NCBI GenBank assembly: GCA_963774955.1 | Contig: CAVZGV010000004.1 | Coordinates: 67,522 to 131,521, forward strand | Source: Candidatus Falkowbacteria bacterium | GTDB lineage: Bacteria; Patescibacteriota; Patescibacteriia; CAIXNZ01 | Length of the DNA: 64,000 nt | Direction of reading: 5' to 3' | Shown: piece by piece, positions 1 through 64,000 of the stretch | How the letters are laid out: every line of letters starts with the position of its first letter | Numbering within the stretch: the first letter of the stretch is position 1 | Program-made: the position numbers and the translations under genes | Notes under the pieces: generated by a model | The model's input: the letters and a program-made list of their open reading frames with translations, nothing else | Told to the model about the DNA's origin: nothing | Databases searched by the model: none

Positions 1-155
1 TACTTTTTACGGTCTTTGCAATTTGTCTCAGCTTTATTTCGGCCTATGCTACAAATTTTATCATTCTCAGAGACTACCATATTTTTGAAGCTTTCGGTGC
101 CGCCTGGAATCTCTTTAAAAAAAATATTGTTATTAGCCTAGAACTGGCTTTTACC

Positions 156-764
156 TTGTTTTTTCTAAAACTAGTAAGCCTGATTCTAATTGTTTGCCTG
201 GCTTTATTTTTCGCTATTCCTATCAGTTTGGTTTTTATTATTACCTGGGGCAGCAAAGATCTGATTGGCATTGTGATGAGCATAACCTTAATGCTATTAA
301 CCATAAGCTTTATCTCGATTTTTATAAATGCTATTTTTAATGTATTTTATTTATCCAGCTGGACCATCACTTTTATCAAATTAACTGAAGAGACATTAAT
401 GGGCAAAATCCACGCTTATATCAGAAATTTACCTTCTTCTTTAAATGACTTAGCTAAACGCTGGAATATTAAAATCGACAAAAAAGAAGCCAAAAAAATT
501 GCCGGAAAACTAGCCAAACAAACCGAAGTAGAGGCCAAAGCCTTGGCTCAAAACTTGGCTGCCAAATATAAAAAATATCAGCCGACGGTAAAAAAGCAAG
601 GGAAAATTCTAGCTAAGGAGCTTCAGGCTGCTTACATTAAATATGAACCGCGGTTAAAAAAAGAAGCCACAAAAATTGCGCTTCAAATAAAGAGTGAAAT
701 CAATCCGTCCAAGGTTACCGTAAAATCGACAAAAAACAAAAGTAAAAAAGTAACTAAAAAATAA
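156..764 (+). CDS. membrane protein, N-terminal TM helices plus C-terminal Lys/Ala-rich amphipathic repeats; probably continues upstream of window (frame break near A8 run 116-123)
   Basis: ORF track 202 aa (TTG start); hydrophobic N-terminus; repeated AKxLAxxL-like motifs; upstream partial ORF 1-141 in another frame ends just before it. Confidence 0.4.
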   Translation: MFFLKLVSLILIVCLALFFAIPISLVFIITWGSKDLIGIVMSITLMLLTISFISIFINAIFNVFYLSSWTITFIKLTEETLMGKIHAYIRNLPSSLNDLAKRWNIKIDKKEAKKIAGKLAKQTEVEAKALAQNLAAKYKKYQPTVKKQGKILAKELQAAYIKYEPRLKKEATKIALQIKSEINPSKVTVKSTKNKSKKVTKK

Positions 765-780
765 TCATACTTAATTTCTT

Positions 781-2529
781 ATGGCAGGCATTGATGATGA
801 TCAAAATGTTAAAGGGCTGTCTGATTTAATCAAGGAGAGCAAAAGCAAACAAATTAAACCAGTCATCTCTGAACAAAAAGTCACGGAAAAATTTTCAGAA
901 AAGATGGAAACGATCAAGGTTAAAGAGCTGGAAGAGGTTGCCCAAAACCAAGCTCAGAATTTGGGTTATCCCTACATTAACCTCGTCGGTATCCCTATTA
1001 ACAGCGATACTATTAATTGTATCCCTCAAGAAACGGCTGAGGCACATAAAGTCCTTTGCTTTTTTAAGTCTGACAAAGATATCAGGATTGCTTCACCAGT
1101 ACCCAACAATCCCAACCTAAAAAAAATATTAGAAGATCTGGCCAAGGAAACAATCAGCGGTCACGGAGAAATCTATCTGGTTTCCGAAAATAGTTTCAAT
1201 ACTGCCTTTAAATTTTATGCAAAATTTCCGCCGCCTCGAGAATTTGTGACCGGAGTAAAAATTACCGGAGATGAACTGGACAAGATAAAAAAGGAGATTA
1301 AAAACTTCGGAATTCTAAATGCCAAACTGAATGAAGAGAAGAACATGACTAACATTTTTAAAATGATTTTGGCCGGTGCCATGCAAGCCGGATCTTCTGA
1401 CATCCATATTGAAGCAGAAGAAGAAAAAATTGCTTTAAGATATAGAGTTGACGGTGTTTTACACGTTGTTGCCACGTTAACAAAAAAAATCTGGGAACGG
1501 CTAGATTCCAGATTGAAAAATATTGCCGGTTTAAAAATTAATGTTACTGACAAACCCCAAGACGGCCGTATCACCATCTATCTGTCTAAAAATGAGAAAA
1601 TGGAAGTTCGTGTTTCCACCTTACCTACAGCTTATGGCGAAAGCATTGTCATGCGTTTATTAAAATCAAATATATCAAGCTTGGAATTTGAAGATTTGGG
1701 TGTCCGAGGTAAAGCTTATGAAGACTTAAAACGGCAGGTCGAACGGCCGACCGGGATGATTATAACTACCGGACCAACAGGCTCTGGTAAAACTACGTCT
1801 TTGTATGCTATTTTAAATAAGCTTAATAGTCCGGAAACAAAAATAATTACCCTGGAAGATCCGATTGAATATAAACTGGAAGGTATTGCTCAAAGTCAGA
1901 TTGACCATTCGGCCGGCTATTCATTTGCCGACGGTCTGCGCTCCATTTTGAGGCAAGATCCTGATATCATCATGGTTGGTGAATTGCGTGATATAGAAAC
2001 AGTGGAAGTTGCCATACAGGCAGCCTTAACCGGTCATCAGGTTTTATCAACTTTACATACCAATGACGCTGCCGGCGCCATCCCCCGCTTTTTATCTATG
2101 GGCGCCAAGCCTTTTCTTTTGGCACCAGCCTTAAACGCAGTCATCGGCCAACGTTTAGTCAGAAAAATCCATGATAAATGTAAAATTGAAATGCAATTAG
2201 AACCTGACAAACTGGAACGGGTAAAAAAAGTACTGCTTAATCTGCCGCCGAATTCCGGCTATAACGTTGATCTGAATAATATGAAATTTTATCGTGGCCA
2301 AGGCTGCGATGAATGTAATCATATCGGCCTCAAAGGCAGACTTGGTATTTATGAAATATTTACTTTAAATCCCCAAATTGAAGCGGAAATCCTTTCAGGC
2401 AAAGCCTCCGAATATAAAATTGCTGAATTGGCCCATGACAGCGGCATGATTTCCATGGTTCAGGACGGTATTTTAAAAGCCTTAGATGGCATTACTACTG
2501 TAGATGAAATCTTCAGGGTAATCGAGTAA
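781..2529 (+). CDS. pilB: type IV pilus assembly ATPase PilB / GspE-family secretion ATPase
   Basis: Walker A GPTGSGKTT, Asp box DPDIIMVGELRD, His box LSTLHTNDAAGA, C-terminal CxxC..CxxC zinc motif (GQGCDECNHIGLKGRLGIYE). Confidence 0.85.
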   Translation: MAGIDDDQNVKGLSDLIKESKSKQIKPVISEQKVTEKFSEKMETIKVKELEEVAQNQAQNLGYPYINLVGIPINSDTINCIPQETAEAHKVLCFFKSDKDIRIASPVPNNPNLKKILEDLAKETISGHGEIYLVSENSFNTAFKFYAKFPPPREFVTGVKITGDELDKIKKEIKNFGILNAKLNEEKNMTNIFKMILAGAMQAGSSDIHIEAEEEKIALRYRVDGVLHVVATLTKKIWERLDSRLKNIAGLKINVTDKPQDGRITIYLSKNEKMEVRVSTLPTAYGESIVMRLLKSNISSLEFEDLGVRGKAYEDLKRQVERPTGMIITTGPTGSGKTTSLYAILNKLNSPETKIITLEDPIEYKLEGIAQSQIDHSAGYSFADGLRSILRQDPDIIMVGELRDIETVEVAIQAALTGHQVLSTLHTNDAAGAIPRFLSMGAKPFLLAPALNAVIGQRLVRKIHDKCKIEMQLEPDKLERVKKVLLNLPPNSGYNVDLNNMKFYRGQGCDECNHIGLKGRLGIYEIFTLNPQIEAEILSGKASEYKIAELAHDSGMISMVQDGILKALDGITTVDEIFRVIE

Positions 2530-2618
2530 TAACTGCCTATTTGACAATCTTTTACAATGATGATAAAGTACTTAATCCCGGCAAGGGTAAACATATAAGG
2601 GTCCAAGGAGGGTGTAAA

Positions 2619-2822
2619 ATGACAACTGAAGACAAGAAAACGATTCTGGTCAAAAAAGAAGAAGTCCATGACCGAAGACTCCAAAGAATATTAGACAAAC
2701 ATGAAGGCGAACCATTTATTCCTCTGGGGGACATGATGGTCACTCACCTCGAGTTTGTCAGAGAAAGAGATCGCCAGAATAACCTAGCTCAAGAAGAAGC
2801 TAGTACCGAAAAGGAAAAATAA
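2619..2822 (+). CDS. small hypothetical protein (acidic/basic, about 67 aa)
   Basis: GGAGG RBS 7 nt before ATG at 2619; followed by hairpin terminator. Confidence 0.4.
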   Translation: MTTEDKKTILVKKEEVHDRRLQRILDKHEGEPFIPLGDMMVTHLEFVRERDRQNNLAQEEASTEKEK

Positions 2823-2828
2823 CTAAAA

Positions 2829-2862
2829 CGCCCCGTACCAACTGGTACAGGGCGTTTCTTTG
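2829..2862. terminator. bidirectional rho-independent terminator between convergent genes
   Basis: hairpin cgccccgtacc-aactg-gtacagggcg followed by T-run. Confidence 0.6.
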
Positions 2863-2871
2863 TATTACAGA

Positions 2872-3726
2872 TTATTTTTTGAAATATTCATGAAATTTTG
2901 AGACCTTAACCAGTAAGTCTTTGGCCTTGGCTATTTTAGCCTGTTCGGCCGGAGATTTCAAAAAATCTTCCAAAGCACCTTTCATAGCAAAAAGTTGTCT
3001 TTCAATTTCTAATCTTAGTAAAGTTTTAATTTCCTTTTCCTTGGGACTAAGATCTTTAGCTTCTTTACTAGAAATTATCGCATCAGCCATTTTCTCTATA
3101 CTGCCATTAGCAATATAGACTTCTAGTCTGGGCATTACAATTCCCCGCAAATCATCGGCTTCTAAATATTTAAAGATAGCATCAACGTCAACAACCTTTT
3201 CTGATACTTCCTCATTGCTAAGCGCAAAATTTCCAGCTCTAATGTTATCGACAAAGCTCTGAGCTTTAAATTTAGCAGCATCAGCACTTAAAGCGTTGCC
3301 GACTTGAATAGCTAGTCCAATATTTGTTTCATCGTTAAGAGGTAAACTCAAAACCATATCTGCATTTTCCCGTAATTGATCAAATCTAGATAAAGAAAAA
3401 ACCTGCAAACCGCTGGCTGCTTCAGCAGCCGATCTTTCAAATAACTGCATTACACCTACAGCAGCCATTAGTTTTTCGCGGTACTGAAACATTTTCTGTT
3501 TATAGCGCCTATCTTCTTCATTTGTGACCCAGTCCTGATCTGTTTTTAATTCTTGTAAATCATCACTGGCAATATCTTTTTGGCTATCCAGAGCAGCCTT
3601 TCTCCATTCCGCCTGCAATTGGGCAATGGCCTTGATTCTAGCATCAGAACTTTCAACATCTAAGATACCATTTTTAAACTCCATATCTTCAATTACTCTC
3701 CCTTCAAAATCGCCTTTTTTAGCCAT
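2872..3726 (-). CDS. hypothetical protein (284 aa, alpha-helical, acidic)
   Basis: long ORF, host-like composition; no motif recognised. Confidence 0.5.
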   Translation of the reverse strand: MAKKGDFEGRVIEDMEFKNGILDVESSDARIKAIAQLQAEWRKAALDSQKDIASDDLQELKTDQDWVTNEEDRRYKQKMFQYREKLMAAVGVMQLFERSAAEAASGLQVFSLSRFDQLRENADMVLSLPLNDETNIGLAIQVGNALSADAAKFKAQSFVDNIRAGNFALSNEEVSEKVVDVDAIFKYLEADDLRGIVMPRLEVYIANGSIEKMADAIISSKEAKDLSPKEKEIKTLLRLEIERQLFAMKGALEDFLKSPAEQAKIAKAKDLLVKVSKFHEYFKK

Positions 3727-3782
3727 AGATTTGAAATAAATTATTAGTAATACTTTAATTTTAGCATACTTTAGCTAAAAAG

Positions 3783-4220
3783 TCAAGAGGAAATTTTAAA
3801 TTCTCTGCTATTATCTTTTAGTATAATCTTTAGCCAAACAACCTTTTTAAATGATTTTAAATATTTTTCAATCTTATCAGCCCACTCAATTATCACTATC
3901 GCCTCAGGATTATTCAAATACTCCTCAATCCCCAAATAAAACAATTCCTGCGGATCATCTAAGCGATAGCAATCCACATGGATTAGATTTTGGATTTTAG
4001 ATTTTCGATCTTGGATTTGGTAAACTTTCATCAAAACAAAAGTCGGGCTGGTTACTTTTTCTTTGATCCCAAAAGCTTTGGCCAAATATTGAGTCAAAGT
4101 TGTTTTACCGGCACCCAACTCGCCCTCAAGCGCAATAATCTCTCCACCCTTAAGTGACTTGGCCAGCTTCTTGGCCAGGGCTTGAGTATCTTTTTCGGTT
4201 TTTATAATAATTTTTTTCAT
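3783..4220 (-). CDS. tsaE: tRNA threonylcarbamoyladenosine biosynthesis protein TsaE (YjeE)
   Basis: P-loop GELGAGKTTLTQ, size 145 aa, adjacent to tsaD. Confidence 0.8.
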   Translation of the reverse strand: MKKIIIKTEKDTQALAKKLAKSLKGGEIIALEGELGAGKTTLTQYLAKAFGIKEKVTSPTFVLMKVYQIQDRKSKIQNLIHVDCYRLDDPQELFYLGIEEYLNNPEAIVIIEWADKIEKYLKSFKKVVWLKIILKDNSREFKISS

Positions 4221-4386
4221 AGATTGATGATAAAGATGAGAAAAAAGGGGAAAGAGAGTAAGAAGGGTAAGAAGAGAATTCCCTTATTACTCCTCTTTAC
4301 CCACCTTACGCTTCTTTCCCTTTTTCAAGGCAACCTTATAAAACTTCATAGAACTTTATATAACCTAATATAACCTTATTTTAAAC

Positions 4387-5427
4387 TTACACTTCCAGGT
4401 TCGGATCCACCTTAACATCCCGCCAAGATTCGCTAAAATTCGCTAAACCATCTTTGGCCTGAAAATAAGCTGCTACTGCTACCATTAAAGCATTGTCAGT
4501 AGTCAAATGCAAGTCAGGCTGAAAAAATTTTACTTGTGGTAATTTCGCTTCTACTTGTTCTGCCAATTGACGTCTTAATTCTTTATTAGCCGCCACACCG
4601 CCACCAAGTAATAAAGACTTAACTTCATATTTTTCCGCTGCTTTTAAGGTCTTGGCAACCAAGACATCAATACTAGCCTGCTGAAAAGACGCGCACATTT
4701 TACGAATATTCCCATTGTCTTTGAATTTCTCTTTTGCCCACTCATATTTAACCGCTGTTTTTAAGCCGGAAAAACTAAAATCAAAATCCTTAGTATAAAT
4801 CATTGGGCGCGGTAATTTGAAATATTCAGAGTCAGCGTTGGCCGCATATTTAGAAATTATCGGACCGCCCGGATAACCCAGCCCCATAATTTTAGCGGCT
4901 TTATCAAAAGCTTCGCCAACAGCATCATCACGGGTTGAACCAATGGTTTTAAAATTATTGGGATCTTTAAGTAAAACCAAAGAAGTATGTCCGCCGGAAA
5001 CAACCAGACATAAAGCCGGGTATTCTATTATTTCCAATTCGCCTTGTTCGCCCTTTAAATAATTAGCCAGAATATGCGCTTTAACATGATTAACCGGAAT
5101 CAAAGGTTTATGCCAAACCATGGCTAAAGTCTTGGCGGTTTCTACGCCAACAATTAGAGACGTTATTAATCCCGGACCATAAACTACGGCAATGGCATCA
5201 ATTTTTTCGGGTTTAACTTTTGCTTGTTTCAACGCTTTATCTAAAAGCGGCAACATATTTTCCATGTGCTTGCGAGCCGCCACTTCAGGCACGACTCCGC
5301 CGTATTTTTTATGAATGTTAATTTGTGAGGCCACGAAATTAGCCAAAACTTTAAATTTCCGGTTATTGATTTCCAGGATAGCAACTGCGGTTTCATCGCA
5401 GGAGGTTTCTATTGATAAGATTATCAT
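4387..5427 (-). CDS. tsaD: tRNA N6-adenosine threonylcarbamoyltransferase TsaD (Kae1/Gcp)
   Basis: N-terminus MIILSIETSCDETAVAIL, ASKHA fold motifs, 346 aa. Confidence 0.9.
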   Translation of the reverse strand: MIILSIETSCDETAVAILEINNRKFKVLANFVASQINIHKKYGGVVPEVAARKHMENMLPLLDKALKQAKVKPEKIDAIAVVYGPGLITSLIVGVETAKTLAMVWHKPLIPVNHVKAHILANYLKGEQGELEIIEYPALCLVVSGGHTSLVLLKDPNNFKTIGSTRDDAVGEAFDKAAKIMGLGYPGGPIISKYAANADSEYFKLPRPMIYTKDFDFSFSGLKTAVKYEWAKEKFKDNGNIRKMCASFQQASIDVLVAKTLKAAEKYEVKSLLLGGGVAANKELRRQLAEQVEAKLPQVKFFQPDLHLTTDNALMVAVAAYFQAKDGLANFSESWRDVKVDPNLEV

Positions 5428-5432
5428 AATTG

Positions 5433-6047
5433 TTAATTCTCACTTATTAAATCCGGATAATTAGTATAAATATATCTATAATTCTCTGCGTCGGGAATTT
5501 TGTGCTTCATAGGATTTTCATAAATATAGCGTAAATGTTCGTCAAAATCATTTTCATTGCGGATGTAATGGTCGCGAAATGATTTTTGCCAATGGAATTT
5601 TAGAAAGTAAGTTTGGGCTTGGCCGTATTTGGCAATAAATAGCTTTCGCAATTCAAATAAATATTCGTAATGTTTTTCGATTAATCCCTCATAAATTTGA
5701 TATTTTCCCTGGTTTCGAACCCGAAGGAGCGATTTGCAAATCGCTCCTTCGGGTTCGTGACCGAGGATAAAATTTATGTGGCGGGTATAATGTCTTTTCA
5801 AAAATTGCATTATTTTGGATAAATCCTTTGATTCCATTGGAAAAAACATCAAATGAAAATGGTCTTTCAATATTACAAAGGCAAAAAGATCCATGTTCTT
5901 CATTTTCTTAACCAATCGTAATTCTTCAATAAACAATTTACAAAAAATCTGTTCCTTAAAATATTCAACACGATTATCGGCAACTGAGGTAACAAAATAT
6001 GTCGCGCCTTCAAAATATATTCTTTTTTGTGCCCCCTTGTGTAACAT
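5433..6047 (-). CDS. REP-associated tyrosine transposase (RAYT, IS200-like Y1/HUH transposase) with an internal roughly 50-aa insertion
   Basis: aligns to E. coli RAYT motifs: YFEGATYFVTSV, HUH motif DHFHLMFF, C-terminal SFRDHYIRN..EHLRYIYENPMKHK (catalytic Tyr region). Confidence 0.8.
   Translation of the reverse strand: MLHKGAQKRIYFEGATYFVTSVADNRVEYFKEQIFCKLFIEELRLVKKMKNMDLFAFVILKDHFHLMFFPMESKDLSKIMQFLKRHYTRHINFILGHEPEGAICKSLLRVRNQGKYQIYEGLIEKHYEYLFELRKLFIAKYGQAQTYFLKFHWQKSFRDHYIRNENDFDEHLRYIYENPMKHKIPDAENYRYIYTNYPDLISEN
5716..5757. repeat. perfect 42-bp palindrome inside the RAYT coding sequence
   Basis: CGAACCCGAAGGAGCGATTTGCAAATCGCTCCTTCGGGTTCG equals its own reverse complement; encodes EPEGAICKSLLRVR within an insertion not present in canonical RAYTs. 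Confidence 0.9.
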
Positions 6048-6146
6048 ATAATTATTTTAATTCTACTTAAAAAATCAACAAAAATCAAGGTTTAATATAA
6101 ATAAAAAAACCGCCTCCGAAGAGAACGGTTTTGATGTCAGCAATTA

Positions 6147-6338
6147 CTAGTCAACTGAATTTCTTTCTTCTTTTGTTTGGCCGCACTTGCAGGAAGATGA
6201 AACAACTTCCCAGCCGGCAATTGGACCTCTCTCAGCCTGTTCAACATGGCGTCCAGTTTCTTTCCAATCATGACGATGCGGTTTTTTGTTTTTCTTGCAA
6301 GTCATACTTACTCCTTTATTATTTCCTTGTCGCCCCAT
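6147..6338 (-). CDS. small Cys-containing hypothetical protein (GC-rich block)
   Basis: ORF track 63 aa; 4-nt overlap with upstream ORF; GC about 50%. Confidence 0.3.
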   Translation of the reverse strand: MGRQGNNKGVSMTCKKNKKPHRHDWKETGRHVEQAERGPIAGWEVVSSSCKCGQTKEERNSVD

Positions 6339-6561
6339 TCATTACCTGAAAACGTTCAAGAAGTTCAGCCTCAGTAAATTGCCCTTCATGGGTAATCGCT
6401 TCTTCAATAAACTTAGCCGGGTCGCCTTGTTTCATGGGATTTAGCTGGCAATCATCGCAGACAGAACTGTCAGCCGTGCTATAAAGCTCCATCAGGCATT
6501 TTTCACAGGTTGCCTGGCTCATGCCCATCTCAGTCAATCTTGGATCCTGATCTGGTCTCAT
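6319..6561 (-). CDS. small hypothetical protein with CxxC..CxxC motifs
   Basis: ORF track 80 aa; CEKC...CDDC; translationally coupled overlaps on both sides. Confidence 0.35.
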   Translation of the reverse strand: MRPDQDPRLTEMGMSQATCEKCLMELYSTADSSVCDDCQLNPMKQGDPAKFIEEAITHEGQFTEAELLERFQVMNGATRK

Positions 6562-6966
6562 TTTTTACCTCCCGATAATTCGGAAGATTTGATCATGCCA
6601 CCTTGAGTGTGCGGATTTTTGCAGTGCGGGCAAATCCCAGCCACCCCCTGAAATTCACCCTTGAACTTTTGACCATTGGCTCGAGCAATACGTTCGTAGG
6701 TACCCCGCTCCCAATGGTAATAGCGTGAACCGTCAGGAAATTCCCAATACCAGCAGCATTGTCCGCATTTTTGAATGAACCTTACCTTTTTACCACGGCG
6801 ACGCGCCAGAGTGACTTCTCCTGGAATGTGGCGGGCTCCTCTGGCTAAATCCTCGGCATCAGATTTGGGAAAGCTGGCATTAGTATCGCCATCTTCACCT
6901 TTATCCTTATCCAGAGCATTGGCCAACATTCCAAAACCCGCCAAAAACTCTCGTCTGTCATTTTCC
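6558..6966 (-). CDS. hypothetical zinc-ribbon-like protein
   Basis: AGGAGG RBS before ATG (MENDRREF); CGQCC..CPHC motif; GC-rich relative to flanks. Confidence 0.4.
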
Positions 6967-7150
6967 ATTGTTTCCTCCTGCTTTTCTGTTTTCCATTTTA
7001 TGTCTAATCTAAACATAATCACTATCATAAGTCAAACCTTGACGCCTACTCAATTTTACCCTATAATATAACCATAATCCCTAGCGGGATTTTTAGTTTA
7101 AATAGAAATTCCATAGTTATTAGTTGTTAGTTATAAGTTTTTAGTTAATT

Positions 7151-7243
7151 GCGCCGCCATCGTCTAGTGGTTAGCCTGTCCGCCTCTGGCGGAGACACCA
7201 GGTTTTTCCGCCAAAGGCGGATCCGCCTCCGGCGGACATCCTG
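7151..7243 (+). pseudogene. 5' portion (positions 1-43) of tRNA-Glu interrupted by two REP-like palindromic insertions
   Basis: GCGCCGCCATCGTCTAGTGGTTAG + insert + GACACCAGGTTTT + TCCGCCAAAGGCGGATCCGCCTCCGGCGGA + CATCCTG, compared with intact copy at 7516. Confidence 0.7.
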
Positions 7244-7255
7244 TTTAGAATTAAT

Positions 7256-7510
7256 ATGTATTATTTATATATTTTACTAAGCTTAAAAGATTCAGGTTAT
7301 TATATTGGAATAAGCGATAACCCGGAGAAAAGACTGCTTGAACATAACCAAGGTAAAACAAAATCCATAAAAAGCAGGATCCCATTTGAATTAAAATATA
7401 AAGAGGCATATAGTACTAAAACTGAAGCAAGAAAAAGAGAAATTTTATTAAAGAAAAATTATCAGATTCGCAAGGAATTACTTAATAAAATTGGATTTAA
7501 TCTTAAATAA
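7256..7510 (+). CDS. small GIY-YIG nuclease family protein inserted in the tRNA-Glu locus
   Basis: YYLYILLSLKDSGYYIGISDNPEKRLLEHNQG (GIY-YIG plus R..EHN catalytic motif), 84 aa. Confidence 0.75.
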   Translation: MYYLYILLSLKDSGYYIGISDNPEKRLLEHNQGKTKSIKSRIPFELKYKEAYSTKTEARKREILLKKNYQIRKELLNKIGFNLK

Positions 7511-7515
7511 ACCAC

Positions 7516-7587
7516 GCCGCCATCGTCTAGTGGTTAGGACACCAGGTTTTCATCCTGGTAACAGGGGTTCGATTCCCCTTGGCGGTA
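7516..7587 (+). tRNA. tRNA-Glu (anticodon TTC)
   Basis: manual fold: acceptor GCCGCCA/TGGCGGT, D-arm GTCTAGTGGTTAGGAC, anticodon stem CCAGG/CCTGG with loop TTTTCAT, T-arm AGGGGTTCGATTCCCCT; no encoded CCA. Confidence 0.8.
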
Positions 7588-8056
7588 CTAGAGCAAAAAT
7601 CACTTCTATCGCAGAGGTGTTTTTTGTTATATAAACTGTTTGATAATTTTTATTATTTAAGGTTTTTCCGCCAAAGGCGGACCCGCCTCAGGCGGGCATC
7701 CTGGTAACAGGGGTTCGATTCCCCTTGGCGGTACTAGAGCAAAAATCACTTCTATCACAGAGGTGTTTTTTGTTATATAAACTGTTTGATAATTTTTATT
7801 ATTTAAGGTTTTTCCGCCAAAGGCGGACCCGCCTCAGGCGGGCATCCTGGTAACAGGGGTTCGATTCCCCTTGGCGGTACTAGAGCAAAAATCACTTCTA
7901 TCGCAGAGGTGTTTTTTGTTATATAAACTGTTTGATAATTTTTATTATTTAAGGTTTTTCCGCCAAAGGCGGACCCGCCTCAGGCGGGCATCCTGGTAAC
8001 AGGGGTTCGCCTGCCCGCCGTAGCTTGAGCGAAGGCGGGATTCCCCTTGGCGGTAC
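7588..8056 (+). repeat. tandem repeat, 146-bp unit x about 3.4; each unit is a tRNA-Glu 3' half with a REP-like hairpin doublet in the anticodon loop plus a 73-bp spacer
   Basis: units start 7661, 7807, 7953 with 1-2 substitutions; last unit also has a hairpin insertion in the T-loop (8010-8039). Confidence 0.85.
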
Positions 8057-8092
8057 TGAGAAAAAACTCTGTTCCATTTAGGAAACAGAGTT
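8057..8092. terminator. bidirectional terminator
   Basis: aaaaaactctgtttcc...ggaaacagagttttt hairpin. Confidence 0.6.
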
Positions 8093-8093
8093 T

Positions 8094-8531
8094 TTAGTTT
8101 GAAAAATAGAAGAGGTCAATACAATTATCCAGATCATGGATTAAAACCAGTTTTTTGGCCAATGAAGGATCAATCCATTGAAATCCCTTATGCTCCGTTG
8201 GCTCAATCTTTACTTCTGGGCGTTTATCCAAAAGGCAGAAATAAATATGATAGATAAAATCTACCCCGCAATTTCTGACAAAAATCGTCTGGAAAAATAT
8301 GACTTCAGATAGGGGTATGACCAAGCCTGTTTCTTCAAAAATCTCACGTTGCATCGCCAAATGAGGCGATTGATCAGTAACGTCAACTTTACCAGAGGGC
8401 AATCCCCAGGTATTCCCTGACTTTTTATAGTCCTGTCTTAAAAGCAGCAAAATTTCTCCCTGGTCTTGCAAAAAACAGCCAACTGCTTCAAAAACAGGAT
8501 TAAAATCTGCAGGTTTTTCTTTAAAGATCAA
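8094..8531 (-). CDS. NUDIX hydrolase
   Basis: Nudix box GLPSGKVDVTDQSPHLAMQREIFEETGL. Confidence 0.75.
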   Translation of the reverse strand: MIFKEKPADFNPVFEAVGCFLQDQGEILLLLRQDYKKSGNTWGLPSGKVDVTDQSPHLAMQREIFEETGLVIPLSEVIFFQTIFVRNCGVDFIYHIYFCLLDKRPEVKIEPTEHKGFQWIDPSLAKKLVLIHDLDNCIDLFYFSN

Positions 8532-8661
8532 CTTATCACCTCCTTGTTAATTTCTTTATATTATCACTAAAATAATTGAAAGTCAAAGCCATATCTCTGC
8601 CCAGAGCTTGATTTTTTGTTTGAATTTGTTATACTACTAAATCTAAGCAAGGAGGTTAAAA

Positions 8662-8904
8662 ATGGCTGAAAAACCAAGTCCCAAGTATCCTGAAAAGACT
8701 TTGGTACAATTTAAACACGGACACGATCTTTATATCGGTCAAATAATTAAAAGTGAAATTGTTCAGGCTGGGCATCGGGGCAGAAAAGCAGGCAGTATTC
8801 TTTATCTGGTCCGCATCCTGTCCATAAATCGCCAAAAAACCACTGATTGTCTCCAATCTACCATTGGCGAAGATGAAATTATCAGCCACAAAAAGCCAAC
8901 TTAG
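8662..8904 (+). CDS. small hypothetical protein
   Basis: AAGGAGG RBS; terminator hairpin 8907-8940. Confidence 0.45.
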   Translation: MAEKPSPKYPEKTLVQFKHGHDLYIGQIIKSEIVQAGHRGRKAGSILYLVRILSINRQKTTDCLQSTIGEDEIISHKKPT

Positions 8905-9009
8905 CCAACAAGTTAATTTGAACTTGTTGGCTTTTTTATTTAACAAATCCTTGACAGATCAATTTATTTAGGCTATATTTGAATATCCAAAATCAAAAGG
9001 AGGTTTACA

Positions 9010-9231
9010 ATGAAAATACTGAAAAATAATGTCTTTATCGACATCACCTGCCCTCACTGCACCAGTGAATTGAGGGTTTATGAAAAAGATATAGATGTTA
9101 ACCATCATTTTGGTCACGGCATTTATATCCACATTTACTGCGCGGCTTGCGGAGAAAAAATTCCTTTGACCATCGCACAGCTACGGCCTGAATGGAAGCA
9201 TCTGCTGATCGATCCAAACGACGACGATTAA
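9010..9231 (+). CDS. small zinc-ribbon protein
   Basis: CPHC...CAAC motif; AAAGGAGG RBS; terminator 9237-9276. Confidence 0.45.
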   Translation: MKILKNNVFIDITCPHCTSELRVYEKDIDVNHHFGHGIYIHIYCAACGEKIPLTIAQLRPEWKHLLIDPNDDD

Positions 9232-9423
9232 AAATTTGCCCTGTTCCGTATTACGGAGCGGGGCTTTTTTTATTTCGTCTTACGTTTTACGGCGTTGTTT
9301 GGCGTTACGTTTTACATATTACGCTAAACGATACGGGCCTCGTTACCATTAACCGCCTAACGTTTTACAAAAGATAGACATGCCTACATTTATTGGCAAA
9401 ATAAACGATTTTCGCCATACCCC

Positions 9424-9453
9424 TTGACAACTTTTTGACCCTATGATACATTG
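9424..9453 (+). promoter_or_regulatory. putative sigma70-type promoter for the nrtR-pnuC-nadR operon
   Basis: TTGACA (9425-9430) then 17-nt spacer then TACATT; about 140 nt upstream of nrtR start. Confidence 0.35.
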
Positions 9454-9593
9454 TGTATATAAGACACTAAGAGGTTAATAACCAATATCCAAATTCCAAT
9501 AACCAAAAAATTTGAAGAAATAAAAAACTTCCATGTTGCAACCTCATATAGCCTCATAAAACTTGATAAAACATTATATAACCTATTAAACTT

Positions 9594-10265
9594 ATGAACA
9601 CACATCCAGCCAAACAGAATATCAAAGTCGCGGTAGACAATTGTATTTTTACCATTATTGACAATGAACTTTATGTCTTGCTCATTCAAATGAAAAAAAG
9701 ACCCTATCAGGGCATGTGGGCTTTGCCGGGAGGACTGGTCAACCAAGGTGAAAACCTGGACAAGGCAGCTCTGAGGATCTTAAAGGACGAAACTAATGTC
9801 ACTGATGTTTATCTGGAACAGCTTTATACTTTTGGCAAAACCAAAAGGGATCCTTTAGGTCGGGTTATTTCCATTGCTTACTTTGCTCTTATCCCCTCAG
9901 CCAATCAGCAATTGAAAACTTTGGCCAAATACCAATCAGTCCAATGGTGGAAATATAATGACTTACCCAAACTGGCTTATGATCATAATGAAATTATCAA
10001 ATATGCCAAACAGCGTCTGGAGTGGAAAATTGAGTATACCAATGTTGTCTGGTCACTGTTACCTGAAAAATTCACCTTAAGACAATTACAGCAAGCTTAT
10101 GAAGCTATCTTGGGGAAAGCTATGGATAAACGCAATTTTCAGAAAAAAATCTTTGCCTTAAAATTAATCCAGCCTTTAGGGCAGAAAGCCATGTTTGGCG
10201 CTCATCGTCCAGCTGAACTTTATAGATTTAAAAGCCGCAAGCCCAAAATCGTTCAGATTCTATAA
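9594..10265 (+). CDS. nrtR: NrtR-like Nudix-related transcriptional regulator (N-terminal Nudix, C-terminal wHTH)
   Basis: Nudix box ALPGGLVNQGENLDKAALRILKDETNV; C-terminal FTLRQLQQAYEAILGKAMDKRNFQKK resembles NrtR wHTH; adjacent pnuC-nadR. Confidence 0.6.
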   Translation: MNTHPAKQNIKVAVDNCIFTIIDNELYVLLIQMKKRPYQGMWALPGGLVNQGENLDKAALRILKDETNVTDVYLEQLYTFGKTKRDPLGRVISIAYFALIPSANQQLKTLAKYQSVQWWKYNDLPKLAYDHNEIIKYAKQRLEWKIEYTNVVWSLLPEKFTLRQLQQAYEAILGKAMDKRNFQKKIFALKLIQPLGQKAMFGAHRPAELYRFKSRKPKIVQIL

Positions 10266-10347
10266 CGCTTTTTCTTACTTTTTTTTAACTTGACTTAGTG
10301 TATAAAATACACTTAAATATAAACTAACTAATTTAACCAACAAATCT

Positions 10348-11073
10348 ATGATCAACATTATCTCAAACTTCTTTAACATCAACAACACCTTTTTCACTCT
10401 TTGGGAATATCCCATGAGCTATCTGGAATTCTTCGGCACCTTGCTAAGCCTCCTGTGTGTTTATCTGGTCGCCAAGAAAAATATCTGGTCTTGGCCAATC
10501 GGCATTGTCGCCACCATCTTATTTGGAATACTTTTTTACCAAATTCAGCTCTACTCTGATTTCTTTGAACAAATTTACTTTCTAGTTACGGGCTTTATGG
10601 GCTGGTGGCTCTGGAAAAAGATGTCCAGCCAAAACAAAAAAAATAAGGAGAATATGGACCTTAAATTTAATAGCCCCAAACTAAACTTAATCTTACTGGC
10701 AGTAATTGTTGTCGGCACCGGAGCTCTTGGTTATTTAATGAGCAATATTCATCTTTACTTCCCTGCCTTATTTCCAATCGCCGCCACTTTTGCTTATCTG
10801 GATGCCTTTACCACTGCCATGAGCTTTGTCGCCAATATGTTATTGGTTTATAAGAGAATTGAAAATTGGCTCCTCTGGATCACCGTCGATATCATCGGCA
10901 TCTGGCTCTATTATGTCAAAGGCGTCAGATTCGTTTCCCTGCTTTATGTCATTTTCCTGGTGATAGCAACCAGCGGCTTAATTATCTGGCTCAGAGATTA
11001 TAAAAAAGCTAACAAACTAAATCAAACCTATGAAAAACGGAATTATAATCGGGAAATTTTACCCACTGCATAA
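10348..11073 (+). CDS. pnuC: nicotinamide riboside transporter PnuC
   Basis: strong similarity to E. coli PnuC region (LFGILFYQIQLYSDFF, GWWLWKK); multi-TM; start may be at internal Met 10414. Confidence 0.85.
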   Translation: MINIISNFFNINNTFFTLWEYPMSYLEFFGTLLSLLCVYLVAKKNIWSWPIGIVATILFGILFYQIQLYSDFFEQIYFLVTGFMGWWLWKKMSSQNKKNKENMDLKFNSPKLNLILLAVIVVGTGALGYLMSNIHLYFPALFPIAATFAYLDAFTTAMSFVANMLLVYKRIENWLLWITVDIIGIWLYYVKGVRFVSLLYVIFLVIATSGLIIWLRDYKKANKLNQTYEKRNYNREILPTA

Positions 11074-12064
11074 CGGACATTTAGCCTTAATTAACTTCGG
11101 ACTTAGCCAAGTTGATGAAATGACAGTCATTGTCTGCGATAAAAAAGGTCAACGCATTCCGGCCAAAGTCAGAGCCAATTGGATCAAAGAGCTGGCACCC
11201 AAGGCCAAAGTAATGATTGTTCCGGATATTGGCCAGGATGATGACTCTCAAGCTTGGGCCGATTACACCTTACAATTTCTGGGCTATAAACCTGACTGCG
11301 TCATCACTTCAGAAGCATACGGCAATACCTGGGCAGAATGCTTGAAAACTAAACATATCCTATTTGACCAGGCCAGAAACCTTGTACCTATCTGCGCTAC
11401 TAAAATTCGGGGAAATCCTTTGGCCAGTTGGGAATATTTACCGCCTCCGGTTCGCGCCTATTTTGCCAAAAGAATCTGCGTCATTGGAGCTGAATCAACC
11501 GGCACCACTACCCTGGCCAAAGACTTGGCTAAATATTACCAGACAACCTGGGTACCGGAATACGGACGCTATTATTCTGAAGCAAAACTTAATGCCAAGG
11601 ATAATAACAATTGGCGCACCGAAGAATTTTCCCACATTGCTGAAAAACAAAATCAGGCTGAAGATGCCCTGGCCCAAACCTGCAATAAAATCCTGATCTG
11701 CGATACTGATTCCTTTGCCACAGCGCTCTGGCATGAAAGATATCTGGGTAATTGGTCTGAACAAGTTGAAAAATTATTTTCAGACAGAAAAATTGATTAT
11801 TATCTGGTAACCAACGACGACATCCCCTTTGTTCAGGACGGTACCAGAGACGGCGAACACATCCGTCACCAAATGCAGCTGCGCTTTATCCAAGAACTAA
11901 AAAAAAGAAATAAAAAATTTACTGTTATTTCCGGAAATAAAGAAGAAAGGTTAACTAAAGCCGTTGAAATCTGCAACAAAATATTGGACGAACAGAATTT
12001 ATTTGCAAGTGCATATTTACAAACAAACAACATAACCATTAATAATAACGCTTATGTAAAATGA
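11030..12064 (+). CDS. nadR: NadR-type bifunctional NMN adenylyltransferase / ribosylnicotinamide kinase (no N-terminal HTH)
   Basis: GKFYPLHNGH (H/TxGH nucleotidyltransferase motif as in E. coli NadR); second-domain Walker A GAESTGTTTLAKDLA. Confidence 0.8.
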   Translation: MKNGIIIGKFYPLHNGHLALINFGLSQVDEMTVIVCDKKGQRIPAKVRANWIKELAPKAKVMIVPDIGQDDDSQAWADYTLQFLGYKPDCVITSEAYGNTWAECLKTKHILFDQARNLVPICATKIRGNPLASWEYLPPPVRAYFAKRICVIGAESTGTTTLAKDLAKYYQTTWVPEYGRYYSEAKLNAKDNNNWRTEEFSHIAEKQNQAEDALAQTCNKILICDTDSFATALWHERYLGNWSEQVEKLFSDRKIDYYLVTNDDIPFVQDGTRDGEHIRHQMQLRFIQELKKRNKKFTVISGNKEERLTKAVEICNKILDEQNLFASAYLQTNNITINNNAYVK

Positions 12065-12234
12065 AAATCCTTCTCCCCAGGAGCTGTGATTATGGGACAC
12101 GGCTCCTGTGACAGGAGGATATTATACCTTCGATTATCCAGATTGCTGGCATAAAGAAGGTAAAGGAAAGGTCTTTGAAAAAAAAGTATTGGGCTTCATT
12201 TCAACCAAACCAAACAAAAGGAGGTGGAAGTAAA

Positions 12235-12828
12235 ATGAAAAGAAAAAAGAACTTGCCCAAGCCGGTCAAATCCCAGCTGCGTATTATCGTGATCCGCTAC
12301 CGCAACAAACTCTATTTCCAGTTGGTTAACTTCCTATTCGACAAACTGGAAGCAAGAAATGTCAAGTATTTTTGCGGCAACGGCAAGATTACGGTTTTAC
12401 GTGACAGAAAAACCTTAGCCCGAATGGAATTTCGGGAAATCGAAGATGACCGAACCACAACCGATGGTTTCATTGAGCAATATCCCTGGGTGATCATGAA
12501 GCATGATGATTACTGCTTTTCGCGAGTACTTTTACCCCAATGGTTCAAACCAGGCGATATTTTACTCTTCAACTACACTACGCCGACTGACAAACTTTTT
12601 GCTCATCGGGTTGTGCCCGAAAAAATCACGCCCCAAGACGCAGCTGCCTATATGGTTTGGCCATATGCCTGGAGCATTTGTGCCTCAAAAGTCTACAATA
12701 ATTTAGGCAATCTGCTTTTGGGCAAACGCAAACAAGTGGATTTCAATTCCCTAATAGCAGCGTATACCCAAAAAGCTGTTTATCAGGGCAAAGAATTCCG
12801 AATCATTAACTTTTCCAAACTAGACTAA
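12235..12828 (+). CDS. hypothetical protein; first gene of GC-rich island
   Basis: GGAGG RBS before ATG 12235 (MKRKKNLPKP); GC jump at about 12200. Confidence 0.45.
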   Translation: MKRKKNLPKPVKSQLRIIVIRYRNKLYFQLVNFLFDKLEARNVKYFCGNGKITVLRDRKTLARMEFREIEDDRTTTDGFIEQYPWVIMKHDDYCFSRVLLPQWFKPGDILLFNYTTPTDKLFAHRVVPEKITPQDAAAYMVWPYAWSICASKVYNNLGNLLLGKRKQVDFNSLIAAYTQKAVYQGKEFRIINFSKLD

Positions 12829-12840
12829 AGGAGGACTGTC

Positions 12841-13446
12841 ATGAGAATCGAAGAGTACGCGAAATTGATAAGGACAGGACAGACAACGAAAAATCCTGTC
12901 ACGGGAATCTGCGGCCGAATAATTCGCGGCCAAAAACCGTCAGATTTTACCACCCTGACTGACGATCCTGAAAGAAAGATCGTCATGCTGGTGGATCCTG
13001 ACGGCCTGGCCAAATTGCTCGGCAAAACCGGATACCAAATGCTCATTGAAGTCGGCTACCAGCCGGATTACCTTGAGCATAAGGTCAAAGAAGGCAACCA
13101 ATTCAAACTGGCGGTCTTTCCCGAAGGCGGCGCTGCCCAGCTTGCGACCTGGGACAATGTCTTTGCCATGGTCAGTCAGGTCTATCCTGACATAACCTTC
13201 AGCACCCAGATCAAAAACGGCCTGAAGAAGCAAAGCTTTGACCAGATCGAAAAACAAGCCGGCTTCAAATTTCTTGAAGTGGAAAAAGCCGGAAAAAACG
13301 ATCCCCGCTTCATGACCTACAAGAAATTTAGAAATCCGGCCAGACCCTGGCCGACTTCCGCGCCTTCCTGTACTTCACCATCCATTTGCGTGAACTCTAC
13401 AGCGGCGACGGCTGGACCTATGACGACAAGGGCAATCGCGGAGTGA
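12841..13446 (+). CDS. hypothetical protein; C-terminal about 40 aa look out-of-frame (probable frameshift near 13325-13332 into the frame of the next gene)
   Basis: AGGAGG RBS; tail PARPWPTSAPSCTSPS is low complexity whereas the alternative frame from 13332 gives protein-like TLADFRAFLYFTIHLRELY and stays open to 13572. Confidence 0.35.
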   Translation: MRIEEYAKLIRTGQTTKNPVTGICGRIIRGQKPSDFTTLTDDPERKIVMLVDPDGLAKLLGKTGYQMLIEVGYQPDYLEHKVKEGNQFKLAVFPEGGAAQLATWDNVFAMVSQVYPDITFSTQIKNGLKKQSFDQIEKQAGFKFLEVEKAGKNDPRFMTYKKFRNPARPWPTSAPSCTSPSICVNSTAATAGPMTTRAIAE

Positions 13447-13571
13447 AAGAATACATCATCCCCAATCTGCCCATTGCCGACCTGGGTCCCAGCGAACTGA
13501 TCGACCTGGATATCCAACTGCCAACCGACATCAGCCCTGCCTTAAAAACAGGCAAAGAAAGGAGAACGACT

Positions 13572-14396
13572 ATGAAAAACCTGAAGATCCATATGCTGGT
13601 CATTGACCCGCAAAACGATTTCATGGACATCAATGGCGCCACCCTACCGGTGGCCGGAGCCAAAGATGACATGATCCGACTGGCGGGTCTGATCGACCGC
13701 GTCGGTCCCAAACTCGCGGACATCCATGTCACCATGGATAGCCACAGACTGCTGGACATCGCTCATCCCGCGTGGTGGGTGGACCAGAACCGGAACAACC
13801 CCGCACCCTTCACTATGATCACGGTCGACGACGTGGCCAACCGCATCTGGGTCCCGCGCAATCCCAACTTCTACGACCGCTGTCTGGCCTACGTCAAGGA
13901 ACTGAACCGCAAGGGCAACTACATGCTCTGCATCTGGCCGCCCCACTGCCTCATCGGCACCTGGGGACACAACGTATACCCCGAACTAAATGACGCTTTG
14001 CAGCTCTGGTCCGGCAAGGAATTCGCCATGGTCGACTACGTGACCAAGGGTTCCAACCCCTGGACCGAGCACTACGGCGCCATGGAAGCCGAGGTCCCGG
14101 ATCCTGAAGATCCCGGTACCCAGCTCAACACCAACTTTCTCAACATGCTGGCCGAGGCTGATATCGTCGCCATTGCAGGCGAAGCTCTCAGCCACTGCGT
14201 CAAAGCCACGGTTTCCCAGATCGCCGACAACATCGGCGAAGAGCACATCAAGAAGTTCCAGATCATCACCGATTGCACCAGCCCGGTCGGCGCCGTACCC
14301 AACGGCCCTGATTTCCCGGCCATTGCCCAGCAATGGTTGCTGGACATGCAAAAACGCGGCATGACCCTGGTCAAAGCCGACGACTTCCTGCGCTAA
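13572..14396 (+). CDS. isochorismatase-family cysteine hydrolase, nicotinamidase (PncA)-like
   Basis: MLVIDPQNDF, WPPHC, catalytic Cys context AGEALSHCV; AAAGGAG RBS before ATG 13572; frame is open upstream to 13332. Confidence 0.6.
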   Translation: MKNLKIHMLVIDPQNDFMDINGATLPVAGAKDDMIRLAGLIDRVGPKLADIHVTMDSHRLLDIAHPAWWVDQNRNNPAPFTMITVDDVANRIWVPRNPNFYDRCLAYVKELNRKGNYMLCIWPPHCLIGTWGHNVYPELNDALQLWSGKEFAMVDYVTKGSNPWTEHYGAMEAEVPDPEDPGTQLNTNFLNMLAEADIVAIAGEALSHCVKATVSQIADNIGEEHIKKFQIITDCTSPVGAVPNGPDFPAIAQQWLLDMQKRGMTLVKADDFLR

Positions 14397-14478
14397 ACCG
14401 GCAAACCCTGGGTTACCCCGCGTCGCGAGGTGACCCAGGGTAACCATCAATTTCCTAACCAAAGAAAGGAGAACGACC

Positions 14479-15234
14479 ATGCCACGCCTAATGGACAACG
14501 AAATGCAAGTTTCCAAAATTCCTGGAATGCAGGGATTTGCCTTCTCTGGCGTTCGGACCGAAAATCTCGGTGCCACCGAGTATACTCTGGTCACGATCGC
14601 GGTCGATGTTACCGGCTCGGTTGCCGGCTTTGAAAACGATCTGCGTAATTCGCTGATCGCCGCGGTCGAGGCCTGCAAAAAATCCCCGCGTTCCGATAAC
14701 CTGCTGTTACGGGTGATCATCTTCTCCACCAGCTACAAAAATGGGGTGGAAGAAATCCACGGGTTCAAACCCCTGGGTGAAATCGACCCGCAAGCCTATC
14801 CGCAGTTTCAGCCCGGAGGAGGCACTCCGCTTTTCGATGCCTGCTTCTCTGGCATCGGCGCCACCAACGTCTACGCCAAGAAGCTCATGGCCGACGATTT
14901 TCTGACCAACGGCATTGTCTTCATCATCACTGATGGCGAAGACAACGCTTCCCAGTCCACGCCCGCCATGATCAAGAAGGAAATCACCAAGGCCATCACC
15001 GGAGAAACCATCGAGTCCCTGATCACCGTCCTGATCGGCATCAACGCCAGCTACTGCAACCAAGCGCTGGATGATTTCCGCAATCAAGCGGGCATCAGCC
15101 AGTACATCGATGCCGGCCAGGCAACCAAAGGCAAGCTCGCTAAGCTGGCAGACTTCGTTTCTCAATCGGTTTCCAGTCAGTCCCAGGCTCTGGGTACTGG
15201 CGGACCGAGCCAGAAGATTTCTGCCACGATCTAA
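14479..15234 (+). CDS. vWA-domain protein (TerY-like) of a TerY-P triad
   Basis: MIDAS-like DVTGS, GGTPLFDA, IVFIITDGEDN. Confidence 0.65.
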   Translation: MPRLMDNEMQVSKIPGMQGFAFSGVRTENLGATEYTLVTIAVDVTGSVAGFENDLRNSLIAAVEACKKSPRSDNLLLRVIIFSTSYKNGVEEIHGFKPLGEIDPQAYPQFQPGGGTPLFDACFSGIGATNVYAKKLMADDFLTNGIVFIITDGEDNASQSTPAMIKKEITKAITGETIESLITVLIGINASYCNQALDDFRNQAGISQYIDAGQATKGKLAKLADFVSQSVSSQSQALGTGGPSQKISATI

Positions 15235-15351
15235 CAACCAAGGGAGATAATGGAGCAATCTGTTATCTCCCTATTTTTTCCCCACGTAGCGGGGTGAAAC
15301 CAGAAAGGCCCCGCCTACGCTAAAGCTTCTACGGACAAGGAGGTGAGATTC

Positions 15352-16227
15352 ATGATCCAGTTACAAACCGATCACTACTTCCACATTGGCAAAACGCACT
15401 TAACCAACGGTAAGCCTTGTCAGGATTATGCAATCTCACAGGTTATTAATGACGCAGCTATTGCGATCATCTGTGACGGTTGCTCTTCCGGCGGACAAAC
15501 CGATGTCGGCGCCAGGCTCTTAGGCTTAACCACCCAAGCTGCTTTGCTTAACCACTGGCTGACCAACGGCCAAATCATTCCGGAACCAACCAGCGCTGAA
15601 ATCAGGCTCAATCAAAAAATCAAACTAGCCTCTGCTTGTCAGCTTTTGGGACTGCAACCCAATGACTTGCTGGCCACCTGCGTTTACGCTTATTTCGGGC
15701 CGCAGGCCGGAATTATTCACATCCAGGGAGACGGAGTCGTTGCCCTCAAATTCACTGACCAACATATCCTGATGCACCGATTTGAGTGGCAAGACAATCG
15801 ACCCTATTACCCGGCTTATGCTGAAAGTCGCTTGGCTGATTTCATTGCCGCTCATGGTAATAATCTGCAAGCCTTACGTTTGAAATCCGAAACCTGGCAA
15901 ACCGTCGCGTCTCAACAACAGCTTTTACAGACCAACGACTACACGCTGAGCCAGGGACTGCAAGGCCTGATCATCAACTTGGACCAGACACTGATCAGCC
16001 AAGGGCTGGAATTCATTGCCGTCTTTTCCGACGGCGTCACCCAAATTGACAATGTGAATTGGCAAGACGCGGTGACTGAATTCCTCAGTTTCAAAAATAC
16101 CAAGGGTGAATTTGCCAAGCGCAGAATGATCCGCGGTATTCAGGATATGATCAAGGTTAATAAAGGTCCATTGGATGACATTGCTTACGCGGTAATTCGG
16201 TTGGACCAAAACCAAAAGGAGGTGTGA
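15352..16227 (+). CDS. PP2C-family Ser/Thr phosphatase
   Basis: IAIICDGCSSGGQTDVGARL and AVFSDGVTQ motifs; AAGGAGG RBS before ATG 15352. Confidence 0.55.
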   Translation: MIQLQTDHYFHIGKTHLTNGKPCQDYAISQVINDAAIAIICDGCSSGGQTDVGARLLGLTTQAALLNHWLTNGQIIPEPTSAEIRLNQKIKLASACQLLGLQPNDLLATCVYAYFGPQAGIIHIQGDGVVALKFTDQHILMHRFEWQDNRPYYPAYAESRLADFIAAHGNNLQALRLKSETWQTVASQQQLLQTNDYTLSQGLQGLIINLDQTLISQGLEFIAVFSDGVTQIDNVNWQDAVTEFLSFKNTKGEFAKRRMIRGIQDMIKVNKGPLDDIAYAVIRLDQNQKEV

Positions 16228-16228
16228 G

Positions 16229-17962
16229 ATGCCAACTATGCGTGGCAACATCGAAGTTGTCTTAGCCAACCGCGGAGCATTGACTCTGCGACCGGCGGAT
16301 CACGTTGCCACCGGGGGAGAAGGCTCGATTTATCGGGCTAAAAACACCATCATCAAATTGTATACTGACCCCAGAAAAATGAATCAGGATGGCATGGTTG
16401 AAAAGATCAAACTCTTATCAGCCATTAAGCATCCTTTCATTGTTTCGCCCACGGGGCTGGTAAACAATAATGCTGGTACTCCTGTTGGCTTTTACATGCC
16501 TTTTAGCGAAGGCGAACCCTTGCCCAGAGTTTTTACCAATGACTGGCGCAAACGCGAAAACTTTAATGACCAGCAGGCAAAAACTTTGGTTGACAACATG
16601 CGACAGGCAGTCGAAGTTGCCCACGCCAACCACGCGCTTTTAGTTGATGCCAATGAGATGAACTGGCTAGTATCTTTGGCCAAAGCAAATCAGCCCGAAC
16701 CCAGAATCATTGATGTTGATTCCTGGCAAATTGGACGCTTCCCGGCCAAGGTCATCATGCTGTCCATCCGCGATTGGCTCAATCCAAAATTTACCGAGTC
16801 GAGCGACTGGTTTAGCTGGGGAATTGTCACCTTCCAGGTCTTTAGCGGCATCCATCCTTACAAAGGAACACTGCCAGGCTACAAACCCAATCAACTTGAA
16901 GATCGCATGAAAGCCAAAGCCTCGGTCTTTTCCCAAGGTATTCAGCTGAATAAAGCGGTTCGGGATTTCTCAGTTATTCCCGGGCCCTTGCTCGACTGGT
17001 ATATTGCCGCCTTCCAGAACGGCGAACGGACCAAACCACCGTCACCCTTCGATTCCGGACTGACTCAAGCCAAAGTAGCCAGAGTACTGCATGCAGTTAC
17101 AACCGCAAGCGGCCTGCTGGTTTTCGAAAAACTATTGCAGCCGGTCAACGACCCAGTGATCAGAATCTTTCCTTGCGGCGTGGTCTTGCTGAATTCAGGT
17201 AAGCTGTTTGACTTACAAAAGCAATACCAAATCAGCACGGCCAAAACCAGGGACGTTGAAATCATCAGGATTGATAACGGCTGGCTCAAAGCCGAGATCA
17301 TTAACAAGCGGTTACAATTCAATTTCATCAATGCAACCAGCCTCAACGAAGAACCGCTTAAATTTGATCTGGCTGGTGAGAAGATCTTTCGCTGCGACAA
17401 TCGCTTGTTTGTCATCAATGAGCAAGGCCTGACCGAAGTGATCCTGAAATTCTTTTCCAAGCCGATCCTGGCTCTGGGCAAAACCTGGGGCGTGCTGGCG
17501 AATTCCATTCGCTGGTATGATGGCTTGGGCATCCAAAACACCATGGGTGCGACTTACATCATTGCTCCGTTCAATGACACTGCCTGCGCCGAAATCAGGG
17601 TGCCGGAACTTGATGGCTTAAAACCCATTAGCGCCAAAGCCGGTCAACGTTACATAGTTGTCATTGCTTTAGACAAGCAAGGCAACTACCAAAAAGTTGA
17701 GCTGACTCTGGATCGGGAATATAAAACCTACAAGGTCTGGCAGGAAATTGTTGACAGCCCTGATCTTAATCTGACCATCTTGCCAAAAGGTGTCTGCGCG
17801 ACAATTGTCAAAGACGGAGAGCTGAACATCTTTGTTCCGACCTCAAGCACCCAAAACACGGTCAAAGATAAAAACATCAGCACTGACATGCTTTTATACA
17901 ACTGGGAGAACAAAGTTGTTTATCTGCAAAACGGCGAAATCTGGGGCGTTAAAATGAAATAA
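16229..17962 (+). CDS. Ser/Thr protein kinase-like protein (N-terminal kinase fold, large C-terminal domain)
   Basis: Gly loop ATGGEGSIYRA, Lys in IIKLYTD, catalytic-loop-like HANHALLVDANEMNWLV. Confidence 0.5.
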   Translation: MPTMRGNIEVVLANRGALTLRPADHVATGGEGSIYRAKNTIIKLYTDPRKMNQDGMVEKIKLLSAIKHPFIVSPTGLVNNNAGTPVGFYMPFSEGEPLPRVFTNDWRKRENFNDQQAKTLVDNMRQAVEVAHANHALLVDANEMNWLVSLAKANQPEPRIIDVDSWQIGRFPAKVIMLSIRDWLNPKFTESSDWFSWGIVTFQVFSGIHPYKGTLPGYKPNQLEDRMKAKASVFSQGIQLNKAVRDFSVIPGPLLDWYIAAFQNGERTKPPSPFDSGLTQAKVARVLHAVTTASGLLVFEKLLQPVNDPVIRIFPCGVVLLNSGKLFDLQKQYQISTAKTRDVEIIRIDNGWLKAEIINKRLQFNFINATSLNEEPLKFDLAGEKIFRCDNRLFVINEQGLTEVILKFFSKPILALGKTWGVLANSIRWYDGLGIQNTMGATYIIAPFNDTACAEIRVPELDGLKPISAKAGQRYIVVIALDKQGNYQKVELTLDREYKTYKVWQEIVDSPDLNLTILPKGVCATIVKDGELNIFVPTSSTQNTVKDKNISTDMLLYNWENKVVYLQNGEIWGVKMK

Positions 17963-17975
17963 CGCCCAACGGGGG

Positions 17976-18013
17976 GAGAAATTGTACCACGTTACAATTT
18001 CTCCCCCACTTCT
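17976..18013 (+). terminator. rho-independent terminator after kinase gene
   Basis: ggggagaaattgta...tacaatttctcccc hairpin. Confidence 0.6.
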
Positions 18014-18290
18014 TTCTTCATAAAATTGCGACCAAAAATATTTTGGTCATAATTTTATACTTTAATCTGAGATTAAAGTGAAACTAAGTTCTTTAAAACT
18101 TATACTCAAAACATATTTTACCCCTCCTTGGGGGTTTGGGGGGCCGAACTAAGCGTCGTGATCAAAACCACGAACGAACCATATGCACTAGCGCATTGAG
18201 GCCCCCCAAAACTTTTTGCATACTTTTTTGTTCAAAAAAGTATGAAGCCGAAGGCTTAAAGTTCTCAGAACCTGAAAGGAGGACCTAATC

Positions 18291-18488
18291 ATGGAAACCA
18301 CCAAACACAACCGGGAAGTGGTCCAAAGAGTGGGCGACTTGGTCGTAGACCTGTCTAACGAAGTCGATCCGCTGCCCATGTCTGAACCGGCCAAAGAAGC
18401 CATGGTCATGGTCATGGTTGCCAACTGCCTAAAAAGCCAGGGCAACATTGTTACCTTTTGTCTGCCAACCTTCAAGACTGGCTTATAA
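18291..18488 (+). CDS. small hypothetical protein (65 aa)
   Basis: AAAGGAGG RBS; preceded by AAAGTTCT box; followed by terminator 18557-18603. Confidence 0.45.
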   Translation: METTKHNREVVQRVGDLVVDLSNEVDPLPMSEPAKEAMVMVMVANCLKSQGNIVTFCLPTFKTGL

Positions 18489-18769
18489 CCAAGGCAATCT
18501 GAGACAGACAAAAAACTTAAATTTTCAGCTAATTTAAGCTGAAATGTTTTACTAGCACCATTAGCGGGGAAAGTCGGTTTTCACCCCGGCTTTCCCCCTT
18601 TTTAAAACCTTGACAAATATAACATATTTTGATAAACTAATAAGTCGTCTTTTACCTAATCTTAGACGAGCAATAGAAAATTTTAACTAAATAATTTTGG
18701 TTAAATTTTTCTGGCTTTGACTCAGTCAAAACCACAGTCCTTTAAACCTTAATTTAAGGGAGAAATCCT

Positions 18770-19405
18770 ATGCCAAAACAAATCATTGCCGTCGGCGGTT
18801 CAGCGGCTAATCCGCCTCACTTGGGGCACTTAGCTTTGATCCAAGCCATGTTACAATCAAAAAAATTTTCCAAAGTAATGTGGATCCCTTCCGGGGTGCG
18901 CCCGGACAAGCCTGACTTCATTGATCCGCAACATCGCCTGGCCATGACTGAACTGACACTGCAATCGATTACAGACAAAAGATTCATTTTGAATCCCAGC
19001 GATGTTTATGGCAAAAACATGCCGACCATCAAATGGATGGAGATTCTCAAGGAACAAAATCCCCAAGCGGAAATTGTCTGGTATACAGGCGTTGATTCTG
19101 TTGTGCCGCAAAAAAAATTCGGCGGCCTATGTAAAATTGAAGCGCGCTGGCAACATGGGGAAAAATTAATTAAGAATTTTAAATTCCTAATTATCCCCCG
19201 CGCCGGTTATCCGCAGCCTTCAACTTTCAAAATTCCTCTTGAGGATTATGAAATCCTGGATGTGGAACTGCCTGACATTGCCAGTTCAAAAATTCGAAAA
19301 CTTGTTCAAGGAGGTAACAGCGATTTTGAAAAACTAGTAACGCCTGAAGTTTCCGCCTATATCAAGGTTAACAAACTTTACGGATGGAAAGGAGAAAAAG
19401 CATGA
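18770..19405 (+). CDS. nadD: nicotinate/nicotinamide mononucleotide adenylyltransferase (NadD-like)
   Basis: GGSAANPPHLGHL (HxGH nucleotidyltransferase motif), about 210 aa. Confidence 0.65.
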   Translation: MPKQIIAVGGSAANPPHLGHLALIQAMLQSKKFSKVMWIPSGVRPDKPDFIDPQHRLAMTELTLQSITDKRFILNPSDVYGKNMPTIKWMEILKEQNPQAEIVWYTGVDSVVPQKKFGGLCKIEARWQHGEKLIKNFKFLIIPRAGYPQPSTFKIPLEDYEILDVELPDIASSKIRKLVQGGNSDFEKLVTPEVSAYIKVNKLYGWKGEKA

Positions 19406-20007
19406 GCAAAGCAGTGATCACTATTGGCGAAAGCGACGCCCTGACCATTGTTGACGGGCAAAATGATTTCATCTTGCAGACCGGAACTCTTTATGTGACC
19501 GGAGTGGAAGGTGAAACCGACAACGAGGAAATCATCAAACGAATCCAGGAACTATGGTCAAAATTTTCAACCTGGAGAACCACGACTGAAGATTTCCATC
19601 CCGAGAATCACGTGGAACACACGATTTTTGGTCCCCATTGCATTGAAGACACCGCCGGCCAGGAATATCATCCTGACCTGATGAAAATATATGAGGACGC
19701 TGATCTAAATCTATATAAAGGCGAAAATCCGGACATTATTGCCTATTCAATTGCAACCAGCCCTGATTTTCATGACCACATTTCCGATTTGCGCCAACAT
19801 GGCATCAAGAGAGTCTTTCTTGTCGGCTGGGCTTTCACCCATTGTGTGGGGGAATCGGCCATTGCCTATGCGACCCAAGGGTTTGAAACCTTTGTCTTCC
19901 GCGATCTGTCCCGGAGCGTTCCTCCGCCCTATGGCGATCCGGATGCAATGACCAAAAAGCTGGAACTCTACGGGGTCAAGCTGATCACGTCTGACCAAAT
20001 CGCTTAA
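19402..20007 (+). CDS. pncA: nicotinamidase PncA (isochorismatase family)
   Basis: LTIVDGQNDF, GPHCIEDTAGQEY, catalytic Cys in LVGWAFTHCVGESAI; ATG 19402 overlaps nadD stop. Confidence 0.7.
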   Translation: MSKAVITIGESDALTIVDGQNDFILQTGTLYVTGVEGETDNEEIIKRIQELWSKFSTWRTTTEDFHPENHVEHTIFGPHCIEDTAGQEYHPDLMKIYEDADLNLYKGENPDIIAYSIATSPDFHDHISDLRQHGIKRVFLVGWAFTHCVGESAIAYATQGFETFVFRDLSRSVPPPYGDPDAMTKKLELYGVKLITSDQIA

Positions 20008-20232
20008 ACACTCAGGGTGAGTCCGATTAATTTCGGACTTACCCTTTAGAAAAATGTAACTAACCGCGTTGTCATGGTGAGTCCTTCGACAAAGCTCAGG
20101 ACAAGCATAACGAGTTTATGGTGAGCCAAGCCGAACCAAACCATGACATTACCCCCGCTCATTTGGTTCCATTTTTCTTCTCTCAAACAGGTTGAGAGAG
20201 AAAGTTCTTTCGAAAAACAAAGGAGAAATAAG

Positions 20233-21165
20233 ATGAAGACTCATAACTATCTCTGGCATGCCTTTGGAATGAACGGGAAAATTCTTAATTGGTGGCCTGC
20301 AGAAAAGAGTAAATTTTCAGCGCCACAAGTTGAACTGGACATTTCTGACATTCAATCCCAGCTTTTTGAGAAGGTGGGTGAGTGGGTAGGAGTTAAGGAA
20401 TCTGAAAATCTTGAAGATGAAGAAATGATCACCCAGCATGTGCTTGAAACTTACCAAGCCTGGGGCAAATTCGGACCTTATGGTGATTTAATCCAAATCT
20501 CCTATGATAGAGACCAGCGCAGAGCGCATATCGATTTCATCGGCCGCCTGGCCTTCCCCAAACCAGCCCTGGCTGCTGACCTGCTTCCGATCATTCGTGA
20601 CGCTGCAGGAAATTTGTTCTTCATCGGCATCACCAGAAAAAAAGAGCCTGGAATCGGCAAACCCGCCTTGATCGGCGGACATCTCGACATCAAAGGCTAT
20701 CATCTAGAAACCGCAGCCGAAGCCCTGATTCACGAAGCCAAAGACGAAGTCGGGCTTAAAATTACAGTAATGAAGCAACATGCGCGCGAAATAAAAACCA
20801 AGCCCTATATGCCCAGGATTCCTGTTTCAGTCGGCTTGAAGGGCTATCCCAAACTGCCAAGCGAACTGCTTCTGGTCGGAACTTTTGAAACCTCGGCCGA
20901 AGAAAAGCTGCTGCATCTGGGTACAAGGCGAGTTTCCCAAACCACAGCTTACACCATGATCATCGACATCCGTGATCGAATATTAACTCCAGATGATGTC
21001 GCTAAGCTGTTTTCCGCCGGAGATGATGCAGCCAGCATCTTTGTTCATCAAATCACAAAAAATCACTGGCTATTCGATTTATTCAATCGCGCCATCTATC
21101 ATCATCAAACGATTTATGTGGCAGCACTGTCACAACTCCGCCGAGAGAGCATAATCAACATCTAA
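20233..21165 (+). CDS. hypothetical protein with degenerate Nudix-like box
   Basis: ETAAEALIHEAKDEVGL resembles Ex7REUxEExGU; AAAGGAG RBS. Confidence 0.4.
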   Translation: MKTHNYLWHAFGMNGKILNWWPAEKSKFSAPQVELDISDIQSQLFEKVGEWVGVKESENLEDEEMITQHVLETYQAWGKFGPYGDLIQISYDRDQRRAHIDFIGRLAFPKPALAADLLPIIRDAAGNLFFIGITRKKEPGIGKPALIGGHLDIKGYHLETAAEALIHEAKDEVGLKITVMKQHAREIKTKPYMPRIPVSVGLKGYPKLPSELLLVGTFETSAEEKLLHLGTRRVSQTTAYTMIIDIRDRILTPDDVAKLFSAGDDAASIFVHQITKNHWLFDLFNRAIYHHQTIYVAALSQLRRESIINI

Positions 21166-21342
21166 AACCCAGGGTGATTCATCAAAGTTACAAACTGCGA
21201 TGAATCACCCTTAGAAAAATGCACCCAAACGCTTCTGTCATGGTGAGCATAGTCGAACCATGACGGGACATCCGCTGATTTGGTTCCATTTTTCTTATCT
21301 CAAGTATCTTGAGGTAAAAGTTCTTTACAAAGGAGTACCAAG

Positions 21343-22128
21343 ATGAAAAAAATATTTGTACTGGCTAAAAGAGATGACCAGCCTAAATTTGTCAAAGCCA
21401 AAGAAGAAATTATCGACTGGCTGCGCCAAAAAAACTGTCTGGTTACTGAAACCAAACAAGCTGAACTTATTTTGGTCTTGGGAGGTGACGGCACCATGCT
21501 CAAAGCGATCAGACAACATGGAGTCAAAGGGATTCCGTTTTGTGGTCTGAATTTCGGCCATAAGGGCTTTTTGCTGAACGAATATAAGCGCGGAGTACTA
21601 ACCCAAATCATGAAAAACAAACTGGAGTACATCACCGCGCCTCTTCTGCAGGCCAAACTATTCAACCGCAACGGCCAGGAACTGGGTTTGATTTATGCTT
21701 TCAATGATATCTACCTGGAACGCAGTACCACCAACACCGCCAAACTGCACATCACTGTCGGACAAAAAATCCGCTTTGATCCCCTGATTGCTGATGGTGT
21801 GATTGTTTCCAGCGCAGCGGGCTCTACTAGCTACAACGCCTCAGCCGGCGGCGTAGTTGTGCCGATTGAAACCAACAGTCTGATTTTGACGGGAATTTGT
21901 CCGGCCATTTTCCACCAGTGGAAAAGCAGCCAATTGGCGGCTGACAGCACCATTACCATCACAGCCACGGAACTGGACAAGCGTCCGGTTCGTCTGGTTG
22001 CCGACGGTGAAGAAGTGAAAAACGCAGTCAAGGCTGTCATTTCCTATTCGGACCAAAAAGTCCGGATCGCTTTTGTCACCACCCAGGATTTCCGGAGCAA
22101 AGTTCTTAACCTGCAATTTCCTGAATAA
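21343..22128 (+). CDS. nadK: NAD kinase
   Basis: LVLGGDGTML (GGDG), NDIYLER, 261 aa. Confidence 0.8.
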   Translation: MKKIFVLAKRDDQPKFVKAKEEIIDWLRQKNCLVTETKQAELILVLGGDGTMLKAIRQHGVKGIPFCGLNFGHKGFLLNEYKRGVLTQIMKNKLEYITAPLLQAKLFNRNGQELGLIYAFNDIYLERSTTNTAKLHITVGQKIRFDPLIADGVIVSSAAGSTSYNASAGGVVVPIETNSLILTGICPAIFHQWKSSQLAADSTITITATELDKRPVRLVADGEEVKNAVKAVISYSDQKVRIAFVTTQDFRSKVLNLQFPE

Positions 22129-22140
22129 AGGAGGCTACAA

Positions 22141-23376
22141 ATGGCTATCATCTCTTCCCTGCTGGACACTGACTTTTACAAGTTCACCATGGGTCAACTG
22201 GCTTTTCTCTTTTATCCGGACATCGAGGTGGAATACACCTTCAAGTGTCGGAATAAGAATTTCCGGCTGGCTGACTTTATCAACCAGGATCGGCTCCGCG
22301 AGGAACTGATCGCCACCAGAGCCCTCAAGTTCAAGCACAGCGAGTTGCACTACCTGCGCGGCACCAATGAATATGCGGAACGCATGTTCAGCGAACCCTG
22401 GCTGGAGTTCCTGAAAAAAATGGACATGCCTGAATTTGAACTCCTGTCTGTCCAAGACGGCAACATTGTCTTGAGCTTCCGCGGTAAATGGCCCGAAGCC
22501 ATTTACTGGGAAACTCTGGCCCTGTCCATCATCAATGAGCTTTATTATGAAGCTCTGATGAAAAACATGACTGCTTTCAAAAAAGACGTCATTCTCAGCC
22601 AAGGCAAAATCCGGCTGGACGAAAAGATCAAAATGCTCAAAACCAGACCTGATGTTACTTTCATCGAGTTCGGCACCAGACGCAGATTTTCCCGGGACTG
22701 GCAGGACTATGTGGTTCAGGCTCTCAAGTCTGAACTTAAGCCTAGCCAGTTCCTCGGAACATCCAACACCTACCTGGCCATGAAGCATGACCTGATTCCC
22801 ATGGGCACTTCGGCTCACGAAGTGTACATGGCCTATTCCGGCATTTATCATGGCAGCGACGAGGAAATCCTCGCATCCCACAACAAGTCTCTGCAGGAAT
22901 GGTGGGATCTGTACGGCTTCGGCTTATCCGTTGCCCTGACAGATACTTACGGCTCGGACTTTTTCTTCCGCGACATGACAGAAGAGCAAGCCCGCAAATG
23001 GAAAGGCCTGCGTCAGGATTCCGGCGATCCTATCGTCTTTGGTGAAAAAGCCATCAAGTTCTACGAGAACTATGGCATTGATCCCAAGACCAAGCTGCTC
23101 ATCTTTTCCGATGGCCTGGATATCCAGACGATTTTCAAGATTGCTGATCACTTCAAGGACCTGATCAAGGTGTCCTTTGGCTGGGGCACGAACCTCACCA
23201 ACGACTTAGGCCTCAAGCCTTTGTCCATGGTCATCAAGCTGACCAAATCCAACGGCCATGGCACAGTCAAACTTTCCGACAATCTGGCCAAAGCCATGGG
23301 CTCTGACTATGATGTCGAACGTTTCAAACGCATCTTCGGCCACACCGTGACCGACAGAATTGATACGAAATACTAA
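22141..23376 (+). CDS. pncB: nicotinate phosphoribosyltransferase
   Basis: N-terminal SLLDTDFYKFTMGQ signature of PncB family, 411 aa. Confidence 0.75.
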   Translation: MAIISSLLDTDFYKFTMGQLAFLFYPDIEVEYTFKCRNKNFRLADFINQDRLREELIATRALKFKHSELHYLRGTNEYAERMFSEPWLEFLKKMDMPEFELLSVQDGNIVLSFRGKWPEAIYWETLALSIINELYYEALMKNMTAFKKDVILSQGKIRLDEKIKMLKTRPDVTFIEFGTRRRFSRDWQDYVVQALKSELKPSQFLGTSNTYLAMKHDLIPMGTSAHEVYMAYSGIYHGSDEEILASHNKSLQEWWDLYGFGLSVALTDTYGSDFFFRDMTEEQARKWKGLRQDSGDPIVFGEKAIKFYENYGIDPKTKLLIFSDGLDIQTIFKIADHFKDLIKVSFGWGTNLTNDLGLKPLSMVIKLTKSNGHGTVKLSDNLAKAMGSDYDVERFKRIFGHTVTDRIDTKY

Positions 23377-23424
23377 AAACCTGGCCCTCCGTATTTCATC
23401 AACGTTAGCGAACTTCGGAGGGCC

Positions 23425-23504
23425 CTCTACTCAAATTATTTTTAGGTGAACCAAAATCCAGAATCTATAATCTAGAATCTAGAATCCAAAAAAATAATTT
23501 AGGC
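23425..23504. repeat. intergenic inverted-repeat module, family A copy 1
   Basis: CTACTCAAATTATTTTTAGG ... (AATCTAGA)n ... AAAAAATAATTTAGG; preceded by terminator hairpin 23383-23424. Confidence 0.8.
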
Positions 23505-23542
23505 GGAGAAAGTTCTTTTCAAAAAAACAAAAGGAGAAAATC

Positions 23543-24694
23543 ATGCAAGTAGTTTACGCAGGTGAAAAAATTCCAACCAGCTGGAAAAAATCCATTTTCC
23601 TGGCTGGCCCAACTCCCCGAGACAAAAATGTTGTCTCATGGAGACCTGAAGCTTTGGCCATCTTACAGGCCAAAGGTTATGATGGCGTAATTTTCGCTCC
23701 GGAAAATCGGGACGGTCAGTCCAGACCCAATTATAATGACCAAGTCGAATGGGAAAACGAAGGACTTAACCGCACCGATGTTATTTTGTTCTGGGTACCG
23801 CGGGAACTGAAAACCATGCCCGCCTTTACCACTAATGTGGAATTCGGCGAATGGTTCAAATCCGGCAAAATCGTTTTGGGCTTTCCCCAGGACGCGCCCA
23901 ACATGAGATATCTGGAAAGCAAGGCCAAAGCTTTCAACGTTTCCTGCGCAGATACGCTGGAGGCAACGATTGATCTGGCCTTGAACATGCTCGGCGCCGG
24001 CGCGGATAGAAATAACGGAGAAACCTATGTGCCTTTACACATCTGGCAGACACCGGCTTTCCAAAACTGGTACCAGAATCTCAAAGCAGCCGGTAACCGG
24101 CTGGACTCAGCTCGAGTCGAGTGGGTTTTCCGCGTTGGTCCCAAGAAAAACTTTGTTTTTCTCTGGGTCCTGTATGTTGATGTTTTCATTACCAAGGAAA
24201 ACCGCCACAAAACCAACGAAGTCATTCTGGCTCGCCCGGACATTGCCACCATCCTGATGTACAAACCCGCAAAAATTTTGCTGGAAACTGAGATTGTCCT
24301 GATCCGGGAATTTCGCAGTCCGGTTTCCAACTCTGACGGCTATGTCTGGGAAATCCCCGGCGGTTCATCTTTCAAACCGAAAGAAGATCCCAACAAACTC
24401 GCAGCGCATGAAGCTTTTGAAGAAACCGGGATGGAAATTCTAGCCGAACGTTTCAAAGCAATCGATGCCAGGCAACTCTGCGCCACACTGTCCACTCACA
24501 AGGCTCATCTGTTTGCCGTGGAAGTAACCGATGATGAAATCAATTGGTTACGCCAGCAGCAAGGAGTTGCTCACGGCGTAATCGAAGACACGGAACGCAC
24601 TTACGTGGAAATAAAAACCCTTCAAGAAATTCTGGCTCAGAATCTGGTTGACTGGAGCATACTCGGCATGATCCTCTCAGTCTTAATAAAATAA
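23543..24694 (+). CDS. fusion of nucleoside 2-deoxyribosyltransferase-like domain and NUDIX hydrolase
   Basis: KSIFLAGP Rossmann-like N-terminus; C-terminal Nudix box GGSSFKPKEDPNKLAAHEAFEETGM. Confidence 0.55.
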   Translation: MQVVYAGEKIPTSWKKSIFLAGPTPRDKNVVSWRPEALAILQAKGYDGVIFAPENRDGQSRPNYNDQVEWENEGLNRTDVILFWVPRELKTMPAFTTNVEFGEWFKSGKIVLGFPQDAPNMRYLESKAKAFNVSCADTLEATIDLALNMLGAGADRNNGETYVPLHIWQTPAFQNWYQNLKAAGNRLDSARVEWVFRVGPKKNFVFLWVLYVDVFITKENRHKTNEVILARPDIATILMYKPAKILLETEIVLIREFRSPVSNSDGYVWEIPGGSSFKPKEDPNKLAAHEAFEETGMEILAERFKAIDARQLCATLSTHKAHLFAVEVTDDEINWLRQQQGVAHGVIEDTERTYVEIKTLQEILAQNLVDWSILGMILSVLIK

Positions 24695-24737
24695 ACTCTT
24701 TAGGCCCAGTACCGAGCTTTGCTCTGGTGCTGGGCTA

Positions 24738-24813
24738 TCTACTCAAATTATTTTTGTTAATCAAAATCTAAAATCCATAATCTAGAATCTATTATCTACA
24801 AAAATAATTTAAG
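24738..24813. repeat. intergenic inverted-repeat module, family A copy 2
   Basis: CTACTCAAATTATTTTTG ... AATCTA repeats ... CAAAAATAATTTAAG; terminator hairpin 24703-24735. Confidence 0.8.
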
Positions 24814-24861
24814 TAGGGATAGTTCCTTAAATTTTAAAGAAACACAAAAGGAGAAATAAAG

Positions 24862-25680
24862 ATGACCATGCCGAGAGATTTAATTTTGGTTCGCCACGGA
24901 CAGTCCGAAGGCAACCTGGTAATTATGCAATTGGAAAAGCAAGGACTGCCAGTGCCGGATGAATATTACCGCAAGCACACAGCTCACTGGCGTCTGACCA
25001 GCAAAGGAGTACAGCAGGCGGAAATAGCAGGACAATGGCTGCGGCAGAACTTGGTTACCGAATTTGACCGCTACTATGTTTCTGACTATGTCAGGGCCAA
25101 AGAAACAGCCGCCTTACTCGGGCTGAAACAGGCTTCCTGGGGCATCAACATTTACCTTGGCGAACGCAACTGGGGTATTATGGATCGATATACTGAAGAA
25201 GAAAGAAACAAAATCTTTGAGATTGATTTAGTAACCAAGAAGATCCACCCCTTTTACTGGACCCCGCCCCGCGGCGAATCCATGGTTCAGCTGTGCCTGC
25301 GTCTGGAAAAAGTCCTGGAAACTCTGCATCGCGAATGCGCTGATGGCCGGGTTATTCTAGTCTGTCACGGCGAGGTAATGTGGGGCTTTCGGATCATTCT
25401 GGAAAGAATTCCTCCGGACAAATACGTGAAACTTGATGAATCCAAAAATCCTTTTGACAGGATTCACAACTGCCAAATTCTGCACTACTCGAGAAAAAAT
25501 CCCGGCACTGGTCAGCTTTCTGACCATCTCGACTGGATGAGGTCTCTTTGTCCGACGGATCTGAGTTTATCTGCCAATGCCTGGCAAGAAATTAGCCGAC
25601 CGCGGTTTACCAACGAACAGCTGCTGAAACATGCAGCCAAATTTCCTCGGGTAATCGATAATCAGGAGGAAAAATCATGA
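24862..25680 (+). CDS. histidine phosphatase superfamily (phosphoglycerate mutase-like) protein
   Basis: LILVRHGQSEGN (RHG motif). Confidence 0.7.
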   Translation: MTMPRDLILVRHGQSEGNLVIMQLEKQGLPVPDEYYRKHTAHWRLTSKGVQQAEIAGQWLRQNLVTEFDRYYVSDYVRAKETAALLGLKQASWGINIYLGERNWGIMDRYTEEERNKIFEIDLVTKKIHPFYWTPPRGESMVQLCLRLEKVLETLHRECADGRVILVCHGEVMWGFRIILERIPPDKYVKLDESKNPFDRIHNCQILHYSRKNPGTGQLSDHLDWMRSLCPTDLSLSANAWQEISRPRFTNEQLLKHAAKFPRVIDNQEEKS

Positions 25681-26639
25681 TTGACAAAATCGCTCACGGC
25701 CAGGGCCAGATGAGAGCCCAGTCTTTTTCCATTCAGGTTTCTGACCGGGAAAAATGCAATGCGGGCTGCAAATTTTGCATCTCGCGCACCACGCCCGGAG
25801 ATTCCCAAAGAATTCTGATTCCAAAGATGCAAGAGACAAAACCCAAGCTCTGCGACTTTGACCGCCTTAAAATCGGCCTGAATTATGCCAGAAGTCTGGG
25901 TGCAACTCATGCTATCCTGACTGGCAAGGCTGATCCGCTTCAGGAGCCGACCGAAGAGCTGTGCAAATTGCTTCAGCTCTGCCGGGAATATCTGCCGCTC
26001 GCGGATATGCACACTAATGGATTACTCCTCCATCCTGAATTCAATAGAGGAAATGACCTGACCCAGCTCAAACAAGCGGGTTTAACCATGATCACTATTT
26101 CTCTGGCATCCTTCAACGAGCAGCAGAACTTTGAACTGATGCGCATCAAAAAAAGCGCCGCTGACCTGATTAAACAAGCAGCGGATCTTGGCCTGCTGGT
26201 GCGCTGCTCCCTGGTCGTCAATGCTCAGGGAGTCGCTGATGTGGCAGGCGTGATTGATTATTGCAGACAAGCCGGTGAGCTCGGCGCTCATATGGTCGTG
26301 GTTCGCGAAGTCTGGGTGCCTGAAATCTATGGCGAGCGCAACCTGGGAGTCTACGATTGGAACAAAACCAATAAGATCAACATCAAGCCGATCCAGGACC
26401 ATTTCATTGAAATTTGCCATAAGAAAAATGATTTTGGCCTATGCCAACTTGATCCTTTGCCATGGGGCACTCCGGTCTTTGGCATGGCCGGTGTCTTTAC
26501 CAATCAAGATCACGGGGTAAACATCACCTTTGCCTGTTGTGACGAAGGCACCACCGGTTCGGTCATCAAGTCTATCGTGCACAAACCCAACGGCCACGGT
26601 TACGGTAATTGGGATCATGGTGGTCGTATCCTTTATTAA
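25677..26639 (+). CDS. radical SAM enzyme of unknown specificity
   Basis: CNAGCKFC (Cx3Cx2C); AGGAGG RBS; ATGA overlap with upstream gene. Confidence 0.6.
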   Translation: MIDKIAHGQGQMRAQSFSIQVSDREKCNAGCKFCISRTTPGDSQRILIPKMQETKPKLCDFDRLKIGLNYARSLGATHAILTGKADPLQEPTEELCKLLQLCREYLPLADMHTNGLLLHPEFNRGNDLTQLKQAGLTMITISLASFNEQQNFELMRIKKSAADLIKQAADLGLLVRCSLVVNAQGVADVAGVIDYCRQAGELGAHMVVVREVWVPEIYGERNLGVYDWNKTNKINIKPIQDHFIEICHKKNDFGLCQLDPLPWGTPVFGMAGVFTNQDHGVNITFACCDEGTTGSVIKSIVHKPNGHGYGNWDHGGRILY

Positions 26640-26676
26640 ATTTTTAGGGCGAATCCCGCGACGCAGGATTCGCCCC

Positions 26677-26778
26677 TCTACTCAAATTATTTTTAGGTAA
26701 TCAAAATCTAGAATCTATGCCGCGTAGCGGCATCCCGCTTCGCGGGAAAACCTAAAATCTAACTAAAAATAATTTAGG
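26677..26778. repeat. intergenic inverted-repeat module, family A copy 3 (with extra GC hairpins in the centre)
   Basis: CTACTCAAATTATTTTTAGG ... gccgcgtagcggc / cccgcttcgcggg ... CTAAAAATAATTTAGG. Confidence 0.8.
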
Positions 26779-26851
26779 CGGAGACAGTTCTTTTCAAAAA
26801 CATTTAACCAAGTCGCCGTCGCTAAAGCTATGGCGACTAAAGGAGAAAAAA

Positions 26852-27859
26852 ATGAGCAGAGACAAAGTAAGAGCCATGTTTTTGGGAGTGGCCATCGGCG
26901 ATGCCCTGGGCATGCCAGTGGAAACAAAAAACTTTTTGGAAATCGAAACTGAGCATGGCCGCGTAACAGATTATCTGGATCCCGGTAACCATAAATGGTT
27001 CAAAGGGTTTCAGCGCGGACAATGGACTGATGATACCCAAGCCACCTTGGCTGTGCTCACATCCCTGATTATTCAAGGCAAAATTGACTTGGCTGATATG
27101 GCTCAGAGACAGATAGACACAATGAACGAATGTTCAAAGGGCTGGGGACGCAGCACCAAAAACTCTCTTCGTGCAGTTGAACGCGGGGTTCACTGGCTGA
27201 AATCAGGTAATCCCCAGGGAGCCGGCAATGGCGTGGCCATGAAAATCGCGCCGCTGGCAGCCTATCTGGCCGCTCCCAATACCGATCATGCCATTGCCGA
27301 AAATGTTGCCGAACTGGCACTGATGACCCATCAGACTGACATGGCGGTACTTTCCGGCTTTGTCCAAATGCACGCTTTGTCATATTGCCTCAATTGCGTC
27401 GACGAAAATCGCCCTTTTTCCGCCGAAGGTCTGTTACAGTATGTTCTGCGCTACGGCAAAGCAGTCAAAGTCATGCTGCGCGAAAAAAAATATCAGCTGA
27501 CCTATCTGCAGGAGGATTTCCTCGGCCGCTTTGCCGCAATGATGTGTCTGTTTGATGAATTCAAGCAGATGACACCGGCCAAATTGGCCGAATGTTACGG
27601 CGGCGCTGACTGCTATGTTTACAATTCGCTGCCATTCACCATTGCCATGTTCCTGCGCAATCCGCATTCCATTGAAACTCTTTACGACACGGTCAATGCC
27701 GGCGGCGACACAGATACCAATGGTTCCATGGTCGCTGCTCTGCTCGGCAGCCTTAACGGCACCAAGATTTTCCCAGCGCATCTGATTGACGGCCTGTGGC
27801 AGAAAGACCGGATTCTCCAGGTCGCCAATGACTTCTGCGACCGTTTCCAAATCAAATAA
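26852..27859 (+). CDS. ADP-ribosylglycohydrolase (ARH/DraG family)
   Basis: AIGDALGMPVE and AGGDTDTNGSMVAALLGS signatures. Confidence 0.8.
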   Translation: MSRDKVRAMFLGVAIGDALGMPVETKNFLEIETEHGRVTDYLDPGNHKWFKGFQRGQWTDDTQATLAVLTSLIIQGKIDLADMAQRQIDTMNECSKGWGRSTKNSLRAVERGVHWLKSGNPQGAGNGVAMKIAPLAAYLAAPNTDHAIAENVAELALMTHQTDMAVLSGFVQMHALSYCLNCVDENRPFSAEGLLQYVLRYGKAVKVMLREKKYQLTYLQEDFLGRFAAMMCLFDEFKQMTPAKLAECYGGADCYVYNSLPFTIAMFLRNPHSIETLYDTVNAGGDTDTNGSMVAALLGSLNGTKIFPAHLIDGLWQKDRILQVANDFCDRFQIK

Positions 27860-27900
27860 ACTCCCGAGGCGTGAATTCCTAAATTCAGGAGTTCACGCCT

Positions 27901-27973
27901 CCTAACTCAAATTATTGTTCCGCCCAAAAATCTAAAATCTAGAACCTAAAATCCAACAATAATTTAAGTTAGG
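27901..27973. repeat. intergenic inverted-repeat module, family A copy 4
   Basis: CCTAACTCAAATTATTGTT ... AACAATAATTTAAGTTAGG (19-bp inverted repeat) flanking AATCTA repeats; terminator 27866-27901. Confidence 0.8.
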
Positions 27974-28022
27974 AGGGAAAGTCCCTTAACAATTTTAAAA
28001 AATACCAATAGGAGGTTTTCAG

Positions 28023-28934
28023 ATGAACAAGCAAATCCTGTACTACTGCCCGCAAATGGCTGACCTGGCGCCAAAAATCAAAACGCTTTGTCCTGATCTT
28101 GTTTTGGGAAACATTTCCTGGGACTTTTTCCCTGATGGTTTTCCCAACATCAAAATCAACGACGTCAAAATGGCCAAAAACGCAGACGTTATCTTTCTGG
28201 CCAGTCTGGACAGCCCGGCTGAAATTTTCAATCAGCTGAGCGTAATCTATGCCCTGCCCCGCTACCTGGTAAAATCGCTCAAAGTGATTTTGCCCTTTTA
28301 CCCGACTGGAACCATGGAAAGAATTGAAACTCAAGGTGAGATTGCCACGGCCATGACCTTGGCACGGATGCTGTCAGCAACGCCAATGACGCAAAGTGGC
28401 CCAACACAAATCATCATCTATGACATCCATGCACTCGGAGAACAGTTTTATTTTTCCGATCAGGTGCTAGTCAGACTGGAAACAGTGGCTGATTCTTTGA
28501 TCGAACTTTTTCCCAAAGATGAATACGATCTGGCTTTCCCTGATGACGGCGCTTACAAACGCTTTGCCCGTTATTTCCCGGGTTATCCCGAGATCATCTG
28601 CCAAAAAGTTCGCGATGGTGATAAGCGCATCATTCAGATCAAAGAAGGAAAGCCTCGGGGCAGAAAAATTGTCATGATTGACGATTTGATCATGTCCGGC
28701 GGAACACTTCTCGAATGCGCCCAAAAATTGCTTGAAGCCGGAGCCCTTGAAGTTCTGGCCTATGCCACCCATCCGGTTTTCCCGGTCAACTCCTGGAAAC
28801 GGTTCATAACCAGCGACATTCTTAAAGTCGTGGTGACTGATTCCTGCCCCAAAACCGTGGCCACAATCAAAGGTCAGCCGAAATTTCAGATAATTTCTCT
28901 GGCCGACAAAATCGCCAACATCATAAACGAGTAG
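28023..28934 (+). CDS. prs: ribose-phosphate pyrophosphokinase (PRPP synthetase) family protein with divergent flexible loop
   Basis: DIHALGEQFYF, PRPP motif VMIDDLIMSGGTL, YATHPVF; the loop region PFYPTGTMERIE differs from canonical PYFGYARQDR. Confidence 0.7.
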   Translation: MNKQILYYCPQMADLAPKIKTLCPDLVLGNISWDFFPDGFPNIKINDVKMAKNADVIFLASLDSPAEIFNQLSVIYALPRYLVKSLKVILPFYPTGTMERIETQGEIATAMTLARMLSATPMTQSGPTQIIIYDIHALGEQFYFSDQVLVRLETVADSLIELFPKDEYDLAFPDDGAYKRFARYFPGYPEIICQKVRDGDKRIIQIKEGKPRGRKIVMIDDLIMSGGTLLECAQKLLEAGALEVLAYATHPVFPVNSWKRFITSDILKVVVTDSCPKTVATIKGQPKFQIISLADKIANIINE

Positions 28935-28947
28935 AAAGGAGTTCAAG

Positions 28948-30915
28948 ATGGGACTGATCAAAATTGGCATGGCTAATATCGACACCACTGTCGGTGCCGT
29001 AGCTTCCAACACTGACAAAATCATCGCCTGTCTCGAAAAGATGTGCGCTGAAAAAGTCACTATTGCCTGTTTCCAGGAACAAGTAATTGGCGGTTATCCT
29101 GCCGAAGACTGGATTCAGTGGCCTGATTTCGTCGCCGCTCAACAGCGCGAACTATACAAAATCATTGCCTTGAGCGGAAAACGGAAATTTCCTGCCGTGA
29201 TCACCCTGGGAGTTACCATGAAGGTTGAAAACAACCTCTATAACTGCCAGGCGGTAATTGCTGATGGCATGTTGATCGGTATTGTGCCCAAGGAAAAACT
29301 GCCGACCTATGGAGTGTTCTACGAAGGTCGAACTTTTTCTCCCGGTATCCCTTATGATTACCGACAAATTGCCACCGGAACATTAGTCAACTTCGGCGAC
29401 ATGATTTTTAAGGCTTCTTTCGGCACTTTTGCCGTGGAAGTCTGTGAGGATATTTGGACACCGGACGGCCCCATGAAACGCCGAGCCTACAGCGGGGCCG
29501 AACTGATCATCAATGCTTCTGCATCCCCTTTCCGCGTCGGCGTGGTTAACACCCGGAAGGAAATGCTGGCCACCAGATCGGCTGACAATCAGGCCACCGT
29601 GGTCTATGTCAACCAGTATGGAGGCAATGATTCCCTGGTCTTTGACGGCGGCGGTTACATTTACCAAAATGGCCGCTGCCTGCTGGAAGCACCCCGCTGG
29701 CAATCGGGCATCTCCTACCAAACTGTGGATCTGAATGTGACTGCCACCTGTCGTCAAACAAACACCACCTGGCGGATGGATCAGCAGGAATTTCTCAAAA
29801 CCAACCAGCCGGTACAAACGATTCCGTGCAATTGTAACCGAGTTCTCAATGAGGACTATGAGTATCCCAAACCCGCGAACCAGAACTTCTTCATGCCGGC
29901 AGTGAAACCGAAAATCGACGAACGCGCCGAATATTTCGAAAATCTGATCGAAGCCATGATTACCGGGCTGGACGGTTACTATGCAAAAACCAATGCTTTC
30001 AAGGGCATTGGCATCGCTCTGTCCGGCGGCAAGGATTCCGTACTAACGCTGATGATTGCCTGGCTTTACCGCCAAAAAATTTATCAGAGAGCAAAAGAAG
30101 CAAACAACTACGCCAAAGTCAGCTTTGCTGATTTTATCCGCTGTTTCTCCATGCCGAGCAAGTTCAATTCGGATACAACCAAGAATATTTCCCGCCTGCT
30201 GTGCGAGGAACTTGAGGTCAGCCTGATTGAACTTTCGATTGAAGATGCATTTGAGCGTGAAGTCGCCGCCACAAAAAAAATGCTGGGACTGCCTCAGACA
30301 GCTGAGCTGAAAAAAATCACCCTGCAAAACATTCAGGCCAGAATCCGCGGCCAGCGCATGCTCAATTGGGCCAATGAAACCAATGGTATGTGGTTGCAAA
30401 CCGGCAACATGTCCGAGAAGGCAGTGGGATACACCACAGTCGGCGGAGACATGATGGGAGCTTACTCCCTGATTTCCAATCTGCCCAAGTCTGTCATCAT
30501 TGAACTGATTGACTATCTGACTGAAAGGTATCAGTTTGAAGGGCTGAAGCTGTTGCAACAGACCAAGCCTTCGGCTGAACTGGCACCTGACCAGGAAGAT
30601 GAAAAGGATTTGATGCCCTTCCCGATTTTAGATGCCTGTATGCATCTCTTTGTCGGGGAAAAGATGAATCCCAGTCAGATGCTGAAAGTCCTCAAAAGCA
30701 TGTGGACTGAAGAGGAACTGAGAGCCATGACTCCGGGTTATGCCCCTGACATTCTCAAGGCATGGGTTAACAAATTCATCACTCTGTTCCATCGCTCCAT
30801 TTTCAAATGGGTTCTCACCCCCGAAGGTGTCCATTTGGGAAAGGAAGATCTGGATCGTGAACGAGCCACGCAACTGCCGGTAGTAACATCTACCGAATGG
30901 TTGCCTAAGCTTTAA
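28948..30915 (+). CDS. nadE: glutamine-dependent NAD+ synthetase (CN-hydrolase plus NAD synthase domains)
   Basis: 655 aa; PP-loop SGGKDS in C-terminal domain; N-terminal nitrilase-like domain. Confidence 0.8.
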   Translation: MGLIKIGMANIDTTVGAVASNTDKIIACLEKMCAEKVTIACFQEQVIGGYPAEDWIQWPDFVAAQQRELYKIIALSGKRKFPAVITLGVTMKVENNLYNCQAVIADGMLIGIVPKEKLPTYGVFYEGRTFSPGIPYDYRQIATGTLVNFGDMIFKASFGTFAVEVCEDIWTPDGPMKRRAYSGAELIINASASPFRVGVVNTRKEMLATRSADNQATVVYVNQYGGNDSLVFDGGGYIYQNGRCLLEAPRWQSGISYQTVDLNVTATCRQTNTTWRMDQQEFLKTNQPVQTIPCNCNRVLNEDYEYPKPANQNFFMPAVKPKIDERAEYFENLIEAMITGLDGYYAKTNAFKGIGIALSGGKDSVLTLMIAWLYRQKIYQRAKEANNYAKVSFADFIRCFSMPSKFNSDTTKNISRLLCEELEVSLIELSIEDAFEREVAATKKMLGLPQTAELKKITLQNIQARIRGQRMLNWANETNGMWLQTGNMSEKAVGYTTVGGDMMGAYSLISNLPKSVIIELIDYLTERYQFEGLKLLQQTKPSAELAPDQEDEKDLMPFPILDACMHLFVGEKMNPSQMLKVLKSMWTEEELRAMTPGYAPDILKAWVNKFITLFHRSIFKWVLTPEGVHLGKEDLDRERATQLPVVTSTEWLPKL

Positions 30916-30921
30916 GCTTTA

Positions 30922-30950
30922 AGCCCCCTGCTAAGCGGGGGGCTTTTTTT
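30922..30950 (+). terminator. rho-independent terminator at end of GC-rich island
   Basis: gccccctgctaagcggggggc hairpin + T7 run. Confidence 0.7.
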
Positions 30951-31126
30951 ATACACACCCCCTCTTGCTATATCTTCATATTCTGGTAAAATGTTACATA
31001 TCTAATACAAACAGCGTCTAAGCAGCAGCAAAGCCGGCCAAACCATGGATCGGCTTTTAGTATTGACAATATCTCAATTTTGTGATATGATATGGGATAC
31101 CCTTAATTAATAATTATCCCATATTT

Positions 31127-31639
31127 ATGAAATTATTTATGTTAAATTTGCATAAAACAATTACTAAAATTAGCCAAATAGCAGAAAAAACAGCGCTTTT
31201 AGTGCTAATATTAGCCTTGGTTTGGCAATGCTTTCCCAGGGTTACTTCATTGGCTGCTATTGATACTCAATTGTTAACAACGCCTCCTCAGGAAGTTGTA
31301 GCTTTAGTAGAAAATGCCATGGAATCTCTTGGTGAGCCTAAACGAGTACTCACAGTACCGGTTACGGCCTACAACAGTTTACCGGGCCAGACTGATTCCA
31401 CTCCCTGTATTACTGCTAATGGCTTTAATTTATGTAAAAATGATACTCAAAATGTTATTGCTGCCAATTTCTTGAAATTTGGCACCAAGGTCAGATTTCC
31501 TGATTTTGATCCTGATACTATTTATACTGTTCAGGACAGAATGAATGCCAGATATACATATCGAGCTGACATTTGGATGAAATCATATGCTGATGCCAGA
31601 CAATTTGGCATTAAAAATTTAAAAATGGAAATTTACTAA
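31127..31639 (+). CDS. 3D-domain protein (MltA/YuiC-like double-psi beta-barrel), secreted
   Basis: N-terminal hydrophobic segment; conserved Asp pattern in VTAYN..TPCITANG..TKVRFPD..YTVQDRM. Confidence 0.55.
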   Translation: MKLFMLNLHKTITKISQIAEKTALLVLILALVWQCFPRVTSLAAIDTQLLTTPPQEVVALVENAMESLGEPKRVLTVPVTAYNSLPGQTDSTPCITANGFNLCKNDTQNVIAANFLKFGTKVRFPDFDPDTIYTVQDRMNARYTYRADIWMKSYADARQFGIKNLKMEIY

Positions 31640-31707
31640 AATCTTAGTATTATCACAAAAATTCGACTTATTAACAGTCGAATTTTTGTTTTTATGCTAT
31701 AATAATA

Positions 31708-32244
31708 GTGGGCCTTAAACTACTCCCCCAATACATATGCATCCATATGAAACAGAGTAGCTTTAAGATCTATCTTTTAACCAAAATAGTAAGGAATCAA
31801 AAATTCCAAATTTTGATAATTGCCTTAATTGTGGCAATTTTTTGTTTGCCTCATATTTCTTCATATGCATATTTCCAAATTGATCCTGCCAATTTTGTTC
31901 ATGATGTTCAGCGCTTCCTGGCTGTAAATTTTAAAGAAAAGCCGAGAACGATGCAACTTTATGTCACTGCTTTTTCCAGCACACCAGAAGAAACTGATGA
32001 TACTCCATGTCTAACTGCCAATGGTTATAATTTGTGTAAACATAACAAGGAAAACGTAGTTGCTTGCAATTTTTTGCCATTTGGGACTAAAATTAAATTC
32101 CCGGAGCTTGATCCGGATCAGATCTATACAGTAGTAGATAGAATGCATGAACGCTATAATAGCCGAATAGATATTTGGAAGAAGTCAAAAAGCGCCGCAA
32201 AAACGTTTGGAAAGAAATATTTAACTGTAGAAATTTATAAATAG
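31708..32244 (+). CDS. 3D-domain protein, paralog of preceding gene
   Basis: VTAFSSTPEETDDTPCLTANGYNLCKHNKENVVACNFLPFGTKIKFPELDPDQIYTVVDRMHERY is clearly paralogous to 31127 gene. Confidence 0.55.
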   Translation: MGLKLLPQYICIHMKQSSFKIYLLTKIVRNQKFQILIIALIVAIFCLPHISSYAYFQIDPANFVHDVQRFLAVNFKEKPRTMQLYVTAFSSTPEETDDTPCLTANGYNLCKHNKENVVACNFLPFGTKIKFPELDPDQIYTVVDRMHERYNSRIDIWKKSKSAAKTFGKKYLTVEIYK

Positions 32245-32246
32245 CT

Positions 32247-33017
32247 ATGAATTTATTCGAAAAACTACTGGCTAAAAATTATCAATTCCTTAAAATTCTT
32301 ATAATTATCTTGGTTATTTTTATTATTATCGCAGATGAAACCTTTAATTTTTATTATTTTCGAAAAGCGCCGCTAAATAGTCTGTTTGATGCAATAGTAA
32401 GTTTGAGCTTAACAATTGTTTTAGTAAATTTTGCCTTTTACATTATTAATATCAAACAACGTCAACTAAATGATCAGCTCAACCAATTAGCCGAAGCTTA
32501 CCAATACATTGGCCAAATTAACCGTAAAATAGATGCTTTGCTGGAACTCGATATTTCAACCTTAGACCACTCTAAGAATAATTCCCTTCACGAATCATCG
32601 TCAGTTATTTTCAAACAATTAATCAGCCTGCTCCAGGCCAAAGCCGGACTTTTTTATCTTAAACCCCCAATGCAATTCAAGGTCTATCATGGCGATCATC
32701 TTAATTCTGAAATAAAAAAATCCTTTGATTTATTGGTCAACCATGGGGTAAAAAATTTTAAATACAGCCATGGGACTGAAAACGAACAATTTTTTAAAGA
32801 TTTAGGCATTACTGCTAATATCTTAAAAAAATACACATTATTAATTAAGCCGGTATACATGCATGAAAAAGATGTGGGACATTTGATTTTACTTTTTTCT
32901 AAAAATCAGATTTTAGAAGACAGAGATTTAAATATAATCAGGATTTATTCTTTTTATCTGGCGTTAAATTATACTTTTAAACCCAACCCTTCGTTATATC
33001 AGGACAAACTTGAATAA
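32247..33017 (+). CDS. hypothetical membrane protein
   Basis: ORF track 256 aa, N-terminal TM helices. Confidence 0.45.
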   Translation: MNLFEKLLAKNYQFLKILIIILVIFIIIADETFNFYYFRKAPLNSLFDAIVSLSLTIVLVNFAFYIINIKQRQLNDQLNQLAEAYQYIGQINRKIDALLELDISTLDHSKNNSLHESSSVIFKQLISLLQAKAGLFYLKPPMQFKVYHGDHLNSEIKKSFDLLVNHGVKNFKYSHGTENEQFFKDLGITANILKKYTLLIKPVYMHEKDVGHLILLFSKNQILEDRDLNIIRIYSFYLALNYTFKPNPSLYQDKLE

Positions 33018-33076
33018 ATAGGTATTTACTGCTAAAATACAGGAAACTTACCATTATGGTAGGTTTTTAAATTTAC

Positions 33077-33120
33077 GGCCTGATAGCCAAGTGGTAAGGC
33101 GAGGGTCTGCCGTCCTTCGC
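33077..33120 (+). pseudogene. degenerate 5' fragment copy of tRNA-Cys
   Basis: GGCCTGATAGCCAAGTGGTAAGGCGAGGGTCTGC matches first 34 nt of the intact tRNA downstream (3 substitutions). Confidence 0.65.
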
Positions 33121-33135
33121 AAAATTTATAAACAC

Positions 33136-33207
<72 letters not shown>

Positions 33208-33269
33208 AAATAAATATATTTGCTACGGACGGTAAACAAAATAATTTTTAAGTCCACCGAAGCTTTAAC

Positions 33270-33378
33270 GAACGTGGACAAGACCCTCCTTCAGGAGTTT
33301 TTATCCGCCGAAGCTTTCCTGTTCGCCAAAGCTTTAGCGACGGCGGAAGCGAAGGCGGACGATTCCCACTCAGGCCTA
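33270..33378 (+). pseudogene. GC-rich tRNA-like fragments / repeat insertions downstream of tRNA-Cys
   Basis: gaccctccttcaggag..., ...ggcggacgattcccactcaggcct resemble anticodon-arm and T-arm/acceptor remnants. Confidence 0.4.
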
Positions 33379-33389
33379 ATAAAAATTTT

Positions 33390-33740
33390 ATGATATCTGA
33401 AATTGCTCAGGCTAAAATTGCCAAATTTGTTAAAAAAATATTACCCTCTATCTCCATTATTCAGAATGATGGCTTTTCTTTGGCTGAGATTGAATCCAAA
33501 GTCAAGCTGATTTTGATGGCAAATTATGATGAAAATCAGCCGGAAAAATTTAAAGATGGCTTAGAATTTATTGCCTGGATTTTTAATTTTATTTTGGAAA
33601 ATGAATATAAACTTCCAGCTAAAAGAGCTGAAGATTTAACAGTTGAATTTTTGGCGGCCATAAATCAGGAGCTTAAAAAGCCCGCCCCGACCGAAGCTAG
33701 TTCTGAAGTTAAAATACTGCCATTTACTATAAGGAAATAA
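33390..33740 (+). CDS. hypothetical protein
   Basis: ORF track 116 aa. Confidence 0.4.
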   Translation: MISEIAQAKIAKFVKKILPSISIIQNDGFSLAEIESKVKLILMANYDENQPEKFKDGLEFIAWIFNFILENEYKLPAKRAEDLTVEFLAAINQELKKPAPTEASSEVKILPFTIRK

Positions 33741-33752
33741 TTTTTTAAAACT

Positions 33753-34355
33753 ATGGCGGCTAAATTCAATTGTACCCACAAAGGAGCATTTTTAATATGC
33801 TTTTTTTTATTATTAACTTCTTGTGCGCCTAAACAGTCAATTAATACCGCCCAACCGTTACCACCTAAAATTGGCGGCCAAGACTGTCAACAGGATACAG
33901 ATTGTTTTTCCGGGGTCTGTAATTTTATCAAACAAAACATTGGCCAATGCATGGTAGCTCAATGTTCTACCAGCGAACAGGCCATCGGCATTAATGGACA
34001 GACAACCTTTTACTGCGATCACAATAACCATTGGCAAAAAGTTAAACAATTTGGTGAAACCTGCAATTACGACTATGAATGTGTTAATATCACCTGCAAA
34101 GATACTCCTAGCTGTCATCCGGGCGATTTCAAATATTATTGCCAGGAGCATGAATGCGTTGGCGAACAACAGGCTGATCCTTGCCGCCAACAAGGACTTA
34201 CCAGGATCATCCAGAAAGATGAATATTTTGATAAGGAACAATGTATTGAAACTTTTGCTCAACGTGAAATCCAAACAATCTGCGCTCCCTGCGGTGACGG
34301 TATCTGTGATCCTGAAATCGAATTTAAATGTAATTGTCCGAATGACTGTAAATAA
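33753..34355 (+). CDS. Cys-rich lipoprotein
   Basis: lipobox LLTSC; many CxxxC/CxC repeats. Confidence 0.5.
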   Translation: MAAKFNCTHKGAFLICFFLLLTSCAPKQSINTAQPLPPKIGGQDCQQDTDCFSGVCNFIKQNIGQCMVAQCSTSEQAIGINGQTTFYCDHNNHWQKVKQFGETCNYDYECVNITCKDTPSCHPGDFKYYCQEHECVGEQQADPCRQQGLTRIIQKDEYFDKEQCIETFAQREIQTICAPCGDGICDPEIEFKCNCPNDCK

Positions 34356-34376
34356 TAAGAATTAATTATAAATTTT

Positions 34377-34601
34377 ATGATTGCCAAAATTATTTTTATT
34401 CAATTTTTAGGTCTGCCCTTAATTGTCTGGGGCGGCATGTTTACTTTTTTATGTTTGATTGTTACTGCTTTAATTGCTTATCTTACCGTCAAAAACATAA
34501 AGCCCATGCCGGTAAAATGGCATGTGCACATGGCCTGGCTGACCATAATCTTAGGACTAATTCATGGCTTAGTAGCAATTTTAGCTTTTTTAGGAATTTA
34601 A
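34377..34601 (+). CDS. small membrane protein (2 TM)
   Basis: ORF track 74 aa hydrophobic. Confidence 0.4.
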   Translation: MIAKIIFIQFLGLPLIVWGGMFTFLCLIVTALIAYLTVKNIKPMPVKWHVHMAWLTIILGLIHGLVAILAFLGI

Positions 34602-34843
34602 ACCAACTTTAATACAGTTCAATCAAAAACGGGAAGCTTTTAGCCGCCCGTTTTTATTTAGCTCTTGATACTTAAATGGGTTTTTGCATTAACACCACTA
34701 TAAACCACTGTGGCGGTTCTTTTTTTGGGCTAAAAATGGTAGAATACAAATACTAGATAACGAATATACAAATTCTCTACAAATTAATACAAAGGACACT
34801 CTTTAATTAAATTTGTAATAATTTGTCACAATATTTGTAACTT

Positions 34844-37621
34844 ATGTCTAAAACAAAATCCAAATTCATACTTATTGACGGCAACGCCCTGGTCCACCGC
34901 GCTTTTCATGCTTTGCCGCCCTTAGCCACTAAAGACGGAGAACTGGTTAATGCTGTCTATGGTTTTTTATTAATATTTTTTAAAGCCATTAAAGAAATTA
35001 AACCGGAATACGTGGCCGTGACTTTTGATAAAGCCAAAAAAACCTTTCGTCATGAAATGTATACTGAATATAAAGCCACCAGAGTCAAAGCGCCCCAAGA
35101 ACTTTATGATCAGATTCCCCGCATTAAAGAACTGGTTAAGCTTTTAAATGTCCCTGTTTATGAACTGGACGGTTATGAGGCTGATGATGTCATTGGCACT
35201 ATTTGTCATTTGAAAACCGTTGATCGGCCCGATATTGAAACTATGATTGTTACGGGTGATTTGGATACTTTACAGTTGGTTGATGACAATACCAAGGTCT
35301 ACGCCCTTAAACGCGGCTTATCTGATACTATTATTTATGATGACAAAGCAGTCCAGGGACGTTTTGACGGCTTAAATCCCGATCAAATGGTTGATTACAA
35401 GTCTTTAAAGGGTGATCCGTCTGATAACATTCCCGGGGTTAAAGGTATTGGCGAAAAAACCGCCATAAACTTACTAAAACAATTTAAATCTCTGGATAAT
35501 CTTTACAAAAATATTGACAGTAAAAAAATCTCCGAATCAGTTCGGGAAAAATTAATTGAGCATAAAGATGAAGCTTTTATGAGTTACCGGTTGGCAACGA
35601 TTGTAATAGACGCCCCGGTTAAGTTTGAACTTAATGACGCCAAAATTAAAGACTACAATAAACAACCAATCATCGACATTTTACAAAAATATCAGTTTGC
35701 CAGCCTATTAAACAAATTACCTGAATTTGGCAACAATCAATCATTAACCGAAACCGACTCAACTCAAAGTCAACAATTACCTGAGCAGAAACAAACAAGC
35801 AACCATAATTATCAAATAATAAAAACGGAAAAAGAACTTGATTCATTTATAAAATTACTGGGCGAACAAAAAATTTTTGCTTTTGACTCTGAAACCACCG
35901 GACTTGATCCTTTTAATCTGCAAATTTTGGGTTTAAGTTTTGCCTGGAAAAATGACGAAGCTTATTATGTTCCCATTGCGGAGATTAACGGCGAGGGTTT
36001 ATTTGAAGAAATTAAACTTAAAACCAACTGGCTGGACAAACTCAAACCAATTCTGGAAAATCCTAAAATTGCTAAATTCGGCCATAATGTTAAATATGAC
36101 GCTGAAGTCTTACTTAATTATCAAATTAAGGTAACCCCTCTGGTTTTTGACCCCATGGTTGCTGATTATGTTCTCAATCCCGGCACCCGCTCTCACGGCC
36201 TGGATAATCTGTCCTTTACTGAATTTGGCTATCAAAAAACCAGCTTTACCCAGCTGACTACTTTGGAAAATAAAAAAAAGATTCCTATTACCCAGGTTCC
36301 TTTGGCTAAGCTAGGCACGTATTCCTGCGAAGACGCTGACTTTACCTGGCGATTATATAAGCTACTTAGTAAAAAACTGGCTGCTGAAAATTTACTCAAA
36401 TTATTTGAAGAGATTGAAATGCCTTTGGTGCCTGTTTTAATTGCCATGGAACAAAATGGCATTAAAATTGATCTGAATTTCCTTAAAACCTTTTCCGTCA
36501 AATTAACTAAACAAATAGAAACAATTTCCGAGAAAATATATAAAATAGCCGGACAGGAATTTAATATTTCTTCTCCCCTGCAATTAAAAGAAATTCTTTT
36601 TGAAAAACTGCAGATTTCTACTCATGGCATTGGCCGGACTAAAACAGGATTTTCCACGGCCGCTGATGAACTGGAAAAATTGCGCGGCCGCCACGAAATA
36701 ATTGATTTTATTTCCGAATATCGAGAACTGACTAAACTTTTATCAACTTATCTTGATGCCCTGCCAAAACTAGTTAACAAAAAAACCGGACGGGTTCATA
36801 CCAGTTTCAACCAGACCATCACTGCAACCGGCCGCTTATCATCCTCCAATCCCAATCTGCAAAATATCCCCATTAAAACAGAAATCGGTCGTGAAGTCCG
36901 CAAGGCTTTTATTGCTGAAAAAGGCTTTAAGCTGGTTTCAGCTGATTATTCTCAGATTGAATTGCGCATTGTCGCCTCTATTGCCGAAGATCAGAACATG
37001 ATCACTGCCTTTAAAAATGACCAGGACATTCATACTATTACTGCGGCTAAAATTAACAATGTCCAGCCAGAAGAAGTAACCAAGGATATGCGCCGGGCAG
37101 CCAAAGAAGTAAATTTCGGCATTATGTATGGCATGGGCGCTAATGGTCTCTCAGCCAGAACCGGTATTTCCAGAGACGAAGCCAAAGATTTTATTGAGAA
37201 ATATTTCGAGGCCTTTCCTAATATGAAAAAATATATTCAGGCAACTAAAGATTTTGTTAAAGACAACGGTTATGTAGAGACACTATTTGGCCGTAAACGT
37301 TATTTACCTGACATCCATTCCGGCGTGCTCAATATTGCCGCAGGGGCCGAGCGCATGGCCGTCAATATGCCTATCCAGGGTACTGCTGCTGACCTGATCA
37401 AACTGGCCATGATAAAAATCCATGACCTCTTGCCAGATGTTTCATCAGGTGCTAAGATGATCCTTCAGGTTCATGATGAACTGGTTTTTGAAGTCCCGGA
37501 AAAAGATGTTAAAAAAGTCAGTGACTTTGTTAAAAAAGAAATGGAGGATATTTATAAATTCAAATGCCCCATCAAAGTTGAAGTAGAAAGTGGAGAAAAT
37601 TGGGGCCATATGTCAGCCTAA
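34844..37621 (+). CDS. polA: DNA polymerase I
   Basis: 5'-3' exo N-terminus, 3'-5' exo domain, motif A DYSQIELRIVA, motif B RRAAKEVNFGIMYG, motif C QVHDELVFE. Confidence 0.9.
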   Translation: MSKTKSKFILIDGNALVHRAFHALPPLATKDGELVNAVYGFLLIFFKAIKEIKPEYVAVTFDKAKKTFRHEMYTEYKATRVKAPQELYDQIPRIKELVKLLNVPVYELDGYEADDVIGTICHLKTVDRPDIETMIVTGDLDTLQLVDDNTKVYALKRGLSDTIIYDDKAVQGRFDGLNPDQMVDYKSLKGDPSDNIPGVKGIGEKTAINLLKQFKSLDNLYKNIDSKKISESVREKLIEHKDEAFMSYRLATIVIDAPVKFELNDAKIKDYNKQPIIDILQKYQFASLLNKLPEFGNNQSLTETDSTQSQQLPEQKQTSNHNYQIIKTEKELDSFIKLLGEQKIFAFDSETTGLDPFNLQILGLSFAWKNDEAYYVPIAEINGEGLFEEIKLKTNWLDKLKPILENPKIAKFGHNVKYDAEVLLNYQIKVTPLVFDPMVADYVLNPGTRSHGLDNLSFTEFGYQKTSFTQLTTLENKKKIPITQVPLAKLGTYSCEDADFTWRLYKLLSKKLAAENLLKLFEEIEMPLVPVLIAMEQNGIKIDLNFLKTFSVKLTKQIETISEKIYKIAGQEFNISSPLQLKEILFEKLQISTHGIGRTKTGFSTAADELEKLRGRHEIIDFISEYRELTKLLSTYLDALPKLVNKKTGRVHTSFNQTITATGRLSSSNPNLQNIPIKTEIGREVRKAFIAEKGFKLVSADYSQIELRIVASIAEDQNMITAFKNDQDIHTITAAKINNVQPEEVTKDMRRAAKEVNFGIMYGMGANGLSARTGISRDEAKDFIEKYFEAFPNMKKYIQATKDFVKDNGYVETLFGRKRYLPDIHSGVLNIAAGAERMAVNMPIQGTAADLIKLAMIKIHDLLPDVSSGAKMILQVHDELVFEVPEKDVKKVSDFVKKEMEDIYKFKCPIKVEVESGENWGHMSA

Positions 37622-37645
37622 CTTCAAACAAAAGGAGGTGCCCGT

Positions 37646-38059
37646 GTGCAAGCTTATCGCAGCAAAGGCAAGATTGACCAGGAATGGCAGGAATTTTTAG
37701 ACAAAACCAATGGTTCTCTAAGAATCAGCTGGCATTGTCTGGAAAGAGTCGCTCTCAGGTTTCCGGATATGCTGGAACTGACTCAAAATGAATTTCTGTC
37801 CCTGGTCAGAGAAGGCAAACCCATTTACATTTTTCACACTCCGACAAAACATAGCCGGGGAATTATCCTGAGAAATGGGATATTGGGCTTTGCTGTCAGT
37901 TTTAATACCGGCAAGGTAATGACTACATTCAAGTACAAACCAGGTCGAATTAAAAAGTTAAGTCTTAACCCCAAAGGGGGCATGACCAGGAAAAAAACCG
38001 GCTATCACCGGCCCAGCGCCAAAATCCAGGCGCGTCAGGAAATTGAACAAGACTTCTAA
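37646..38059 (+). CDS. hypothetical protein (GTG start), GC-rich
   Basis: AAGGAGG RBS 7 nt before GTG. Confidence 0.4.
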   Translation: MQAYRSKGKIDQEWQEFLDKTNGSLRISWHCLERVALRFPDMLELTQNEFLSLVREGKPIYIFHTPTKHSRGIILRNGILGFAVSFNTGKVMTTFKYKPGRIKKLSLNPKGGMTRKKTGYHRPSAKIQARQEIEQDF

Positions 38060-38216
38060 GCGCTTGATCGTAACAACGACTAAGCGCTTTTTAAAAACAC
38101 GGATTTATTTCACGGATAACACTGATCAATATCTTAATCTATCCATGTAATCAGTGAAATAAATCCGTGGTTTAAAAAAGCCGGCCACCCGAAGGTGCCG
38201 GCGTTGTAAGCTGCGA

Positions 38217-39357
38217 TCATTTAGCATTATGCCTTAAATAAGTATCAAGTAAAAGCGGCCCTGAATTTTGGAAATCACCATCACTGGTGAAAGTTATTCC
38301 ACCTTGATTGGGATAGTAACGACCTTTCTCTTTCCAATAATCATGAGGGCCAAGCCAAAGACCGTACCCAAAGGTTGCGTTACTTGAACTCCAGCCGCAC
38401 TCAAAGTGTCGCTGTTCCAGACTTTCCGGAAAAAGTGACAGCTGCAAACTTCTTCCCGGGGAAAGATGGGAAAAGCGAGCCATATCTGCAAAATTACCAG
38501 GCTGGCCATTCCCCAAAGAATTTTTCCAATGATAGACTGGAATTGGGATTGTCCAAAGAGCCAGGGACTCTTGTTCTTCCCGGCTAAATTGCTTCAGTAC
38601 ATCTTTGCTTGGAGTGGTCGTAACAAAAAGAAAATTTGTACCTGCATACTGGCCATGATACCCCACGTCATACGTATAATAGGGAAATGATGGATTGCCA
38701 ATAGGTTTTAGCAACTGCAGCTTCTCGCTGTAAGGCCTTTGAATTTCTTCCAGCACGTAGTTAATCACTTTAGCCATGAGTGACCAATCGGGTCCGCCAT
38801 CCCTTTCAATGTGCTCCTTTAAGGCCCTTTCAAACAAATCCGTTAATTCTTTGGGCACATCGTCGAATTGTCGATTGCTCTGCCCTGAGAATTTGAAGCC
38901 TTCATTCCATTGCTCCAGCCACCTTAGCGGAGCAAATTTTTCATAAACTTCAGGGGCATATTCAGCTTTCCAGCGAGAGCCTGCCTGGTACATCAGGAAG
39001 CGTAGCAATAGCAGCGTCGTTTCTGCTTCAGGCATAACAAAGGTTAGAGTTATCAAAGCTGAAATCGGATCTTCTTCTCCTGGCAGCATCAGGCCGCTTC
39101 TTAAAGAGTGCTCAAGAGCTTCCAGGGCATTACCCATGCCGTCGCGCTTAAGCCTGGCAACAAGATTTCCCATAATCCGCCAATCACTAGCTTGTGCATC
39201 CCATTGTTTGCAAAAAGAACTGGGAGATTCTGCGCACATAGCTAGTTTAAGCGGGTCAGGAAGACTTTGTTCTCGTAGACGCTTAAAAGCCTGATTGCCT
39301 GCGAGCTCTGTTAAAAGAACTTCATACTGCTGTTCTTCGGGCAATTGTTTAGTCATT
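38217..39357 (-). CDS. hypothetical protein (about 380 aa), GC-rich block
   Basis: ORF track (ORF 38217..39395; start taken at MTKQLPEE); no motif recognised. Confidence 0.45.
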
Positions 39358-39637
39358 TTTTTCTCCTTTTGTTGACCAAACCATCCGAAGCGCATACTCC
39401 TGAGAGCATACTTGCCGTCTGATAAAAACTTTTTATCAGTAAATTTATCCTGGGATAAATTTTGCCTAAAAGGCAGGCGTAGATAAAATCAAATTATCAA
39501 TTGGTTTCAAATCTGTCAAGCCAATAACTTCAGATTTTACCGACAGAAAAATTAATCAGTGTTATCTATAAGATAATTCGTAGTGTTAAAAAAGCCGTCC
39601 CTGGCGGAACGGCTGTGAATAAAACCAGTTAACTTAC

Positions 39638-39994
39638 TTAAAGTTCTAGCGAATACATGATGTTGATTTCCTGATCCAGAGTCAGACTCCTGCCTTCTGA
39701 CCAGCGGCAAAGATATTTCCAGTTACCATCTATCTTTTTCAGGATGGCAATACAGAATCCGTTGGTAAAAGGCAGGTAAACATCCTGGGCTTCGATTTCA
39801 ATCAGTAGTAAATAGGGAGTCTGGGTGAAAAACCAGTAGTCTTGCTCCACCATTTCCCTAACCATGGCTTGGGTTTCCTTAGAAAGTTCCCGAAACCACT
39901 TGGATTGCCAGATATTTTGATGACGCAGTTCAAGCTTGCGCCATTCATCTGACTCAAGATATCGCCCTTCTTTGGCTTGTTTCAATGCTGGCAT
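39638..39994 (-). CDS. hypothetical protein (118 aa), GC-rich block
   Basis: AAAGGAGAA RBS; terminator 39587-39616. Confidence 0.45.
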   Translation of the reverse strand: MPALKQAKEGRYLESDEWRKLELRHQNIWQSKWFRELSKETQAMVREMVEQDYWFFTQTPYLLLIEIEAQDVYLPFTNGFCIAILKKIDGNWKYLCRWSEGRSLTLDQEINIMYSLEL

Positions 39995-40021
39995 CTGAAT
40001 TCTCCTTTTGAAAAATATTCC

Positions 40022-40281
40022 TCAGGCTAAATAGCCGCTTTGTTTATGCCAGGTACCTTTGACCCAAATGGTCAGCGGTCCTTTATTGGTCACATCATCA
40101 GCCAAGGCCGGACGATGTTGTTCCAGCAGGCTCAAGGCCTGGGCTTTAATTTGTTCATCGTTTGCCCACGTTTCCATAAGCATCCAGAAAAAAACACAGA
40201 CAAACAAATCTATGGCCATTCTGGTATCCTTAACCACGGAGGGAAAGCGATCTCTTAGATTTTCTTTGTTTGCAAACATTA
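40022..40281 (-). CDS. hypothetical small protein (86 aa), GC-rich block
   Basis: AAAAAGGAGGAAG RBS before ATG (MFANKEN). Confidence 0.4.
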
Positions 40282-40313
40282 CTTCCTCCTTTTTCAATGT
40301 ATGAAAATTAATT

Positions 40314-40395
40314 TTGGTGCGCGAGACCGGAATCGCCCGCCAGAGGGCGGGTCCGCCTTCGGCGGAACCCCTCTGCTAGTATTTTCCCGCGCACA
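40314..40395. repeat. composite REP-like palindromic element (nested hairpins)
   Basis: outer inverted repeat GTGCGCG/CGCGCAC; inner CGCCCGCCAGAGGGCGGG and TCCGCCTTCGGCGGA. Confidence 0.7.
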
Positions 40396-40528
40396 CAAAA
40401 TAATATAGCCTCCAAGCTATTCACCTATATTAACATAGATTAAAGCTTTTGTCAAGACTTACATAATTCGTGCGTTATGTTAAAATAGTCATATAATCTT
40501 TATTGAACTATTCTACTATTTGTCATAA

Positions 40529-40624
40529 GAAAAAGCCTCCTCTGTGTCATGGTGAGCTCAGTCGAACCATACACCGACGGCGCCACCCGTTCGACTATGC
40601 TCAGGGTGACAGAGGAGGCTTTTT
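40529..40624. repeat. family B imperfect palindromic element (GTCATGGTGAGC type)
   Basis: AAAAAGCCTCCTCTGT ... GTCATGGTGAGCTCAGTCGAACC ... ACAGAGGAGGCTTTTT. Confidence 0.7.
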
Positions 40625-40644
40625 CTCTTTAACCCAATTACCCA

Positions 40645-41616
40645 ATGATCATCTTCCTCTACGGCGAAGACACCTACCGTTCCAGCCAAAAACTTAACCA
40701 AATCAAGGACAAATTCATCAAAGAAGTTGATTCTTCGGGTATGAATTTAATTACTCTAAACGGCGCTAAACTTAAATTTGAAGAATTCAACCATCAGGTA
40801 AAGGCCTCCCCTTTTTTAGCCCGTAAACGGATGATTATTATAAAAAATTTAATTTCAGATAACAAATCCAAGGAAATTCAGAAAGAAATTGTAGACTTAT
40901 TAAATACTGAATGGAAAAATCCCCAGGAAGATAATATTCTAATTTTCTGGGAAGCAGTTGATCATTCCAAGACTAAAAGTAAAAATGCACTTTGGGACAG
41001 ATTGGGTAAAGAAAAATTTGCTGAAGAATTTAAGCCTTTAAAACCAATACAAATTAATTCCTGGATAGAAAAGGAAATTATTAAGCGCAAGGCCAAAATT
41101 GAAAAATCAGCCGTGACCCTCTTAGCGGCCATGGTGGGCAATGATCTGTGGCAAATGTCCAGTGAAATTGAAAAACTGATTAATTATTGCCAAGAACGTC
41201 CAATCAATACTACGGATATAGAAAACATAGTTAAGGCAAAGTTTGATGATAATATTTTTAACTTAGTTGATGCTTTAGGCAATAATAATAAAAAACTGGC
41301 TTTAAAGCTAATGGCTGATCAGTTTAGCCTGGAATCTGATGAAATGTATTTACTCTCTATGCTGATTCGACAATTTCGTATTTTGCTTTTAACTAAGGAA
41401 TTAAGTGAAATTAATCCCCGTCTTGGCAAAGAAAAAGTCGCTCAGGAGTTAAGCCTCCACCCTTTTGTTGCCCAAAAAGCCTTATGGCAAATAAAAAATT
41501 TTACTTTGGATAAATTGAAACAAATATATCGAATGCTCTTGGATATTGATTTTAGAATTAAAACCAGCAATCAGAAACCAAGGCTGCTTTTTGATCTATT
41601 TATCGCCCAAATTTAA
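40645..41616 (+). CDS. holA: DNA polymerase III delta subunit
   Basis: N-terminus MIIFLYGEDTYRSSQKL typical of HolA; 323 aa. Confidence 0.7.
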   Translation: MIIFLYGEDTYRSSQKLNQIKDKFIKEVDSSGMNLITLNGAKLKFEEFNHQVKASPFLARKRMIIIKNLISDNKSKEIQKEIVDLLNTEWKNPQEDNILIFWEAVDHSKTKSKNALWDRLGKEKFAEEFKPLKPIQINSWIEKEIIKRKAKIEKSAVTLLAAMVGNDLWQMSSEIEKLINYCQERPINTTDIENIVKAKFDDNIFNLVDALGNNNKKLALKLMADQFSLESDEMYLLSMLIRQFRILLLTKELSEINPRLGKEKVAQELSLHPFVAQKALWQIKNFTLDKLKQIYRMLLDIDFRIKTSNQKPRLLFDLFIAQI

Positions 41617-41639
41617 AAGAGGCTCAGAGAGCCTCTTTT
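41615..41639. terminator. bidirectional terminator
   Basis: aaaagaggctc-agag-agcctctttt. Confidence 0.7.
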
Positions 41640-41962
41640 GTATGTTTTTCCCAGTCATCAGGGCTTACCGGCTTAGGTAAAAAGATGACATTGTGGGGAA
41701 TATCCGCCTGATCTAGACCGCCGCCAGAAGTAATGATTACTTTTAGCTGAGGAAATTTTTCCCTGACCTTAGCAATCAATTCTAGACCATTCATACCAGA
41801 CATTTGAAAATCAGTAATCATCATCTCTATCACCTGTGCTTGCAAACATACCAGGGCCTGCTGACCGTTTTCAGCTTCGATAACTTCGTGTCCCAACCGC
41901 TTTAAACTTTTTACCACCGCTTTTCTTACATTATAATCATCATCTACTACTAAAATACGCAT
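41624..41962 (-). CDS. single-domain response regulator (CheY-like receiver)
   Basis: LVVDDD, phospho-acceptor Asp in MMITDFQMSGMNG, T in IITSGG, K in FLPKP. Confidence 0.8.
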   Translation of the reverse strand: MRILVVDDDYNVRKAVVKSLKRLGHEVIEAENGQQALVCLQAQVIEMMITDFQMSGMNGLELIAKVREKFPQLKVIITSGGGLDQADIPHNVIFLPKPVSPDDWEKHTKEAL

Positions 41963-42073
41963 ACTTCTCTCCTTTTGGGTAAAAAAAATATGTCCCCTGA
42001 TTGAGACATTGTAGATTATAGCATATAAATGACAAAATAAAAAGAACTCCGTTGTCCGGAGCTCTTTTTTATA

Positions 42074-42391
42074 TTATTTTTTTTCAATTTTCTGTTCAAC
42101 TTTTTTTTCAATCTTCTTTTCTGCCTGTCCACCTTTTCGGTAATAGCTCATTAACCTTGAAAGTTTTCTGGCAGCGGTATTTTTCTTCATGATATTCTTT
42201 TGCGCAGCTTTATCTAAACCTTTTTGTGCCTGTTTAATCATGGGATCAATTTTGTCTTTGGCTTCCTTTTTATCAATAGCCTGACGCACTTTTTTCATTA
42301 AGGTTTTTAAATCTTCACGCACTTTCATATTACGCTCAGCATGACGCTGGGTTTGTCTCAAGGCTTTCTTTGATTGCTGTTTAATTGGCAT
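42074..42391 (-). CDS. rpsT: 30S ribosomal protein S20
   Basis: KKALRQ..R..RN N-terminus and LDKAAQKNIMKKNTAARKLSRL matching the S20 conserved region. Confidence 0.8.
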   Translation of the reverse strand: MPIKQQSKKALRQTQRHAERNMKVREDLKTLMKKVRQAIDKKEAKDKIDPMIKQAQKGLDKAAQKNIMKKNTAARKLSRLMSYYRKGGQAEKKIEKKVEQKIEKK

Positions 42392-42500
42392 ATTTTGATA
42401 AAATAAAGATTTAATTTATAAAATTAAGAGCTCAGTGGCAACAAAGCTCTTAGCTAAAATACTACCAAACTTCTATATTTATGTCAAGTTATCCGAATCC

Positions 42501-43565
42501 TTATACTTGGGGCTTATCTAATTCCAAGGGTTCTATCTCCCCTTCCATTCCGGTAATTTTAACAACATCCTTATCAATTTTCTTAAACTCTTTATAAGCG
42601 CTATTATACATACCAACAGTTGTGCCCAGATTATTACCCAGTTTTTGCAAATATGAATCATAAGCCAGCAAATGTTTTTGTAATTGCTCCACTCTTTCTC
42701 TGATTTGCTGAGCCGATTTTTCAATTTGCACAGCCTTTAGCCCCTGCAAAACCGTCTGCAAATAGGCCAAAAACGAAGTCGGTGAAACAATAATCACATG
42801 CTTTTCCTTCATGGCATATTCAATTAAATCCCGGGTATTAACTTTTACTGCACCGACCTGATTGATTAATAAATCATAATAGATTGCTTCGGCCGGAATA
42901 AACATAAACGCAAATTCCATGGTTTTTTCTGCAGGTCTGATGTATTTTGAAGTTTCATCAATGCGATTTTTCAAATCTTGTTTAAATAATTTTTCCAATT
43001 TTTCTTTTTCAGCGCTGTTTTTTTCTTCAACTATTTTATTATAATTTTCCAGGGAAAACTTAGAATCTACAGGTATTATTCTATCATTGACAAAAATTAC
43101 TGCGTCAACAATTTCTCCATCCTTAAATTTATATTGCATTTGAAAAGTATGCGGTGGTAAAACATTCTTTAATAATGTCTCCAAAAAATATTCACCTAAA
43201 ATACCGCGCTGCTTGGGATTGGTTAAAATATTTTCCAAACTTTGAAGTTGTTCAGCAAAACCAATTACTTGCTTATTGGTTTCATCCAATTTGGTTAATT
43301 TTTCTGTTACATCCTGAACAATCTTAGCTGTCTGGCCAAACTGTTGCTGCATGGACTTATGAGTATTATTCAACCCGTCACTGATTGTTTTACTATTTAT
43401 ATTTAAGCCTTCACTCAGGACTTTGCTTAATTCATTAAGTTGATTTTGCAGCATTAAAAGTGATTGGTCGTCTTTTTTAGGCTGAGAACTTTTTGACAAA
43501 AAAATAAGTACGGCAGCAAAGCCGGCAATTACAAGAACAATTAAGATAATTGAGGTTAAATCCAT
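42501..43565 (-). CDS. rmuC: RmuC-like DNA recombination protein (N-terminal TM, coiled coil)
   Basis: architecture and size; no strict motif checked. Confidence 0.5.
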   Translation of the reverse strand: MDLTSIILIVLVIAGFAAVLIFLSKSSQPKKDDQSLLMLQNQLNELSKVLSEGLNINSKTISDGLNNTHKSMQQQFGQTAKIVQDVTEKLTKLDETNKQVIGFAEQLQSLENILTNPKQRGILGEYFLETLLKNVLPPHTFQMQYKFKDGEIVDAVIFVNDRIIPVDSKFSLENYNKIVEEKNSAEKEKLEKLFKQDLKNRIDETSKYIRPAEKTMEFAFMFIPAEAIYYDLLINQVGAVKVNTRDLIEYAMKEKHVIIVSPTSFLAYLQTVLQGLKAVQIEKSAQQIRERVEQLQKHLLAYDSYLQKLGNNLGTTVGMYNSAYKEFKKIDKDVVKITGMEGEIEPLELDKPQV

Positions 43566-44105
43566 AAAAATATATTTTAATTATAGCCTAATTGTATCAA
43601 TCTGTATCTAAATATGCAACCAACTTGACTAAGCATTACATTACTAATAATATATAGTTAAATCTGGCTAAAGAGGTCATTTCCCAAAAGAAGAATCAAC
43701 AGCGAAATCAATTCTTCTAGTGGGTATGCCGATCGCGACCAACCACTCCCCCGTGGTTCCCTTGCCAAGTCTTTAGCCAGACCGGGGAAGCCATTTTGGC
43801 TTCCCCTATTTTATTTCGAGGAATCATTCTATTGCTCAGCTCAAAATTTAATGTTAAAATCATATAAAGATACATAATTATACTTTTAGATGAAATTTTG
43901 TATGTCCAAAACATAAAATTACCAAAACCATTGATTATTTTATTTATAGCGACACCTATTTTTGACTAAAACTATTTATTATTTCAATAATTTGCATTAT
44001 TCATATATAAATGTTTCACGTGAAACATTTTTAAATTAAGGCTAATTATAGTAAAATTCTAACAATAGTCCCCTATTTGATTATAATCAAAATAAGGATT
44101 AATAC

Positions 44106-44177
44106 GTCCCTGTAGTTCAACGGATAGAACGAGAGACTCCTAAGCTCTAGATGGAGGTTCAATTCCTCCCGGGGACA
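44106..44177 (+). tRNA. tRNA-Arg (anticodon CCT)
   Basis: manual fold: acceptor GTCCCTG/CGGGGAC (U-G wobble), anticodon loop CTCCTAA, T-arm GGAGGTTCAATTCCTCC. Confidence 0.75.
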
Positions 44178-44185
44178 TAAGTTTC

Positions 44186-44215
44186 TCCGCCAAAGGCGGA
44201 TCCGCCTCCGGCGGA
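44186..44215. repeat. REP-like hairpin doublet inserted directly after tRNA-Arg with 16-bp flanking direct repeat
   Basis: TCCGCCAAAGGCGGATCCGCCTCCGGCGGA; flanks ctcccggggacataag at 44166-44181 and 44221-44236. Confidence 0.85.
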
Positions 44216-44236
44216 AATTTCTCCCGGGGACATAAG

Positions 44237-44330
44237 CCTATATAAGAGCCTTTAGCTCATCTGGCCTTAGTCGGCCGTAGCTCGGAGAGCAAAGGCCGAT
44301 AGAGTGCTTCCATGGCGTGTTTGCCCGCCG
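44237..44330 (+). pseudogene. degenerate 5' copy of tRNA-Ala with GC hairpin insertion
   Basis: agagcctttagctcatctgg + insertion + tagagtgcttccatggcgtg, compared with intact tRNA-Ala. Confidence 0.55.
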
Positions 44331-44359
44331 AAATTATGCTGTATTAAAATTGAAATAAT

Positions 44360-44432
44360 GGGCTCTTAGCTCATCTGGTAGAGCGCTTCCATGGCATGGA
44401 AGAGGTAAGGGGTTCGATCCCCCTAGAGTCCA
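44360..44432 (+). tRNA. tRNA-Ala (anticodon GGC)
   Basis: manual fold: acceptor GGGCTCT/AGAGTCC with G3:U70 Ala identity pair; anticodon loop ATGGCAT; T-arm AGGGGTTCGATCCCCCT. Confidence 0.8.
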
Positions 44433-44451
44433 CAAATACTATTTGCGTAGG

Positions 44452-44490
44452 TGGGGCATGGAAGAGGTGAGTGGTTCGAGTCCTGTAGGG
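44452..44490 (+). pseudogene. degenerate 3'-half copy of tRNA-Ala
   Basis: gcatggaagaggtgagtggttcgagtcctgtagggtcta versus gcatggaagaggtaaggggttcgatccccctagagtcca. Confidence 0.55.
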
Positions 44491-44807
44491 TCTACTCCTA
44501 CGCTCTACGGAGCTTCGGAGTGCACTGCACTCCATAATTATATAAATAATGGCTATTTAGCTCCCGTCTTCGCCTTTACCTATTAGCAAAGGGAAGTATA
44601 TATACTGAAATTACTTAAGCTTCGGTGGGCAGGCCTACCTTCGCCTATAGATATTTCTAAATGGGAGGTATATTCCTGAATAACTCGGGCTACGGTAGGC
44701 ACGCAGCTAAAAAGGAGGCGAAATTTGTGGAGGCTAACCAGCTACGGTGGGCATTGGCCCACACAAAACTTTTTACATTAAACTTTTGACTTTTAACTTA
44801 TTGAAAT

Positions 44808-45884
44808 ATGTCATTATCCATCGGCATTGTTGGTCTGCCAAATGTAGGCAAATCAACCATATTCAATGCCTTAACCCAACAAAAAGTAGATGCGGCCAAT
44901 TATCCCTTTTGTACGATTAATCCAAACGTGGGCTGTGTTAAGGTACCTGATCAAAGACTTGATAAACTTAGTGAAATGTCCAAGTCAGAAAAGATCATTT
45001 ATTCAACCATTGAATTTATAGATATTGCCGGTTTAGTCAGGGGAGCGAGTAAAGGTGAAGGTTTAGGCAACAAGTTTTTGACTAACATTAGGGAATGTAA
45101 TGCTATTTGCCATATTTTACGACACTTTGTTAATGATAACATAACCCACGTTGAGAATAGAATTTCAGCTAGGGATGACCTGGAAATTATTAATATGGAG
45201 CTAATGTTAGCTGATTTGGATCAGGTTAATGCCAAAATCAAAGCTATTAAAAGTGATAATGCCTTTAAAGAACTATTTCAGCTTTTAGAAAAGATTAAGC
45301 TGGGATTGGATAACAATACCTTAATAATAGATCTGAATTTAACTCCAGAGGAATTTGCCTTAATCCGTGAATACAATTTTTTATCAGCTAAGCCTTGTAT
45401 CTATGTTTTTAATATTTCGGAGGCAGACCTAAATAAAAGTAAAGAGCAAATTTTGTCAGAAGCAAATTTACAATTAGATCCGGAAAAGGTTATCTTAGTT
45501 TGCGCTAAAATGGAAGAAGAACTGATTCAACTTTCAGAACAAGAAGCTTTAGACTATTTAAAAGATTTTCAGGTTGAACAAACAGGCTTACAAAAAATGA
45601 TAATTGCCGGATACAAACTTGTAAATTATATTTCCATGTTAACCACCGGACCAAAGGAAACTAGGTCCTGGCAAATTATTAAAGGCTCAAAGGCGCCCCA
45701 GGCAGCAGGGAAGATTCATACTGATTTTGAAAAAGGTTTTGCCAGAGTGGAAGTCATTGAATGGCAAAAACTGCTGGACTGCGGCGGCTGGTCTCAAGCT
45801 AGAGATAAAGGTTTAATCAGGATGGAAGGGAAGGAGTATGAAGTTAAGGACGGTGATGTAGTCATCTTTCATTTCAATAATTAA
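44808..45884 (+). CDS. ychF: ribosome-binding ATPase YchF (Obg family GTPase)
   Basis: G1 GLPNVGKST, TGS C-terminal domain; terminator 45886-45918. Confidence 0.9.
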   Translation: MSLSIGIVGLPNVGKSTIFNALTQQKVDAANYPFCTINPNVGCVKVPDQRLDKLSEMSKSEKIIYSTIEFIDIAGLVRGASKGEGLGNKFLTNIRECNAICHILRHFVNDNITHVENRISARDDLEIINMELMLADLDQVNAKIKAIKSDNAFKELFQLLEKIKLGLDNNTLIIDLNLTPEEFALIREYNFLSAKPCIYVFNISEADLNKSKEQILSEANLQLDPEKVILVCAKMEEELIQLSEQEALDYLKDFQVEQTGLQKMIIAGYKLVNYISMLTTGPKETRSWQIIKGSKAPQAAGKIHTDFEKGFARVEVIEWQKLLDCGGWSQARDKGLIRMEGKEYEVKDGDVVIFHFNN

Positions 45885-45960
45885 AAGAACCGTTCCACGA
45901 GGTGGAACGGTTTTATATATAAAAGCACTTTATAAGACTTGCTCGGGTCTGTTACGGGAA

Positions 45961-46395
45961 TCACTCCAGCATCTTGGCTAACACAGCATCAAAGTCCATG
46001 CTGGCAAGAACACACATAGTTTTAATGGATTTTTTAAATCCATTAAATCTATTTGCATCATTAACCAACTCTTCTCGGTCGTAACGGTCAACCGTTACTC
46101 TTCCGAAAGTTGTGTTAACGAAGTGTGCTTGTCCAACTTTGACATCATGGATTAGCTGAATCCATTTTGTCAAAAATTCTGCTGCTGCTGACTGGATATC
46201 CGCATCAACCTGCACAACTGTTCCCTGGTCAACCATTTCGATTAACCGTCGAGGGTCGTGCATTCCTATTTTATATAGGAAATTATTGATGGGAGCATCC
46301 CAGTCAAATGCCCAATGATGCCCTTCATTTACAGCCAGTTTTCTGGCTTCGTTTGTCAGAGAACCAGTAAGCGCGGAAAGATTGAATATCGTCAT
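45961..46395 (-). CDS. hypothetical protein, GC-rich block
   Basis: ORF track 144 aa; AAAGAACTT promoter-like box upstream. Confidence 0.4.
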   Translation of the reverse strand: MTIFNLSALTGSLTNEARKLAVNEGHHWAFDWDAPINNFLYKIGMHDPRRLIEMVDQGTVVQVDADIQSAAAEFLTKWIQLIHDVKVGQAHFVNTTFGRVTVDRYDREELVNDANRFNGFKKSIKTMCVLASMDFDAVLAKMLE

Positions 46396-46604
46396 GGTAA
46401 GACTCCTAATCTACTTATAAAGCGCCGAGATAGGCGCGGCTAGGGGTAAAAATAAGTAACAACATTATTTAATGATTTTATTATTAAATTTTTTATAAAG
46501 AACTTACCTATATTTCAATCTTTAAGTAATTGACTTAAAGGCTGAATGTAGGAGGGGAGTAAAACATTGTTTTACTCCCGCAAATTGCTGACAATGACCG
46601 CTTG

Positions 46605-47036
46605 TCAGACGCCCCGAGGCTTCCTCGGAGTATGACGTCGCCAAACACTGTTACAAATATGGCGACGATGCCAGTATTGGGGATCTGGCTTATAGGGATG
46701 ATCTCCGTAGATCTGAATACCTTTTCGAGGTCCGATTACGACTTCGAAGTCGAATCCCTCGAAATTACCTACGAGACGATCTCCCGGTTTATTTAGCCCA
46801 GCCCGCTCTAATTCCTCTCTGGCCCAGGCTTTTCTTCTAATAAAGAACTCGATTTTATTATCATCATAATATTTGCTTCTGGGTATCACGCATTCCTTTG
46901 GGATAGATTTATTCTCCAGAGGGAGAAGCTTCTCTATCGGAATGTCAATACTCACAAGCCCGCGTCTCGGTCCTACGAAGTAACGATCTTTAGTTTTATC
47001 TTTGCCTTTCATTACTTTTCCCCTTTCCGCAATCAA
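46605..47036 (-). CDS. hypothetical basic protein, GC-rich block (start more likely at 47015, MKGKDK)
   Basis: AAAGGGGAAAG RBS before internal ATG. Confidence 0.4.
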   Translation of the reverse strand: MIAERGKVMKGKDKTKDRYFVGPRRGLVSIDIPIEKLLPLENKSIPKECVIPRSKYYDDNKIEFFIRRKAWAREELERAGLNKPGDRLVGNFEGFDFEVVIGPRKGIQIYGDHPYKPDPQYWHRRHICNSVWRRHTPRKPRGV

Positions 47037-47138
47037 GCGGTGTTGGTGATTAATCTTTAAAGAACTTTGACCTATGTTTCAATCTTTCTCTTCTTTGTTT
47101 TTAACTTAGAAGAGCAGGACTAAAGTTAGGAGGCAATG

Positions 47139-47267
47139 TTATTCAAGTTTGACCTCGATAACATTGCCGTTTGGCAGAATGTAGGCTCGGATGAGCCCGT
47201 CCTCGAAGCGACCTTCGAGATACGGGACGCCCAGGGCCGCCATGATGCCGATAAGTTTCATAATCAT
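47139..47267 (-). CDS. small protein (42 aa)
   Basis: AAGGAGGAAAAAAAG RBS before ATGATTATG; the longer ORF-track version overlaps the next gene in another frame. Confidence 0.35.
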   Translation of the reverse strand: MIMKLIGIMAALGVPYLEGRFEDGLIRAYILPNGNVIEVKLE

Positions 47268-47325
47268 CTTTTTTTCCTCCTTGTCCGCCTTTGGCGAACG
47301 GGTTGAGGGTGGATGTTTCAGTGGA

Positions 47326-47571
47326 TTAGTAAGAGGAGGGGGACTCCACTTCCCAGCTCGGCAACAGCTGTTTGAGCTGTTCGACGCTGTATGGCCCAAA
47401 GCCATAGGAAGTGCCGAAAATGCGATTGCTGTCCAAATCAGCCAGACCGCCACCAGCCACCGAACTTTCCGGCACACCGGTTCTTTCAGCGATTTCCGCG
47501 TGAAAGTCGCGGGTGTAGTGCCGATCGCCGAAAATCACCTGACCACCGGAAACGATGAACTTAACGGTCAT
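47326..47571 (-). CDS. hypothetical small protein (81 aa), Gly-rich
   Basis: AAGGAG RBS before ATG. Confidence 0.4.
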   Translation of the reverse strand: MTVKFIVSGGQVIFGDRHYTRDFHAEIAERTGVPESSVAGGGLADLDSNRIFGTSYGFGPYSVEQLKQLLPSWEVESPSSY

Positions 47572-47837
47572 GATTATCTCCTTTTTTCTGAATAAGTGTG
47601 ATTATGTATCTTTAAAGAACTAGTTGTTTATCTTCACAGGATTGAGTAAGCTCTTATCGCTCTCTCAGCCTGATTAAGCAGTATAGCATATATTTCCAAT
47701 CTTGTCAAGACTTATTGGACAATATTTATGTATTTAAAATTCTTTGGACAAACCCATTAAATAAGGGCTTGTATTTATTATTGGAATGTGCTATAATTGG
47801 AAGTGTCCAATAAATACTACAACTTTTCTTAACCCTT

Positions 47838-48581
47838 ATGCAAGACCAAATTAACATTCTCAAACAATTAGGCCTTAATGAAAACGAAGCTAAGTTCTAC
47901 TTGGCTGCTTTGGAATTGGGACCGACTACAATACTTAAATTATCAAAAAAAACCGGCCTGCAAAGGAGCTCTATCTATGAATTTATGGATAATTTGCTAG
48001 AAAAAGGGGTTATTGAGACTGTAATTTCAGGCAAAAGAAAGCTCTATAAAGGCGCTGAACCTGAAAAACTTAAACATTTATTAAAACGGCAAGAGGAATT
48101 ATTGGATTCCATTATCCCTGAACTTTCAGCCTTAATGAATAAAGGAATCCAGCGACCTAAAATTATGCTTTTTGAGGGCACAGAAGGCATAAAAAGAGTA
48201 TATGAGGATTTATTGGATCAACCTGAAGGTTCTGAGTTTGTCGCCTTTACTAGCGTAGAAGATATTATGAGTGTTATATCCGAATCATATAAAGCCAGCT
48301 TTTTAAACCGCAGAACCAAAAGGAATATTTCCGTCAAAGTAATATTAAAAACAGATAAATTTTCTAAAGAATATATAGCAGACAATAAAAAAGAGATAAG
48401 AGAAACTAAAGCTGTTAGCAAAAAAGATTTTCCATTATCCAATGAAATTAATATTTATCAGAATAAGGTGGGTGTATTATCATTTGGAGATGAAAAAATA
48501 GGAGTAATCATTGAATCACCCCAGATAGCCAATTCCATGCGGGCTATTTTTAATTTATTATGGGCCAATTTAAAAAGTTAA
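47838..48581 (+). CDS. TrmB-family transcriptional regulator (N-terminal wHTH)
   Basis: ILKQLGLNENEAKFYLAALELGPTTILKLSKKTGLQRSSIYEFMDNLLEKG. Confidence 0.6.
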   Translation: MQDQINILKQLGLNENEAKFYLAALELGPTTILKLSKKTGLQRSSIYEFMDNLLEKGVIETVISGKRKLYKGAEPEKLKHLLKRQEELLDSIIPELSALMNKGIQRPKIMLFEGTEGIKRVYEDLLDQPEGSEFVAFTSVEDIMSVISESYKASFLNRRTKRNISVKVILKTDKFSKEYIADNKKEIRETKAVSKKDFPLSNEINIYQNKVGVLSFGDEKIGVIIESPQIANSMRAIFNLLWANLKS

Positions 48582-48608
48582 CATCCGTTTAAATTTTAAA
48601 TTAGAAAA

Positions 48609-48642
48609 GCCTCCCGCATGTTTGCGGGAGGCTTTTGGTTTA
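48609..48642. terminator. bidirectional terminator
   Basis: aaaagcctcccgcaaacatgcgggaggctttt. Confidence 0.7.
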
Positions 48643-49848
48643 GCCTTGAATCCTGATGCCATCACTCGGTCTGGCGCAAAAGGACATAGGCATGATTTCA
48701 CTGATTTCAGCTTCAATTGGACTTAGAGAGTCCAATATGCATTTCTGCTTCAGTTCTGCGGGTTTCAAGGTTGTGATATCAACCGCATGAAATTTACTGA
48801 GCTTTTTCTTAATTTCGTACAAATAAGTACGAAAGTCGCCCAAAAGTCCAAGGGCTGAGTTGAACTTTTTATCTTCGGGACCACGCAGGATTTCCATGAT
48901 TTTGTACAGCAAAGCTGCAACTTCCTGCGTAAAATCTTCTGTGGCTGTCGGTACAAAATTAAGGCCTGCCAAGGCCTTGAGGATGCCGATGGCTGTAAAC
49001 TCAATGTTTTGCTTGCCGATCCCACTGATGTGAGTTTTGCCATCAACTACCACGACACTGACAGAAACTTCTTTAACCGGTTCCTGAACAGGCTCTTCAA
49101 CAAGATCAACAAGCTCATAAATTTCACCCTCAAGATCCGCCTCATAGTCCTTAATCAGATTAAGTAAATGAGGTTTGGTCTTGAAGCGTGGCAAGGTTTT
49201 CTTGATCAAAGTTGTGAGCTCGTCAACGTTTGTTTTGATACCTGACTCCGGCAGATATTTTACTATCAGCCGGTTCAAATCTTCAGCAAAGACCCAGCGT
49301 TGTCTGTCACGCAAGGAGACTGATTCCGGGAAACGCCGACTGGGCAGCATGGCCAACTTAATCAATGAACGGAGCAAGTCTTCACGTTCAATCTTTTCCA
49401 GTTCTTCGACGGGGATATCTGGCTTAAACTGGTCCGTGGAAATTTCTTCATTGCAATCAAGAAAATTCCTTAAATGGCGAAATGACTCCAGACTGTTTTG
49501 GTCATACCACATCACATCAGCGGCAATTTGGCCATAGCTGACTGTCGGGTGATCAGGATCGGTGAAAAATTCATATAAAATCTTCTCCAGATCTTCCCAC
49601 ATATCAATGGGCGCCCGACTTTGGTATAGGGCATAGGCCATCAGTTTCCAGCCTTCATTAAAAATGGAGGCGGCTAAGGCCCGATGTTCCTCACCATGTG
49701 TAGCACTAAGCCTGGCATTTTCAATGAATTCTGACCACAGGATTCCATGATTTAGGTCCACGAAAAACCGTTGCAGAAATTCACGAAAAAGAATCAGGCT
49801 ATATTCCTTTTCAATAGCATTCTTATCATCAAAAACCTGCATATTCAT
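48640..49848 (-). CDS. hypothetical protein (402 aa)
   Basis: long ORF, intermediate GC. Confidence 0.45.
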   Translation of the reverse strand: MNMQVFDDKNAIEKEYSLILFREFLQRFFVDLNHGILWSEFIENARLSATHGEEHRALAASIFNEGWKLMAYALYQSRAPIDMWEDLEKILYEFFTDPDHPTVSYGQIAADVMWYDQNSLESFRHLRNFLDCNEEISTDQFKPDIPVEELEKIEREDLLRSLIKLAMLPSRRFPESVSLRDRQRWVFAEDLNRLIVKYLPESGIKTNVDELTTLIKKTLPRFKTKPHLLNLIKDYEADLEGEIYELVDLVEEPVQEPVKEVSVSVVVVDGKTHISGIGKQNIEFTAIGILKALAGLNFVPTATEDFTQEVAALLYKIMEILRGPEDKKFNSALGLLGDFRTYLYEIKKKLSKFHAVDITTLKPAELKQKCILDSLSPIEAEISEIMPMSFCARPSDGIRIQG

Positions 49849-50511
49849 ATTTGGCTCCTTTCTTAGATAAAATGTACAGAATAATACCTAAACACAATGT
49901 TTTGGGATTAATTAGTATATCATATTTTACCGATTTGTCAAGTCAATAACATTGACACAAAGTTTTCCCCAGTAGATACTTTTATATTATACATTAGCCT
50001 GCTAAACTATAATTAAAGGGGGAAATTGGTTCCTCCTAACTAAAAACCGAGGAGGTAAGTCTTGAGAAATGGCCATTTGCGTTCGCGGGCTCGAATGTAT
50101 CAGAACATGAAGTATGCGGCATCAAAGCGACAGCAAAAAGGGAACCATCTCAAAACAAGGAGGTTTTAGAAACCGAGAAACCAAAACAAGGGGGTATTTA
50201 ATGAAAAAGATCGGATGCCAACCCCGAAAGATTCTCAACGTTCAAAACAGAAATTGCCCGGTAGGGTAAAGGAGGTGATCCAATCTAGGGGCGATCCCCC
50301 CATTGGGCCTATAGATATCTAAAAAATATCTATGGTTACCTGATGTCCAATAGAAAGGATGTACCACCTATTTTTCCGCTCAATCATAAAAGCCGTCCCG
50401 TACGCGGGGCGGCTTTTTCTTGACTTTATTCAATATTATTGTTAATTTTGACTCAGATTTACATGTGCTCTTTTGCATCATACATTTGGACTTTTCCAAA
50501 GGAGGAAAAAA

Positions 50512-51216
50512 ATGAAAAAGAATCTTGGCGTTGCAGGTTTGATCATGGCGTTGCTGATATTTTTCACTAGCACTGCCATGGCCCAGGAACAAGCCAATCC
50601 GGCAAAATTTGGCTTCAAAGTCAATATTGGCTTCGCGGTTGAAGCCTATTATCTAATGATGGATATTCCCAACGAAGTGCTGACAGTGCCTGCCAATCCG
50701 GCTGACAGCTCCACAGGTTCTACCAGCACTGAATTACCTTCAAGTATTAATTATGCCGTTAAGCTAAATCTGAGGGCATATTTCTTCGGCACTGAGGATA
50801 TTCAGCTTTACGGCGGAGTTGACTTTGGCATCAGCCCCGTAGTGACAGGTTATCGCCAGGGAATCTATGCCACTGAACTTTCTAACTACGGTGGCGAATC
50901 ATATGCCTATAGTCAGCTGATTCCGTCCAATTACTCAATTGCGCCTGTACTGGGGCTCCAATATTACCTGCTTGTCTTTGAGGTAAGCTTCCCCAATACA
51001 AGTTTTACCTTGGAGACAGGTAATGATCGCTGGGGCAGTTGGGAAAAAGTCAACAGCTTTGAATGGCAAGGCTTTGGCCAAAGGTATATGCTGGGCTTTA
51101 ATGTTTTGGATGATTTTCAACTCGGCCTTTACTATGAGCATTATCAGCCTGACTTTGACGGTCAGCAGTCGGACTTCAACATCATTGGTCTGAGACTAGC
51201 CTACTATTTTCTATAA
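50512..51216 (+). CDS. secreted beta-rich protein (signal peptide, porin-like alternating pattern)
   Basis: signal peptide MKKNLGVAGLIMALLIFFTSTAMA; flanked on both sides by identical hairpins aaaagccgtcccgtacgcggggcggcttttt (50388-50418, 51222-51252). Confidence 0.5.
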   Translation: MKKNLGVAGLIMALLIFFTSTAMAQEQANPAKFGFKVNIGFAVEAYYLMMDIPNEVLTVPANPADSSTGSTSTELPSSINYAVKLNLRAYFFGTEDIQLYGGVDFGISPVVTGYRQGIYATELSNYGGESYAYSQLIPSNYSIAPVLGLQYYLLVFEVSFPNTSFTLETGNDRWGSWEKVNSFEWQGFGQRYMLGFNVLDDFQLGLYYEHYQPDFDGQQSDFNIIGLRLAYYFL

Positions 51217-51464
51217 ATTTAAAAGCCGTCCCGTACGCGGGGCGGCTTTTTCTATTTATTTGGAAAATGTTTTTACAAACGTCCTACAGATTCCCTTGAA
51301 GTAATCAGTGCAGTCTTCTTCAGGTACCAGCTGATAAAGACGACTCCATTTTTCTTTCGGAGAAGCAGGGGAGAGCATAACCAGATAAATCTGGCCCAGC
51401 GCTTACTGAGCGATTTTAAAATTCTGTGGCAACTTTATATAGCCTAATATAACTTCATATAACT

Positions 51465-52538
51465 TTATACAACCTTTTCAAATATAATAATTGAACGCCA
51501 GACAAATTGTTTTTCCCTAAAGTATAAAAGATCTTCTTGATTTGTTGGCTGAAAGCCCAACTTTTCAATTTGCGTTAAAATTTCAATTTTACTTTGATGA
51601 TTTCTGAGATTATAAATCGGGAAAACCATAACCACTTTACCGCCCTTGACCAAGACTTTACTGAATTGCACAAAAGCCTCTAAATATAAGGACTCCAGTA
51701 TTTGAACAGTATTTTCAATCTGTTCCCGACTTTCATTGCCTCTGACCGGCGGCCCCAAAAACGGTTCGGTTACAATCGCCTCAATTGAATTAGCCTTAAA
51801 TTTTAAACTCAAATCCTTAACATCCAACTTCATTACTTTAGACTTTTCCGCCGAAGGCGGATCCGCCTCTGGCGGAAGACTTTCTACTTTAGACTTATTT
51901 AAAAGCCAGTCCAAATTTTTCTTTGTATCCTCAATCGCCCTGTCACTGTTATCCGTTCCAATTAAATTTCTATAACCCAAAACAATCGCTTCCTGCAAAA
52001 TCGTGCCTGAACCGCAAAACGGATCCAGAATCACAGCTTCAGGTTTAACCTGCGCCAAATTAATCATCATGCGCGCCAGTTTTGGCGGCAACATGCCGGA
52101 AACCTGATCCCGGCCAGGGCGGCTAAAATCACGACTGCCAAATTCTTCAAAAGCCTGCACAGCCAAGGTCTGGCCCATGGTAACGATTCCCTGATCAATA
52201 AAAAAACAAAGTTCAGCTCCGTTTTTAAGTAATTTATTCTTGGCTACAATAACTGAAGATAATTCCGGTTCTTTGGCCACCACATAACGGGAACTGATAT
52301 TTTTTTCATCGCGTAAAATTGATTTGATTTCCATGGCAATGGCAGTCATCTTTTTTTGAATAGCCTGAATATTCATCTTTGGTGATAGGGGATAGAAGCT
52401 AAAGCCAAAATAAAACTTGGCTTGTTCAAATTTAACCAGCTTAAAGAAATTATCCTGAAATTCATCAAGGTCCCCCATAGTCGCCAAAATCTTGCCGATC
52501 TTAACTGTCCCGCCCAAACGGCTGTTTAGCCAATTCAA
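51465..52538 (-). CDS. class I SAM-dependent RNA methyltransferase (THUMP-type; UPF0020/RlmL/Trm11-like) carrying an in-frame REP insertion
   Basis: DPFCGSGTILQEA motif I and TEPF motif IV; N-terminal part appears split off into ORF 52501..52719. Confidence 0.6.
   Translation of the reverse strand: MNWLNSRLGGTVKIGKILATMGDLDEFQDNFFKLVKFEQAKFYFGFSFYPLSPKMNIQAIQKKMTAIAMEIKSILRDEKNISSRYVVAKEPELSSVIVAKNKLLKNGAELCFFIDQGIVTMGQTLAVQAFEEFGSRDFSRPGRDQVSGMLPPKLARMMINLAQVKPEAVILDPFCGSGTILQEAIVLGYRNLIGTDNSDRAIEDTKKNLDWLLNKSKVESLPPEADPPSAEKSKVMKLDVKDLSLKFKANSIEAIVTEPFLGPPVRGNESREQIENTVQILESLYLEAFVQFSKVLVKGGKVVMVFPIYNLRNHQSKIEILTQIEKLGFQPTNQEDLLYFREKQFVWRSIIIFEKVV
51847..51875. repeat. REP-like hairpin doublet inserted in frame within methyltransferase CDS
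   Basis: TCCGCCGAAGGCGGATCCGCCTCTGGCGGA flanked by imperfect 12-bp direct repeat tactttag(g)actt; encodes ESLPPEADPPSAEKS between duplicated KSKV. Confidence 0.85.
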
Positions 52539-52719
52539 TATCCAGCTCGTTCTCTGTTTCTAAAACCAAAATCCTATCATAAAACTTTATGACTTTATAA
52601 CTTATAGCTTTCGAAGCCAAGACTGCTTCGATTTCGGCTTTGGATAATATGGGGTTTTTTCCAAGAATGAAAAAATATTGCATATTGTTTATTTCTAACT
52701 TCCAAATATCAAGCATCAA
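52501..52719 (-). pseudogene. N-terminal fragment of the methyltransferase gene separated by a frame break
   Basis: ORF overlaps 51465..52538 by 38 nt in a different frame. Confidence 0.4.
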
Positions 52720-52823
52720 ATCTCAAATAAATTACAGTGATCAAATTACAAATTACAAACATTTGTTATTTATTATTTGAAATTTGAGATTTATTTGCAA
52801 TTTGGACTTTGTTATTTGTTCTT

Positions 52824-53636
52824 TTATAGTGGGCTCTTAATGTTTTTTAAAGCTAAATTGGTCAGATGAGTATAAATTTGCGTTGTTCTGATATTAGCAT
52901 GGCCAAGCAGTTCCTGTACATAGCGAACATCCACGCCGTTTTCCAGCAGGTGAGTGGCAAAGCTATGGCGCAGGGAATGAAAAGTGGCATCATTTTTTAT
53001 CCCAACTTTTTCTTTTGCTCGTTCAAAAATAATCTGCGCTGTTCGTTCAGTCAGATGGCCACCGCGTTCGCTGGTGATTAAATAATCATCGGCTTGTTTC
53101 CCGGCCATGAACTGTGTTATCTGATCTTTCAATTTATCAGGAATAATGGTAATTCTATCTTTTTGGCCCTTGGCCTGGCGGATATTTAATTGCAAGCCAG
53201 GCAAATCAATATCTTTTATTTTCAATCTGATAATCTCTGAAACCCGCAAACCGGCGCCGTAAGTTAAGGCAATCATCAGGCGATGTTTAGGATTGGCTAT
53301 TGATTCAATAATTTTGGCGATATCTTCCCTTGAAAGTATAACCGGCAAACGCTTGGGTTTTTTGGAATATTTGAGATTCAGTTTAAAAGGGACTTTGACG
53401 ATATTTTCGTAAAAAAATTTAATGGCATTGAGGTAAACATTTATGGTCTGCCCGGCCAAACCCGCGTCTTTTTTCTTGATTAAATATTCCTTAACCTTAA
53501 ATTCATCATATTTATCATAATTTTCGCCAAGATAGGCAAAATAATCCTTCAGGCACCCCAAATAACTATCAACCGTCTGCGGACTGTAATTTCTGTACTT
53601 TAATTCAATTTTTACCTTATCCAAATATTCTTGCAT
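52824..53636 (-). CDS. tyrosine site-specific recombinase (XerC/XerD / phage integrase family)
   Basis: box I ..GLRVSE.., box II HSLRHSFATHLLENGVDVRYVQELLGHANIRTTQIYTHL. Confidence 0.8.
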   Translation of the reverse strand: MQEYLDKVKIELKYRNYSPQTVDSYLGCLKDYFAYLGENYDKYDEFKVKEYLIKKKDAGLAGQTINVYLNAIKFFYENIVKVPFKLNLKYSKKPKRLPVILSREDIAKIIESIANPKHRLMIALTYGAGLRVSEIIRLKIKDIDLPGLQLNIRQAKGQKDRITIIPDKLKDQITQFMAGKQADDYLITSERGGHLTERTAQIIFERAKEKVGIKNDATFHSLRHSFATHLLENGVDVRYVQELLGHANIRTTQIYTHLTNLALKNIKSPL

Positions 53637-53829
53637 TAAGGGGTTTTTTATAATAAGATTAAAGTAATTAAATTATATCATACAACTCGTTTCTGTCGCC
53701 AAATCGCGCATCAAAAACGAAATGTATGCGCATAGAAACGAGTTATATGAAATATGCTTTTCTTTTTTCGGCTATAACCCGAATCGGGTAAAAATCTTTC
53801 AATTTAATTCCTTCGACTATTTCTAATTT

Positions 53830-54555
53830 ATGTTAGAAAATTTTGAATCAAAAGCTCCTGATTATCAGGTAGAACATCTTCCAGACTCCGATATTGTATT
53901 AAATATGAACTATGGTGGGTTCGATGACCAGGCGCATCTATTAGAAACACTTAGGGGATCGGGTAGTATTGATGACAAAATTGATCAGTTTAAAAAAAAG
54001 CGTGAGGAAGACAGCAAGCTACAGTATTTTATTAAACAGAAAAAATATACAGCCAAAGCAATATCTGAAGGTATCGCCAAGCGACAAGGATTTGAAAGCG
54101 CCGCAGAGATTGGTTTACGTAGTGTGCTTAATGAAATACTTTTATCGAAGAGAATAAAAGAAATTATTGCAACGGACGAGGCTCAGGAGATTGTCAGAAA
54201 GCACGGTTTTGGGGGGCTTCGCTTTGTCATGCCAATTGCCGGTGTTATCGCAAGGGATGGCAGAAAATTCTTAGTTTACAAGAACATTAAGTCTAAAGAA
54301 GTTTATGAATTCGAATCAGAGGGTTCATTCGATCTTAATTACGGGTTACCAACTGAAGTTAGGGATGATATTGAAAGCAAACTAAGGAACTTATACTCCA
54401 TAGCTGCAGAATTAGACAAAGTGTTTTTTGATAACGGGATCCATGCCAACGATATTAGAGATAATCAATTTATGTTGACCAAACAAGGTGACAAGTACCT
54501 TTTAAATTTGATCGATGTAGAGGCTTATCGAAAACGAACTCGGTCGGTCGAATAA
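53830..54555 (+). CDS. hypothetical protein
   Basis: ORF track 241 aa. Confidence 0.4.
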   Translation: MLENFESKAPDYQVEHLPDSDIVLNMNYGGFDDQAHLLETLRGSGSIDDKIDQFKKKREEDSKLQYFIKQKKYTAKAISEGIAKRQGFESAAEIGLRSVLNEILLSKRIKEIIATDEAQEIVRKHGFGGLRFVMPIAGVIARDGRKFLVYKNIKSKEVYEFESEGSFDLNYGLPTEVRDDIESKLRNLYSIAAELDKVFFDNGIHANDIRDNQFMLTKQGDKYLLNLIDVEAYRKRTRSVE

Positions 54556-54705
54556 TTAATTATTCATGAGAAATGTTGGATTCCAGATCGCTAAGAGAAG
54601 TAAATTTGAAAGATTTTTTACCCGCATCCCGTTGCGGCGGGAAAAAAGAAAAGAATACATCGCTTGTGATATAATTTATTTACCAAATATTTAACCAATA
54701 TAACG

Positions 54706-56136
54706 ATGAAATCACCAGAACAAGGGCTTAACCCGGAAGGTAAATCTATTGAGGTAGAGAAAACGGAAGTGCTCCGTAATGAGTATAAAAACCTAATGGG
54801 TGACTACCAAAGACTATACAGGGAAATAATAAAACTTGAACGGAAACATCCACTAGAACGTCGAGATGAGGCTGTTCAGTGGGAGATATTGGAAATTGAT
54901 AAGGAGCGCAATCAAATACATCAAAAACTTAATAGAATTGCTGAGCAAGTAGGCAGGACAAAAGAAGATGTTATCGTTGACATGGTCAGGTGGCAAAAAA
55001 GTTTAAAAGAATTTGGATTGCCAGAATTTTCGGTCTTGGATAGTGGTGATATGATAGAATCATTTGGGTCAACGTATTTTAACATTGCACTCCAACTTGA
55101 TCGGCCACAGTTCCATGAAAAAAGGGAAACTGTGTTGGGCGAGCCATTTTTGAAAGGATCTGAAGATGAAGAAAAACACTCTAAACCAGTAATCGCTGAT
55201 GATGAGTTATTGATTGTCTTTTCAATAAATACTATATTACCAAAATTTGGATATCCTAGAGGATATGGCATGCTGGAAGAAAAAAAACCGTTCGATTATG
55301 ACGAAAGAATAGCTAGGGCAAAGAATTTGGCTAAAAAAACGAATGGAAAATTTTTTATTAATACACAAGGCAGTCATCACGAATCAGATGCAAACGTCAT
55401 GGGAGTTGTTATCCCTAAAAAAAACTTAGAAAAAGTGGCTGGGGTCATTCGCAATGATCCAGAAAAGTTTAGGTTAGGAGAACAGTTTTATACAGACTCA
55501 ACGCTACAAGAATTAAGAACGAAGAAAAAGGAAGAGGATATACAACGAGAGAAAGAACTTCAGGAAGATGAAAAGCTATGGAGAAAAGACTTTAATAAGG
55601 AGTATCCACACTTTGCGGAACAATGTAATGAAATCGAGAGTAGTTTCGGTTCTCTATCTCTGTGGGTAGACAACCTACGAGCAATTACTGATAATCCCAG
55701 CACAAAAAGTGTATTACAAAATTACGAGGAATTGCGCAAAAAATATAGAAATCTAAAAACAGCTATAGATGAATACCGATCGGGTCGAAAATCTTGGTAT
55801 AATCTTGCCTTGGACGAAGGAAATCCACCCGCAAATTATTTTAGTGCAAACATCCGTGAGATGGAGTGGATGCTCGCAGAATTATCCAAAGATAAAGAGA
55901 TAGAATTGCTACAAGAAAAAGCAAAACGTCTTAAAGATTGGCGAACTAAGGCTGAGTTTAAAAACTTGGCAAGTAAGTTCTCTGTAAAGAAAGGCGACAT
56001 CATGACAGCTTTAAATAAGCTACAAAAATCGCATCCTGAATGGACTGACAACCGATTAGAACCAAATGGTGATATAGTCAATGTCTATTCACCTGAATTT
56101 TTTGACGCATTAATCAAACAATTGGAAACCAAATGA
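54706..56136 (+). CDS. hypothetical coiled-coil protein (Lys/Glu-rich)
   Basis: ORF track 476 aa. Confidence 0.4.
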   Translation: MKSPEQGLNPEGKSIEVEKTEVLRNEYKNLMGDYQRLYREIIKLERKHPLERRDEAVQWEILEIDKERNQIHQKLNRIAEQVGRTKEDVIVDMVRWQKSLKEFGLPEFSVLDSGDMIESFGSTYFNIALQLDRPQFHEKRETVLGEPFLKGSEDEEKHSKPVIADDELLIVFSINTILPKFGYPRGYGMLEEKKPFDYDERIARAKNLAKKTNGKFFINTQGSHHESDANVMGVVIPKKNLEKVAGVIRNDPEKFRLGEQFYTDSTLQELRTKKKEEDIQREKELQEDEKLWRKDFNKEYPHFAEQCNEIESSFGSLSLWVDNLRAITDNPSTKSVLQNYEELRKKYRNLKTAIDEYRSGRKSWYNLALDEGNPPANYFSANIREMEWMLAELSKDKEIELLQEKAKRLKDWRTKAEFKNLASKFSVKKGDIMTALNKLQKSHPEWTDNRLEPNGDIVNVYSPEFFDALIKQLETK

Positions 56137-56542
56137 TTGAAGTGAATTTGTTTTCTGCTAAAGAGAAATAAGGAGTTGGCGGGCCGCAATTCACCCCCTT
56201 TACTTCCCCCTCTTGCGCCCCCACCCAACATTAAAAAAAATAAATTGACCTTGCGGAAAAATTATTTTCTTTCAGAGAATAAAAAGAAAAGCATACATCA
56301 TCTAACACAGTATATCTGGCTACGCTTTTAAATAATTAACCAATTAAAAACAGAAAAGTAAACGCAACGCTCCGCCCATATTGTTCGTCTTAAGATAATC
56401 AAGATATACTATAAAATAACTAATTCAAAACGAACAACATCAGATATACTGAAACGTTAGACGAAATAAATTATTCTTATTTTTAATTTTTGTTAATCGA
56501 TTTGACTTCATCTTCTTAATCTTATATAATCTTATATAGCTA

Positions 56543-57619
56543 ATGTATAAGATTATTTTTATGGCTAAAAATAGACTAAGCACAAGAATAGAAAACATCC
56601 CATCTGAAATTTGGTTAAAAATTAACCAAATTGAGACATTAAATGGACAATGGATTTCGGGGGCGAAATTAGATCCCCAAGTATTAGGTCGACTCAAACG
56701 ATCTGTTTTGATTACCTCAACCGGCGCTTCCACCCGCATCGAAGGCGCAATGTTGTCTGACGAAGATATTGAAAAGATGATGCGAGGACTTTCTGTTCAA
56801 AAATTTACGGATCGAGATGTGCAGGAAGTAAAAGGCTATTATGAGCTTTTGAATAATGTATTTGATTCATGGAAACATACCAAATTCAATGAAAGCACAA
56901 TCAAGCATTTTCACAAAGAACTCTTAAAATATACTGAAAAAGACGAAAAACATCGTGGTGAATACAAAAAACAGGAAAACAAAGTCCACATGATCAACGA
57001 AGCAGGTGAATCTGTTGGCGTGCTTTTTGACACCACGCCCGCTTATCTCACCCCGAAAGAAATGCAGGAGCTAACGGAATGGACGAACGATGCATTGGAA
57101 AATAAAAAATATCATCCGCTACTGACGATCGGCAATTTTTTAGTTGAATTTTTGAATATCCACCCATTTGTTGATGGCAATGGCAGAATTTCACGTGTTC
57201 TTACGAATTTATTGTTGCTCAAAAACGGTTATGAATACATGCCGTATGTTTCGCATGAGAAATTGGTAGAGGATAACAAACCGGAATATTACATTGCGCT
57301 TCGCCGAAGTCAAAAAACGGTTAAAAAAGAAAACGAAAATATTACACCTTGGCTAAATTTCTTTTTAGATATCCTTCTGGAACAGTCAAAACGAGCGGTG
57401 GAATTGCTGTCAAAAGAGAATATTGAGAAACTCCTTTCGCCCAAACAACTGGCTGTTTGGCAGTTTTTAAATACTGTAAATGAAGCCTCTCCAGCAGAAA
57501 TTTCCAAAACAACAAAAGTCGCAAGGCCAACTATCAATCAGGCGGTTGATAAATTATTACGGCTGAAAAAAATTGAACGCATTGGATTAGGAAGAGCCAC
57601 AAGATATAGAAAGATATGA
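56543..57619 (+). CDS. fic: Fic/DOC family protein with C-terminal wHTH
   Basis: Fic motif HPFVDGNGRISR. Confidence 0.85.
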   Translation: MYKIIFMAKNRLSTRIENIPSEIWLKINQIETLNGQWISGAKLDPQVLGRLKRSVLITSTGASTRIEGAMLSDEDIEKMMRGLSVQKFTDRDVQEVKGYYELLNNVFDSWKHTKFNESTIKHFHKELLKYTEKDEKHRGEYKKQENKVHMINEAGESVGVLFDTTPAYLTPKEMQELTEWTNDALENKKYHPLLTIGNFLVEFLNIHPFVDGNGRISRVLTNLLLLKNGYEYMPYVSHEKLVEDNKPEYYIALRRSQKTVKKENENITPWLNFFLDILLEQSKRAVELLSKENIEKLLSPKQLAVWQFLNTVNEASPAEISKTTKVARPTINQAVDKLLRLKKIERIGLGRATRYRKI

Positions 57620-57891
57620 ACAAACCGACTTGGCAGGGTCGCAATTCATTGCTTTTATTCCCCTCTTGCGCCACCGCCAAATGGAATCAAAATTCGCCTT
57701 TAAATAATCGAAGAAAAATTGAAAAATGAAAATAATTTAAATCCGATAACAGCGTGTATGCAGTTCGGGCTTTCCCCGAAAGCCTTCTCCCATATTGCTA
57801 AAGCAACATCGCATACACGCGAACGTTAAGTGAAATATTTGGGCTGCTAAATTAAAACAACCGATTTCTTTTTTTAAAGAGTAAACAAAGT

Positions 57892-58716
57892 ATGCAAAGT
57901 AAAAATGATAATACATTATTCAAGGGAGCAGCTTGGTATTACGCAAATTTTAGACGTGGATATCCAGAATCTTTTTATAATCACTTAATAAAAGTTTTCA
58001 AACTTGATAAATCGTCAAGGGCACTAGATTTAGGAACTGGCACAGGTCAAATCGCAATTCCTTTATCAAAGATAGTCAAAGAAGTCGTCGCTGTTGATCC
58101 TGACGAGGAAATGCTAAACGAGGGTAATACTATCGCTAAATTAAAAGGAGTTTCAAATATTATTTGGACAAAATCACGAGCCGAGGATATATCAAATAAA
58201 TTAGGTCATTTTGATATAACGACAATGGGAGCTTCCTTTCATTGGATGGAACAAGATAAGGTACTGGAAAAAATTTACGACCTTACAAATGACCACGGAG
58301 GGGTTGTTCTAGTTTCAAATACCTCATCAATTCATAGGAATAAGGGTAATGATGCATGGAAAGAGGTTGTTTTAGCGACAATTGAAAAGTATCTTGGAAA
58401 GCAACGTAAAGCTGGTAAAGGATATTTTAAGGAACCAAATGATAGATTTGAAGATATTCTAGAGCGCTCAAAGTTTAAGGTGCTAAAAACTTTTAATGAT
58501 AGATACACTCAAGAATGGAATATTGACACTATCATTGGATTTTTATACTCGACCTCCTTTGCATCCAAACGATTCTTTGGTGACAATATTGAGAATTTTG
58601 AAAATGAATTACGTTCAAATTTGTTAAAGTTAAATAAAACCGGTAAATTTACTGAAACAGCAGTTCTAGAAGCATTACTCGGACAAAAAAACAAAAGAAA
58701 TTTGAAAATTTTTTAA
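57892..58716 (+). CDS. class I SAM-dependent methyltransferase
   Basis: motif I LDLGTGTGQIAIPLS. Confidence 0.65.
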   Translation: MQSKNDNTLFKGAAWYYANFRRGYPESFYNHLIKVFKLDKSSRALDLGTGTGQIAIPLSKIVKEVVAVDPDEEMLNEGNTIAKLKGVSNIIWTKSRAEDISNKLGHFDITTMGASFHWMEQDKVLEKIYDLTNDHGGVVLVSNTSSIHRNKGNDAWKEVVLATIEKYLGKQRKAGKGYFKEPNDRFEDILERSKFKVLKTFNDRYTQEWNIDTIIGFLYSTSFASKRFFGDNIENFENELRSNLLKLNKTGKFTETAVLEALLGQKNKRNLKIF

Positions 58717-58876
58717 AACAATCCGCCTTTGGCGGAAAAAGAAAAGGAATACATCAGCTAATACGGCGTATCTGGCTACGGCTTTTTTCAAAAACCTTCG
58801 CCCAAATAGCTGTGCAACTACAGATATGCCGAAACGTTCAGTAAAAACTAAAGGAGTTGTTCACGAGCGACTCCTC

Positions 58877-58922
58877 TTGACAGAAATAGTCAAATTGCTA
58901 TAATTGTAATACAATGTATTAC
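58877..58922 (+). promoter_or_regulatory. sigma70-like promoter plus palindromic operator for the toxin-antitoxin operon
   Basis: TTGACA (58877-58882), 16-nt spacer, TATAAT (58899-58904); palindrome GTAATACAATGTATTAC 58906-58922. Confidence 0.6.
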
Positions 58923-58937
58923 AATTAATTTATCTCT

Positions 58938-59153
58938 ATGAGACAAGTAATTAACATCTCTTTGCCTCAACAAACAGTCCAGGAAGTTAAATCTGCCGTT
59001 AAAAGAGGCAATTATCTTAGCGTTAGTGAATTTTTTCGTGATCTATTAAGAGACTGGCAGTCTGGTAATCTTCTTAAAGAATTAAACCAAAGCAGAGAAG
59101 AAATCAAAGCCGGCAAGGGCAAAACTTTAAAATCCTTAAAGGATTTGAGTTGA
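58938..59153 (+). CDS. type II antitoxin (ParD/RHH-like)
   Basis: 71 aa, immediately upstream of RelE/ParE toxin. Confidence 0.55.
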   Translation: MRQVINISLPQQTVQEVKSAVKRGNYLSVSEFFRDLLRDWQSGNLLKELNQSREEIKAGKGKTLKSLKDLS

Positions 59154-59159
59154 TCTTTT

Positions 59160-59417
59160 ATGGACATAGTTTATTCCTCAAAATTTGCCCGTGAATACAG
59201 GAAATTGCCTAAGAATGTTAAGATAAAGGCAGAAGAGCACGAAACAATATTCAGACAAAATCCTCATGATCCGAAATTAAACACGCACAAACTTCATGGC
59301 AGACTTATAGAATTCTGGTCTTTTTCAATCGGTAATAAATACCGGATTATTTTTGAATTTGGCAACGACAATATAATCTACTTTCATTCAGTAGGTAATC
59401 ATAATATTTACCAATAA
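59160..59417 (+). CDS. RelE/ParE-family type II toxin
   Basis: 85 aa; SKFAREYRKLPKNVK...KLHG...WSFSIGNKYRIIF pattern typical of RelE/ParE. Confidence 0.65.
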   Translation: MDIVYSSKFAREYRKLPKNVKIKAEEHETIFRQNPHDPKLNTHKLHGRLIEFWSFSIGNKYRIIFEFGNDNIIYFHSVGNHNIYQ

Positions 59418-59662
59418 ACAAACTTCGCATACGCCGAAACGTTAGCTGACATTTTGGGCAGTGAGCGCAATTCAAATCAATTTATTTTTATGGAGATAAT
59501 TACCGCAAATAATTAATTCATTTGGCTACGCCCAAATTTTATCTTTTTTGGGCTATCTGCATACCCCATTGCGTTATTCTAACAAACGTGATATTATTAG
59601 AATAAGATGGTTAATTATTCTAACCGTTAGAACAACAAACCCCCTTATTCTAATCAGTAAAT

Positions 59663-60763
59663 ATGCCAATAAAACCCTATATTTTGCCTAAATTACCAGT
59701 AAAAATTGATTACGACCAACTTATCGGGAAGATTATCAAAGCGCACAGGGCTATTGCTAGCCTTGATTCTTTGCTTGGCGCCCTGCCCAACCCTGCCTTG
59801 CTTGGCAGAACCATGCAAACCAAAGAAGCGGTTGAGAGTTCCAAAATAGAAGGCACCCAGGCTACTATCAATGAGGTCCTGGAATATGAAGCAGTAGGAG
59901 TAAAAAAAGAGGCTACAATAAACCAAAAAGATATTAATGAGGTAATAAATTACCGTCAAGCTTTGGATTTGGGAGTAAAGAGCCTGGAAACATTGCCACT
60001 TTCTGAAAATCTAATCAAAAAACTACATGCTACTTTGCTCAAATCAGGCCGTGGAGCCAATAAAGCTCCCGGTGAATTTAGGAAAGTTCAAGTTTATATC
60101 GGCAAGCCTGGAGCTAGCATTGCTGATGCATCGTATGTCCCACCTGCTGCCAATGAAATAATTCCTTTGTTTAGCAACCTGGAAAAATATTTAAATTCCA
60201 ATGAAGAAAAAGATAAATTGGTGCAAATAGCCATCGCTCATTATCAGTTTGAAGCGATTCATCCATTTCTTGACGGAAACGGTCGAGTGGGCAGATTAGT
60301 AATCTCGCTATTTTTATATGAAAAAAAATTATTATCTCATCCTTTTTTATATTTGAGTGAATTTTTCGAAGAACATCGCCAATATTATTATGAATTATTA
60401 CGTGGCGTAAGCGAAAAACAAGACTGGATAAGTTGGATCCAATTTTTTCTCGAAGCTTTGGCTACCCAAGCCCAAAAAGCCGAATTAACAGGTAAAGAAA
60501 TTCTTAAACTTCATGCCGGCTATAAAGAAAAAATTACAGAAATTAAATCAATTTACGCTATCAACTTATTAGATGCCATTTTTGTTCGCCCAATTTTTAC
60601 CACTGCCAGCTTGCGGAAATACGTTAAAATGAAAAACACCCAGACATTCTTCAGCCTGATTGCCAAATTTGTTGATGTAGGAATTCTGAAAGAAGCCAAT
60701 CCCGAAAAAAAACGCAATAAAATTTACGTTTTTCCTGAATTGATAAAATTGTTAAACAAGTAA
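59663..60763 (+). CDS. fic: Fic/DOC family protein (paralog of 56543 gene)
   Basis: Fic motif HPFLDGNGRVGR. Confidence 0.85.
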   Translation: MPIKPYILPKLPVKIDYDQLIGKIIKAHRAIASLDSLLGALPNPALLGRTMQTKEAVESSKIEGTQATINEVLEYEAVGVKKEATINQKDINEVINYRQALDLGVKSLETLPLSENLIKKLHATLLKSGRGANKAPGEFRKVQVYIGKPGASIADASYVPPAANEIIPLFSNLEKYLNSNEEKDKLVQIAIAHYQFEAIHPFLDGNGRVGRLVISLFLYEKKLLSHPFLYLSEFFEEHRQYYYELLRGVSEKQDWISWIQFFLEALATQAQKAELTGKEILKLHAGYKEKITEIKSIYAINLLDAIFVRPIFTTASLRKYVKMKNTQTFFSLIAKFVDVGILKEANPEKKRNKIYVFPELIKLLNK

Positions 60764-60848
60764 CGTGGCTCTTAAGACAGTCACGGGGTTTATTAGCCGA
60801 AGTATTATCCTTTATCTCGGGAGGTGAAGAACTTTTTAAAACTATACA

Positions 60849-61409
60849 ATGAAAATTAATAAAATATTTTTCTTAACCGGCGTCAATGGGGTAGGCAAAT
60901 CCACCATAATTCTTCATTTGAAGTCTATTCTGCCTGAGAATAAATTTGTGATTTATGATTTTGACGCGCGAGGCGTTCCGGCAAATGCTGACCGCGCGTG
61001 GAGAATTTCCGAAACTAAGCATTGGCTTAGTCAAGGCAATCTGAATTCAAAAAATGGAAAAAGCACGATCATTTGCGGCTTTATTAAACCAAGCGATCTT
61101 GGGACTTACAATTTAATTAATCGTGAATCATCCGAAATCATGCTAATTCTGTTATCTGCCAAACCGGAAATAATCCGCCAACGGCTAATAACCAGATACA
61201 CCGTAAACGGAGTTTTTGACGAATCGCAAATGGTAATAGGCAAAACAATTGACGAATTCATTGAAGGCAATGTTTGGTTCTCAGAACAAATAAAGAAAGA
61301 ATTCGCGAACAATAACTTGCCGATAATTGATACTTCCGATTTAACACCACCGGAGGTAGCGCAAGAATCTGCGAAAATTATTATAGAAAAATCTGCTAAA
61401 AAAAATTAA
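60849..61409 (+). CDS. P-loop NTPase (small-molecule kinase-like)
   Basis: Walker A LTGVNGVGKSTI. Confidence 0.5.
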   Translation: MKINKIFFLTGVNGVGKSTIILHLKSILPENKFVIYDFDARGVPANADRAWRISETKHWLSQGNLNSKNGKSTIICGFIKPSDLGTYNLINRESSEIMLILLSAKPEIIRQRLITRYTVNGVFDESQMVIGKTIDEFIEGNVWFSEQIKKEFANNNLPIIDTSDLTPPEVAQESAKIIIEKSAKKN

Positions 61410-61466
61410 TTTTTCAATGAAACCTAAATATTTTCAATTCAACTGCCGGGAAACAAAAAACTTGAT

Positions 61467-61931
61467 TTGCGTCAGGCTAATGCAGTTTTAAAATATAAAC
61501 CTGACATAATAATTTTAGAATATCCCAATAACAATAAAACTCCAAATATGGAGTTAAATAACTATGCCGCGCTGAAAAAGCCTCAAAAACTGGTGGAAGA
61601 TAGACTGAAAAAATTACCTAGTAGCATTCTTAAAATTCATCCCTGGGCCAAAGCAGATACTGTAATGTGGCAAAATATAGTAAACTTATGGGGAAAAGGG
61701 CATCAAGTTTTAATCTACAAAGTTGACGCGCCCAGTGAACTGACCAAAGAATTGCTATTCAAATGGCCAGCACCTTATCCGAAAATAATGAGAGACTGGC
61801 GCTGGTGGGTGCAAATCTATTTGCGCGAAAGAATAATGACCGATAATATTAAATGGATATTTAAAAATTACAAAGTTAAAAAAAACCGACTACGCTCATC
61901 TTTTTACAAAGTTTTCACTGGAATCATATAA
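61467..61931 (+). CDS. hypothetical protein; possible N-terminal frame break at A6 run (61455-61460)
   Basis: TTG start in ORF track; overlapping ATG ORF 61417-61490 in another frame. Confidence 0.35.
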   Translation: MRQANAVLKYKPDIIILEYPNNNKTPNMELNNYAALKKPQKLVEDRLKKLPSSILKIHPWAKADTVMWQNIVNLWGKGHQVLIYKVDAPSELTKELLFKWPAPYPKIMRDWRWWVQIYLRERIMTDNIKWIFKNYKVKKNRLRSSFYKVFTGII

Positions 61932-62095
61932 AATTTTTGCTTAAAAATCCGAGCAAGGCCCAAATCTGGAAGTATTATTTTGGAAAATTTCCAGAAGTCA
62001 ACCGATCCAATATAGCTTTAAAAATAAGAAATTTTAACAAGGTCTTTTATAAATACTGGAGAAAATACTCCGATTTTAATTCTTAATATGAAAAA

Positions 62096-62566
62096 ATGAA
62101 AAAAACATTTTTAATTTTCAGCGCCTGTTTTGTTTTGATTTTATCAGGCTGTCAAAATATTTCCGTTAACAGCCTTGAAAACAACAAAAACACCAATAAT
62201 GAACCGGCTGCAGGCCTGGCTAATCCGGCTTCTGCCAATTGTATTGCCAAAGGAGGCAAATTGGAAATGAGAAAAAACAAACTGGGAGAATACGGAGTCT
62301 GCTTATTTGAAGACAATCGCCAGTGTGAAGAATGGGCGCTTTTCCGCGGTCAATGTCCTGAAGGCGGAGTAAAAATTACCGACAATGCAAATGCTGCGGA
62401 AGTTTATTGCGTTATCACCGGCGGACAGGTTGTCAGTTTGGAAAAAGATACCCTTTTATGTAAGAGAATTGACGGTACATTATGCACTATCCAGGCAAAT
62501 TTTGACGGCGAATGCCCTGACCCCAATGATCCAAATCCAAACGCAGGTAATGTGGAAGCTCAATAA
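62096..62566 (+). CDS. DUF333-type lipoprotein (putative hemolysin family)
   Basis: lipobox LSGC; two repeats of NPAS.NC..GG...G.C....C.EWA-like motif. Confidence 0.6.
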   Translation: MKKTFLIFSACFVLILSGCQNISVNSLENNKNTNNEPAAGLANPASANCIAKGGKLEMRKNKLGEYGVCLFEDNRQCEEWALFRGQCPEGGVKITDNANAAEVYCVITGGQVVSLEKDTLLCKRIDGTLCTIQANFDGECPDPNDPNPNAGNVEAQ

Positions 62567-62590
62567 AAAGGCCTAATTACCTTAATTTTT

Positions 62591-63835
62591 ATGGAGATAA
62601 TTAACGTAAATAATTTAAGCAAAAAATATTTTGACTATTTAGAGCTGGAACATATTGATGTTGTCAGTCAGATTTTAAGTGAAGTTAAAAAAGACGGGGA
62701 TAAGGCTATTCAAAAATATACCAAAAAATTTGATAATTTGGCTTTAAAAGACTTTAAACTTTCCAAAGAACAAATTAAAAATGCCTACAAGCAAGTTAAT
62801 CCGAGGGATATCCAAATGCTTAAAAAGGCTGCCGCCAACATTAAATCTTTTGCCAGAAAACAGCTGGAAACTTTTAAGAATTTTGAAATTACCAAAAACG
62901 GGGTCACCTTGGGACAAACCATCGTGCCTATAGAAAAAGTAGGGTGTTATGTTCCTGGAGGAAGATATCCATTACCATCCTCTGCTTTAATGACTGTTAT
63001 TCCCGCCAAAGTAGCGGAGGTAAAGGAAATAATTGTCTGTTCACCGAAAATACACCCTTTAACGATTGTGGCTGCTGATCTGGCTGGTGCCCACAAAATC
63101 TTTAACATCGGCGGGGTTCAGGCTATTGGCGCTCTGGCTTATGGAACAAAATCAGTGCCCACAGTCAATAAAATTGTAGGGCCTGGAAATAAATATATTG
63201 CTGCAGCAAAAAAACAAGTCTACGGAATTGTTGGCATAGATTTTATTGCTGGGCCGAGCGAAGTTCTCATAATCGCTGATGAATCGGGGAATCCCGCCTT
63301 TATCGCCGCTGATTTATTGGCGCAAGCTGAGCACGATCCTCAGGCCAGATGTGATTTATTGACCACATCAAAAAAAATCGCTCAAGAAGTAAATCAAGAA
63401 ATAGAAATTCAACTTGCTAAGTTATCAACCAAAGAAACTGCCAAAATTGCCTTGAAGAATGGTAAAATTGTTATCATTAAAACCTTGGCTCAGGCCGTTG
63501 AAATTTCCAATAAACGAGCGCCGGAGCATTTAGAATTACAAATTAAAAACCCCAAAGCTCTGATGCCTAAACTGATTAATTATGGCTCGTTATTTATTGG
63601 AAATTATTCTGCCGAAGTCTTTGGAGACTATTGCAGCGGCACTAATCACACCTTACCGACAAATGGCGCTTCTCATTATACTGGCGGATTATCTGTCAAA
63701 GAATATATTAAAATTTTAACCTACCAAAAAATGAACAGAAAAAGTTGTATTAATTTAGGGAAAATTGCTTCCAGGCTAGCAGATCTTGAGGGACTAAAAG
63801 CTCATAAAAATGCTGCAGATATCAGATTAAAATAA
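62591..63835 (+). CDS. hisD: histidinol dehydrogenase
   Basis: [35 protein letters not shown] and APEHLELQ motifs. Confidence 0.8.
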
Positions 63836-63841
63836 TAATTT

Positions 63842-64000
63842 ATGGATTTTATAAACTTTCCGTCTCAATATAAAAACGCCGTCTTAAATCAAACAAAAAA
63901 TACTACTATACGCGTAAAAAATGAAATAGGGAAGTACAAGACAGGGCATACATATGTAGCGCAATCTTATGCCGGCACTGATTGGGGCCAAAAAATTAAA
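63842..64000 (+). CDS. partial ORF at window end
   Basis: ATG 63842, open to end of window. Confidence 0.3.
   Translation, partial: MDFINFPSQYKNAVLNQTKNTTIRVKNEIGKYKTGHTYVAQSYAGTDWGQKIK

Follow-up and report, generated by a model that had tools for sequence, protein, structure and literature searches.

Introduction

The RNase III sites between the early genes of phage T7 are comparable to the stem-loops of SRPS (selective RNA processing and stabilization) operons, and enzymes of the RNase III type require a two-turn dsRNA helix. In SRPS operons such as Clostridium cip-cel, cistron stoichiometry is set by intercistronic stem-loops plus processing sites (PMC4423207, PMC8219983), and the plastid intercistronic expression element is a further related case (PMC2230500). 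Among the long simple-sequence repeats of prokaryotes, heptamer units are the most frequent and have been ascribed to slippage, in the account of Mrazek 2007 that is relayed in PMC4679880. Here we describe four intergenic modules (family A) in a 64-kb stretch of DNA (the window), which, judged from their sequences, are most likely not borders of separate transcription units and which we tentatively regard as intercistronic mRNA processing and stabilization elements of one long NAD-metabolism mRNA.

Results

The PolA, TsaD, HolA, and YchF genes identified the window as bacterial chromosome (Patescibacteria), with relatives among Candidatus Parcubacteria/Patescibacteria. The GC-rich "island" of the initial annotation is an NAD-metabolism operon of 11 genes and ~12 kb (Table 1), encoding, in order, a nadD-like protein, PncA, an unknown protein of 340 aa, NAD kinase, NAPRTase, a Nuc_deoxyribosyltransferase-like/Nudix fusion, a His_Phos_1 protein, a radical SAM protein, an ADP-ribosylglycohydrolase, a PRPP-synthetase-like protein, and glutamine-dependent NadE. 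The sole strong promoter and the sole canonical terminator flank these genes, both in the window and in the relative L161. Real unit ends and starts in this lineage carry textbook GC-hairpin-plus-T-run terminators and near-consensus TTGACA/TATAAT promoters, and the true terminator-plus-promoter spacers of L165 (2873, 4160, and 5310) are canonical in appearance.

Table 1. Coordinates of the operon, its flanking signals, and the intergenic modules in the window
Feature	Positions	Strand	Details
Operon promoter	18610-18638	+	TTGACA-17-TAAACT with TG; upstream of nadD-like gene; kept in relatives L160 and L161
NAD-metabolism operon	18770-30915	+	11 genes
Family B module 1	20008-20233	+	GC hairpin, AGAAAAATG/CATTTTTCT stem round GC-rich insert, CTCTCAA/TTGAGAG hairpin, AAAGTTCTTT, SD, in this order
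Family B module 2	21166-21342	+	
Family A module IG1	23377-23542	+	hp1 23383-23424; hp2 23425-23508; heptamers 23455-23486; hp3 23505-23518; SD GGAG 23533-23536
Family A module IG2	24695-24861	+	hp1 24703-24736; hp2 24739-24816; heptamers 24759-24798; hp3 24814-24827; SD 24849-24852
Family A module IG3	26640-26851	+	hp1 26647-26675; hp2 26676-26783; heptamers interrupted by two inserted GC mini-hairpins, ~26718-26746; extra hairpin 26811-26838; SD 26842-26845
Family A module IG4	27860-28022	+	hp1 27866-27901; hp2 27898-27976; heptamers 27927-27953; hp3 27975-27985; SD AGGAGG 28010-28015
Canonical intrinsic terminator	30921-30945	+	GC hairpin then TTTTTTT; after nadE; marks operon end

Each of the four family A modules occupies the gap between two ORFs that both run on the + strand. 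The initial annotation had assigned them a shared architecture, and all four indeed align, to beyond the ribosome-binding site, in the order hp1, hp2, hp3, A-rich spacer, and Shine-Dalgarno (SD) site. hp1 is a GC hairpin without a U-tract that begins 6-8 nt past the upstream stop codon. Directly 3' of it, hp2 forms an AT-rich helix of 18-22 positions (22 in IG4, CCTCCTAACTC.../...GTTAGGAGG), whose base is pyrimidine-rich on the 5' side and purine-rich and SD-like on the 3' side, and whose loop in the window holds 7-nt tandem repeats; hp3 is a small hairpin with covariation. Common to the modules are CTACTCAAATTATT(T/G)TT (exactly four occurrences in modules, with the 11-nt core elsewhere once only, inside polA), a block AA(A/C)AATAATTTA(G/A)G, and a GTYCYTT block followed by GGAG 6-8 nt upstream of ATG. 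The host-style ribosome-binding site was recovered as an SD in all four, although IG4 reads AGGAGG and not AAAGGAGAAA.

Calling the modules near-identical was an overstatement, as mean column identity among the four is 60%, with between-copy identities of 48-59% in hp1, 46-80% in the centre, and 54-76% in the 3' tail. The AATCTAG-type repeats reported in the variable centre are real, with 17 matches versus 2.6 expected, a count reached in 0/100 shuffles, and TRF arrays of period 7 with 3.9-4.9 copies. Inverted repeats with a variable centre are also present (arms of 11-22 nt, 94-100% complementary, 35-60 nt apart), but the proposed arm GGCGGAGAAAGTTCTTTTCAAAAA is exact in IG1 alone, with one mismatch in IG3 and covarying variants in IG2 and IG4.

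The hp2 fold z-scores were -2.0, -7.3, -5.3, and -10.3 in the four window modules. A comparison of 14 copies, taken from four related genomes, shows hp2 to be a conserved helix with compensatory changes: 94.8% of cells are paired over 18 pairs, with both-side changes at 9/18 pairs, although intrastrand template switching or gene conversion can yield such changes without selection, and same-genome copies are not independent, so that roughly 6-8 independent events are represented. None of 500 shuffles equalled this pairing, and sliding by 1-3 columns reduced it to 36-53%. Helix length is constant at 18-22 positions, whereas the loop ranges from 6 nt (L168 1878-2012) to ~70 nt (IG3). The stem has one conserved non-Watson-Crick position. 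Wobble and mismatch patterns failed to discriminate the strands, as the conserved + strand C.A mismatch is G.U on the - strand and + strand U.G pairs are A.C on the - strand, with one G.U in L169 possible on the + strand only.

The outer stem and 3' tail are position-specific and conserved far above synonymous sites: the 3' tails of the window and L161 are 96%, 83%, and 84% identical at orthologous positions, versus ~45% at flanking synonymous sites and 42-75% at four-fold sites of neighbouring genes. This conserved part is linked to the downstream rather than the upstream gene, whereas the inner stem and loop are homogenized within each genome and hp1 is shuffled among positions. One heptamer unit, giving UAG every 7 nt, is common to all copies within the window; the loops of L161 hold two units unrelated to it, the loop is nearly absent from L161_a and L168_y, and that of IG3 accommodates a 30-nt insertion. 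Amino-acid identity to L161 shifts gene by gene from 53% to 94%, and the pncA, pncB, and nadE slots are occupied by non-orthologous versions in another relative; 3/5 divergence breakpoints coincide with modules and 2/5 fall at junctions without one.

Six sequence families unrelated to each other were recognized, namely A, B, and those of L162, L165, L166, and L167, which are more distant Patescibacteria NAD operons; Rfam contained no family matching the modules. The last hairpin and tail of family B module 1 align with the base of family A hp2, and L161 has a family A module at the site orthologous to family B module 2. In every one of the six, the A-rich spacer and SD are immediately preceded by a hairpin whose base is rich in pyrimidines on the 5' side and in purines on the 3' side. 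This hairpin directly follows the GC hairpin in family A and the four distant operons, and the two-hairpin design is kept there in unrelated sequence. Module orientation relative to the genes is identical in all six families, a consistency that favours a strand-specific role, in RNA or in transcription.

Discussion

In the reading that we tentatively prefer, an endonuclease would cut the polycistronic transcript at or within hp2, possibly a putative RNase III-type site, as its helix of ~two turns would make it a substrate for such an enzyme, and its large A/U-rich loop could suit RNase Y/E-type enzymes. Cleavage would leave the upstream cistron with a fresh 3' end, shielded by hp1, while the 3' arm, hp3, and leader would determine how stable the downstream cistron is and how well it is translated. 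A single promoter could thereby give each gene or coupled gene pair its own expression level. The loop heptamer arrays are best explained as products of replication slippage, given that the unit varies in sequence and in number and can even be missing. As modules recur a few kb apart, gene conversion among them would homogenize inner stem and loop per genome and shuffle hp1, and the modules may in addition provide the homology through which recombination replaces single genes.

REP/REPIN elements belong with Correia/NEMIS and BOX elements among the small palindromic repeats, and an unlikely but serious alternative is that the modules are selfish or neutral palindromes of REP/REPIN or MITE type, kept in operon spacers by gene conversion and quasi-palindrome correction, with short recombination homologies as their sole effect, like the PeSLs of T4-type phages. 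Per-genome homogenization, hp1 shuffling, mosaic divergence, and non-orthologous replacements would fit this, as would a REP-associated tyrosine transposase gene at 5433-6047. The near-identical strains L169 and L170 are 100% identical over 3.6 kb flanks, yet one lacks hp1 and hp2 at one position, indicating that the module is dispensable there, which also counts against the reading that we prefer. Other small palindromes sit within module loops, namely GC mini-hairpins in IG3 and, in L161 and L169, a CG-rich element of 90 nt; a GTCATGGTGAGC...CGAACC palindromic element in family B recurs at 40546. However, the copies are confined to the NAD operon, contrary to the MITE likeness once suggested: all four in the 64-kb window lie within it, as do the two matches, at one locus of a relative's genome, from an exact-pattern scan of a species-representative collection. 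The hp1 types occur nowhere else in the window, and neither target-site duplications nor matching termini were found. Position-specific conservation of the outer stem and 3' tail, the recurrence of architecture and orientation across unrelated families, and the two module-free breakpoints also weigh against selfish repeats.

Somewhat less probable still is that the modules are leaky intrinsic terminators, in which hp1 with the pyrimidine tract, or hp2 with the downstream UUCUUUU, would halt some polymerases and lower expression stepwise without internal promoters. U-rich tracts do follow hp1 in distant relatives (CUUUUCCUUCUUCU in L165, UCUUUUUCGG in L167), UUCUUUU(C) lies 3-4 nt past the window hp2, and hairpin clusters have been proposed to act as terminators (PMC8355165). 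In family A, however, hp1 is followed by CUCUACUCAAAUUA, where U makes up 3 of the first 8 nt; the GC hairpins had been annotated as terminators, but none of the four is followed by a T-run, and a terminator scan of the window and L161 flagged no module hairpin. The U-rich nucleotides past hp2 themselves form part of the covarying hp3 helix, and attenuation would leave the constant hp2 helix length unexplained.

We consider it improbable that each module consists of a terminator and then a promoter, making each gene or gene pair its own unit, as the initial annotation proposed. The -10 might then lie in the heptamer array (e.g., TATAAT at 23466-23471), and the AATCTAG arrays do contain TATAAT, CATAAT, or TAAAAT strings; IG2 has one 9-of-12 sigma-70 match on the + strand (TTGTTA-16-CATAAT), and the orthologous L160 module, read by eye, shows TTTACT-18-TATAAT. 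Two further sigma-70-like matches, in IG1 and IG3, are on the minus strand. No -35/-10 pair is kept across the four copies, and the arrays of L161 and L168 are absent or of unrelated units (AGTTGTAA, CCATACG) without a promoter-like site, five L161 copies having been scanned for sigma-70-like sites with none found. With hp1 lacking T-runs and the genuine signals of these genomes near consensus, the cassette idea holds for gene-by-gene identity jumps and replacements but not for separate transcription units.

HutP-type RNA-binding proteins read UAG-N4 repeats, and, on a model that we regard as very unlikely, the loop arrays would bind such a protein, another DNA-binding protein, or the NrtR repressor (gene at 9594-10265). 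The shared unit within a genome, the 7-nt UAG spacing in the window, and an NAD regulator gene 8 kb upstream speak for a trans-acting factor; the unrelated units of L161, the nearly loopless copies, and the IG3 insertion speak against one. NrtR binds 21-bp palindromes built on a GT-N7-AC core (PMC2330246); no module has one, whereas good candidates are found ahead of pnuC and nrtR.

Integron-like attC sites between mobile gene cassettes would fit the imperfect inverted repeats of 64-108 bp overall, the non-Watson-Crick stem position, and the gene replacements in relatives, but are already largely refuted and have a negligible chance of being correct, since the R''/R' cores (RYYYAAC/GTTRRRY) are absent from the repeat ends, as noted from the start, the bottom strand lacks bulged bases, no integron integrase lies nearby (the only tyrosine recombinase, XerA-type, is 25 kb off on the other strand, below the TIGR02249 cut-off, and matches that model in two pieces with the IntI-specific insert skipped), each downstream gene comes with a conserved leader and SD of its own, and module parts are linked to genes in the opposite way to attC sites.

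Compared with known systems, the modules resemble attC sites in having imperfect inverted repeats with a variable centre between co-directional ORFs, but they lack core sites, IntI, and extrahelical bases, and their parts are linked to the downstream gene. Like heptanucleotide intergenic repeats (long SSRs, cyanobacterial STRR, Beggiatoaceae TAACTGA; PMC4679880), they carry period-7 arrays of 2-6 copies in presumably transcribed DNA near start codons, with a unit that varies among lineages; here, however, the arrays sit in the loop of a conserved helix and can be dispensed with at orthologous sites. Small palindromic repeats, REP/REPIN among them (PMC3184786), are likewise intergenic and hairpin-forming, can lie inside operons, have a modular build in which internal repeats vary, and can stabilize mRNA or be processed in it, and the window encodes a RAYT; in contrast, the modules are restricted to one operon rather than dispersed, have heterogeneous hp1 sequences, and keep a position-specific 3' part with the downstream gene. 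PeSL (promoter-early stem-loop) cassettes of T4-type phages (PMC2839356, PMC4122927) are also short conserved composite stem-loop motifs repeated between small gene groups, with neighbouring genes that differ sharply among relatives, consistent with exchange via the repeats; they have a recognizable early promoter that the modules lack and lie in a phage hyperplastic region, not in a bacterial chromosome, where 3/5 breakpoints fall at modules. SRPS operons (PMC4423207, PMC8219983) differ in that our modules belong to one repeated sequence family that evolves in concert, in that the hp2 loop carries heptamer arrays, and in that, at the base of hp2, a pyrimidine tract is paired to purines resembling an SD. 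Like the elements between cistrons of those long operons, the modules place a stable hairpin without a U-tract straight after the stop codon and a second structure ahead of the next ribosome-binding site, with a helix of ~two turns that would suit RNase III.

Operon organization and module layout

The window is a stretch of bacterial chromosome (GC, about 37%) encoding PolA, TsaD, HolA, YchF, a type II/IV secretion ATPase, and HisD, and the relatives found belong to Candidatus Parcubacteria/Patescibacteria. Its higher-GC stretch is a NAD-metabolism region, and NrtR, PnuC, and a NadR-like gene are encoded at 9.6-12 kb. Modules of two types, family A (IG1-IG4) and family B, occupy spacers of an NAD operon, and the remaining junctions of the operon are overlaps or 12-13 nt spacers, like those of translationally coupled genes. 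A single promoter and a single terminator flank the 11 genes both in the window and in a fully syntenic relative, L161. The closest homologues of the PRPP-synthetase-like gene outside a few Patescibacteria relatives were from Desulfobacterota and plant/algal 'ribose-phosphate pyrophosphokinase 4' (identity, 50-57%), which, together with its higher GC content, suggests an ancient horizontal acquisition.

Features of the window and their coordinates (plus strand unless stated)
Feature	Position	Description
NAD operon	18770-30915	11 co-directional genes: nadD-like, pncA, unknown gene, NAD kinase, NAPRTase, deoxyribosyltransferase-like/Nudix fusion, histidine phosphatase, radical SAM, ADP-ribosylglycohydrolase (ARH), PRPP-synthetase-like, NadE
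Operon promoter	18610	TTGACA-17-TAAACT with TG; sole near-consensus promoter of the operon stretch
Operon terminator	30921, after nadE	Hairpin + T7; sole canonical one downstream of the 18610 promoter
IG1	23377-23542	Family A module
IG2	24695-24861	Family A module
IG3	26640-26851	Family A module
IG4	27860-28022	Family A module
Family B modules	20008-20233, 21166-21342	Two further operon spacers
PRPP-synthetase-like gene	28023-28934	
Likely NrtR operators	10295-10315, ~9450-9470	Upstream of pnuC and of nrtR itself; similar 21-bp palindromes TTAGTGTATAAAATACACTTA and ATTGTGTATATAAGACACTAA
Further 21-bp palindrome	18256-18276	TTAAAGTTCTCAGAACCTGAA; GT-N7-AC core, arm pairs 8/10, directly upstream of the SD of a 65-aa ORF
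Tyrosine recombinase gene	52824-53636, minus strand	270 aa, XerA-type; sole one in 64 kb
RAYT gene	5433-6047, minus strand	REP-associated tyrosine transposase
CCGCCAAAGGCGGATCCGCCTCCGGCGGA repeat	7200, 7660, 7806, 7952, 44179, 51840 and others	Dispersed GC-rich double hairpin
GTCATGGTGAGCNNAGTCGAACC element	20070-20150, 21237-21262, 40546-40620	Small, both orientations
TAGTTAT/TAGTTGT array	7114-7147	4.9 copies, flanked by a near-consensus promoter and a tRNA-like sequence
tRNA-Glu locus	7148-8016	Intact tRNA-Glu at 7516-7588
10-bp arrays	9542-9588, 4332-4379, 51431-51473	CCTNATATAA-like, 4-5 copies, intergenic

IG1-IG4 all lie between plus-strand ORFs and align end to end, bearing out the common architecture described in the initial annotation, but the copies it called near-identical are similar only (60% mean column identity in the four-copy alignment). 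Each module opens with hp1, a GC-rich hairpin with a stem of 10-15 bp, whose onset in the four window modules is 6-8 nt past the upstream stop codon and whose paralogous types, read by eye, differ in a compensatory way (GAATCC/GGATTC, GATTCC/GGAATC, and GAACC/GGTTC). The inverted repeat that follows consists of a left arm, (C)CTCTACTCAAATTATT(T/G)TT, and a right arm, AA(A/C)AATAATTTA(G/A)G and then the outer complement, of 11-22 nt and 94-100% complementarity, which form the AT-rich helix hp2. A GTYCYTT block stands 3' of the right arm, followed by an A-rich spacer and GGAG 6-8 nt ahead of the ATG, and the small hairpin hp3 takes the forms GGAGA-AAGU-UCUUU, GGGA-UAGU-UCCU, and GGG-AAAGU-CCC (91% paired, with both-side changes at one pair). 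The last hairpin and tail of family B (CTCTCAA...TTGAGAG-AAAGTTCTTT-SD) align with the base of the family A helix, and inside the family B loops lies the small element GTCATGGTGAGCNNAGTCGAACC, also present at L160 7330-7370 and L161 1925-2000; at 40546-40620, two inverted copies of it form the stem of a terminator-like, REPIN-like hairpin.

The module centre is built from AATCTAG-type heptamers (17 pattern matches versus 2.6 expected), and TRF returned a period of 7 for the IG1, IG2, and IG4 loops, with 3.9-4.9 copies and 80-88% matches; tandem head-to-tail 7-nt units in non-coding DNA, as in a simple-sequence repeat of the LSSR/STRR type, describe the loop only. IG3 carries in addition two GC mini-hairpins within its heptamer array and another hairpin ahead of the SD. 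Slippage is the simplest explanation for the heptamer loops, as no constraint is seen on the unit, on the number of copies, or even on whether an array is present; Mrazek (2007), as related in PMC4679880, ranks heptamers first among the long simple-sequence repeat units of prokaryotes. A HutP-like UAG-N4 reading of the heptamers was discarded, being true of the window/L160 lineage only, and AATC heptamers at 3986-4018 fall within the tsaE coding sequence and are unrelated to those of the modules.

Other tandem repeats were also encountered. The TAGTTAT/TAGTTGT array has a unit similar to the AGTTGTWW units of the L161 module loops; after it come a tRNA-Glu-like 5' portion, a short ORF resembling, by eye, a GIY-YIG-type nuclease, the intact tRNA-Glu, and, 3' of this, a 146-bp tandem repeat (3.1 copies) duplicating the 3' part of the tRNA plus the GC double hairpin. 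Among the 10-bp arrays, the first lies just upstream of the nrtR start codon, at which no obvious Shine-Dalgarno site was seen, the second within the spacer 4220-4387, and the third abuts the annotated start of an ORF at 51465; with the periodicity of the helical repeat, these arrays may act in DNA bending or as leaders.

Conserved secondary structure

The shared fold expected in the initial annotation was recovered for hp2 as a helix with compensatory changes. For the alignment, 14 copies were taken from four genomes, and a short linker stood in for each loop (an 11-copy version was also run); 94.8% of the cells of the 18-pair helix were paired, both-side changes occurred at 9 of the 18 pairs, and none of 500 shuffles reached these pairing and covariation values; sliding the partner by 1-3 columns lowered pairing to 36-53%. 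The inner stem alone occurs as TTATTTTT/AAAAATAA, TTATTGTT/AACAATAA, TTATTATT/AATAATAA, TTACTTAA/TTAAGTAA, and TTTGCTTAT/ATAAGCCAA, and a C.A opposition stands at one fixed place in nearly all copies. The predicted helix spans 18-22 positions in 14/14 copies whatever the length of the loop, which is 6 nt in L168 (a relative without heptamers), 11 nt in copy L161_a, and about 70 nt in IG3. RNase III acts on roughly two turns (about 20-22 bp) of double-stranded RNA, a length that the predicted hp2 reaches; a scan of window ORFs turned up no RNase gene. Attempts to call the strand were ambiguous both from wobble pairs, as C.A becomes G.U (G.T in DNA) on the other strand and plus-strand U.G becomes A.C, and from folding energies, because the A-rich plus strand makes the minus strand fold better generally.

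The NAD operon spacers of four more distant Patescibacteria (L162, L165, L166, and L167) are unrelated in sequence and follow the same design as family A, with a GC hairpin, immediately a second hairpin, an A-rich spacer, and the real SD. The 5' base of their second hairpin is pyrimidine-rich (CTCCTT, CTTTTCC, TCTTTAC, and CTCTTTTT) and the 3' base purine-rich and SD-like (AGGAGG, GAAGAG, AAGGA, and AAAGAGG). Because all six sequence families, A and B included, have one orientation relative to the genes, a strand-neutral property of the DNA would be hard to reconcile with them.

Transcription signals

The cassette reading, in which each gene or gene pair is independently terminated and promoted, was not supported. 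No T-run follows a module hairpin in the window, and no module hairpin was flagged as terminator-like in the window or L161, whereas the scan did flag the operon-end hairpins of both. On the plus strand of the window modules, a single sigma-70 match (9/12) to -35/-10 hexamers spaced 16-18 nt apart was found, in IG2, with minus-strand matches of 9/12 in IG1 and IG3, and no promoter is conserved; in the five family A modules of the syntenic L161 operon, which likewise lies between a conserved promoter (457-485) and terminator (12817-12840), neither promoter-like nor terminator-like sites were found. True unit boundaries in related genomes are textbook, with a GC hairpin, a T-run, and TTGACA/TATAAT (L165 2873, 4160, and 5310). 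No -35/-10 pair fits around AAAGTTCTTT in the modules, and it was rejected there as a promoter component, although it adjoins TTGAAA-type promoters on the minus strand at 47059 and 46497. The minus-strand spacers 46497-46506 and 47059-47068 both have AGATTGAAAYATAGGTMAAGTTCTTTAWA, likely a TTGAAA-type promoter by its sequence, which contains the module-tail string AAGTTCTTT.

The NrtR operator is a 21-bp palindrome with a GT-N7-AC core (PMC2330246), and none was found in any A or B module. The motif occurs elsewhere in the window, and the two best candidates are likely operators; since they lie upstream of pnuC and nrtR, the probable targets of NrtR are the transporter and nadR genes rather than the operon that holds the modules. 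In a further palindrome, TTAAAGTTCTCAGAACCTGAA, one half-site is the AAAGTTCT motif of module tails. Repeats of the ACGTTTTAC type were also noted upstream of nrtR (compare window 9270-9370).

Distribution and evolution of the modules

Exact-pattern scans of both arms across 185,579 species genomes and a metagenome collection returned at least about 160 loci, and among the matches listed all but one were chance AT-rich matches without heptamers or tail. The one true relative among the species genomes, L014, is the same contig as L160, and the metagenome collection gave no true relative among the matches listed. Protein-guided retrieval added L161, L168, L169 (the second contig of the L160 MAG), and L170, and in these relatives, L160 included, the orthologous spacers hold family A modules. 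Among the exact-pattern matches listed, further copies stood only in the orthologous operon of L014/L160; within the window, neither family A nor the hp1 types occur outside the operon.

When module segments were compared separately, three evolutionary modes emerged. For the 3' arm and tail, conservation follows position from genome to genome (IG1 with L161_b, 96%; IG2 with L161_c, 83%; IG4 with L161_e, 84%), and the genes adjoining these modules have protein identities of 53-94% and four-fold-site identities of 42-75% between the window and L161. The inner stem and loop are closest to copies of their own genome, not to their orthologues, with AATCTAG units in the window and L160 and AGTTGTWW or CCATANG in L161. 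The hp1 types are swapped between positions; for instance, the window has behind NAPRTase the hairpin that L161 has behind the Nudix fusion gene. Repetition of the modules within a few kb would account for their gene conversion.

The operon itself is a gene-by-gene mosaic of divergence. Amino acid identity to L161 is 92% for nadD, 64% for pncA, 64% for the unknown gene, 65% for nadK, 94% for pncB, 72% for the Nudix fusion, 77% for the phosphatase, 71% for radical SAM, 53% for ARH, 86% for prs, and 85% for nadE, and synonymous sites show the same pattern. The L160/L169 genome carries non-orthologous pncA (239 aa), NAPRTase/pncB (534 aa), and NadE (300 aa versus 655 aa) in the same slots. Three of the five jumps in divergence fall at family A modules, and the other two at junctions without a module.

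Interpretation and alternative explanations

The best-supported reading of these comparisons is that the modules are intercistronic RNA elements of one operon, in which hp1 would shield the upstream cistron at its 3' end, hp2, with its constant two-turn helix, would act as a recognition or cleavage element, and the tail would set how stable the downstream cistron is and how well it is translated. To our knowledge, almost nothing has been explored of how Patescibacteria (CPR) regulate their genes, since members of the group are uncultured and offer few regulators that can be recognised. If the modules are processing and stabilisation signals, a minimal genome would be tuning eleven NAD-salvage genes from one promoter, and the catalogue would gain a structured RNA family that is new and solidly supported by covariation. 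The three evolutionary modes provide a clean natural case of concerted evolution and modular exchange in a single operon.

The main rival explanation is that the modules are tolerated palindromic repeats without a regulatory role, in which case the finding would be descriptive and modest. The window does encode a RAYT, small palindromes are nested in the modules, and there is polymorphism between strains: L169 and L170 are 100% identical over 3.6 kb, but before ARH, L169 is without hp1 and hp2 and L170 keeps the family A tail. Against this rival speak the confinement of the modules to one operon, a conservation that is tied to position and exceeds the synonymous background, and an architecture that recurs in one orientation. 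At the L169 site, a palindromic insert rich in CG dinucleotides and about 90 nt long (…ATCGGTT.CGGTTAACGTTTCGTAAAACGTTTAACG…) lies between module tail and SD (L169 1150-1245; also L161 3090-3185) and is missing from the otherwise identical L170.

Likenesses to mobile elements fared less well. attC sites have R'' (RYYYAAC) and R' (GTTRRRY) cores and fold as bottom-strand hairpins with extrahelical bases. A regex scan found GTTRRRY in no module and RYYYAAC strings in loops or tails only, never at the repeat ends, although two 6/7 near-matches, TCCTAAC and GTTAGGA, can be read in IG4; the bottom-strand folds are continuous helices without bulges. An attC site would move with its upstream ORF, whereas here it is with the downstream gene that the 3' arm and tail stay conserved, and hp1 is exchanged between positions independently of the upstream gene. 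The single tyrosine recombinase passes an archaeal XerA/integron-integrase-like model (235 versus a cut-off of 220) but fails TIGR02249 (223.6 versus 265), its match being split with profile positions ~180-247 skipped, so that the IntI insert is missing; the window has no integron integrase. The suggested likeness to integron attC sites was thus not supported, nor was that to MITEs: four copies occur in 64 kb, every one within the operon. Inverted repeats are present, and no consistent direct duplication flanks them (a TTTAGG string, read by eye, stands at the hp1 start and in the 3' arm in IG2 and IG3 only). A role of hp1 as the REP elements of the RAYT was rejected, because the hp1 types are not dispersed; they are heterogeneous and restricted to the operon. 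The dispersed GC double-hairpin family of the window (CCGCCAAAGGCGGA...) is distinct from hp1, and the CCGCCAAAGGCGGATCCGCCTCCGGCGGA repeat may be the REP family of this RAYT. Rfam gave only tRNAs at the gathering threshold across the window, and an E-value scan of 17900-31200 gave generic hairpin/miRNA noise far under the thresholds. A phage origin was dismissed, the 383-aa gene having no relative in viral contigs.

A joint reading reaches further and, in our judgment, is improbable: a lineage-wide 'operon punctuation' of Patescibacteria by two-hairpin modules, acting both as sites of endonuclease cuts and as integrase-free joints for gene swaps. The second helix, of about 20-22 bp, would pair a pyrimidine tract resembling an anti-SD with a purine tract resembling an SD; endonuclease cuts would divide the 12-kb polycistron into messages that are each stabilised and translated on their own, and the SD-like tract released close to the new 5' end might serve as a ribosome-binding stabiliser. 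The repeats, as homologous joints, would make single operon genes swappable between lineages, amounting to a chromosomal cassette system run by homologous recombination without an integrase.

Comparison with known systems

The element adds a new sequence family to the intercistronic hairpin modules, a kind already known in general terms, and stands out by its unusually clear covariation and evolutionary dynamics. The RNase III sites of T7 are a comparison case for the modules. Another is the plastid intercistronic expression element (PMC2230500). PeSLs, proposed as recombination joints (PMC2839356, PMC4122927), combine a composite stem-loop with an early promoter, whereas the family A modules have no promoter; PeSL exchange points lie in repeats, and here the mosaic divergence places three of five breakpoints at modules, which may likewise be recombination joints. 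SRPS operons have intercistronic stem-loops and processing sites (PMC4423207, PMC8219983). Endonucleolytic cleavage there goes with cistrons of different stability. Their stem-loops lie at the 3' end of the upstream cistron, where the window modules share a stable hp1, and between cistrons of one transcription unit; the 11 genes that hold the modules are flanked by one promoter and one terminator in two genomes and would form such a unit.

Follow-up and report, generated by a model that had tools for sequence, protein, structure and literature searches.

A 30-bp REP-like palindromic module inserted in frame in a methyltransferase gene of a Candidatus Falkowbacteria bacterium

Fungal mitochondrial GC clusters and double-hairpin elements are GC-rich sequences of AT-rich genomes; they interrupt RNA genes as well as coding genes, the latter sometimes in frame. 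The element described here, a 30-bp doublet of hairpins in a contig of Candidatus Falkowbacteria bacterium, is likewise a GC-rich double hairpin of an AT-rich genome; the fungal elements, however, belong to organelles, short target repeats are left by several of their classes, and their sequences are unrelated to the doublet. The cyanobacterial repeats SDR4-6 are reported by Elhai et al. (2008, Genome Res 18:1484) to be hairpin-forming mobile repeats of 21-27 nt without a known enzyme, in genomes rich in heptameric STRR repeats. These and the doublet are both tiny hairpin repeats of heptamer-rich genomes, whereas sequence and phyla differ.

REP, BIME and REPIN elements resemble the doublet in being GC-rich stem-loops of 20-40 bp that are multicopy, often paired, mostly intergenic and without target duplication, and some copies lie in frame in housekeeping or repair genes, to which they add 10-30 residues (PMC3733652); intragenic REPs have thus already been described in other bacteria (Di Nocera et al. 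2013, PMC3733652). The doublet differs from them in several respects: it carries no GTAG/CGTC tag, its hairpins abut without a spacer to form one near-perfect 30-nt palindrome, its stems are the same across many phyla (most REP families are confined to one species or a few), no RAYT gene has been linked to it, and copies also lie in the loops of tRNA gene fragments. RPEs are also palindromic, inserted in frame in unrelated genes and translated as extra loop peptides, but they are about 100-150 bp long, occur in Rickettsia only and encode a conserved peptide, whereas the doublet has 30 bp and variable loop bases (PMC10969869). The module works like an RPE, as an in-frame loop insertion, without being a member, given its 30 bp and its occurrence in phyla other than that of Rickettsia. 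MITEs, derived from DDE transposases, have terminal inverted repeats and a fixed-length target duplication and are usually longer than 50 bp; the module has 30 bp and no such duplication, either here or in 123 copies listed from other genomes. We class it as a REP-like but untagged palindromic element, here in a solo copy. Finally, phage T4 SegB is a free-standing GIY-YIG homing endonuclease in a tRNA gene region, and is a precedent for the small GIY-YIG gene beside tRNA genes in a cassette at 7153-7588 described below, although SegB is phage-borne and has neither a palindromic doublet at its border nor a partial tRNA duplication (PMC2330249).

The window (the whole stretch of DNA analysed, 64,000 nucleotides) contains the following features at the methyltransferase locus:
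51465..52538, minus strand: main ORF of the host gene, 357 aa, a Trm11/UPF0020-type SAM-dependent RNA methyltransferase (PF01170)
52501..52683, minus strand: N-terminal ~60 codons of the methyltransferase gene (MQYFFILGKNP...), in another frame and terminated by a stop
51847..51876, no strand assigned: inserted 30-bp module, two abutting hairpins
51847-51861: insert hairpin 1, TCCGCC-GAA-GGCGGA
51862-51876: insert hairpin 2, TCCGCC-TCT-GGCGGA
51834..51846, minus strand: native heptamer-tract DNA on the gene-downstream side, tactttagacttt, encoding KSKV before MKLDV; present in the empty-site orthologues L001 and L002
51877..51896, minus strand: native heptamer-tract DNA on the gene-upstream side, agactttctactttagactt, encoding KSKVESL

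The insert consists of TCCGCCGAAGGCGGA directly followed by TCCGCCTCTGGCGGA, that is, the 30-mer TCCGCCGAAGGCGGATCCGCCTCTGGCGGA, for which shuffled sequences give 0 expected matches; its centre is a 14-nt palindrome, AGGCGGATCCGCCT. Folding of the region as single-stranded DNA gives two neighbouring hairpins with 6-bp stems and 3-nt loops (-13.3 kcal/mol, z = -3.5). It is read in frame through the minus-strand ORF 51465..52538 as ...KSKVESLPPEADPPSAEKSKVMKLDV..., and on the coding strand it yields PPEADPPSAE, residues 222-231 of the 357-aa ORF; because 30 nt equal ten codons with no stop in that frame, a loop is merely lengthened. The peptide expected if the insert is translated is, for example, VESLPPEADPPSAEK, and an allele without the 30 nt would read ...AGTCTAAAGTCT... 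The peptide signature was found in none of the 119 other listed homologues, one of them 80 % identical, while the module itself recurs at non-coding sites of the window, in agreement with the initial annotation of a palindromic REP-like doublet lying in frame in this gene. The stretch 51847-51876 is a solo member of a family of miniature palindromic modules that occur dispersed, and the insertion event is confined to the source lineage. That it was gained here, not lost elsewhere, is suggested by parsimony, on which the polarity rests for want of an empty allele from the same species: a metagenome scan anchored on both sides of the site returned no conspecific allele, empty or filled, and a protein-guided metagenome scan returned no relative above 68 % identity.

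The doublet is surrounded by a perfect 12-nt direct repeat, TACTTTAGACTT (51834-51845 and 51885-51896, 51 nt apart), with one copy in each of the two tracts listed above. The initial annotation had described this repeat as imperfect, had read it as a 12-bp target duplication that amounted to 51 nt together with the insertion, and had derived from it a transposition-like mechanism. We compared the site at the codon level in the orthologues L001 and L002 (both empty), L006 and L003. The empty sites that the annotation had suggested looking for in relatives were found in L001 and L002, and there both 12-nt copies are already present, 21 nt apart (AAG TCT AAA GTA GAA AGT TTA AAG TCT AAA GTA). The copies are accordingly part of a longer native repeat, the heptamer tract (AAGTCTA)n, which has equal length in the empty-site orthologues, and the annotation had itself named such a repeat as evidence against its reading. 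Since both copies precede the insertion, the inserted DNA is exactly 30 nt; it entered between T and A (...AGTCT before it, AAAGTCT... after it), and target bases were neither duplicated nor lost. The repeat therefore stands, whereas the duplication, the total of 51 nt and the mechanism drawn from it do not, and an adjacent repeat of k>=2 was found in only 2 of the 123 copies listed from other genomes. Similarly, the peptide is added in frame as claimed, but it comprises the 10 aa PPEADPPSAE and not ESLPPEADPPSAEKS plus a KSKV copy. In an alignment of 25 orthologues, loop length was constant in distant members. The site in L003 is occupied by a second-stem-type doublet, a second hairpin in L003 likewise lies in a heptamer tract, and other hairpin inserts in the methyltransferase family (30 and 51 nt long) also lack a duplication. 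The genome of the empty-site orthologue L001 carries a doublet at another locus (L095).

The host ORF matches PF01170 well above the gathering cut-off (E=2.8e-13, 50.5 bits vs 22.3) and contains motif I, DPFCGSGT, with the invariant residues D172, F174, G176, S177, G178 and T179; the closest solved structures are Trm11 entries, including archaeal Trm11 6zxw. As the annotation had proposed, we mapped the insert on a structural model. In the AlphaFold2 model, it lies in a coil (216-232) between helix 199-215 and strand 233-237, with pLDDT<50 at residues 217-230, and the alignment with the PDB Trm11 entries is interrupted at this coil. The insert site is thus predicted to be a surface loop of the Rossmann fold, the one that joins helix B to strand 3. 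The host gene lacks an intact full-length reading frame: an extra T in GAATTGG (about 52530-52536) causes a +1 frameshift near codon 57 relative to all orthologues and puts the first ~57 codons out of frame with the remainder. Elsewhere in the window, overlapping ORF pairs are distinct genes, and general assembly frameshifting was therefore rejected. The methyltransferase gene is a possible young pseudogene, and with this frameshift the presence of the insert need not mean that a working enzyme tolerates it. At the methyltransferase site, the practical outcome corrects the initial annotation: no target duplication exists, and the gene may be freshly inactivated.

We found 13 TCCGCCnnnGGCGGA hairpins within the 64-kb window, against 0.07 expected, and six further doublet sites, none of them within an ORF. 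The window is also full of period-7 repeats. The sister copies and associated features are as follows:
7179-7193: single hairpin in a 5' tRNA-Glu fragment (7153-7244)
7207..7236, no strand assigned: sister doublet with loops AAA/TCC, in the anticodon loop of the same fragment, between positions 35 and 36 (TTTT and CAT)
7256..7513, plus strand: 84-aa GIY-YIG nuclease gene, candidate mobilising enzyme (PF01541, E=3.4e-15)
7551..8009, plus strand: 146-bp tandem repeat, 3.1 copies; the unit is the tRNA-Glu 3' half, 79 bp of downstream DNA and a doublet
7667-7696, 7813-7842 and 7959-7988: tandem-unit doublets, second hairpin CCCGCC..GGCGGG, between positions 35 and 36
26718..26747, no strand assigned: intergenic second-stem-type doublet, TGCCGC-GTA-GCGGCA then TCCCGC-TTC-GCGGGA
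40336..40366, no strand assigned: intergenic variant doublet, CCCGCC-AGAG-GGCGGG then TCCGCC-TTC-GGCGGA, a GC-clamped hairpin
44186..44215, no strand assigned: sister doublet identical to 7207-7236, just after tRNA-Arg(CCT) 44106-44177
47284-47298: imperfect single hairpin
58722..58736, no strand assigned: single hairpin TCCGCC-TTT-GGCGGA, just after ORF 57892..58716

At tRNA-Arg, the doublet is flanked by a perfect 16-bp repeat (44166-44181 and 44221-44236), which the annotation had reported as a duplication. The repeat is real, but it belongs to a 21-bp stretch that copies part of the tRNA, from T-loop to 3' end (44216-44236, repeating 44161-44181 with one mismatch), and the doublet occupies the T-loop position of this partial copy (between TTC and AATT). 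The arrangement resembles the tRNA-Glu fragments of the window and is not a fixed-length target duplication.

A scan for the exact pattern yielded at least 120 loci, spread over Patescibacteria, Omnitrophota, PVC phyla and further groups; as exact stems were demanded, this is an ascertained sample, and its cross-phylum loci come from MAGs, for which mis-binning is possible. The consensus is tT-TCCGCC-NNA-GGCGGA followed by TCCGCC-TNN-GGCGGA-Aa, an abutting pair of hairpins whose GC stems have 6 bp and whose loops have 3 nt. Among the listed copies, the stem closing pairs were T-A (218), C-G (27), C/A (7) and T/G (2), and judged from these counts stem pairing is maintained across the family. 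Template switching may explain this upkeep; as the origin of the palindrome de novo it was rejected, given the identical 30-mers at 7207, at 44186 and across phyla. One flank is rich in T and the opposite one in A, with T(-2) and A(+2) together in 81 of the 125 listed copies. Many listed copies interrupt long ORFs without breaking the frame, those of RpoC and UvrC among them. Where the ORF had 300 aa or more, the listed copies were read as SAxGGSAxGG in 41 cases, as an RRRIR-type peptide in 4 and as PPxADPPxAE in 2, where 1:1:1 would be expected, so that the methyltransferase insert uses the rarest reading frame of the family. This bias toward the SAxGG frame implies translation of the inserts and their filtering by selection. 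The initial view that intragenic insertions are rare fails for this family, because dozens of doublets lie in frame in long ORFs. For annotation, this means that proteins of uncultured bacteria, RNA polymerase and UvrC among them, gain a decapeptide of the SAxGGSAxGG, PPxADPPxAE or RRRIR type from the modules, that these can be mistaken for lineage-specific loops, and that they disrupt tRNA detection; for protein engineering, they constitute a natural insertion scan that flags permissive loops in conserved proteins. With its 30 bp, stems shared by distant phyla, no duplication and no known transposase, the module stands at the lower size limit of mobile DNA. Literature searches for the core sequence and for CPR palindromic or in-frame insertions found no description of it. 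Only 1 match was obtained in 2.9 million viral contigs, and carriage by phages is therefore unlikely to explain the spread.

The gene family that recurs most often near listed doublets is that of GIY-YIG nucleases, and no recurring transposase family was found among the ORFs of 121 listed doublet loci. In the window, the GIY-YIG gene (7256..7513) lies between the doublet-bearing tRNA-Glu fragment and an intact tRNA-Glu (7516-7588). Homologues of the nuclease were fetched regardless of doublets, and a tRNA-Glu 5' fragment with a doublet between positions 35 and 36, the GIY-YIG gene and an intact tRNA-Glu followed one another in 11/11 informative loci; this architecture occurs in all six sampled lineages, window included, with conserved junctions, and tandem units are present in the GIY-YIG loci L149 and L156. 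The doublet lies 10-75 nt upstream of the GIY-YIG start codons, and the breakpoints of the tRNA fragments cluster 3-18 nt from doublets. Of ten GIY-YIG ORFs in the listed doublet loci, five are within 200 nt of a doublet. More distant GIY-YIG ORFs have no doublet nearby. A GIY-YIG gene adjoins only ~5 of the 125 listed doublets, and the co-location at tRNA genes could therefore reflect a shared preference, not a cause. GIY-YIG nucleases are DNA-cutting enzymes for which transposition is not known. From this recurrent arrangement we infer that the GIY-YIG nuclease is the leading candidate for the insertion enzyme. We further propose, tentatively and with more doubt than conviction, that the doublet is the cognate palindrome of the 84-aa GIY-YIG nucleases: a homing cassette with the doublet at its border would enter tRNA genes and, by carrying its own tRNA half, regenerate an intact tRNA, and the nuclease, acting in trans at T/A steps, would seed solo doublets genome-wide, including in frame in essential genes. 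A cassette bounded by doublets resembles RAYT genes flanked by their REPs; if the proposal is true, it would constitute a nuclease-plus-repair route to miniature mobile DNA, parallel to RAYT/REP with another enzyme class and common to Patescibacteria, Omnitrophota and PVC bacteria. The consistent pairing of the doublet with a tiny nuclease and tRNA-gene fragments offers a concrete and testable candidate mechanism. Literature searches for GIY-YIG/tRNA cassettes and for a link between a nuclease and solo palindromes found no description of either.

For the methyltransferase site, our preferred reading, which we regard as probable, is that of a lineage-specific solo palindrome of 30 bp inserted at a T/A step of a heptamer tract, selfish or neutral, with the GIY-YIG nuclease as candidate enzyme and without DDE transposition. 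According to this reading, a palindrome copied from another locus, its stems kept paired, would have been inserted at the DNA level into a break or nick at a T/A step in T-rich/A-rich sequence, and the module, as selfish or neutral DNA, would persist either thanks to a permissive loop or since the frameshifted gene is no longer selected. DDE-type transposition does not apply here; an HUH/RAYT-type enzyme and enzyme-free templated repair are both possible.

The first of these possibilities is that of a classical REP/REPIN, for which a tyrosine transposase of the HUH class (RAYT or IS200/IS605-like) would cut and re-join single-stranded hairpin DNA, with insertion downstream (3') of a short T-rich motif and no duplication. 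Size, GC-rich hairpins, dimers, the mostly extragenic location, the lack of duplication and the T-rich 5' flank are all consistent with it; moreover, intragenic REP dimers are known, as are CGTC-type REPs without an identified transposase (PMC3733652). We nevertheless consider it rather unlikely, as neither a GTAG nor a CGTC tag was found at either end of the window copies or of the 121 other listed copies, whose flank consensus is tTT on one side and AAa on the other. When the flanks were assessed against IS200/IS605-type elements (PATE), which go with a TnpA and insert 3' of a specific motif of 4-5 nt on one side only, the 5' side was T-rich, yet the T/A signal (81/125) is two-sided, whereas a one-sided signal is expected for HUH insertion 3' of a target. 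No Y1/HUH-like family recurs in the 121 listed doublet loci, which is a weak test because RAYT genes are single-copy and need not be nearby.

We give a similarly low probability to an enzyme-free origin, in which breaks induced by the palindrome (SbcCD-type hairpin cleavage) would be followed by ectopic gene conversion or by repair templated through microhomology, between dispersed heptamer or A/T-rich tracts of which one already has a doublet. The insert lies in a heptamer tract in a window rich in period-7 repeats, a second hairpin in L003 lies in such a tract as well, and several doublets of other genomes have a near-identical heptamer context (AAAGTC before and AAAAGTC after the doublet in L086, L087 and L090, and also L055 and L085). 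Direct repeats of 6-15 nt flank doublets in modest excess and without a fixed length, which together with the tRNA-fragment breakpoints close to doublets agrees with repair. However, most listed copies lack a heptamer context, the AAAGTCT flank occurs in none of the window's other doublets, and repair leaves the identical stems across phyla unexplained.

A role at the RNA level, either as a mini-intron removed from the transcript or as an mRNA-structure element for regulation or stability, is very unlikely. Copies do lie in tRNA loops (D, anticodon and T), as archaeal mini-introns do, the stems stay paired, and the doublet precedes GIY-YIG starts at short distance; but the preference for the benign SAxGG frame implies translation, and Rfam yielded no family match at any doublet, only chance-level matches at the 40.3-kb hairpin. 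A splicing endonuclease is not known from bacteria, which also counts against this role. A mini-intron or split-tRNA reading of the tRNA fragments was rejected, since an intact gene always adjoins. When doublets were removed in silico, ARAGORN restored only one tRNA (tRNA-Val of L070, its acceptor stem poorly paired by eye), and the other tRNA-like contexts are truncated fragments.

Still less probable is a transposon-like element whose staggered cut and fill-in made a 12-bp target-site duplication, 51 nt in total: the perfect 12-nt repeat and the 16-21-bp repeat at tRNA-Arg speak for it, whereas the copies native to the empty sites at 21-nt spacing, the same loop length in distant orthologues, the length difference of exactly 30 nt, the lack of an adjacent duplication in 123 other listed copies and the partial tRNA copy at tRNA-Arg, as at tRNA-Glu, speak against it. 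That the doublet is an artefact of assembly or of sequencing, or a native loop palindromic by chance, is scarcely credible: the contig is metagenome-derived and the gene frameshifted, but no chance matches are expected, and the module recurs in independent assemblies from many studies, projects and platforms, including a single-cell genome, with copies in frame in conserved genes.

A native heptamer tract in a methyltransferase gene, coding for a disordered surface loop, has gained a 30-nt palindromic module at a T|A step, with no duplication. The module is one of a large family, and those of its members that lie within genes are translated. The feature described in the initial annotation, a palindromic doublet read through in frame in the methyltransferase CDS, is present in the sequence; its key interpretive point, a target duplication, is wrong. 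The locus contains the following elements.

51834–51845 and 51885–51896, perfect 12-nt direct repeat TACTTTAGACTT, spacing 51 nt, flanking the doublet
51847–51876, inserted 30-mer TCCGCCGAAGGCGGATCCGCCTCTGGCGGA, within the minus-strand ORF 51465..52538

From dinucleotide-preserving shuffles, 0 chance matches to this 30-mer are expected. The reading frame is continuous across it (...NKSKVESLPPEADPPSAEKSKVMKLDV... in the translation of the ORF), and folding of the region as single-stranded DNA gave a pair of adjacent hairpins, each with a 6-bp stem and a 3-nt loop (–13.3 kcal/mol, z = –3.5). The flanking repeat had also been noted, but as imperfect, whereas its copies are perfect.

We compared the site codon by codon in the DNA of six orthologues, two of which (L001 and L002) have an empty site.

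L001, empty: AAG TCT AAA GTA GAA AGT TTA / AAG TCT AAA GTA ATG
L002, empty: AAG TCT AAA GTA AAA AGT CTA / AAG TCT AAT GTG ATG
Window, filled: AAG TCT AAA GTA GAA AGT CT[T CCG CCA GAG GCG GAT CCG CCT TCG GCG GA]A AAG TCT AAA GTA ATG

In both empty-site orthologues the two 12-nt copies are present without the doublet, 21 nt apart, and they belong to a degenerate heptamer tract (AAGTCTA AAGTAGA AAGTCTA AAGTCTA AAGTA). The comparison that the initial annotation had proposed as a check thus places the supposed target duplication within a longer native repeat, the very outcome it had named as contradicting its reading. The filled site differs from the empty one by exactly the canonical 30-mer, between the T and A of AGTCT|AAAGTCT, with zero bases duplicated or lost; the addition is therefore 30 nt and the peptide PPEADPPSAE only, not 51 nt of insertion plus duplication. 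Distant orthologues have the same loop length with unrelated residues in the alignment (e.g. KYQLNTNNVQVF). The signature of the window's doublet was absent, in any frame, from the other 119 homologues listed, including the closest (L006, 80% identity), and by parsimony the insertion is specific to the window's lineage.

The question of whether the insert maps to a surface loop was addressed with an AlphaFold2 model built from a 26-sequence alignment (mean pLDDT 77), which places it in a coil (residues 216–232) between helix 199–215 and strand 233–237, with pLDDT <50 at residues 217–224 and 226–230. The loop follows the helix that comes after Rossmann-fold motif I/II, and residue 212 is where the alignment to Trm11 structures breaks off. 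It is a hot spot in this family: L003 carries at the same position another 30-nt doublet (AGCCGC-GAA-GCGGCT / TCCCGC-TAC-GCGGGA), L005 a longer hairpin element that encloses a second one, and L004 and L006 GAAGTCC heptamers. The doublet in L003 is of the second stem type, also present in the window (26718–26747); different doublet types have thus used the identical methyltransferase site. Two further sites in the methyltransferase family bear hairpin inserts without duplication (30 nt and 51 nt), the 51-nt insert also lying within a heptamer tract.

The host ORF matches the UPF0020/RMKL-like methyltransferase family (PF01170, E = 2.8e-13); its homologues come from Patescibacteria/Parcubacteria and go under the names Trm11, RsmD-family or 'DNA methyltransferase', and the nearest solved structures are archaeal Trm11 (6zxw, 6zxv). 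Orthologues are ~394 aa long, compared with 357 intact codons in the window's main ORF, and the first ~57 codons of the window's gene (MQYFFILGKNP...) lie in a different frame. The +1 frameshift results from one extra T in GAATTGG at about 52530–52536 (region 52524–52542), where orthologues have GAGTGG or GATTGG. In each of the window's other three pairs of overlapping ORFs on one strand, the two are distinct genes, so the assembly does not suffer from indels in general and the frameshift stands alone, as a single event or error. Possibly the gene is a young pseudogene, is expressed from an internal TTG, or contains a single sequencing error. In relatives it is followed by a T4 Rnl1-type RNA ligase gene (L001 4428–5427, L004 4424–5563), in place of which a tyrosine recombinase gene adjoins it in the window, L003 and L006.

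An exact-pattern scan with one genome per species identified at least 120 doublet loci. Among the matches listed, counts of record titles gave ~50 Patescibacteria, 19 Omnitrophota, 13 PVC phyla and 11 'uncultured Gammaproteobacteria', the remainder including Ignavibacteria, Chloroflexota, Bacteroidota and others. These genomes are without exception MAGs or SAGs, which leaves room for some mis-binning, although several non-CPR genomes carry copies on more than one contig, and the genome of the empty-site orthologue L001 carries a doublet elsewhere (L095). Among the same matches, the loops follow NNA / TNN, making the doublet centre a 14-nt palindrome (AGGCGGATCCGCCT), and the left flank is T-rich, the right one A-rich (T at –2, 81% symmetrised), with both flanks conforming in 81/125 copies, even at loci of up to 70% GC. 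Adjacent direct repeats are absent (k ≥ 2 in 2/123 copies listed), and longer nearby repeats occur only where the doublet sits in a short tandem repeat (L055, L085, L087, L012). The stem closing pairs listed (T-A 218, C-G 27, C/A 7, T/G 2) indicate that pairing is maintained. Many doublets lie within long ORFs, such as those for RpoC (L090), UvrC (L055), cysteine desulfurase (L087) and TatD (L085). In listed ORFs of ≥300 aa the frames were SAxGGSAxGG (41), RRRIR-type (4) and PPxADPPxAE (2), a bias implying that the inserts undergo translation and then protein-level filtering; the methyltransferase copy uses the rarest. The TatD copy is from an uncultured Gammaproteobacteria MAG, the other three from other Patescibacteria. 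In both RpoC and UvrC there is a further GC-rich peptide stretch (SAKASEGKPSE in L090, for example), which may be another doublet-like insert. The doublet is nearly absent from phage (1 match in 2.9 million phage contigs).

The window contains 13 TCCGCCnnnGGCGGA hairpins, compared with 0.07 expected, and none of its doublets other than the methyltransferase copy lies within an ORF.

7153–7244, 5' tRNA-Glu fragment, doublet between anticodon-loop positions 35|36
7207–7236, doublet of this 5' fragment
7256–7513, intact 84-aa GIY-YIG gene (PF01541, E = 3.4e-15), between the 5' tRNA-Glu fragment and the intact tRNA-Glu
7551–8009, 146-bp tandem repeat (3.1 copies, 99% identical), unit of tRNA-Glu 3' half, downstream DNA and doublet
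7667, 7813 and 7959, doublets within the 146-bp repeat
8010–8039, further 30-nt hairpin CCTGCCCGCCGTAGCTTGAGCGAAGGCGGG, in the T-loop of the last repeat copy
26718–26747, intergenic doublet, second stem type (TGCCGC-GTA-GCGGCA / TCCCGC-TTC-GCGGGA)
40336–40366, variant doublet
44186–44215, doublet identical to the 7207 copy
Three 3' tRNA-Glu fragments of the 146-bp repeat, doublet at the same 35|36 position
21-bp 3' tRNA-Arg fragment, the 44186 doublet in the T-loop

Each window doublet near a tRNA sits in a truncated extra tRNA copy, in the loop nearest the truncated end. The 16-bp duplication reported at tRNA-Arg reflects a real repeat, but one that is the truncated 21-bp 3' fragment; tRNA-Arg(CCT) of the syntenic relative L003 has neither a doublet nor a partial duplication. 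At the doublet loci listed, GIY-YIG was the most recurrent gene family and no transposase family recurred. In those from other genomes, 5/10 GIY-YIG ORFs lay ≤200 nt from the doublet (~9% expected from position alone, by our own estimate). The same design occurs at tRNA-Ser (L047, L041) and tRNA-Val (L070). When homologues of the window's nuclease were taken regardless of doublets (5 proteins, 13 loci), 11/11 loci with enough upstream DNA had a tRNA-Glu 5' fragment with a GC hairpin doublet, 5–18 nt more tRNA, the GIY-YIG gene and an intact tRNA-Glu, in 6/6 lineages, window included; GIY-YIG ORFs more distant from this nuclease lack the association. Two loci (L149, L156) contain two tandem units each, and L158 has a different doublet at tRNA position 26, with the fragment ending 6 nt after. 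The doublet is always 3–18 nt from the truncated end (window 7153–8060; L146–L158, L047, L041, L070), and 3' tRNA fragments beginning with the doublet sometimes follow. The unit resembles a homing cassette that restores whichever tRNA it enters. A further T-loop insert of different sequence occurs in 3' tRNA-Glu fragments of L147, L148 and L150. At 44240–44700 we observed a tRNA-Ala pseudo-copy with a 35-nt hairpin insert in the D-loop (44265–44299), an extra tRNA-Ala 3' fragment after the intact gene, and a tRNA-Val-like 5' fragment followed by GC-rich inserts; ARAGORN finds no tRNA-Val(CAC) in the window, and L003 and L002 have an intact gene at the corresponding place.

We infer that a resident module would have been copied at the DNA level into broken or nicked DNA. 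That the T/A junction is two-sided suggests that the target is symmetric (TTT|AAA-like) or that it shares microhomology with donor flanks, and stem pairing could be kept by selection or intrastrand template switching. The GIY-YIG nuclease is the best lead for a candidate insertion enzyme, because in all lineages sampled its cassette is bounded by the doublet, an arrangement like that of RAYT genes between their REPs. To our knowledge, however, GIY-YIG enzymes do no more than cut DNA, and the copying would have to fall to host repair. Insertion by a HUH/RAYT-type enzyme is possible, as is enzyme-free spread by ectopic conversion between heptamer tracts. The transposition-like mechanism proposed earlier from the flanking duplication is not supported; DDE-type transposition with target duplication is excluded.

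What sits in the methyltransferase gene is one solo copy of an untagged, REP-like palindromic mini-element; the loop holding it is permissive, and the gene itself is possibly decaying. Cyanobacterial SDRs are similar to the doublet, as are the GC clusters or double-hairpin elements of fungal mitochondria. Lacking a GTAG or CGTC tag, the doublet falls outside the tagged REP super-families; without duplication and at only 30 bp, it is not a MITE. REPs occur inside genes, including repair genes, and their dimers there encode 20–30 aa, with probably no effect when these fall in loops (Di Nocera et al., PMC3733652), and RPEs insert in frame in Rickettsia (PMC10969869); the doublet works like either. 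A GIY-YIG gene lying among tRNA genes has a precedent in T4 SegB (PMC2330249). In open-access text we found no description of the doublet, its in-frame spread in CPR/Omnitrophota or the GIY-YIG/tRNA-fragment cassette. The methyltransferase locus alone is ordinary; more interesting is the family, which shares its stems between phyla, has in-frame copies in essential genes and is consistently partnered with a tiny GIY-YIG nuclease at tRNA genes. This partnership offers a testable hypothesis for the movement of 30-bp DNA.

The variant doublet lies inside a GC-clamped stem (40316–40397; GGTGCGCG...CGCGCAC) that could be a small structured RNA, and Rfam gave no match above noise there. At 40536–40625 lies a long palindrome (AAAAAGCCTCCTCTGT...ACAGAGGAGGCTTTTT) that encloses a different GC-rich element; it is probably a bidirectional terminator into which another hairpin family has inserted. 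Period-7 short tandem repeats are unusually common across the window and mostly intergenic (e.g. 3986–4018, 7114–7147, 23455–23486, 24759–24791, 27927–27953 and 52742–52779); in-frame examples are the methyltransferase loop (AAGTCTA)n and the GAAGTCC tracts of orthologues. Hairpin inserts recur within heptamer tracts, in other phyla too (L055, L085, L086, L087). The region 12000–30000, with a GC content of 43–54% compared with 33–42% elsewhere in the window and several ORFs without a Pfam match (12841..13446, 13386..14396), may be a foreign island.

Follow-up and report, generated by a model that had tools for sequence, protein, structure and literature searches.

The 64-kb window, i.e., the whole stretch of DNA analysed here, most probably carries, on the chromosome, a gene-capture platform that resembles an integron without being a canonical one and that probably recombines bottom-strand hairpins. 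The array at 53.7-59.4 kb comprises four cassettes with six genes, three complete hairpin sites of ~100-175 nt and one half site, and a conserved core site adjoins the recombinase at the array start. Its anatomy, its conservation across Patescibacteria, the one-sided arrays of a single orientation and the turnover of cargo were evident from sequence comparison. Since most sampled relatives had the same layout, we read it as an integron-type gene-capture system. No description of such a platform was found in the searchable literature.

Cassettes and hairpin sites in the window

The features were as follows:
52824-53636 (-), tyrosine recombinase, 270 aa, Xer/IntI-like (Pfam PF00589 and PF13495)
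53725-53753 (+), primary (attI-like) core site, site 0 (consensus in relatives, hairpin, weak model match)
53743-56456 (+), cassette 1: ORF241 (53830-54555) and ORF476 (54706-56136)
56294-56468 (+), attC-like site 1: R'' 56300-56306, L'' 56308-56318, L' 56441-56451, spacer AAAC, R' 56456-56462
56457-57825 (+), cassette 2: promoter-like site 56502-56530, Fic/wHTH gene 56543-57619, C-rich-loop hairpin 57630-57680
57738-57837 (+), attC-like site 2: R'' 57744-57750, L'' 57752-57761, L' 57811-57820, spacer GAAC, R' 57825-57831
57826-58836 (+), cassette 3, between sites 2 and 3: SAM-dependent methyltransferase 57892-58716 (Pfam Methyltransf_25/11)
58750-58848 (+), attC-like site 3: R'' 58756-58762 (AGCTAAT), L'' 58764-58774, L' 58821-58831, spacer AAAC, R' 58836-58842
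58837-59441 (+), cassette 4: RHH antitoxin 58938-59153 and RelE-YafQ toxin 59160-59417
59442-62590 (+), block outside the demonstrable array: Fic_N/Fic, P-loop NTPase, ORF154 and a 156-aa ORF

The first-pass annotation had described a minus-strand recombinase followed by at least eleven plus-strand genes, and the ORFs and domains were confirmed: two unknowns, Fic with wHTH, SAM methyltransferase, RHH, RelE/YafQ, Fic_N with Fic, a P-loop protein, another unknown, the 156-aa ORF and hisD. It had also proposed an integron-like array beside a short divergent recombinase, which is upheld by the folding, the covariation, the one-sided sites and the composite-R' rule described below.

The recurring spacer elements were real and not due to chance, although they were common only to the first five spacers (53.6-59.5 kb), which were 150-406 nt long; later spacers were shorter (24-164 nt). 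Among the listed motifs, CAACNTCRSATAYRCNSRAACGTT occurred in four copies (56435, 57804, 58815 and 59420; 0.02 expected) and at no other position of the 64 kb, AAAAGAAAAGNATACATC occurred at 54644, 56282 and 58738 with an inverted copy at 53749, and CGCAATTCA...CCCCTCTTGCGCC occurred at 56185 and 57640 (0 expected). These families were unique to 53.7-59.5 kb within the window, whereas the 10-mer GAAACGTTAG by itself was not significant and the 'GGCTACGCC' copy at 59519 was weak. The GGCGGG...CGCAATTCA element, annotated as a boundary repeat, is a separate hairpin instead of a cassette boundary.

The first 26 nt of cassette 1 were complementary to 56281-56306 (88%, inverted-repeat search), and R'' of site 1 (ATCTAAC) agreed with R' of site 0 at 7/8 positions. 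The cassette also contains a remnant of a site 5' flank (54640-54661) and a C-rich-loop hairpin (56176-56228), and neither ORF241 nor ORF476 had a family match in Pfam and curated-family profile searches. Sites 1, 2 and 3 scored 75.8, 78.6 and 66.4 bits, respectively, with covariance model R1, of which site 1 is a training member. The bottom-strand fold of site 1 had an energy of -18.9 kcal/mol (z = -4.25), the folds of site 2 had z = -4.05 and -3.75, and site 3 also folds as a hairpin. The end of cassette 4 is formed by a lone right half-site (L' 59427-59436, AAAC, G59441|TT; 17.9 bits, confined to the right half), whose L' and R' are complementary to their counterparts L'' and R'' in site 3. 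At least two window cassettes have predicted promoters of their own, including one with 12/12 consensus positions in cassette 4 (58877-58904). The annotated GTTRRRY core fitted only 2/4 R' boxes in the window (GTTAGAC and GTTAAGT), and the sites are not canonical attCs.

A short recombinase without the IntI-specific insertion

The recombinase contains Phage_integrase and SAM_4 domains and the invariant catalytic residues R131, K156, H220, R223, H246 and Y255, and it most resembled VchIntIA and archaeal XerA. A canonical integron, with a true IntI acting on attI and attC, would account for VchIntIA (PDB 2a3v) being the top PDB match by both sequence and structure, for the TIGR02249 (integron integrase) hit at E = 4e-66, and for the agreement in AAC/GTT triplets, G|TT crossover and array layout. 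However, the TIGR02249 score (223.6 bits) was below the cut-off of 265, residues 176-190 aligned opposite IntI residues 180-237 of 2a3v (15 vs 58 residues), and the AlphaFold model had no inserted helix at the IntI-specific position. The protein had been annotated as shorter than IntI, and the IntI-specific additional domain was indeed absent; because of this, alignment and model indicate that the 270-aa recombinase, lacking the I2 insertion, is not an IntI. The sites also differ: their 11-bp L stem has no extrahelical bases, their internal loop is 1x4, and only 27/99 have an R' box fitting GTTRRRY. We consider a canonical integron exceedingly improbable.

Homologous recombinases (47-96% identity) were found on at least 594 Patescibacteria genome contigs and in every CPR class sampled, and the recombinase is thus far more widespread and conserved than is usual for integron integrases. 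Its ubiquity, together with the 7/49 loci that had a core site without a detectable hairpin site, suggests another, possibly primary, role besides cassettes.

The core site and the Xer/dif alternative

The core site consists of a left arm (53725-53735), a 7-nt centre (53736-53742) and a right arm (53743-53753), with the crossover assigned to G53742|T53743. It is enclosed by a larger hairpin (53674-53754; z = -4.4), matched the covariance model weakly (23.3 bits) and lies beside the start of the recombinase gene, which is transcribed divergently from it. The consensus ANTTCGNATAR-WAACGAG-TTRKNYGAAAT was present directly upstream of the recombinase in ~47 of the roughly 50 related loci where the site was called.

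These features could also be explained if the recombinase were the CPR dimer resolvase, the core site its dif, and the cassettes IMEX-like hitch-hikers. CTXphi, a precedent for the use of folded hairpins by Xer, integrates through one strand exchange, its ssDNA folded into a hairpin from a pair of inverted dif-like sites. NF040815 (XerA) was the best curated family for the recombinase, whose score passed the cut-off (235 vs 220 bits), and a 270-aa enzyme conserved across the sampled CPR classes would suit such a role. The core site is symmetrical (11-7-11), its 11-nt arms being inverted about a short centre (...WAACGAG|TT...), and adjoins its recombinase gene as difSL adjoins xerS; archaeal XerA-dif and XerS-difSL, each with a single recombinase, are among the closest known systems. 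In Smyshlyaev et al. (2021, PMC8138268), 'Cand' comprises short, Xer-related simple recombinases of candidate phyla and is among the subgroups that may compensate for Xer. The present enzyme, likewise a short Xer-related recombinase from a candidate phylum, probably belongs to 'Cand', judging from these shared traits rather than from the subgroup profile; text searches of the paper gave nothing on cassettes or hairpin sites.

Against this explanation, GC skew kept its sign across the core site in 18/21 loci with 6 kb or more to either side, which means that the core site does not lie at a skew switch or terminus. Furthermore, the right arm is swapped at every insertion and differs between genomes, and CTXphi-type IMEX, which are phages, do not form ordered arrays in which up to 10 or more gene cassettes, both promoter-bearing and promoterless, share one orientation. 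We therefore regard the Xer/dif explanation as rather unlikely, though it overlaps with the gene-capture reading, as one enzyme could serve both jobs.

Hairpin sites in related genomes

Model R1 was built from hairpin sites of the window and its relatives and was applied to 83 Patescibacteria loci, all retrieved through the recombinase gene, so that its scope is recombinase neighbourhoods. At E <= 1e-3 it gave 108 matches (48 training, ~60 non-training), and 108/108 lay upstream of the recombinase and pointed away from it, in a zone making up 15.7% of the search space. Among the 49 loci whose upstream sequence covered 1 kb or more, 41 had a hairpin site. A rule-based scan with a=1/b=4 geometry gave 58 hits on the array side and strand vs 2, 7 and 10 elsewhere.

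The consensus site reads TACATC - R''(NNNNAAC) - A - L''(11 nt) - inner part - L'(11 nt) - (A/G)AAC - G, where the inner part has two variable hairpins around a conserved CCCAWATT; R' is GTTRKRY, the conserved flanks are TACATC and GAAATA, and the median length matched by the model was 132 nt. The boundary repeats are imperfect hairpins with strong covariation: the L stem was 99% paired, with both sides changed in 10/11 pairs. Of these pairs, 9/11 were selected for by the rule-based scan itself; the two remaining pairs were 96% paired, and slid controls 20-45%. The bottom strand folded better in 92/109 sites (P = 5e-15), whereas control segments folded better as the top strand.

Such hairpins might instead belong to REP/MITE-like repeats, act as terminators or form a small-RNA family enriched in a hypervariable region, being intergenic, structured and located after stop codons; an RNA role is conceivable for the CCCAWATT loop motif and for the hairpins of the second family (56176 and 57630). 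No Rfam match was found for the hairpins, though, and neither their confinement to one side and strand of one gene nor the better folding of the non-transcribed strand suits this account. The rule linking successive sites, described next, has no RNA or terminator explanation, and this is the least probable of the accounts considered.

Cassette junctions and cargo

Cassettes have accumulated at the core site beside the recombinase, and each unit runs from the TT of one GTT triplet, via its cargo, to its own imperfect palindrome. The reverse complement of R''(n) equalled R'(n-1) at all four variable positions in 29/59 junctions (49%; P = 6e-20), compared with 6% for random pairs and 9% for the site's own R'. 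Agreement was 8/8 and 9/9 in two loci (L004 and L006, respectively), and 18/37 first cassettes agreed with site 0; the rule failed at two window junctions. This complementarity is, at the level of sequence, the circular-cassette signature of integrons. The crossover point lies at, or a few bases from, G|TT.

A tandem build-up of ordinary integrative islands, through classical double-strand recombination at a site near the integrase gene, would fit a tyrosine recombinase adjoining variable accessory genes. It predicts identical core repeats flanking each insert, whereas agreement was with the preceding R' and no better than chance with the site's own. In addition, L boxes vary between sites yet remain self-complementary, and the units are short (median 730 bp) and carry no integrase. 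Despite the direct duplication around the block described below, island accretion is highly unlikely.

The longest ORF was co-directional with the array in 88/98 cassettes. As the first-pass annotation had expected of an integron, cassette content varied while the recombinase was conserved: recombinase and core site were kept in relatives, but the cargo was wholly different, with almost none common to different arrays and no identical cassette seen in two arrays among the recombinase-fetched loci. It had also named a lack of attC-like folding and conserved synteny as grounds for rejection; the integron-like reading survived both, given the covarying hairpins and differing cargo.

The Fic protein of cassette 2 had 84-93% identical homologues with different neighbours in other CPR classes, whose recombinases are only ~50-60% identical. 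DNA homology of this Fic unit stops inside cassette 2's own site; the unit common to other genomes begins 43 nt inside the cassette, not at G|TT, and lacks the full flanking site in 3/4 genomes.

The region between the array and hisD

The annotated array was thought to grade into hisD; instead, it stops at 59441. The covariance-model scan proposed for 53.6-62.6 kb, carried out with a model from the system's own sites, found sites up to this position and, with filters off, none between 59.5 and 64 kb; across the whole 64 kb it recovered the three full sites, the half site, site 0 and nothing more. The four genes at 59.7-62.6 kb are without hairpin sites, and the array thus has four cassettes with six genes, not eleven genes. 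The block is bracketed by a 34-nt direct duplicate of the hisD start (59481-59514 and 62582-62615, i.e., around 59515-62581; 91% identical vs 0 expected). Other assemblies of this strain have the block directly joined to hisD, and short-read assemblies break at the array. The product of the 156-aa ORF is identical to one on another contig, where it is annotated as PF03891 (DUF333).

Comparison with known systems

The platform shares with sedentary chromosomal integrons, such as the Vibrio cholerae superintegron, a divergent tyrosine recombinase gene with an adjoining primary site, a co-oriented array with one imperfect palindrome per cassette 3' end, conserved AAC...GTT triplets, G|TT crossover, composite R', a toxin-antitoxin cassette and better folding of the bottom strand. 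Most integron cassettes are short and carry one gene each, commonly of unknown function, in line with the median length here. It differs in its recombinase, which lacks I2, falls below the TIGR02249 cut-off and is nearly ubiquitous in its Patescibacteria hosts, in its longer sites with their distinct loop, flanks and R', in the 1x4 loop in place of the symmetrical unpaired spacer of attC, and in the promoters carried by some cassettes.

Acinetobacter plasmid pdif modules are similarly small, carry accessory genes, toxin-antitoxin pairs among them, and have Xer-type sites at their borders. Their sites are double-stranded XerC/D sites in alternating inverted orientation, plasmid-borne and away from the recombinase gene, whereas the present sites are all direct, hairpin-structured and chromosomal. 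[quoted passage not shown] 2022, PMC9668308); neither the domain nor canonical attC geometry is present here.

Proposed mechanism and significance

In the proposed mechanism, recombination would act on the palindrome in folded single-stranded form, with the bottom strand as the likeliest substrate. The R stem would imitate the right arm of the core site, the L-stem start (TCGCATA / TCAGATA) its left arm, and the 1x4 internal loop its centre. A single strand exchange at G|TT would then be resolved by replication, the route taken in integron attC x attI and CTXphi attP(+) x dif recombination. The enzyme would act without the I2 domain, which would agree with an L stem free of extrahelical bases. 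We infer excision, integration and single-strand dependence from the site and junction patterns. If this is true, integron-type capture would be run in these bacteria by an enzyme without the domain regarded as essential for integron integrases.

Gene content and cassette structure of the locus

ORF mapping and domain searches bore out the gene list of the first-pass annotation, namely a minus-strand recombinase gene followed by 11 plus-strand ORFs. In order, these encode two proteins that match no family, a Fic protein ending in a winged helix, a SAM methyltransferase, the RHH/RelE pair, another Fic protein, a P-loop protein, one unknown protein, a 156-aa protein, and HisD; a product identical to the 156-aa protein on another contig carries PF03891 (DUF333). 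The three repeat families described with these genes were also real, and in the 64-kb window they were confined to 53.7-59.5 kb. There were four occurrences of CAACNTCRSATAYRCNSRAACGTT, the right-end motif (0.02 expected), three direct copies and one inverted copy of AAAAGAAAAGNATACATC, and two copies of CGCAATTCA..CCCCTCTTGCGCC; the 10-mer GAAACGTTAG and 12-mer TATCTGGCTACG highlighted previously were neither significant nor convincing on their own.

Read at the sequence level, the first two families are the two halves of a single imperfect palindrome, laid out as TACATC - R''(NNNNAAC) - A - L''(11 nt) ... L'(11 nt) - (A/G)AAC - R'(GTTNNNN) - GAAATA, where R'' and L'' are the left boxes and L' and R' the right boxes. 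The L boxes vary among copies and are self-complementary in each (CAGTATATCTG/CAGATATACTG, GCGTGTATGC/GCATACACGC, and CGGCGTATCTG/CAGATATGCCG). Together with an attI-like core site beside the recombinase gene, the palindromes divide the array into four cassettes, taken as the units between G|TT points.

Features of the recombinase locus (window coordinates)
52824-53636, minus strand, 270-aa Xer/IntI-like tyrosine recombinase
53674-53754, hairpin directly upstream of the recombinase start, ending ...ATAGAAACGAG|TTATATGAAAT
53742|53743, crossover point of the core site
53743-56456, plus strand, cassette 1, two genes and a decayed site remnant (54640-54661), probably a fusion
56294-56468, plus strand, complete palindrome (site 1)
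56457-57825, plus strand, cassette 2, Fic
57738-57837, plus strand, complete palindrome (site 2)
57826-58836, plus strand, cassette 3, methyltransferase
58750-58848, plus strand, complete palindrome (site 3)
58837-59441, plus strand, cassette 4, RHH/RelE, right half-site only
59420-59453, plus strand, right half palindrome

The right half-site of cassette 4 pairs with the left half of site 3, and both Fic (11/12) and the toxin-antitoxin pair (12/12) have consensus promoters ahead of them. The RHH/RelE pair has L'' of site 3 on one side and, on the other, the second L'-R' half with which this L'' pairs (58756-59441); in a related locus (L088, 470-1040), the left and right halves of one site lie approximately 480 nt apart with a HicA-like ORF between them.

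The hairpin that makes up the third repeat family (56176-56228 and 57630-57680) is distinct from these sites and located inside cassettes, downstream of ORF476 and Fic, and GGCGGG..CGCAATTCA..TTGCGCC was rejected as a cassette boundary. This hairpin has a 14-16-bp stem (TTGGCGGGCCGCAA...TTGCGCCCCCACCCAA) and a C-rich loop of 17-19 nt, is followed by no T run, and accompanies Fic homologues elsewhere, where its stem shows compensatory changes (L087 1195-1255, L088 3578-3640, and L091 6912-6960).

The array had been described as grading downstream into hisD, which was not sustained: R1, a covariance model built from the aligned sites, found no site in 59.5-64 kb. The block at 59442-62590 (Fic_N/Fic, P-loop NTPase, ORF154, and the 156-aa ORF) has no hairpin sites and is not counted in the array. 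This 3.1-kb block is bracketed by a 34-nt direct duplicate of the hisD start, including its ATG (59481-59514 and 62582-62615, 91% identical), and resembles either a separate insertion that some other mechanism placed in the 5' end of hisD or the relic of an earlier array/hisD junction. Elsewhere in the window, the GC content was 0.43-0.54 at 12000-30000 and 0.33-0.41 in most other parts; the GC-rich region is possibly foreign DNA or a gene cluster of different composition.

The recombinase

The catalytic set R131, K156, H220, R223, H246, and Y255 was invariant among 24 homologues, and Pfam placed the protein in PF00589 (E = 1e-42). Its score was above the curated family cut-off for the archaeal XerA model NF040815 (recomb_XerA_Arch; 235.1 vs 220 bits) and below that for the integron integrase model TIGR02249 (223.6 vs 265 bits), which was matched in two stretches. 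In a sequence search of solved structures, the top match was the integron integrase VchIntIA (E = 1e-44), aligned in two parts (query 4-175 to IntI 5-179, and query 191-270 to IntI 238-317), such that 15 query residues (176-190) faced 58 residues of VchIntIA (180-237). The AlphaFold model (pLDDT 85) contained only short strands between helices H167-177 and H197-211, and a Foldseek search with it returned VchIntIA first and XerA second. The protein had been noted as shorter than canonical IntI, and the VchIntIA alignment, TIGR02249, and the AlphaFold model agreed that the IntI-specific additional domain (I2 helix region) is absent from its catalytic domain. Integron integrases are defined by an insertion in the catalytic-domain fold (PMC9668308 and PMC8138268), and we read the aligned gap as probably corresponding to this missing insertion.

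Among the matches listed, homologues were very numerous, with lengths of 223-291 aa and identities of 58-96%, and bore Patescibacteria names (Uhr-, Falkow-, Buchanan-, Berkel-, and Vogelbacteria). When one genome per species was scanned, at least 594 recombinase matches were confirmed; the 80 loci kept were mostly Patescibacteria-named, including Saccharibacteria, Peregrinibacteria, Gracilibacteria, Dojkabacteria, WWE3, Microgenomates, and Parcubacteria groups.

The recombinase gene has a promoter-like site (53672-53699, minus strand; GCGACA-16-TGnTATAAT) that overlaps the left arm of the core-site hairpin, so that putative binding there could affect its regulation. The methyltransferase gene downstream of the recombinase (51465-52719, minus strand) appears as two overlapping ORFs (357 and 72 aa). 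Its counterpart in the related locus L001 is a single 393-aa gene (Pfam UPF0020), and the best match of the window copy is TIGR01177; the split could reflect a frameshift or a sequencing error, or the gene could be a pseudogene. Between this gene and the 3' end of the recombinase is a 57-nt AT-rich inverted repeat (52703-52818, 72% complementary, 2-nt loop).

Folding and conservation of the sites

The boundary repeats, for which attC-like folding had been proposed as a check, do fold, with z-scores as single-stranded DNA down to -4.25. In the 64-kb window, R1 matched the three sites, the half site, and the hairpin of the core site and nothing else, and Rfam at gathering thresholds returned only tRNAs there, with none for the hairpin sites. 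A loose hairpin scan (any spacer, at most one mismatch) gave 22-32 matches per strand in the window, nearly all of them false, and was informative only when restricted to a spacer of 1 nt on the left and 4 nt on the right between the R and L stems (a=1/b=4) and compared across sides and strands.

Such a comparison was made over 83 loci (1.03 Mb). The a=1/b=4 geometry occurred 58 times on the side and strand of the array vs 2, 7, and 10 times in the other three strand/side classes, and the other spacer combinations were flat. In 51 aligned sites, two variable inner hairpins flank a near-invariant CCCAWATT. The L stem was 99% paired over 11 bp with no bulged base, and 10 of the 11 pairs had changed on both sides; the two L-stem pairs not selected by the scan were 96% paired, vs 20-45% in slid controls. 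R1 gave 108 matches at E <= 1e-3 (approximately 60 of them new sites), all upstream of the recombinase and pointing away from it, in a region making up 15.7% of the search space. At least one site was present in 41 of the 49 loci having at least 1 kb of upstream sequence, with up to 10 sites in 9 kb, on a Peregrinibacteria contig. The bottom strand folded more stably in 92 of 109 sites (P = 5e-15), and same-length controls from cassette bodies leaned the opposite way.

The core site consists of two inverted 11-nt arms and a 7-nt centre, and its consensus, ANTTCGNATAR-WAACGAG-TTRKNYGAAAT, was found upstream of the recombinase in approximately 47 loci, with the right arm as the variable one. The junction with the cassettes is the border between the centre and the right arm. 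Since the L' box of the palindromes opens on the left-arm word, either TCGCATA or TCAGATA, and R' constitutes a right arm, the folded palindrome mimics the core site, with the 1x4 internal loop in the centre.

Variable content beside a conserved recombinase, anticipated for an integron, was observed in the three closest loci, in which the downstream gene is kept and the divergent side is wholly different (in L001 it carries an Rce1-like gene and a methyltransferase followed by rpsF, in L004 an unknown plus a DpnII restriction-modification system, and in L006 unknowns). In all three, a core site like that of the window adjoins the recombinase and the same kind of palindrome follows the first gene, its left repeat being exactly complementary to the bases after the core-site G|TT in L004 (8/8) and L006 (9/9). 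Many contigs stop 100-300 nt upstream of the recombinase gene, as does that of the window's own strain in short-read assemblies.

A non-coding element (...CTTTTCTTTTTTGGGCTATCGCCCAATTG...AAAATTT..., followed approximately 60 nt on by GAGGGG.ATA.GGTGTTTTCTCCGC...) recurs in distant CPR classes, in either the first or the second position of the cassette array (L001 ~4100-3950 on the minus strand; L004 ~3450-3330; just past G|TT in L025, L029, L042, L054, L062, L066, and L081); the window has just its first ~30 nt (53743-53775), and possible identities of the element are a promoter module, a small RNA, or a shared cassette that is non-coding. 'Mini cassettes' that lack a gene and span 150-250 nt directly follow the core site in L020 (7717-8826), L008, L015, L028, L036, L058, and L075; in these, the bases past G|TT pair with an R'' extension ~15-40 nt away, and the unit barely exceeds the hairpin site.

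Cassette signature and cargo

The complement of R'' of one site equalled R' of the preceding site at all four variable positions in 29 of 59 junctions, and at three of the four in 18 more (P = 6e-20; 6% when pairs were random and 9% when R'' was compared with R' of its own site). Such a match is predicted if a circular cassette is opened at G|TT; classical double-strand integration would not give it because the same core is left on both sides of the insert. Cassettes had a median length of 730 bp, and the longest ORF was co-directional with the array in 88 of 98 cassettes. Essentially no cargo was common to different arrays among the 106 cassettes compared.

Homologues of the cassette 2 Fic protein, at 84-93% identity, carry the labels Magasanik-, Kuenen-, and Peregrinibacteria, groups whose recombinases are approximately 50-60% identical. 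The DNA unit common to these genomes comprises the promoter, Fic, and the C-rich-loop hairpin and extends into R''/L'' of its own site, and Fic has different neighbours in each of the four genomes examined. At its 5' end, the homology stops 43 nt inside the cassette rather than at the cassette edge, and the full flanking sites sought around Fic in the four other genomes were truncated or absent. These sequence comparisons support, not cleanly, horizontal movement of the Fic cargo. ORF476 was considered as a relative of the 472-aa Fic neighbour in L091 and rejected, the two being unrelated.

Comparison with known recombination systems

The locus shares with integrons a tyrosine recombinase with the R-K-H-R-H-Y set, imperfect R''-L''/L'-R' inverted repeats with conserved AAC/GTT at each cassette end, a G|TT crossover with a composite R', and an array of co-oriented cassettes that adjoins and diverges from the recombinase gene, with the primary site next to that gene. 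Unlike IntI, however, the recombinase has no I2 domain, and unlike canonical attC, the sites have no extrahelical L bases, a spacer of 1 vs 4 nt, and an R' that is mostly not GTTRRRY (27 of 99 sites fit GTTRRRY and 34 of 109 fit RYYYAAC). IntegronFinder defines an integrase by the IntI additional domain, and the present recombinase would therefore not be called IntI. The archaeal-integron paper reports canonical IntI domains (PMC9668308), and the additional domain is described there (citing Messier and Roy 2001), and likewise in PMC8138268, as necessary for integron-mediated recombination.

The recombinase could also be the Xer of the lineage in a dual role, in line with its XerA assignment, its ubiquity, and a symmetrical core site of the class with inverted ~11-bp arms and a 6-8-bp centre. 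Smyshlyaev et al. describe a 'Cand' subgroup of Xer-related recombinases of candidate phyla, among those possibly compensating for Xer (PMC8138268). However, the GC skew had the same sign on both flanks of the site in 18 of 21 related loci, and the site beside the gene is therefore not the terminus dif, in contrast to XerA-type Xer/dif sites at the skew switch. In the window, the cumulative skew had its minimum near 54 kb, with only 10 kb beyond. Acinetobacter-type pdif modules carry Xer sites in alternating inverted orientation on their flanks, whereas the 108 present sites all share one orientation.

Overall, the anatomy and comparative sequence evidence argue strongly that the locus is an integron-like platform whose recombinase is not an IntI and whose hairpin sites are not canonical. 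The covariation and the bottom-strand folding bias suggest that the recombinase would excise and insert cassettes as single-stranded folded substrates. Tentatively, and with somewhat less than even confidence, we propose that an ancient gene-capture system is common to all Patescibacteria, with a housekeeping-type Xer recombinase that has no I2 domain and recombines folded hairpins of the bottom strand into the core site adjoining its gene. The full-text literature searched, which covers part of the journals, contained no report of integrons, attC, or cassette arrays in CPR/Patescibacteria.

If this proposal is true, the system would be either a surviving intermediate stage between Xer/dif and integrons or a case in which the integron principle was invented independently, and neither the I2 domain nor extrahelical bases would be needed for structure-specific cassette recombination. 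Cassette logic without these two elements would offer an experimental handle on the path from Xer-type to structure-specific recombinases (cf. Escudero et al. 2016, PMC4792948). A lineage-wide cassette platform would also explain the recurrent assembly breaks beside the recombinase gene, and would be a main route of accessory-gene flux in the reduced genomes of CPR.
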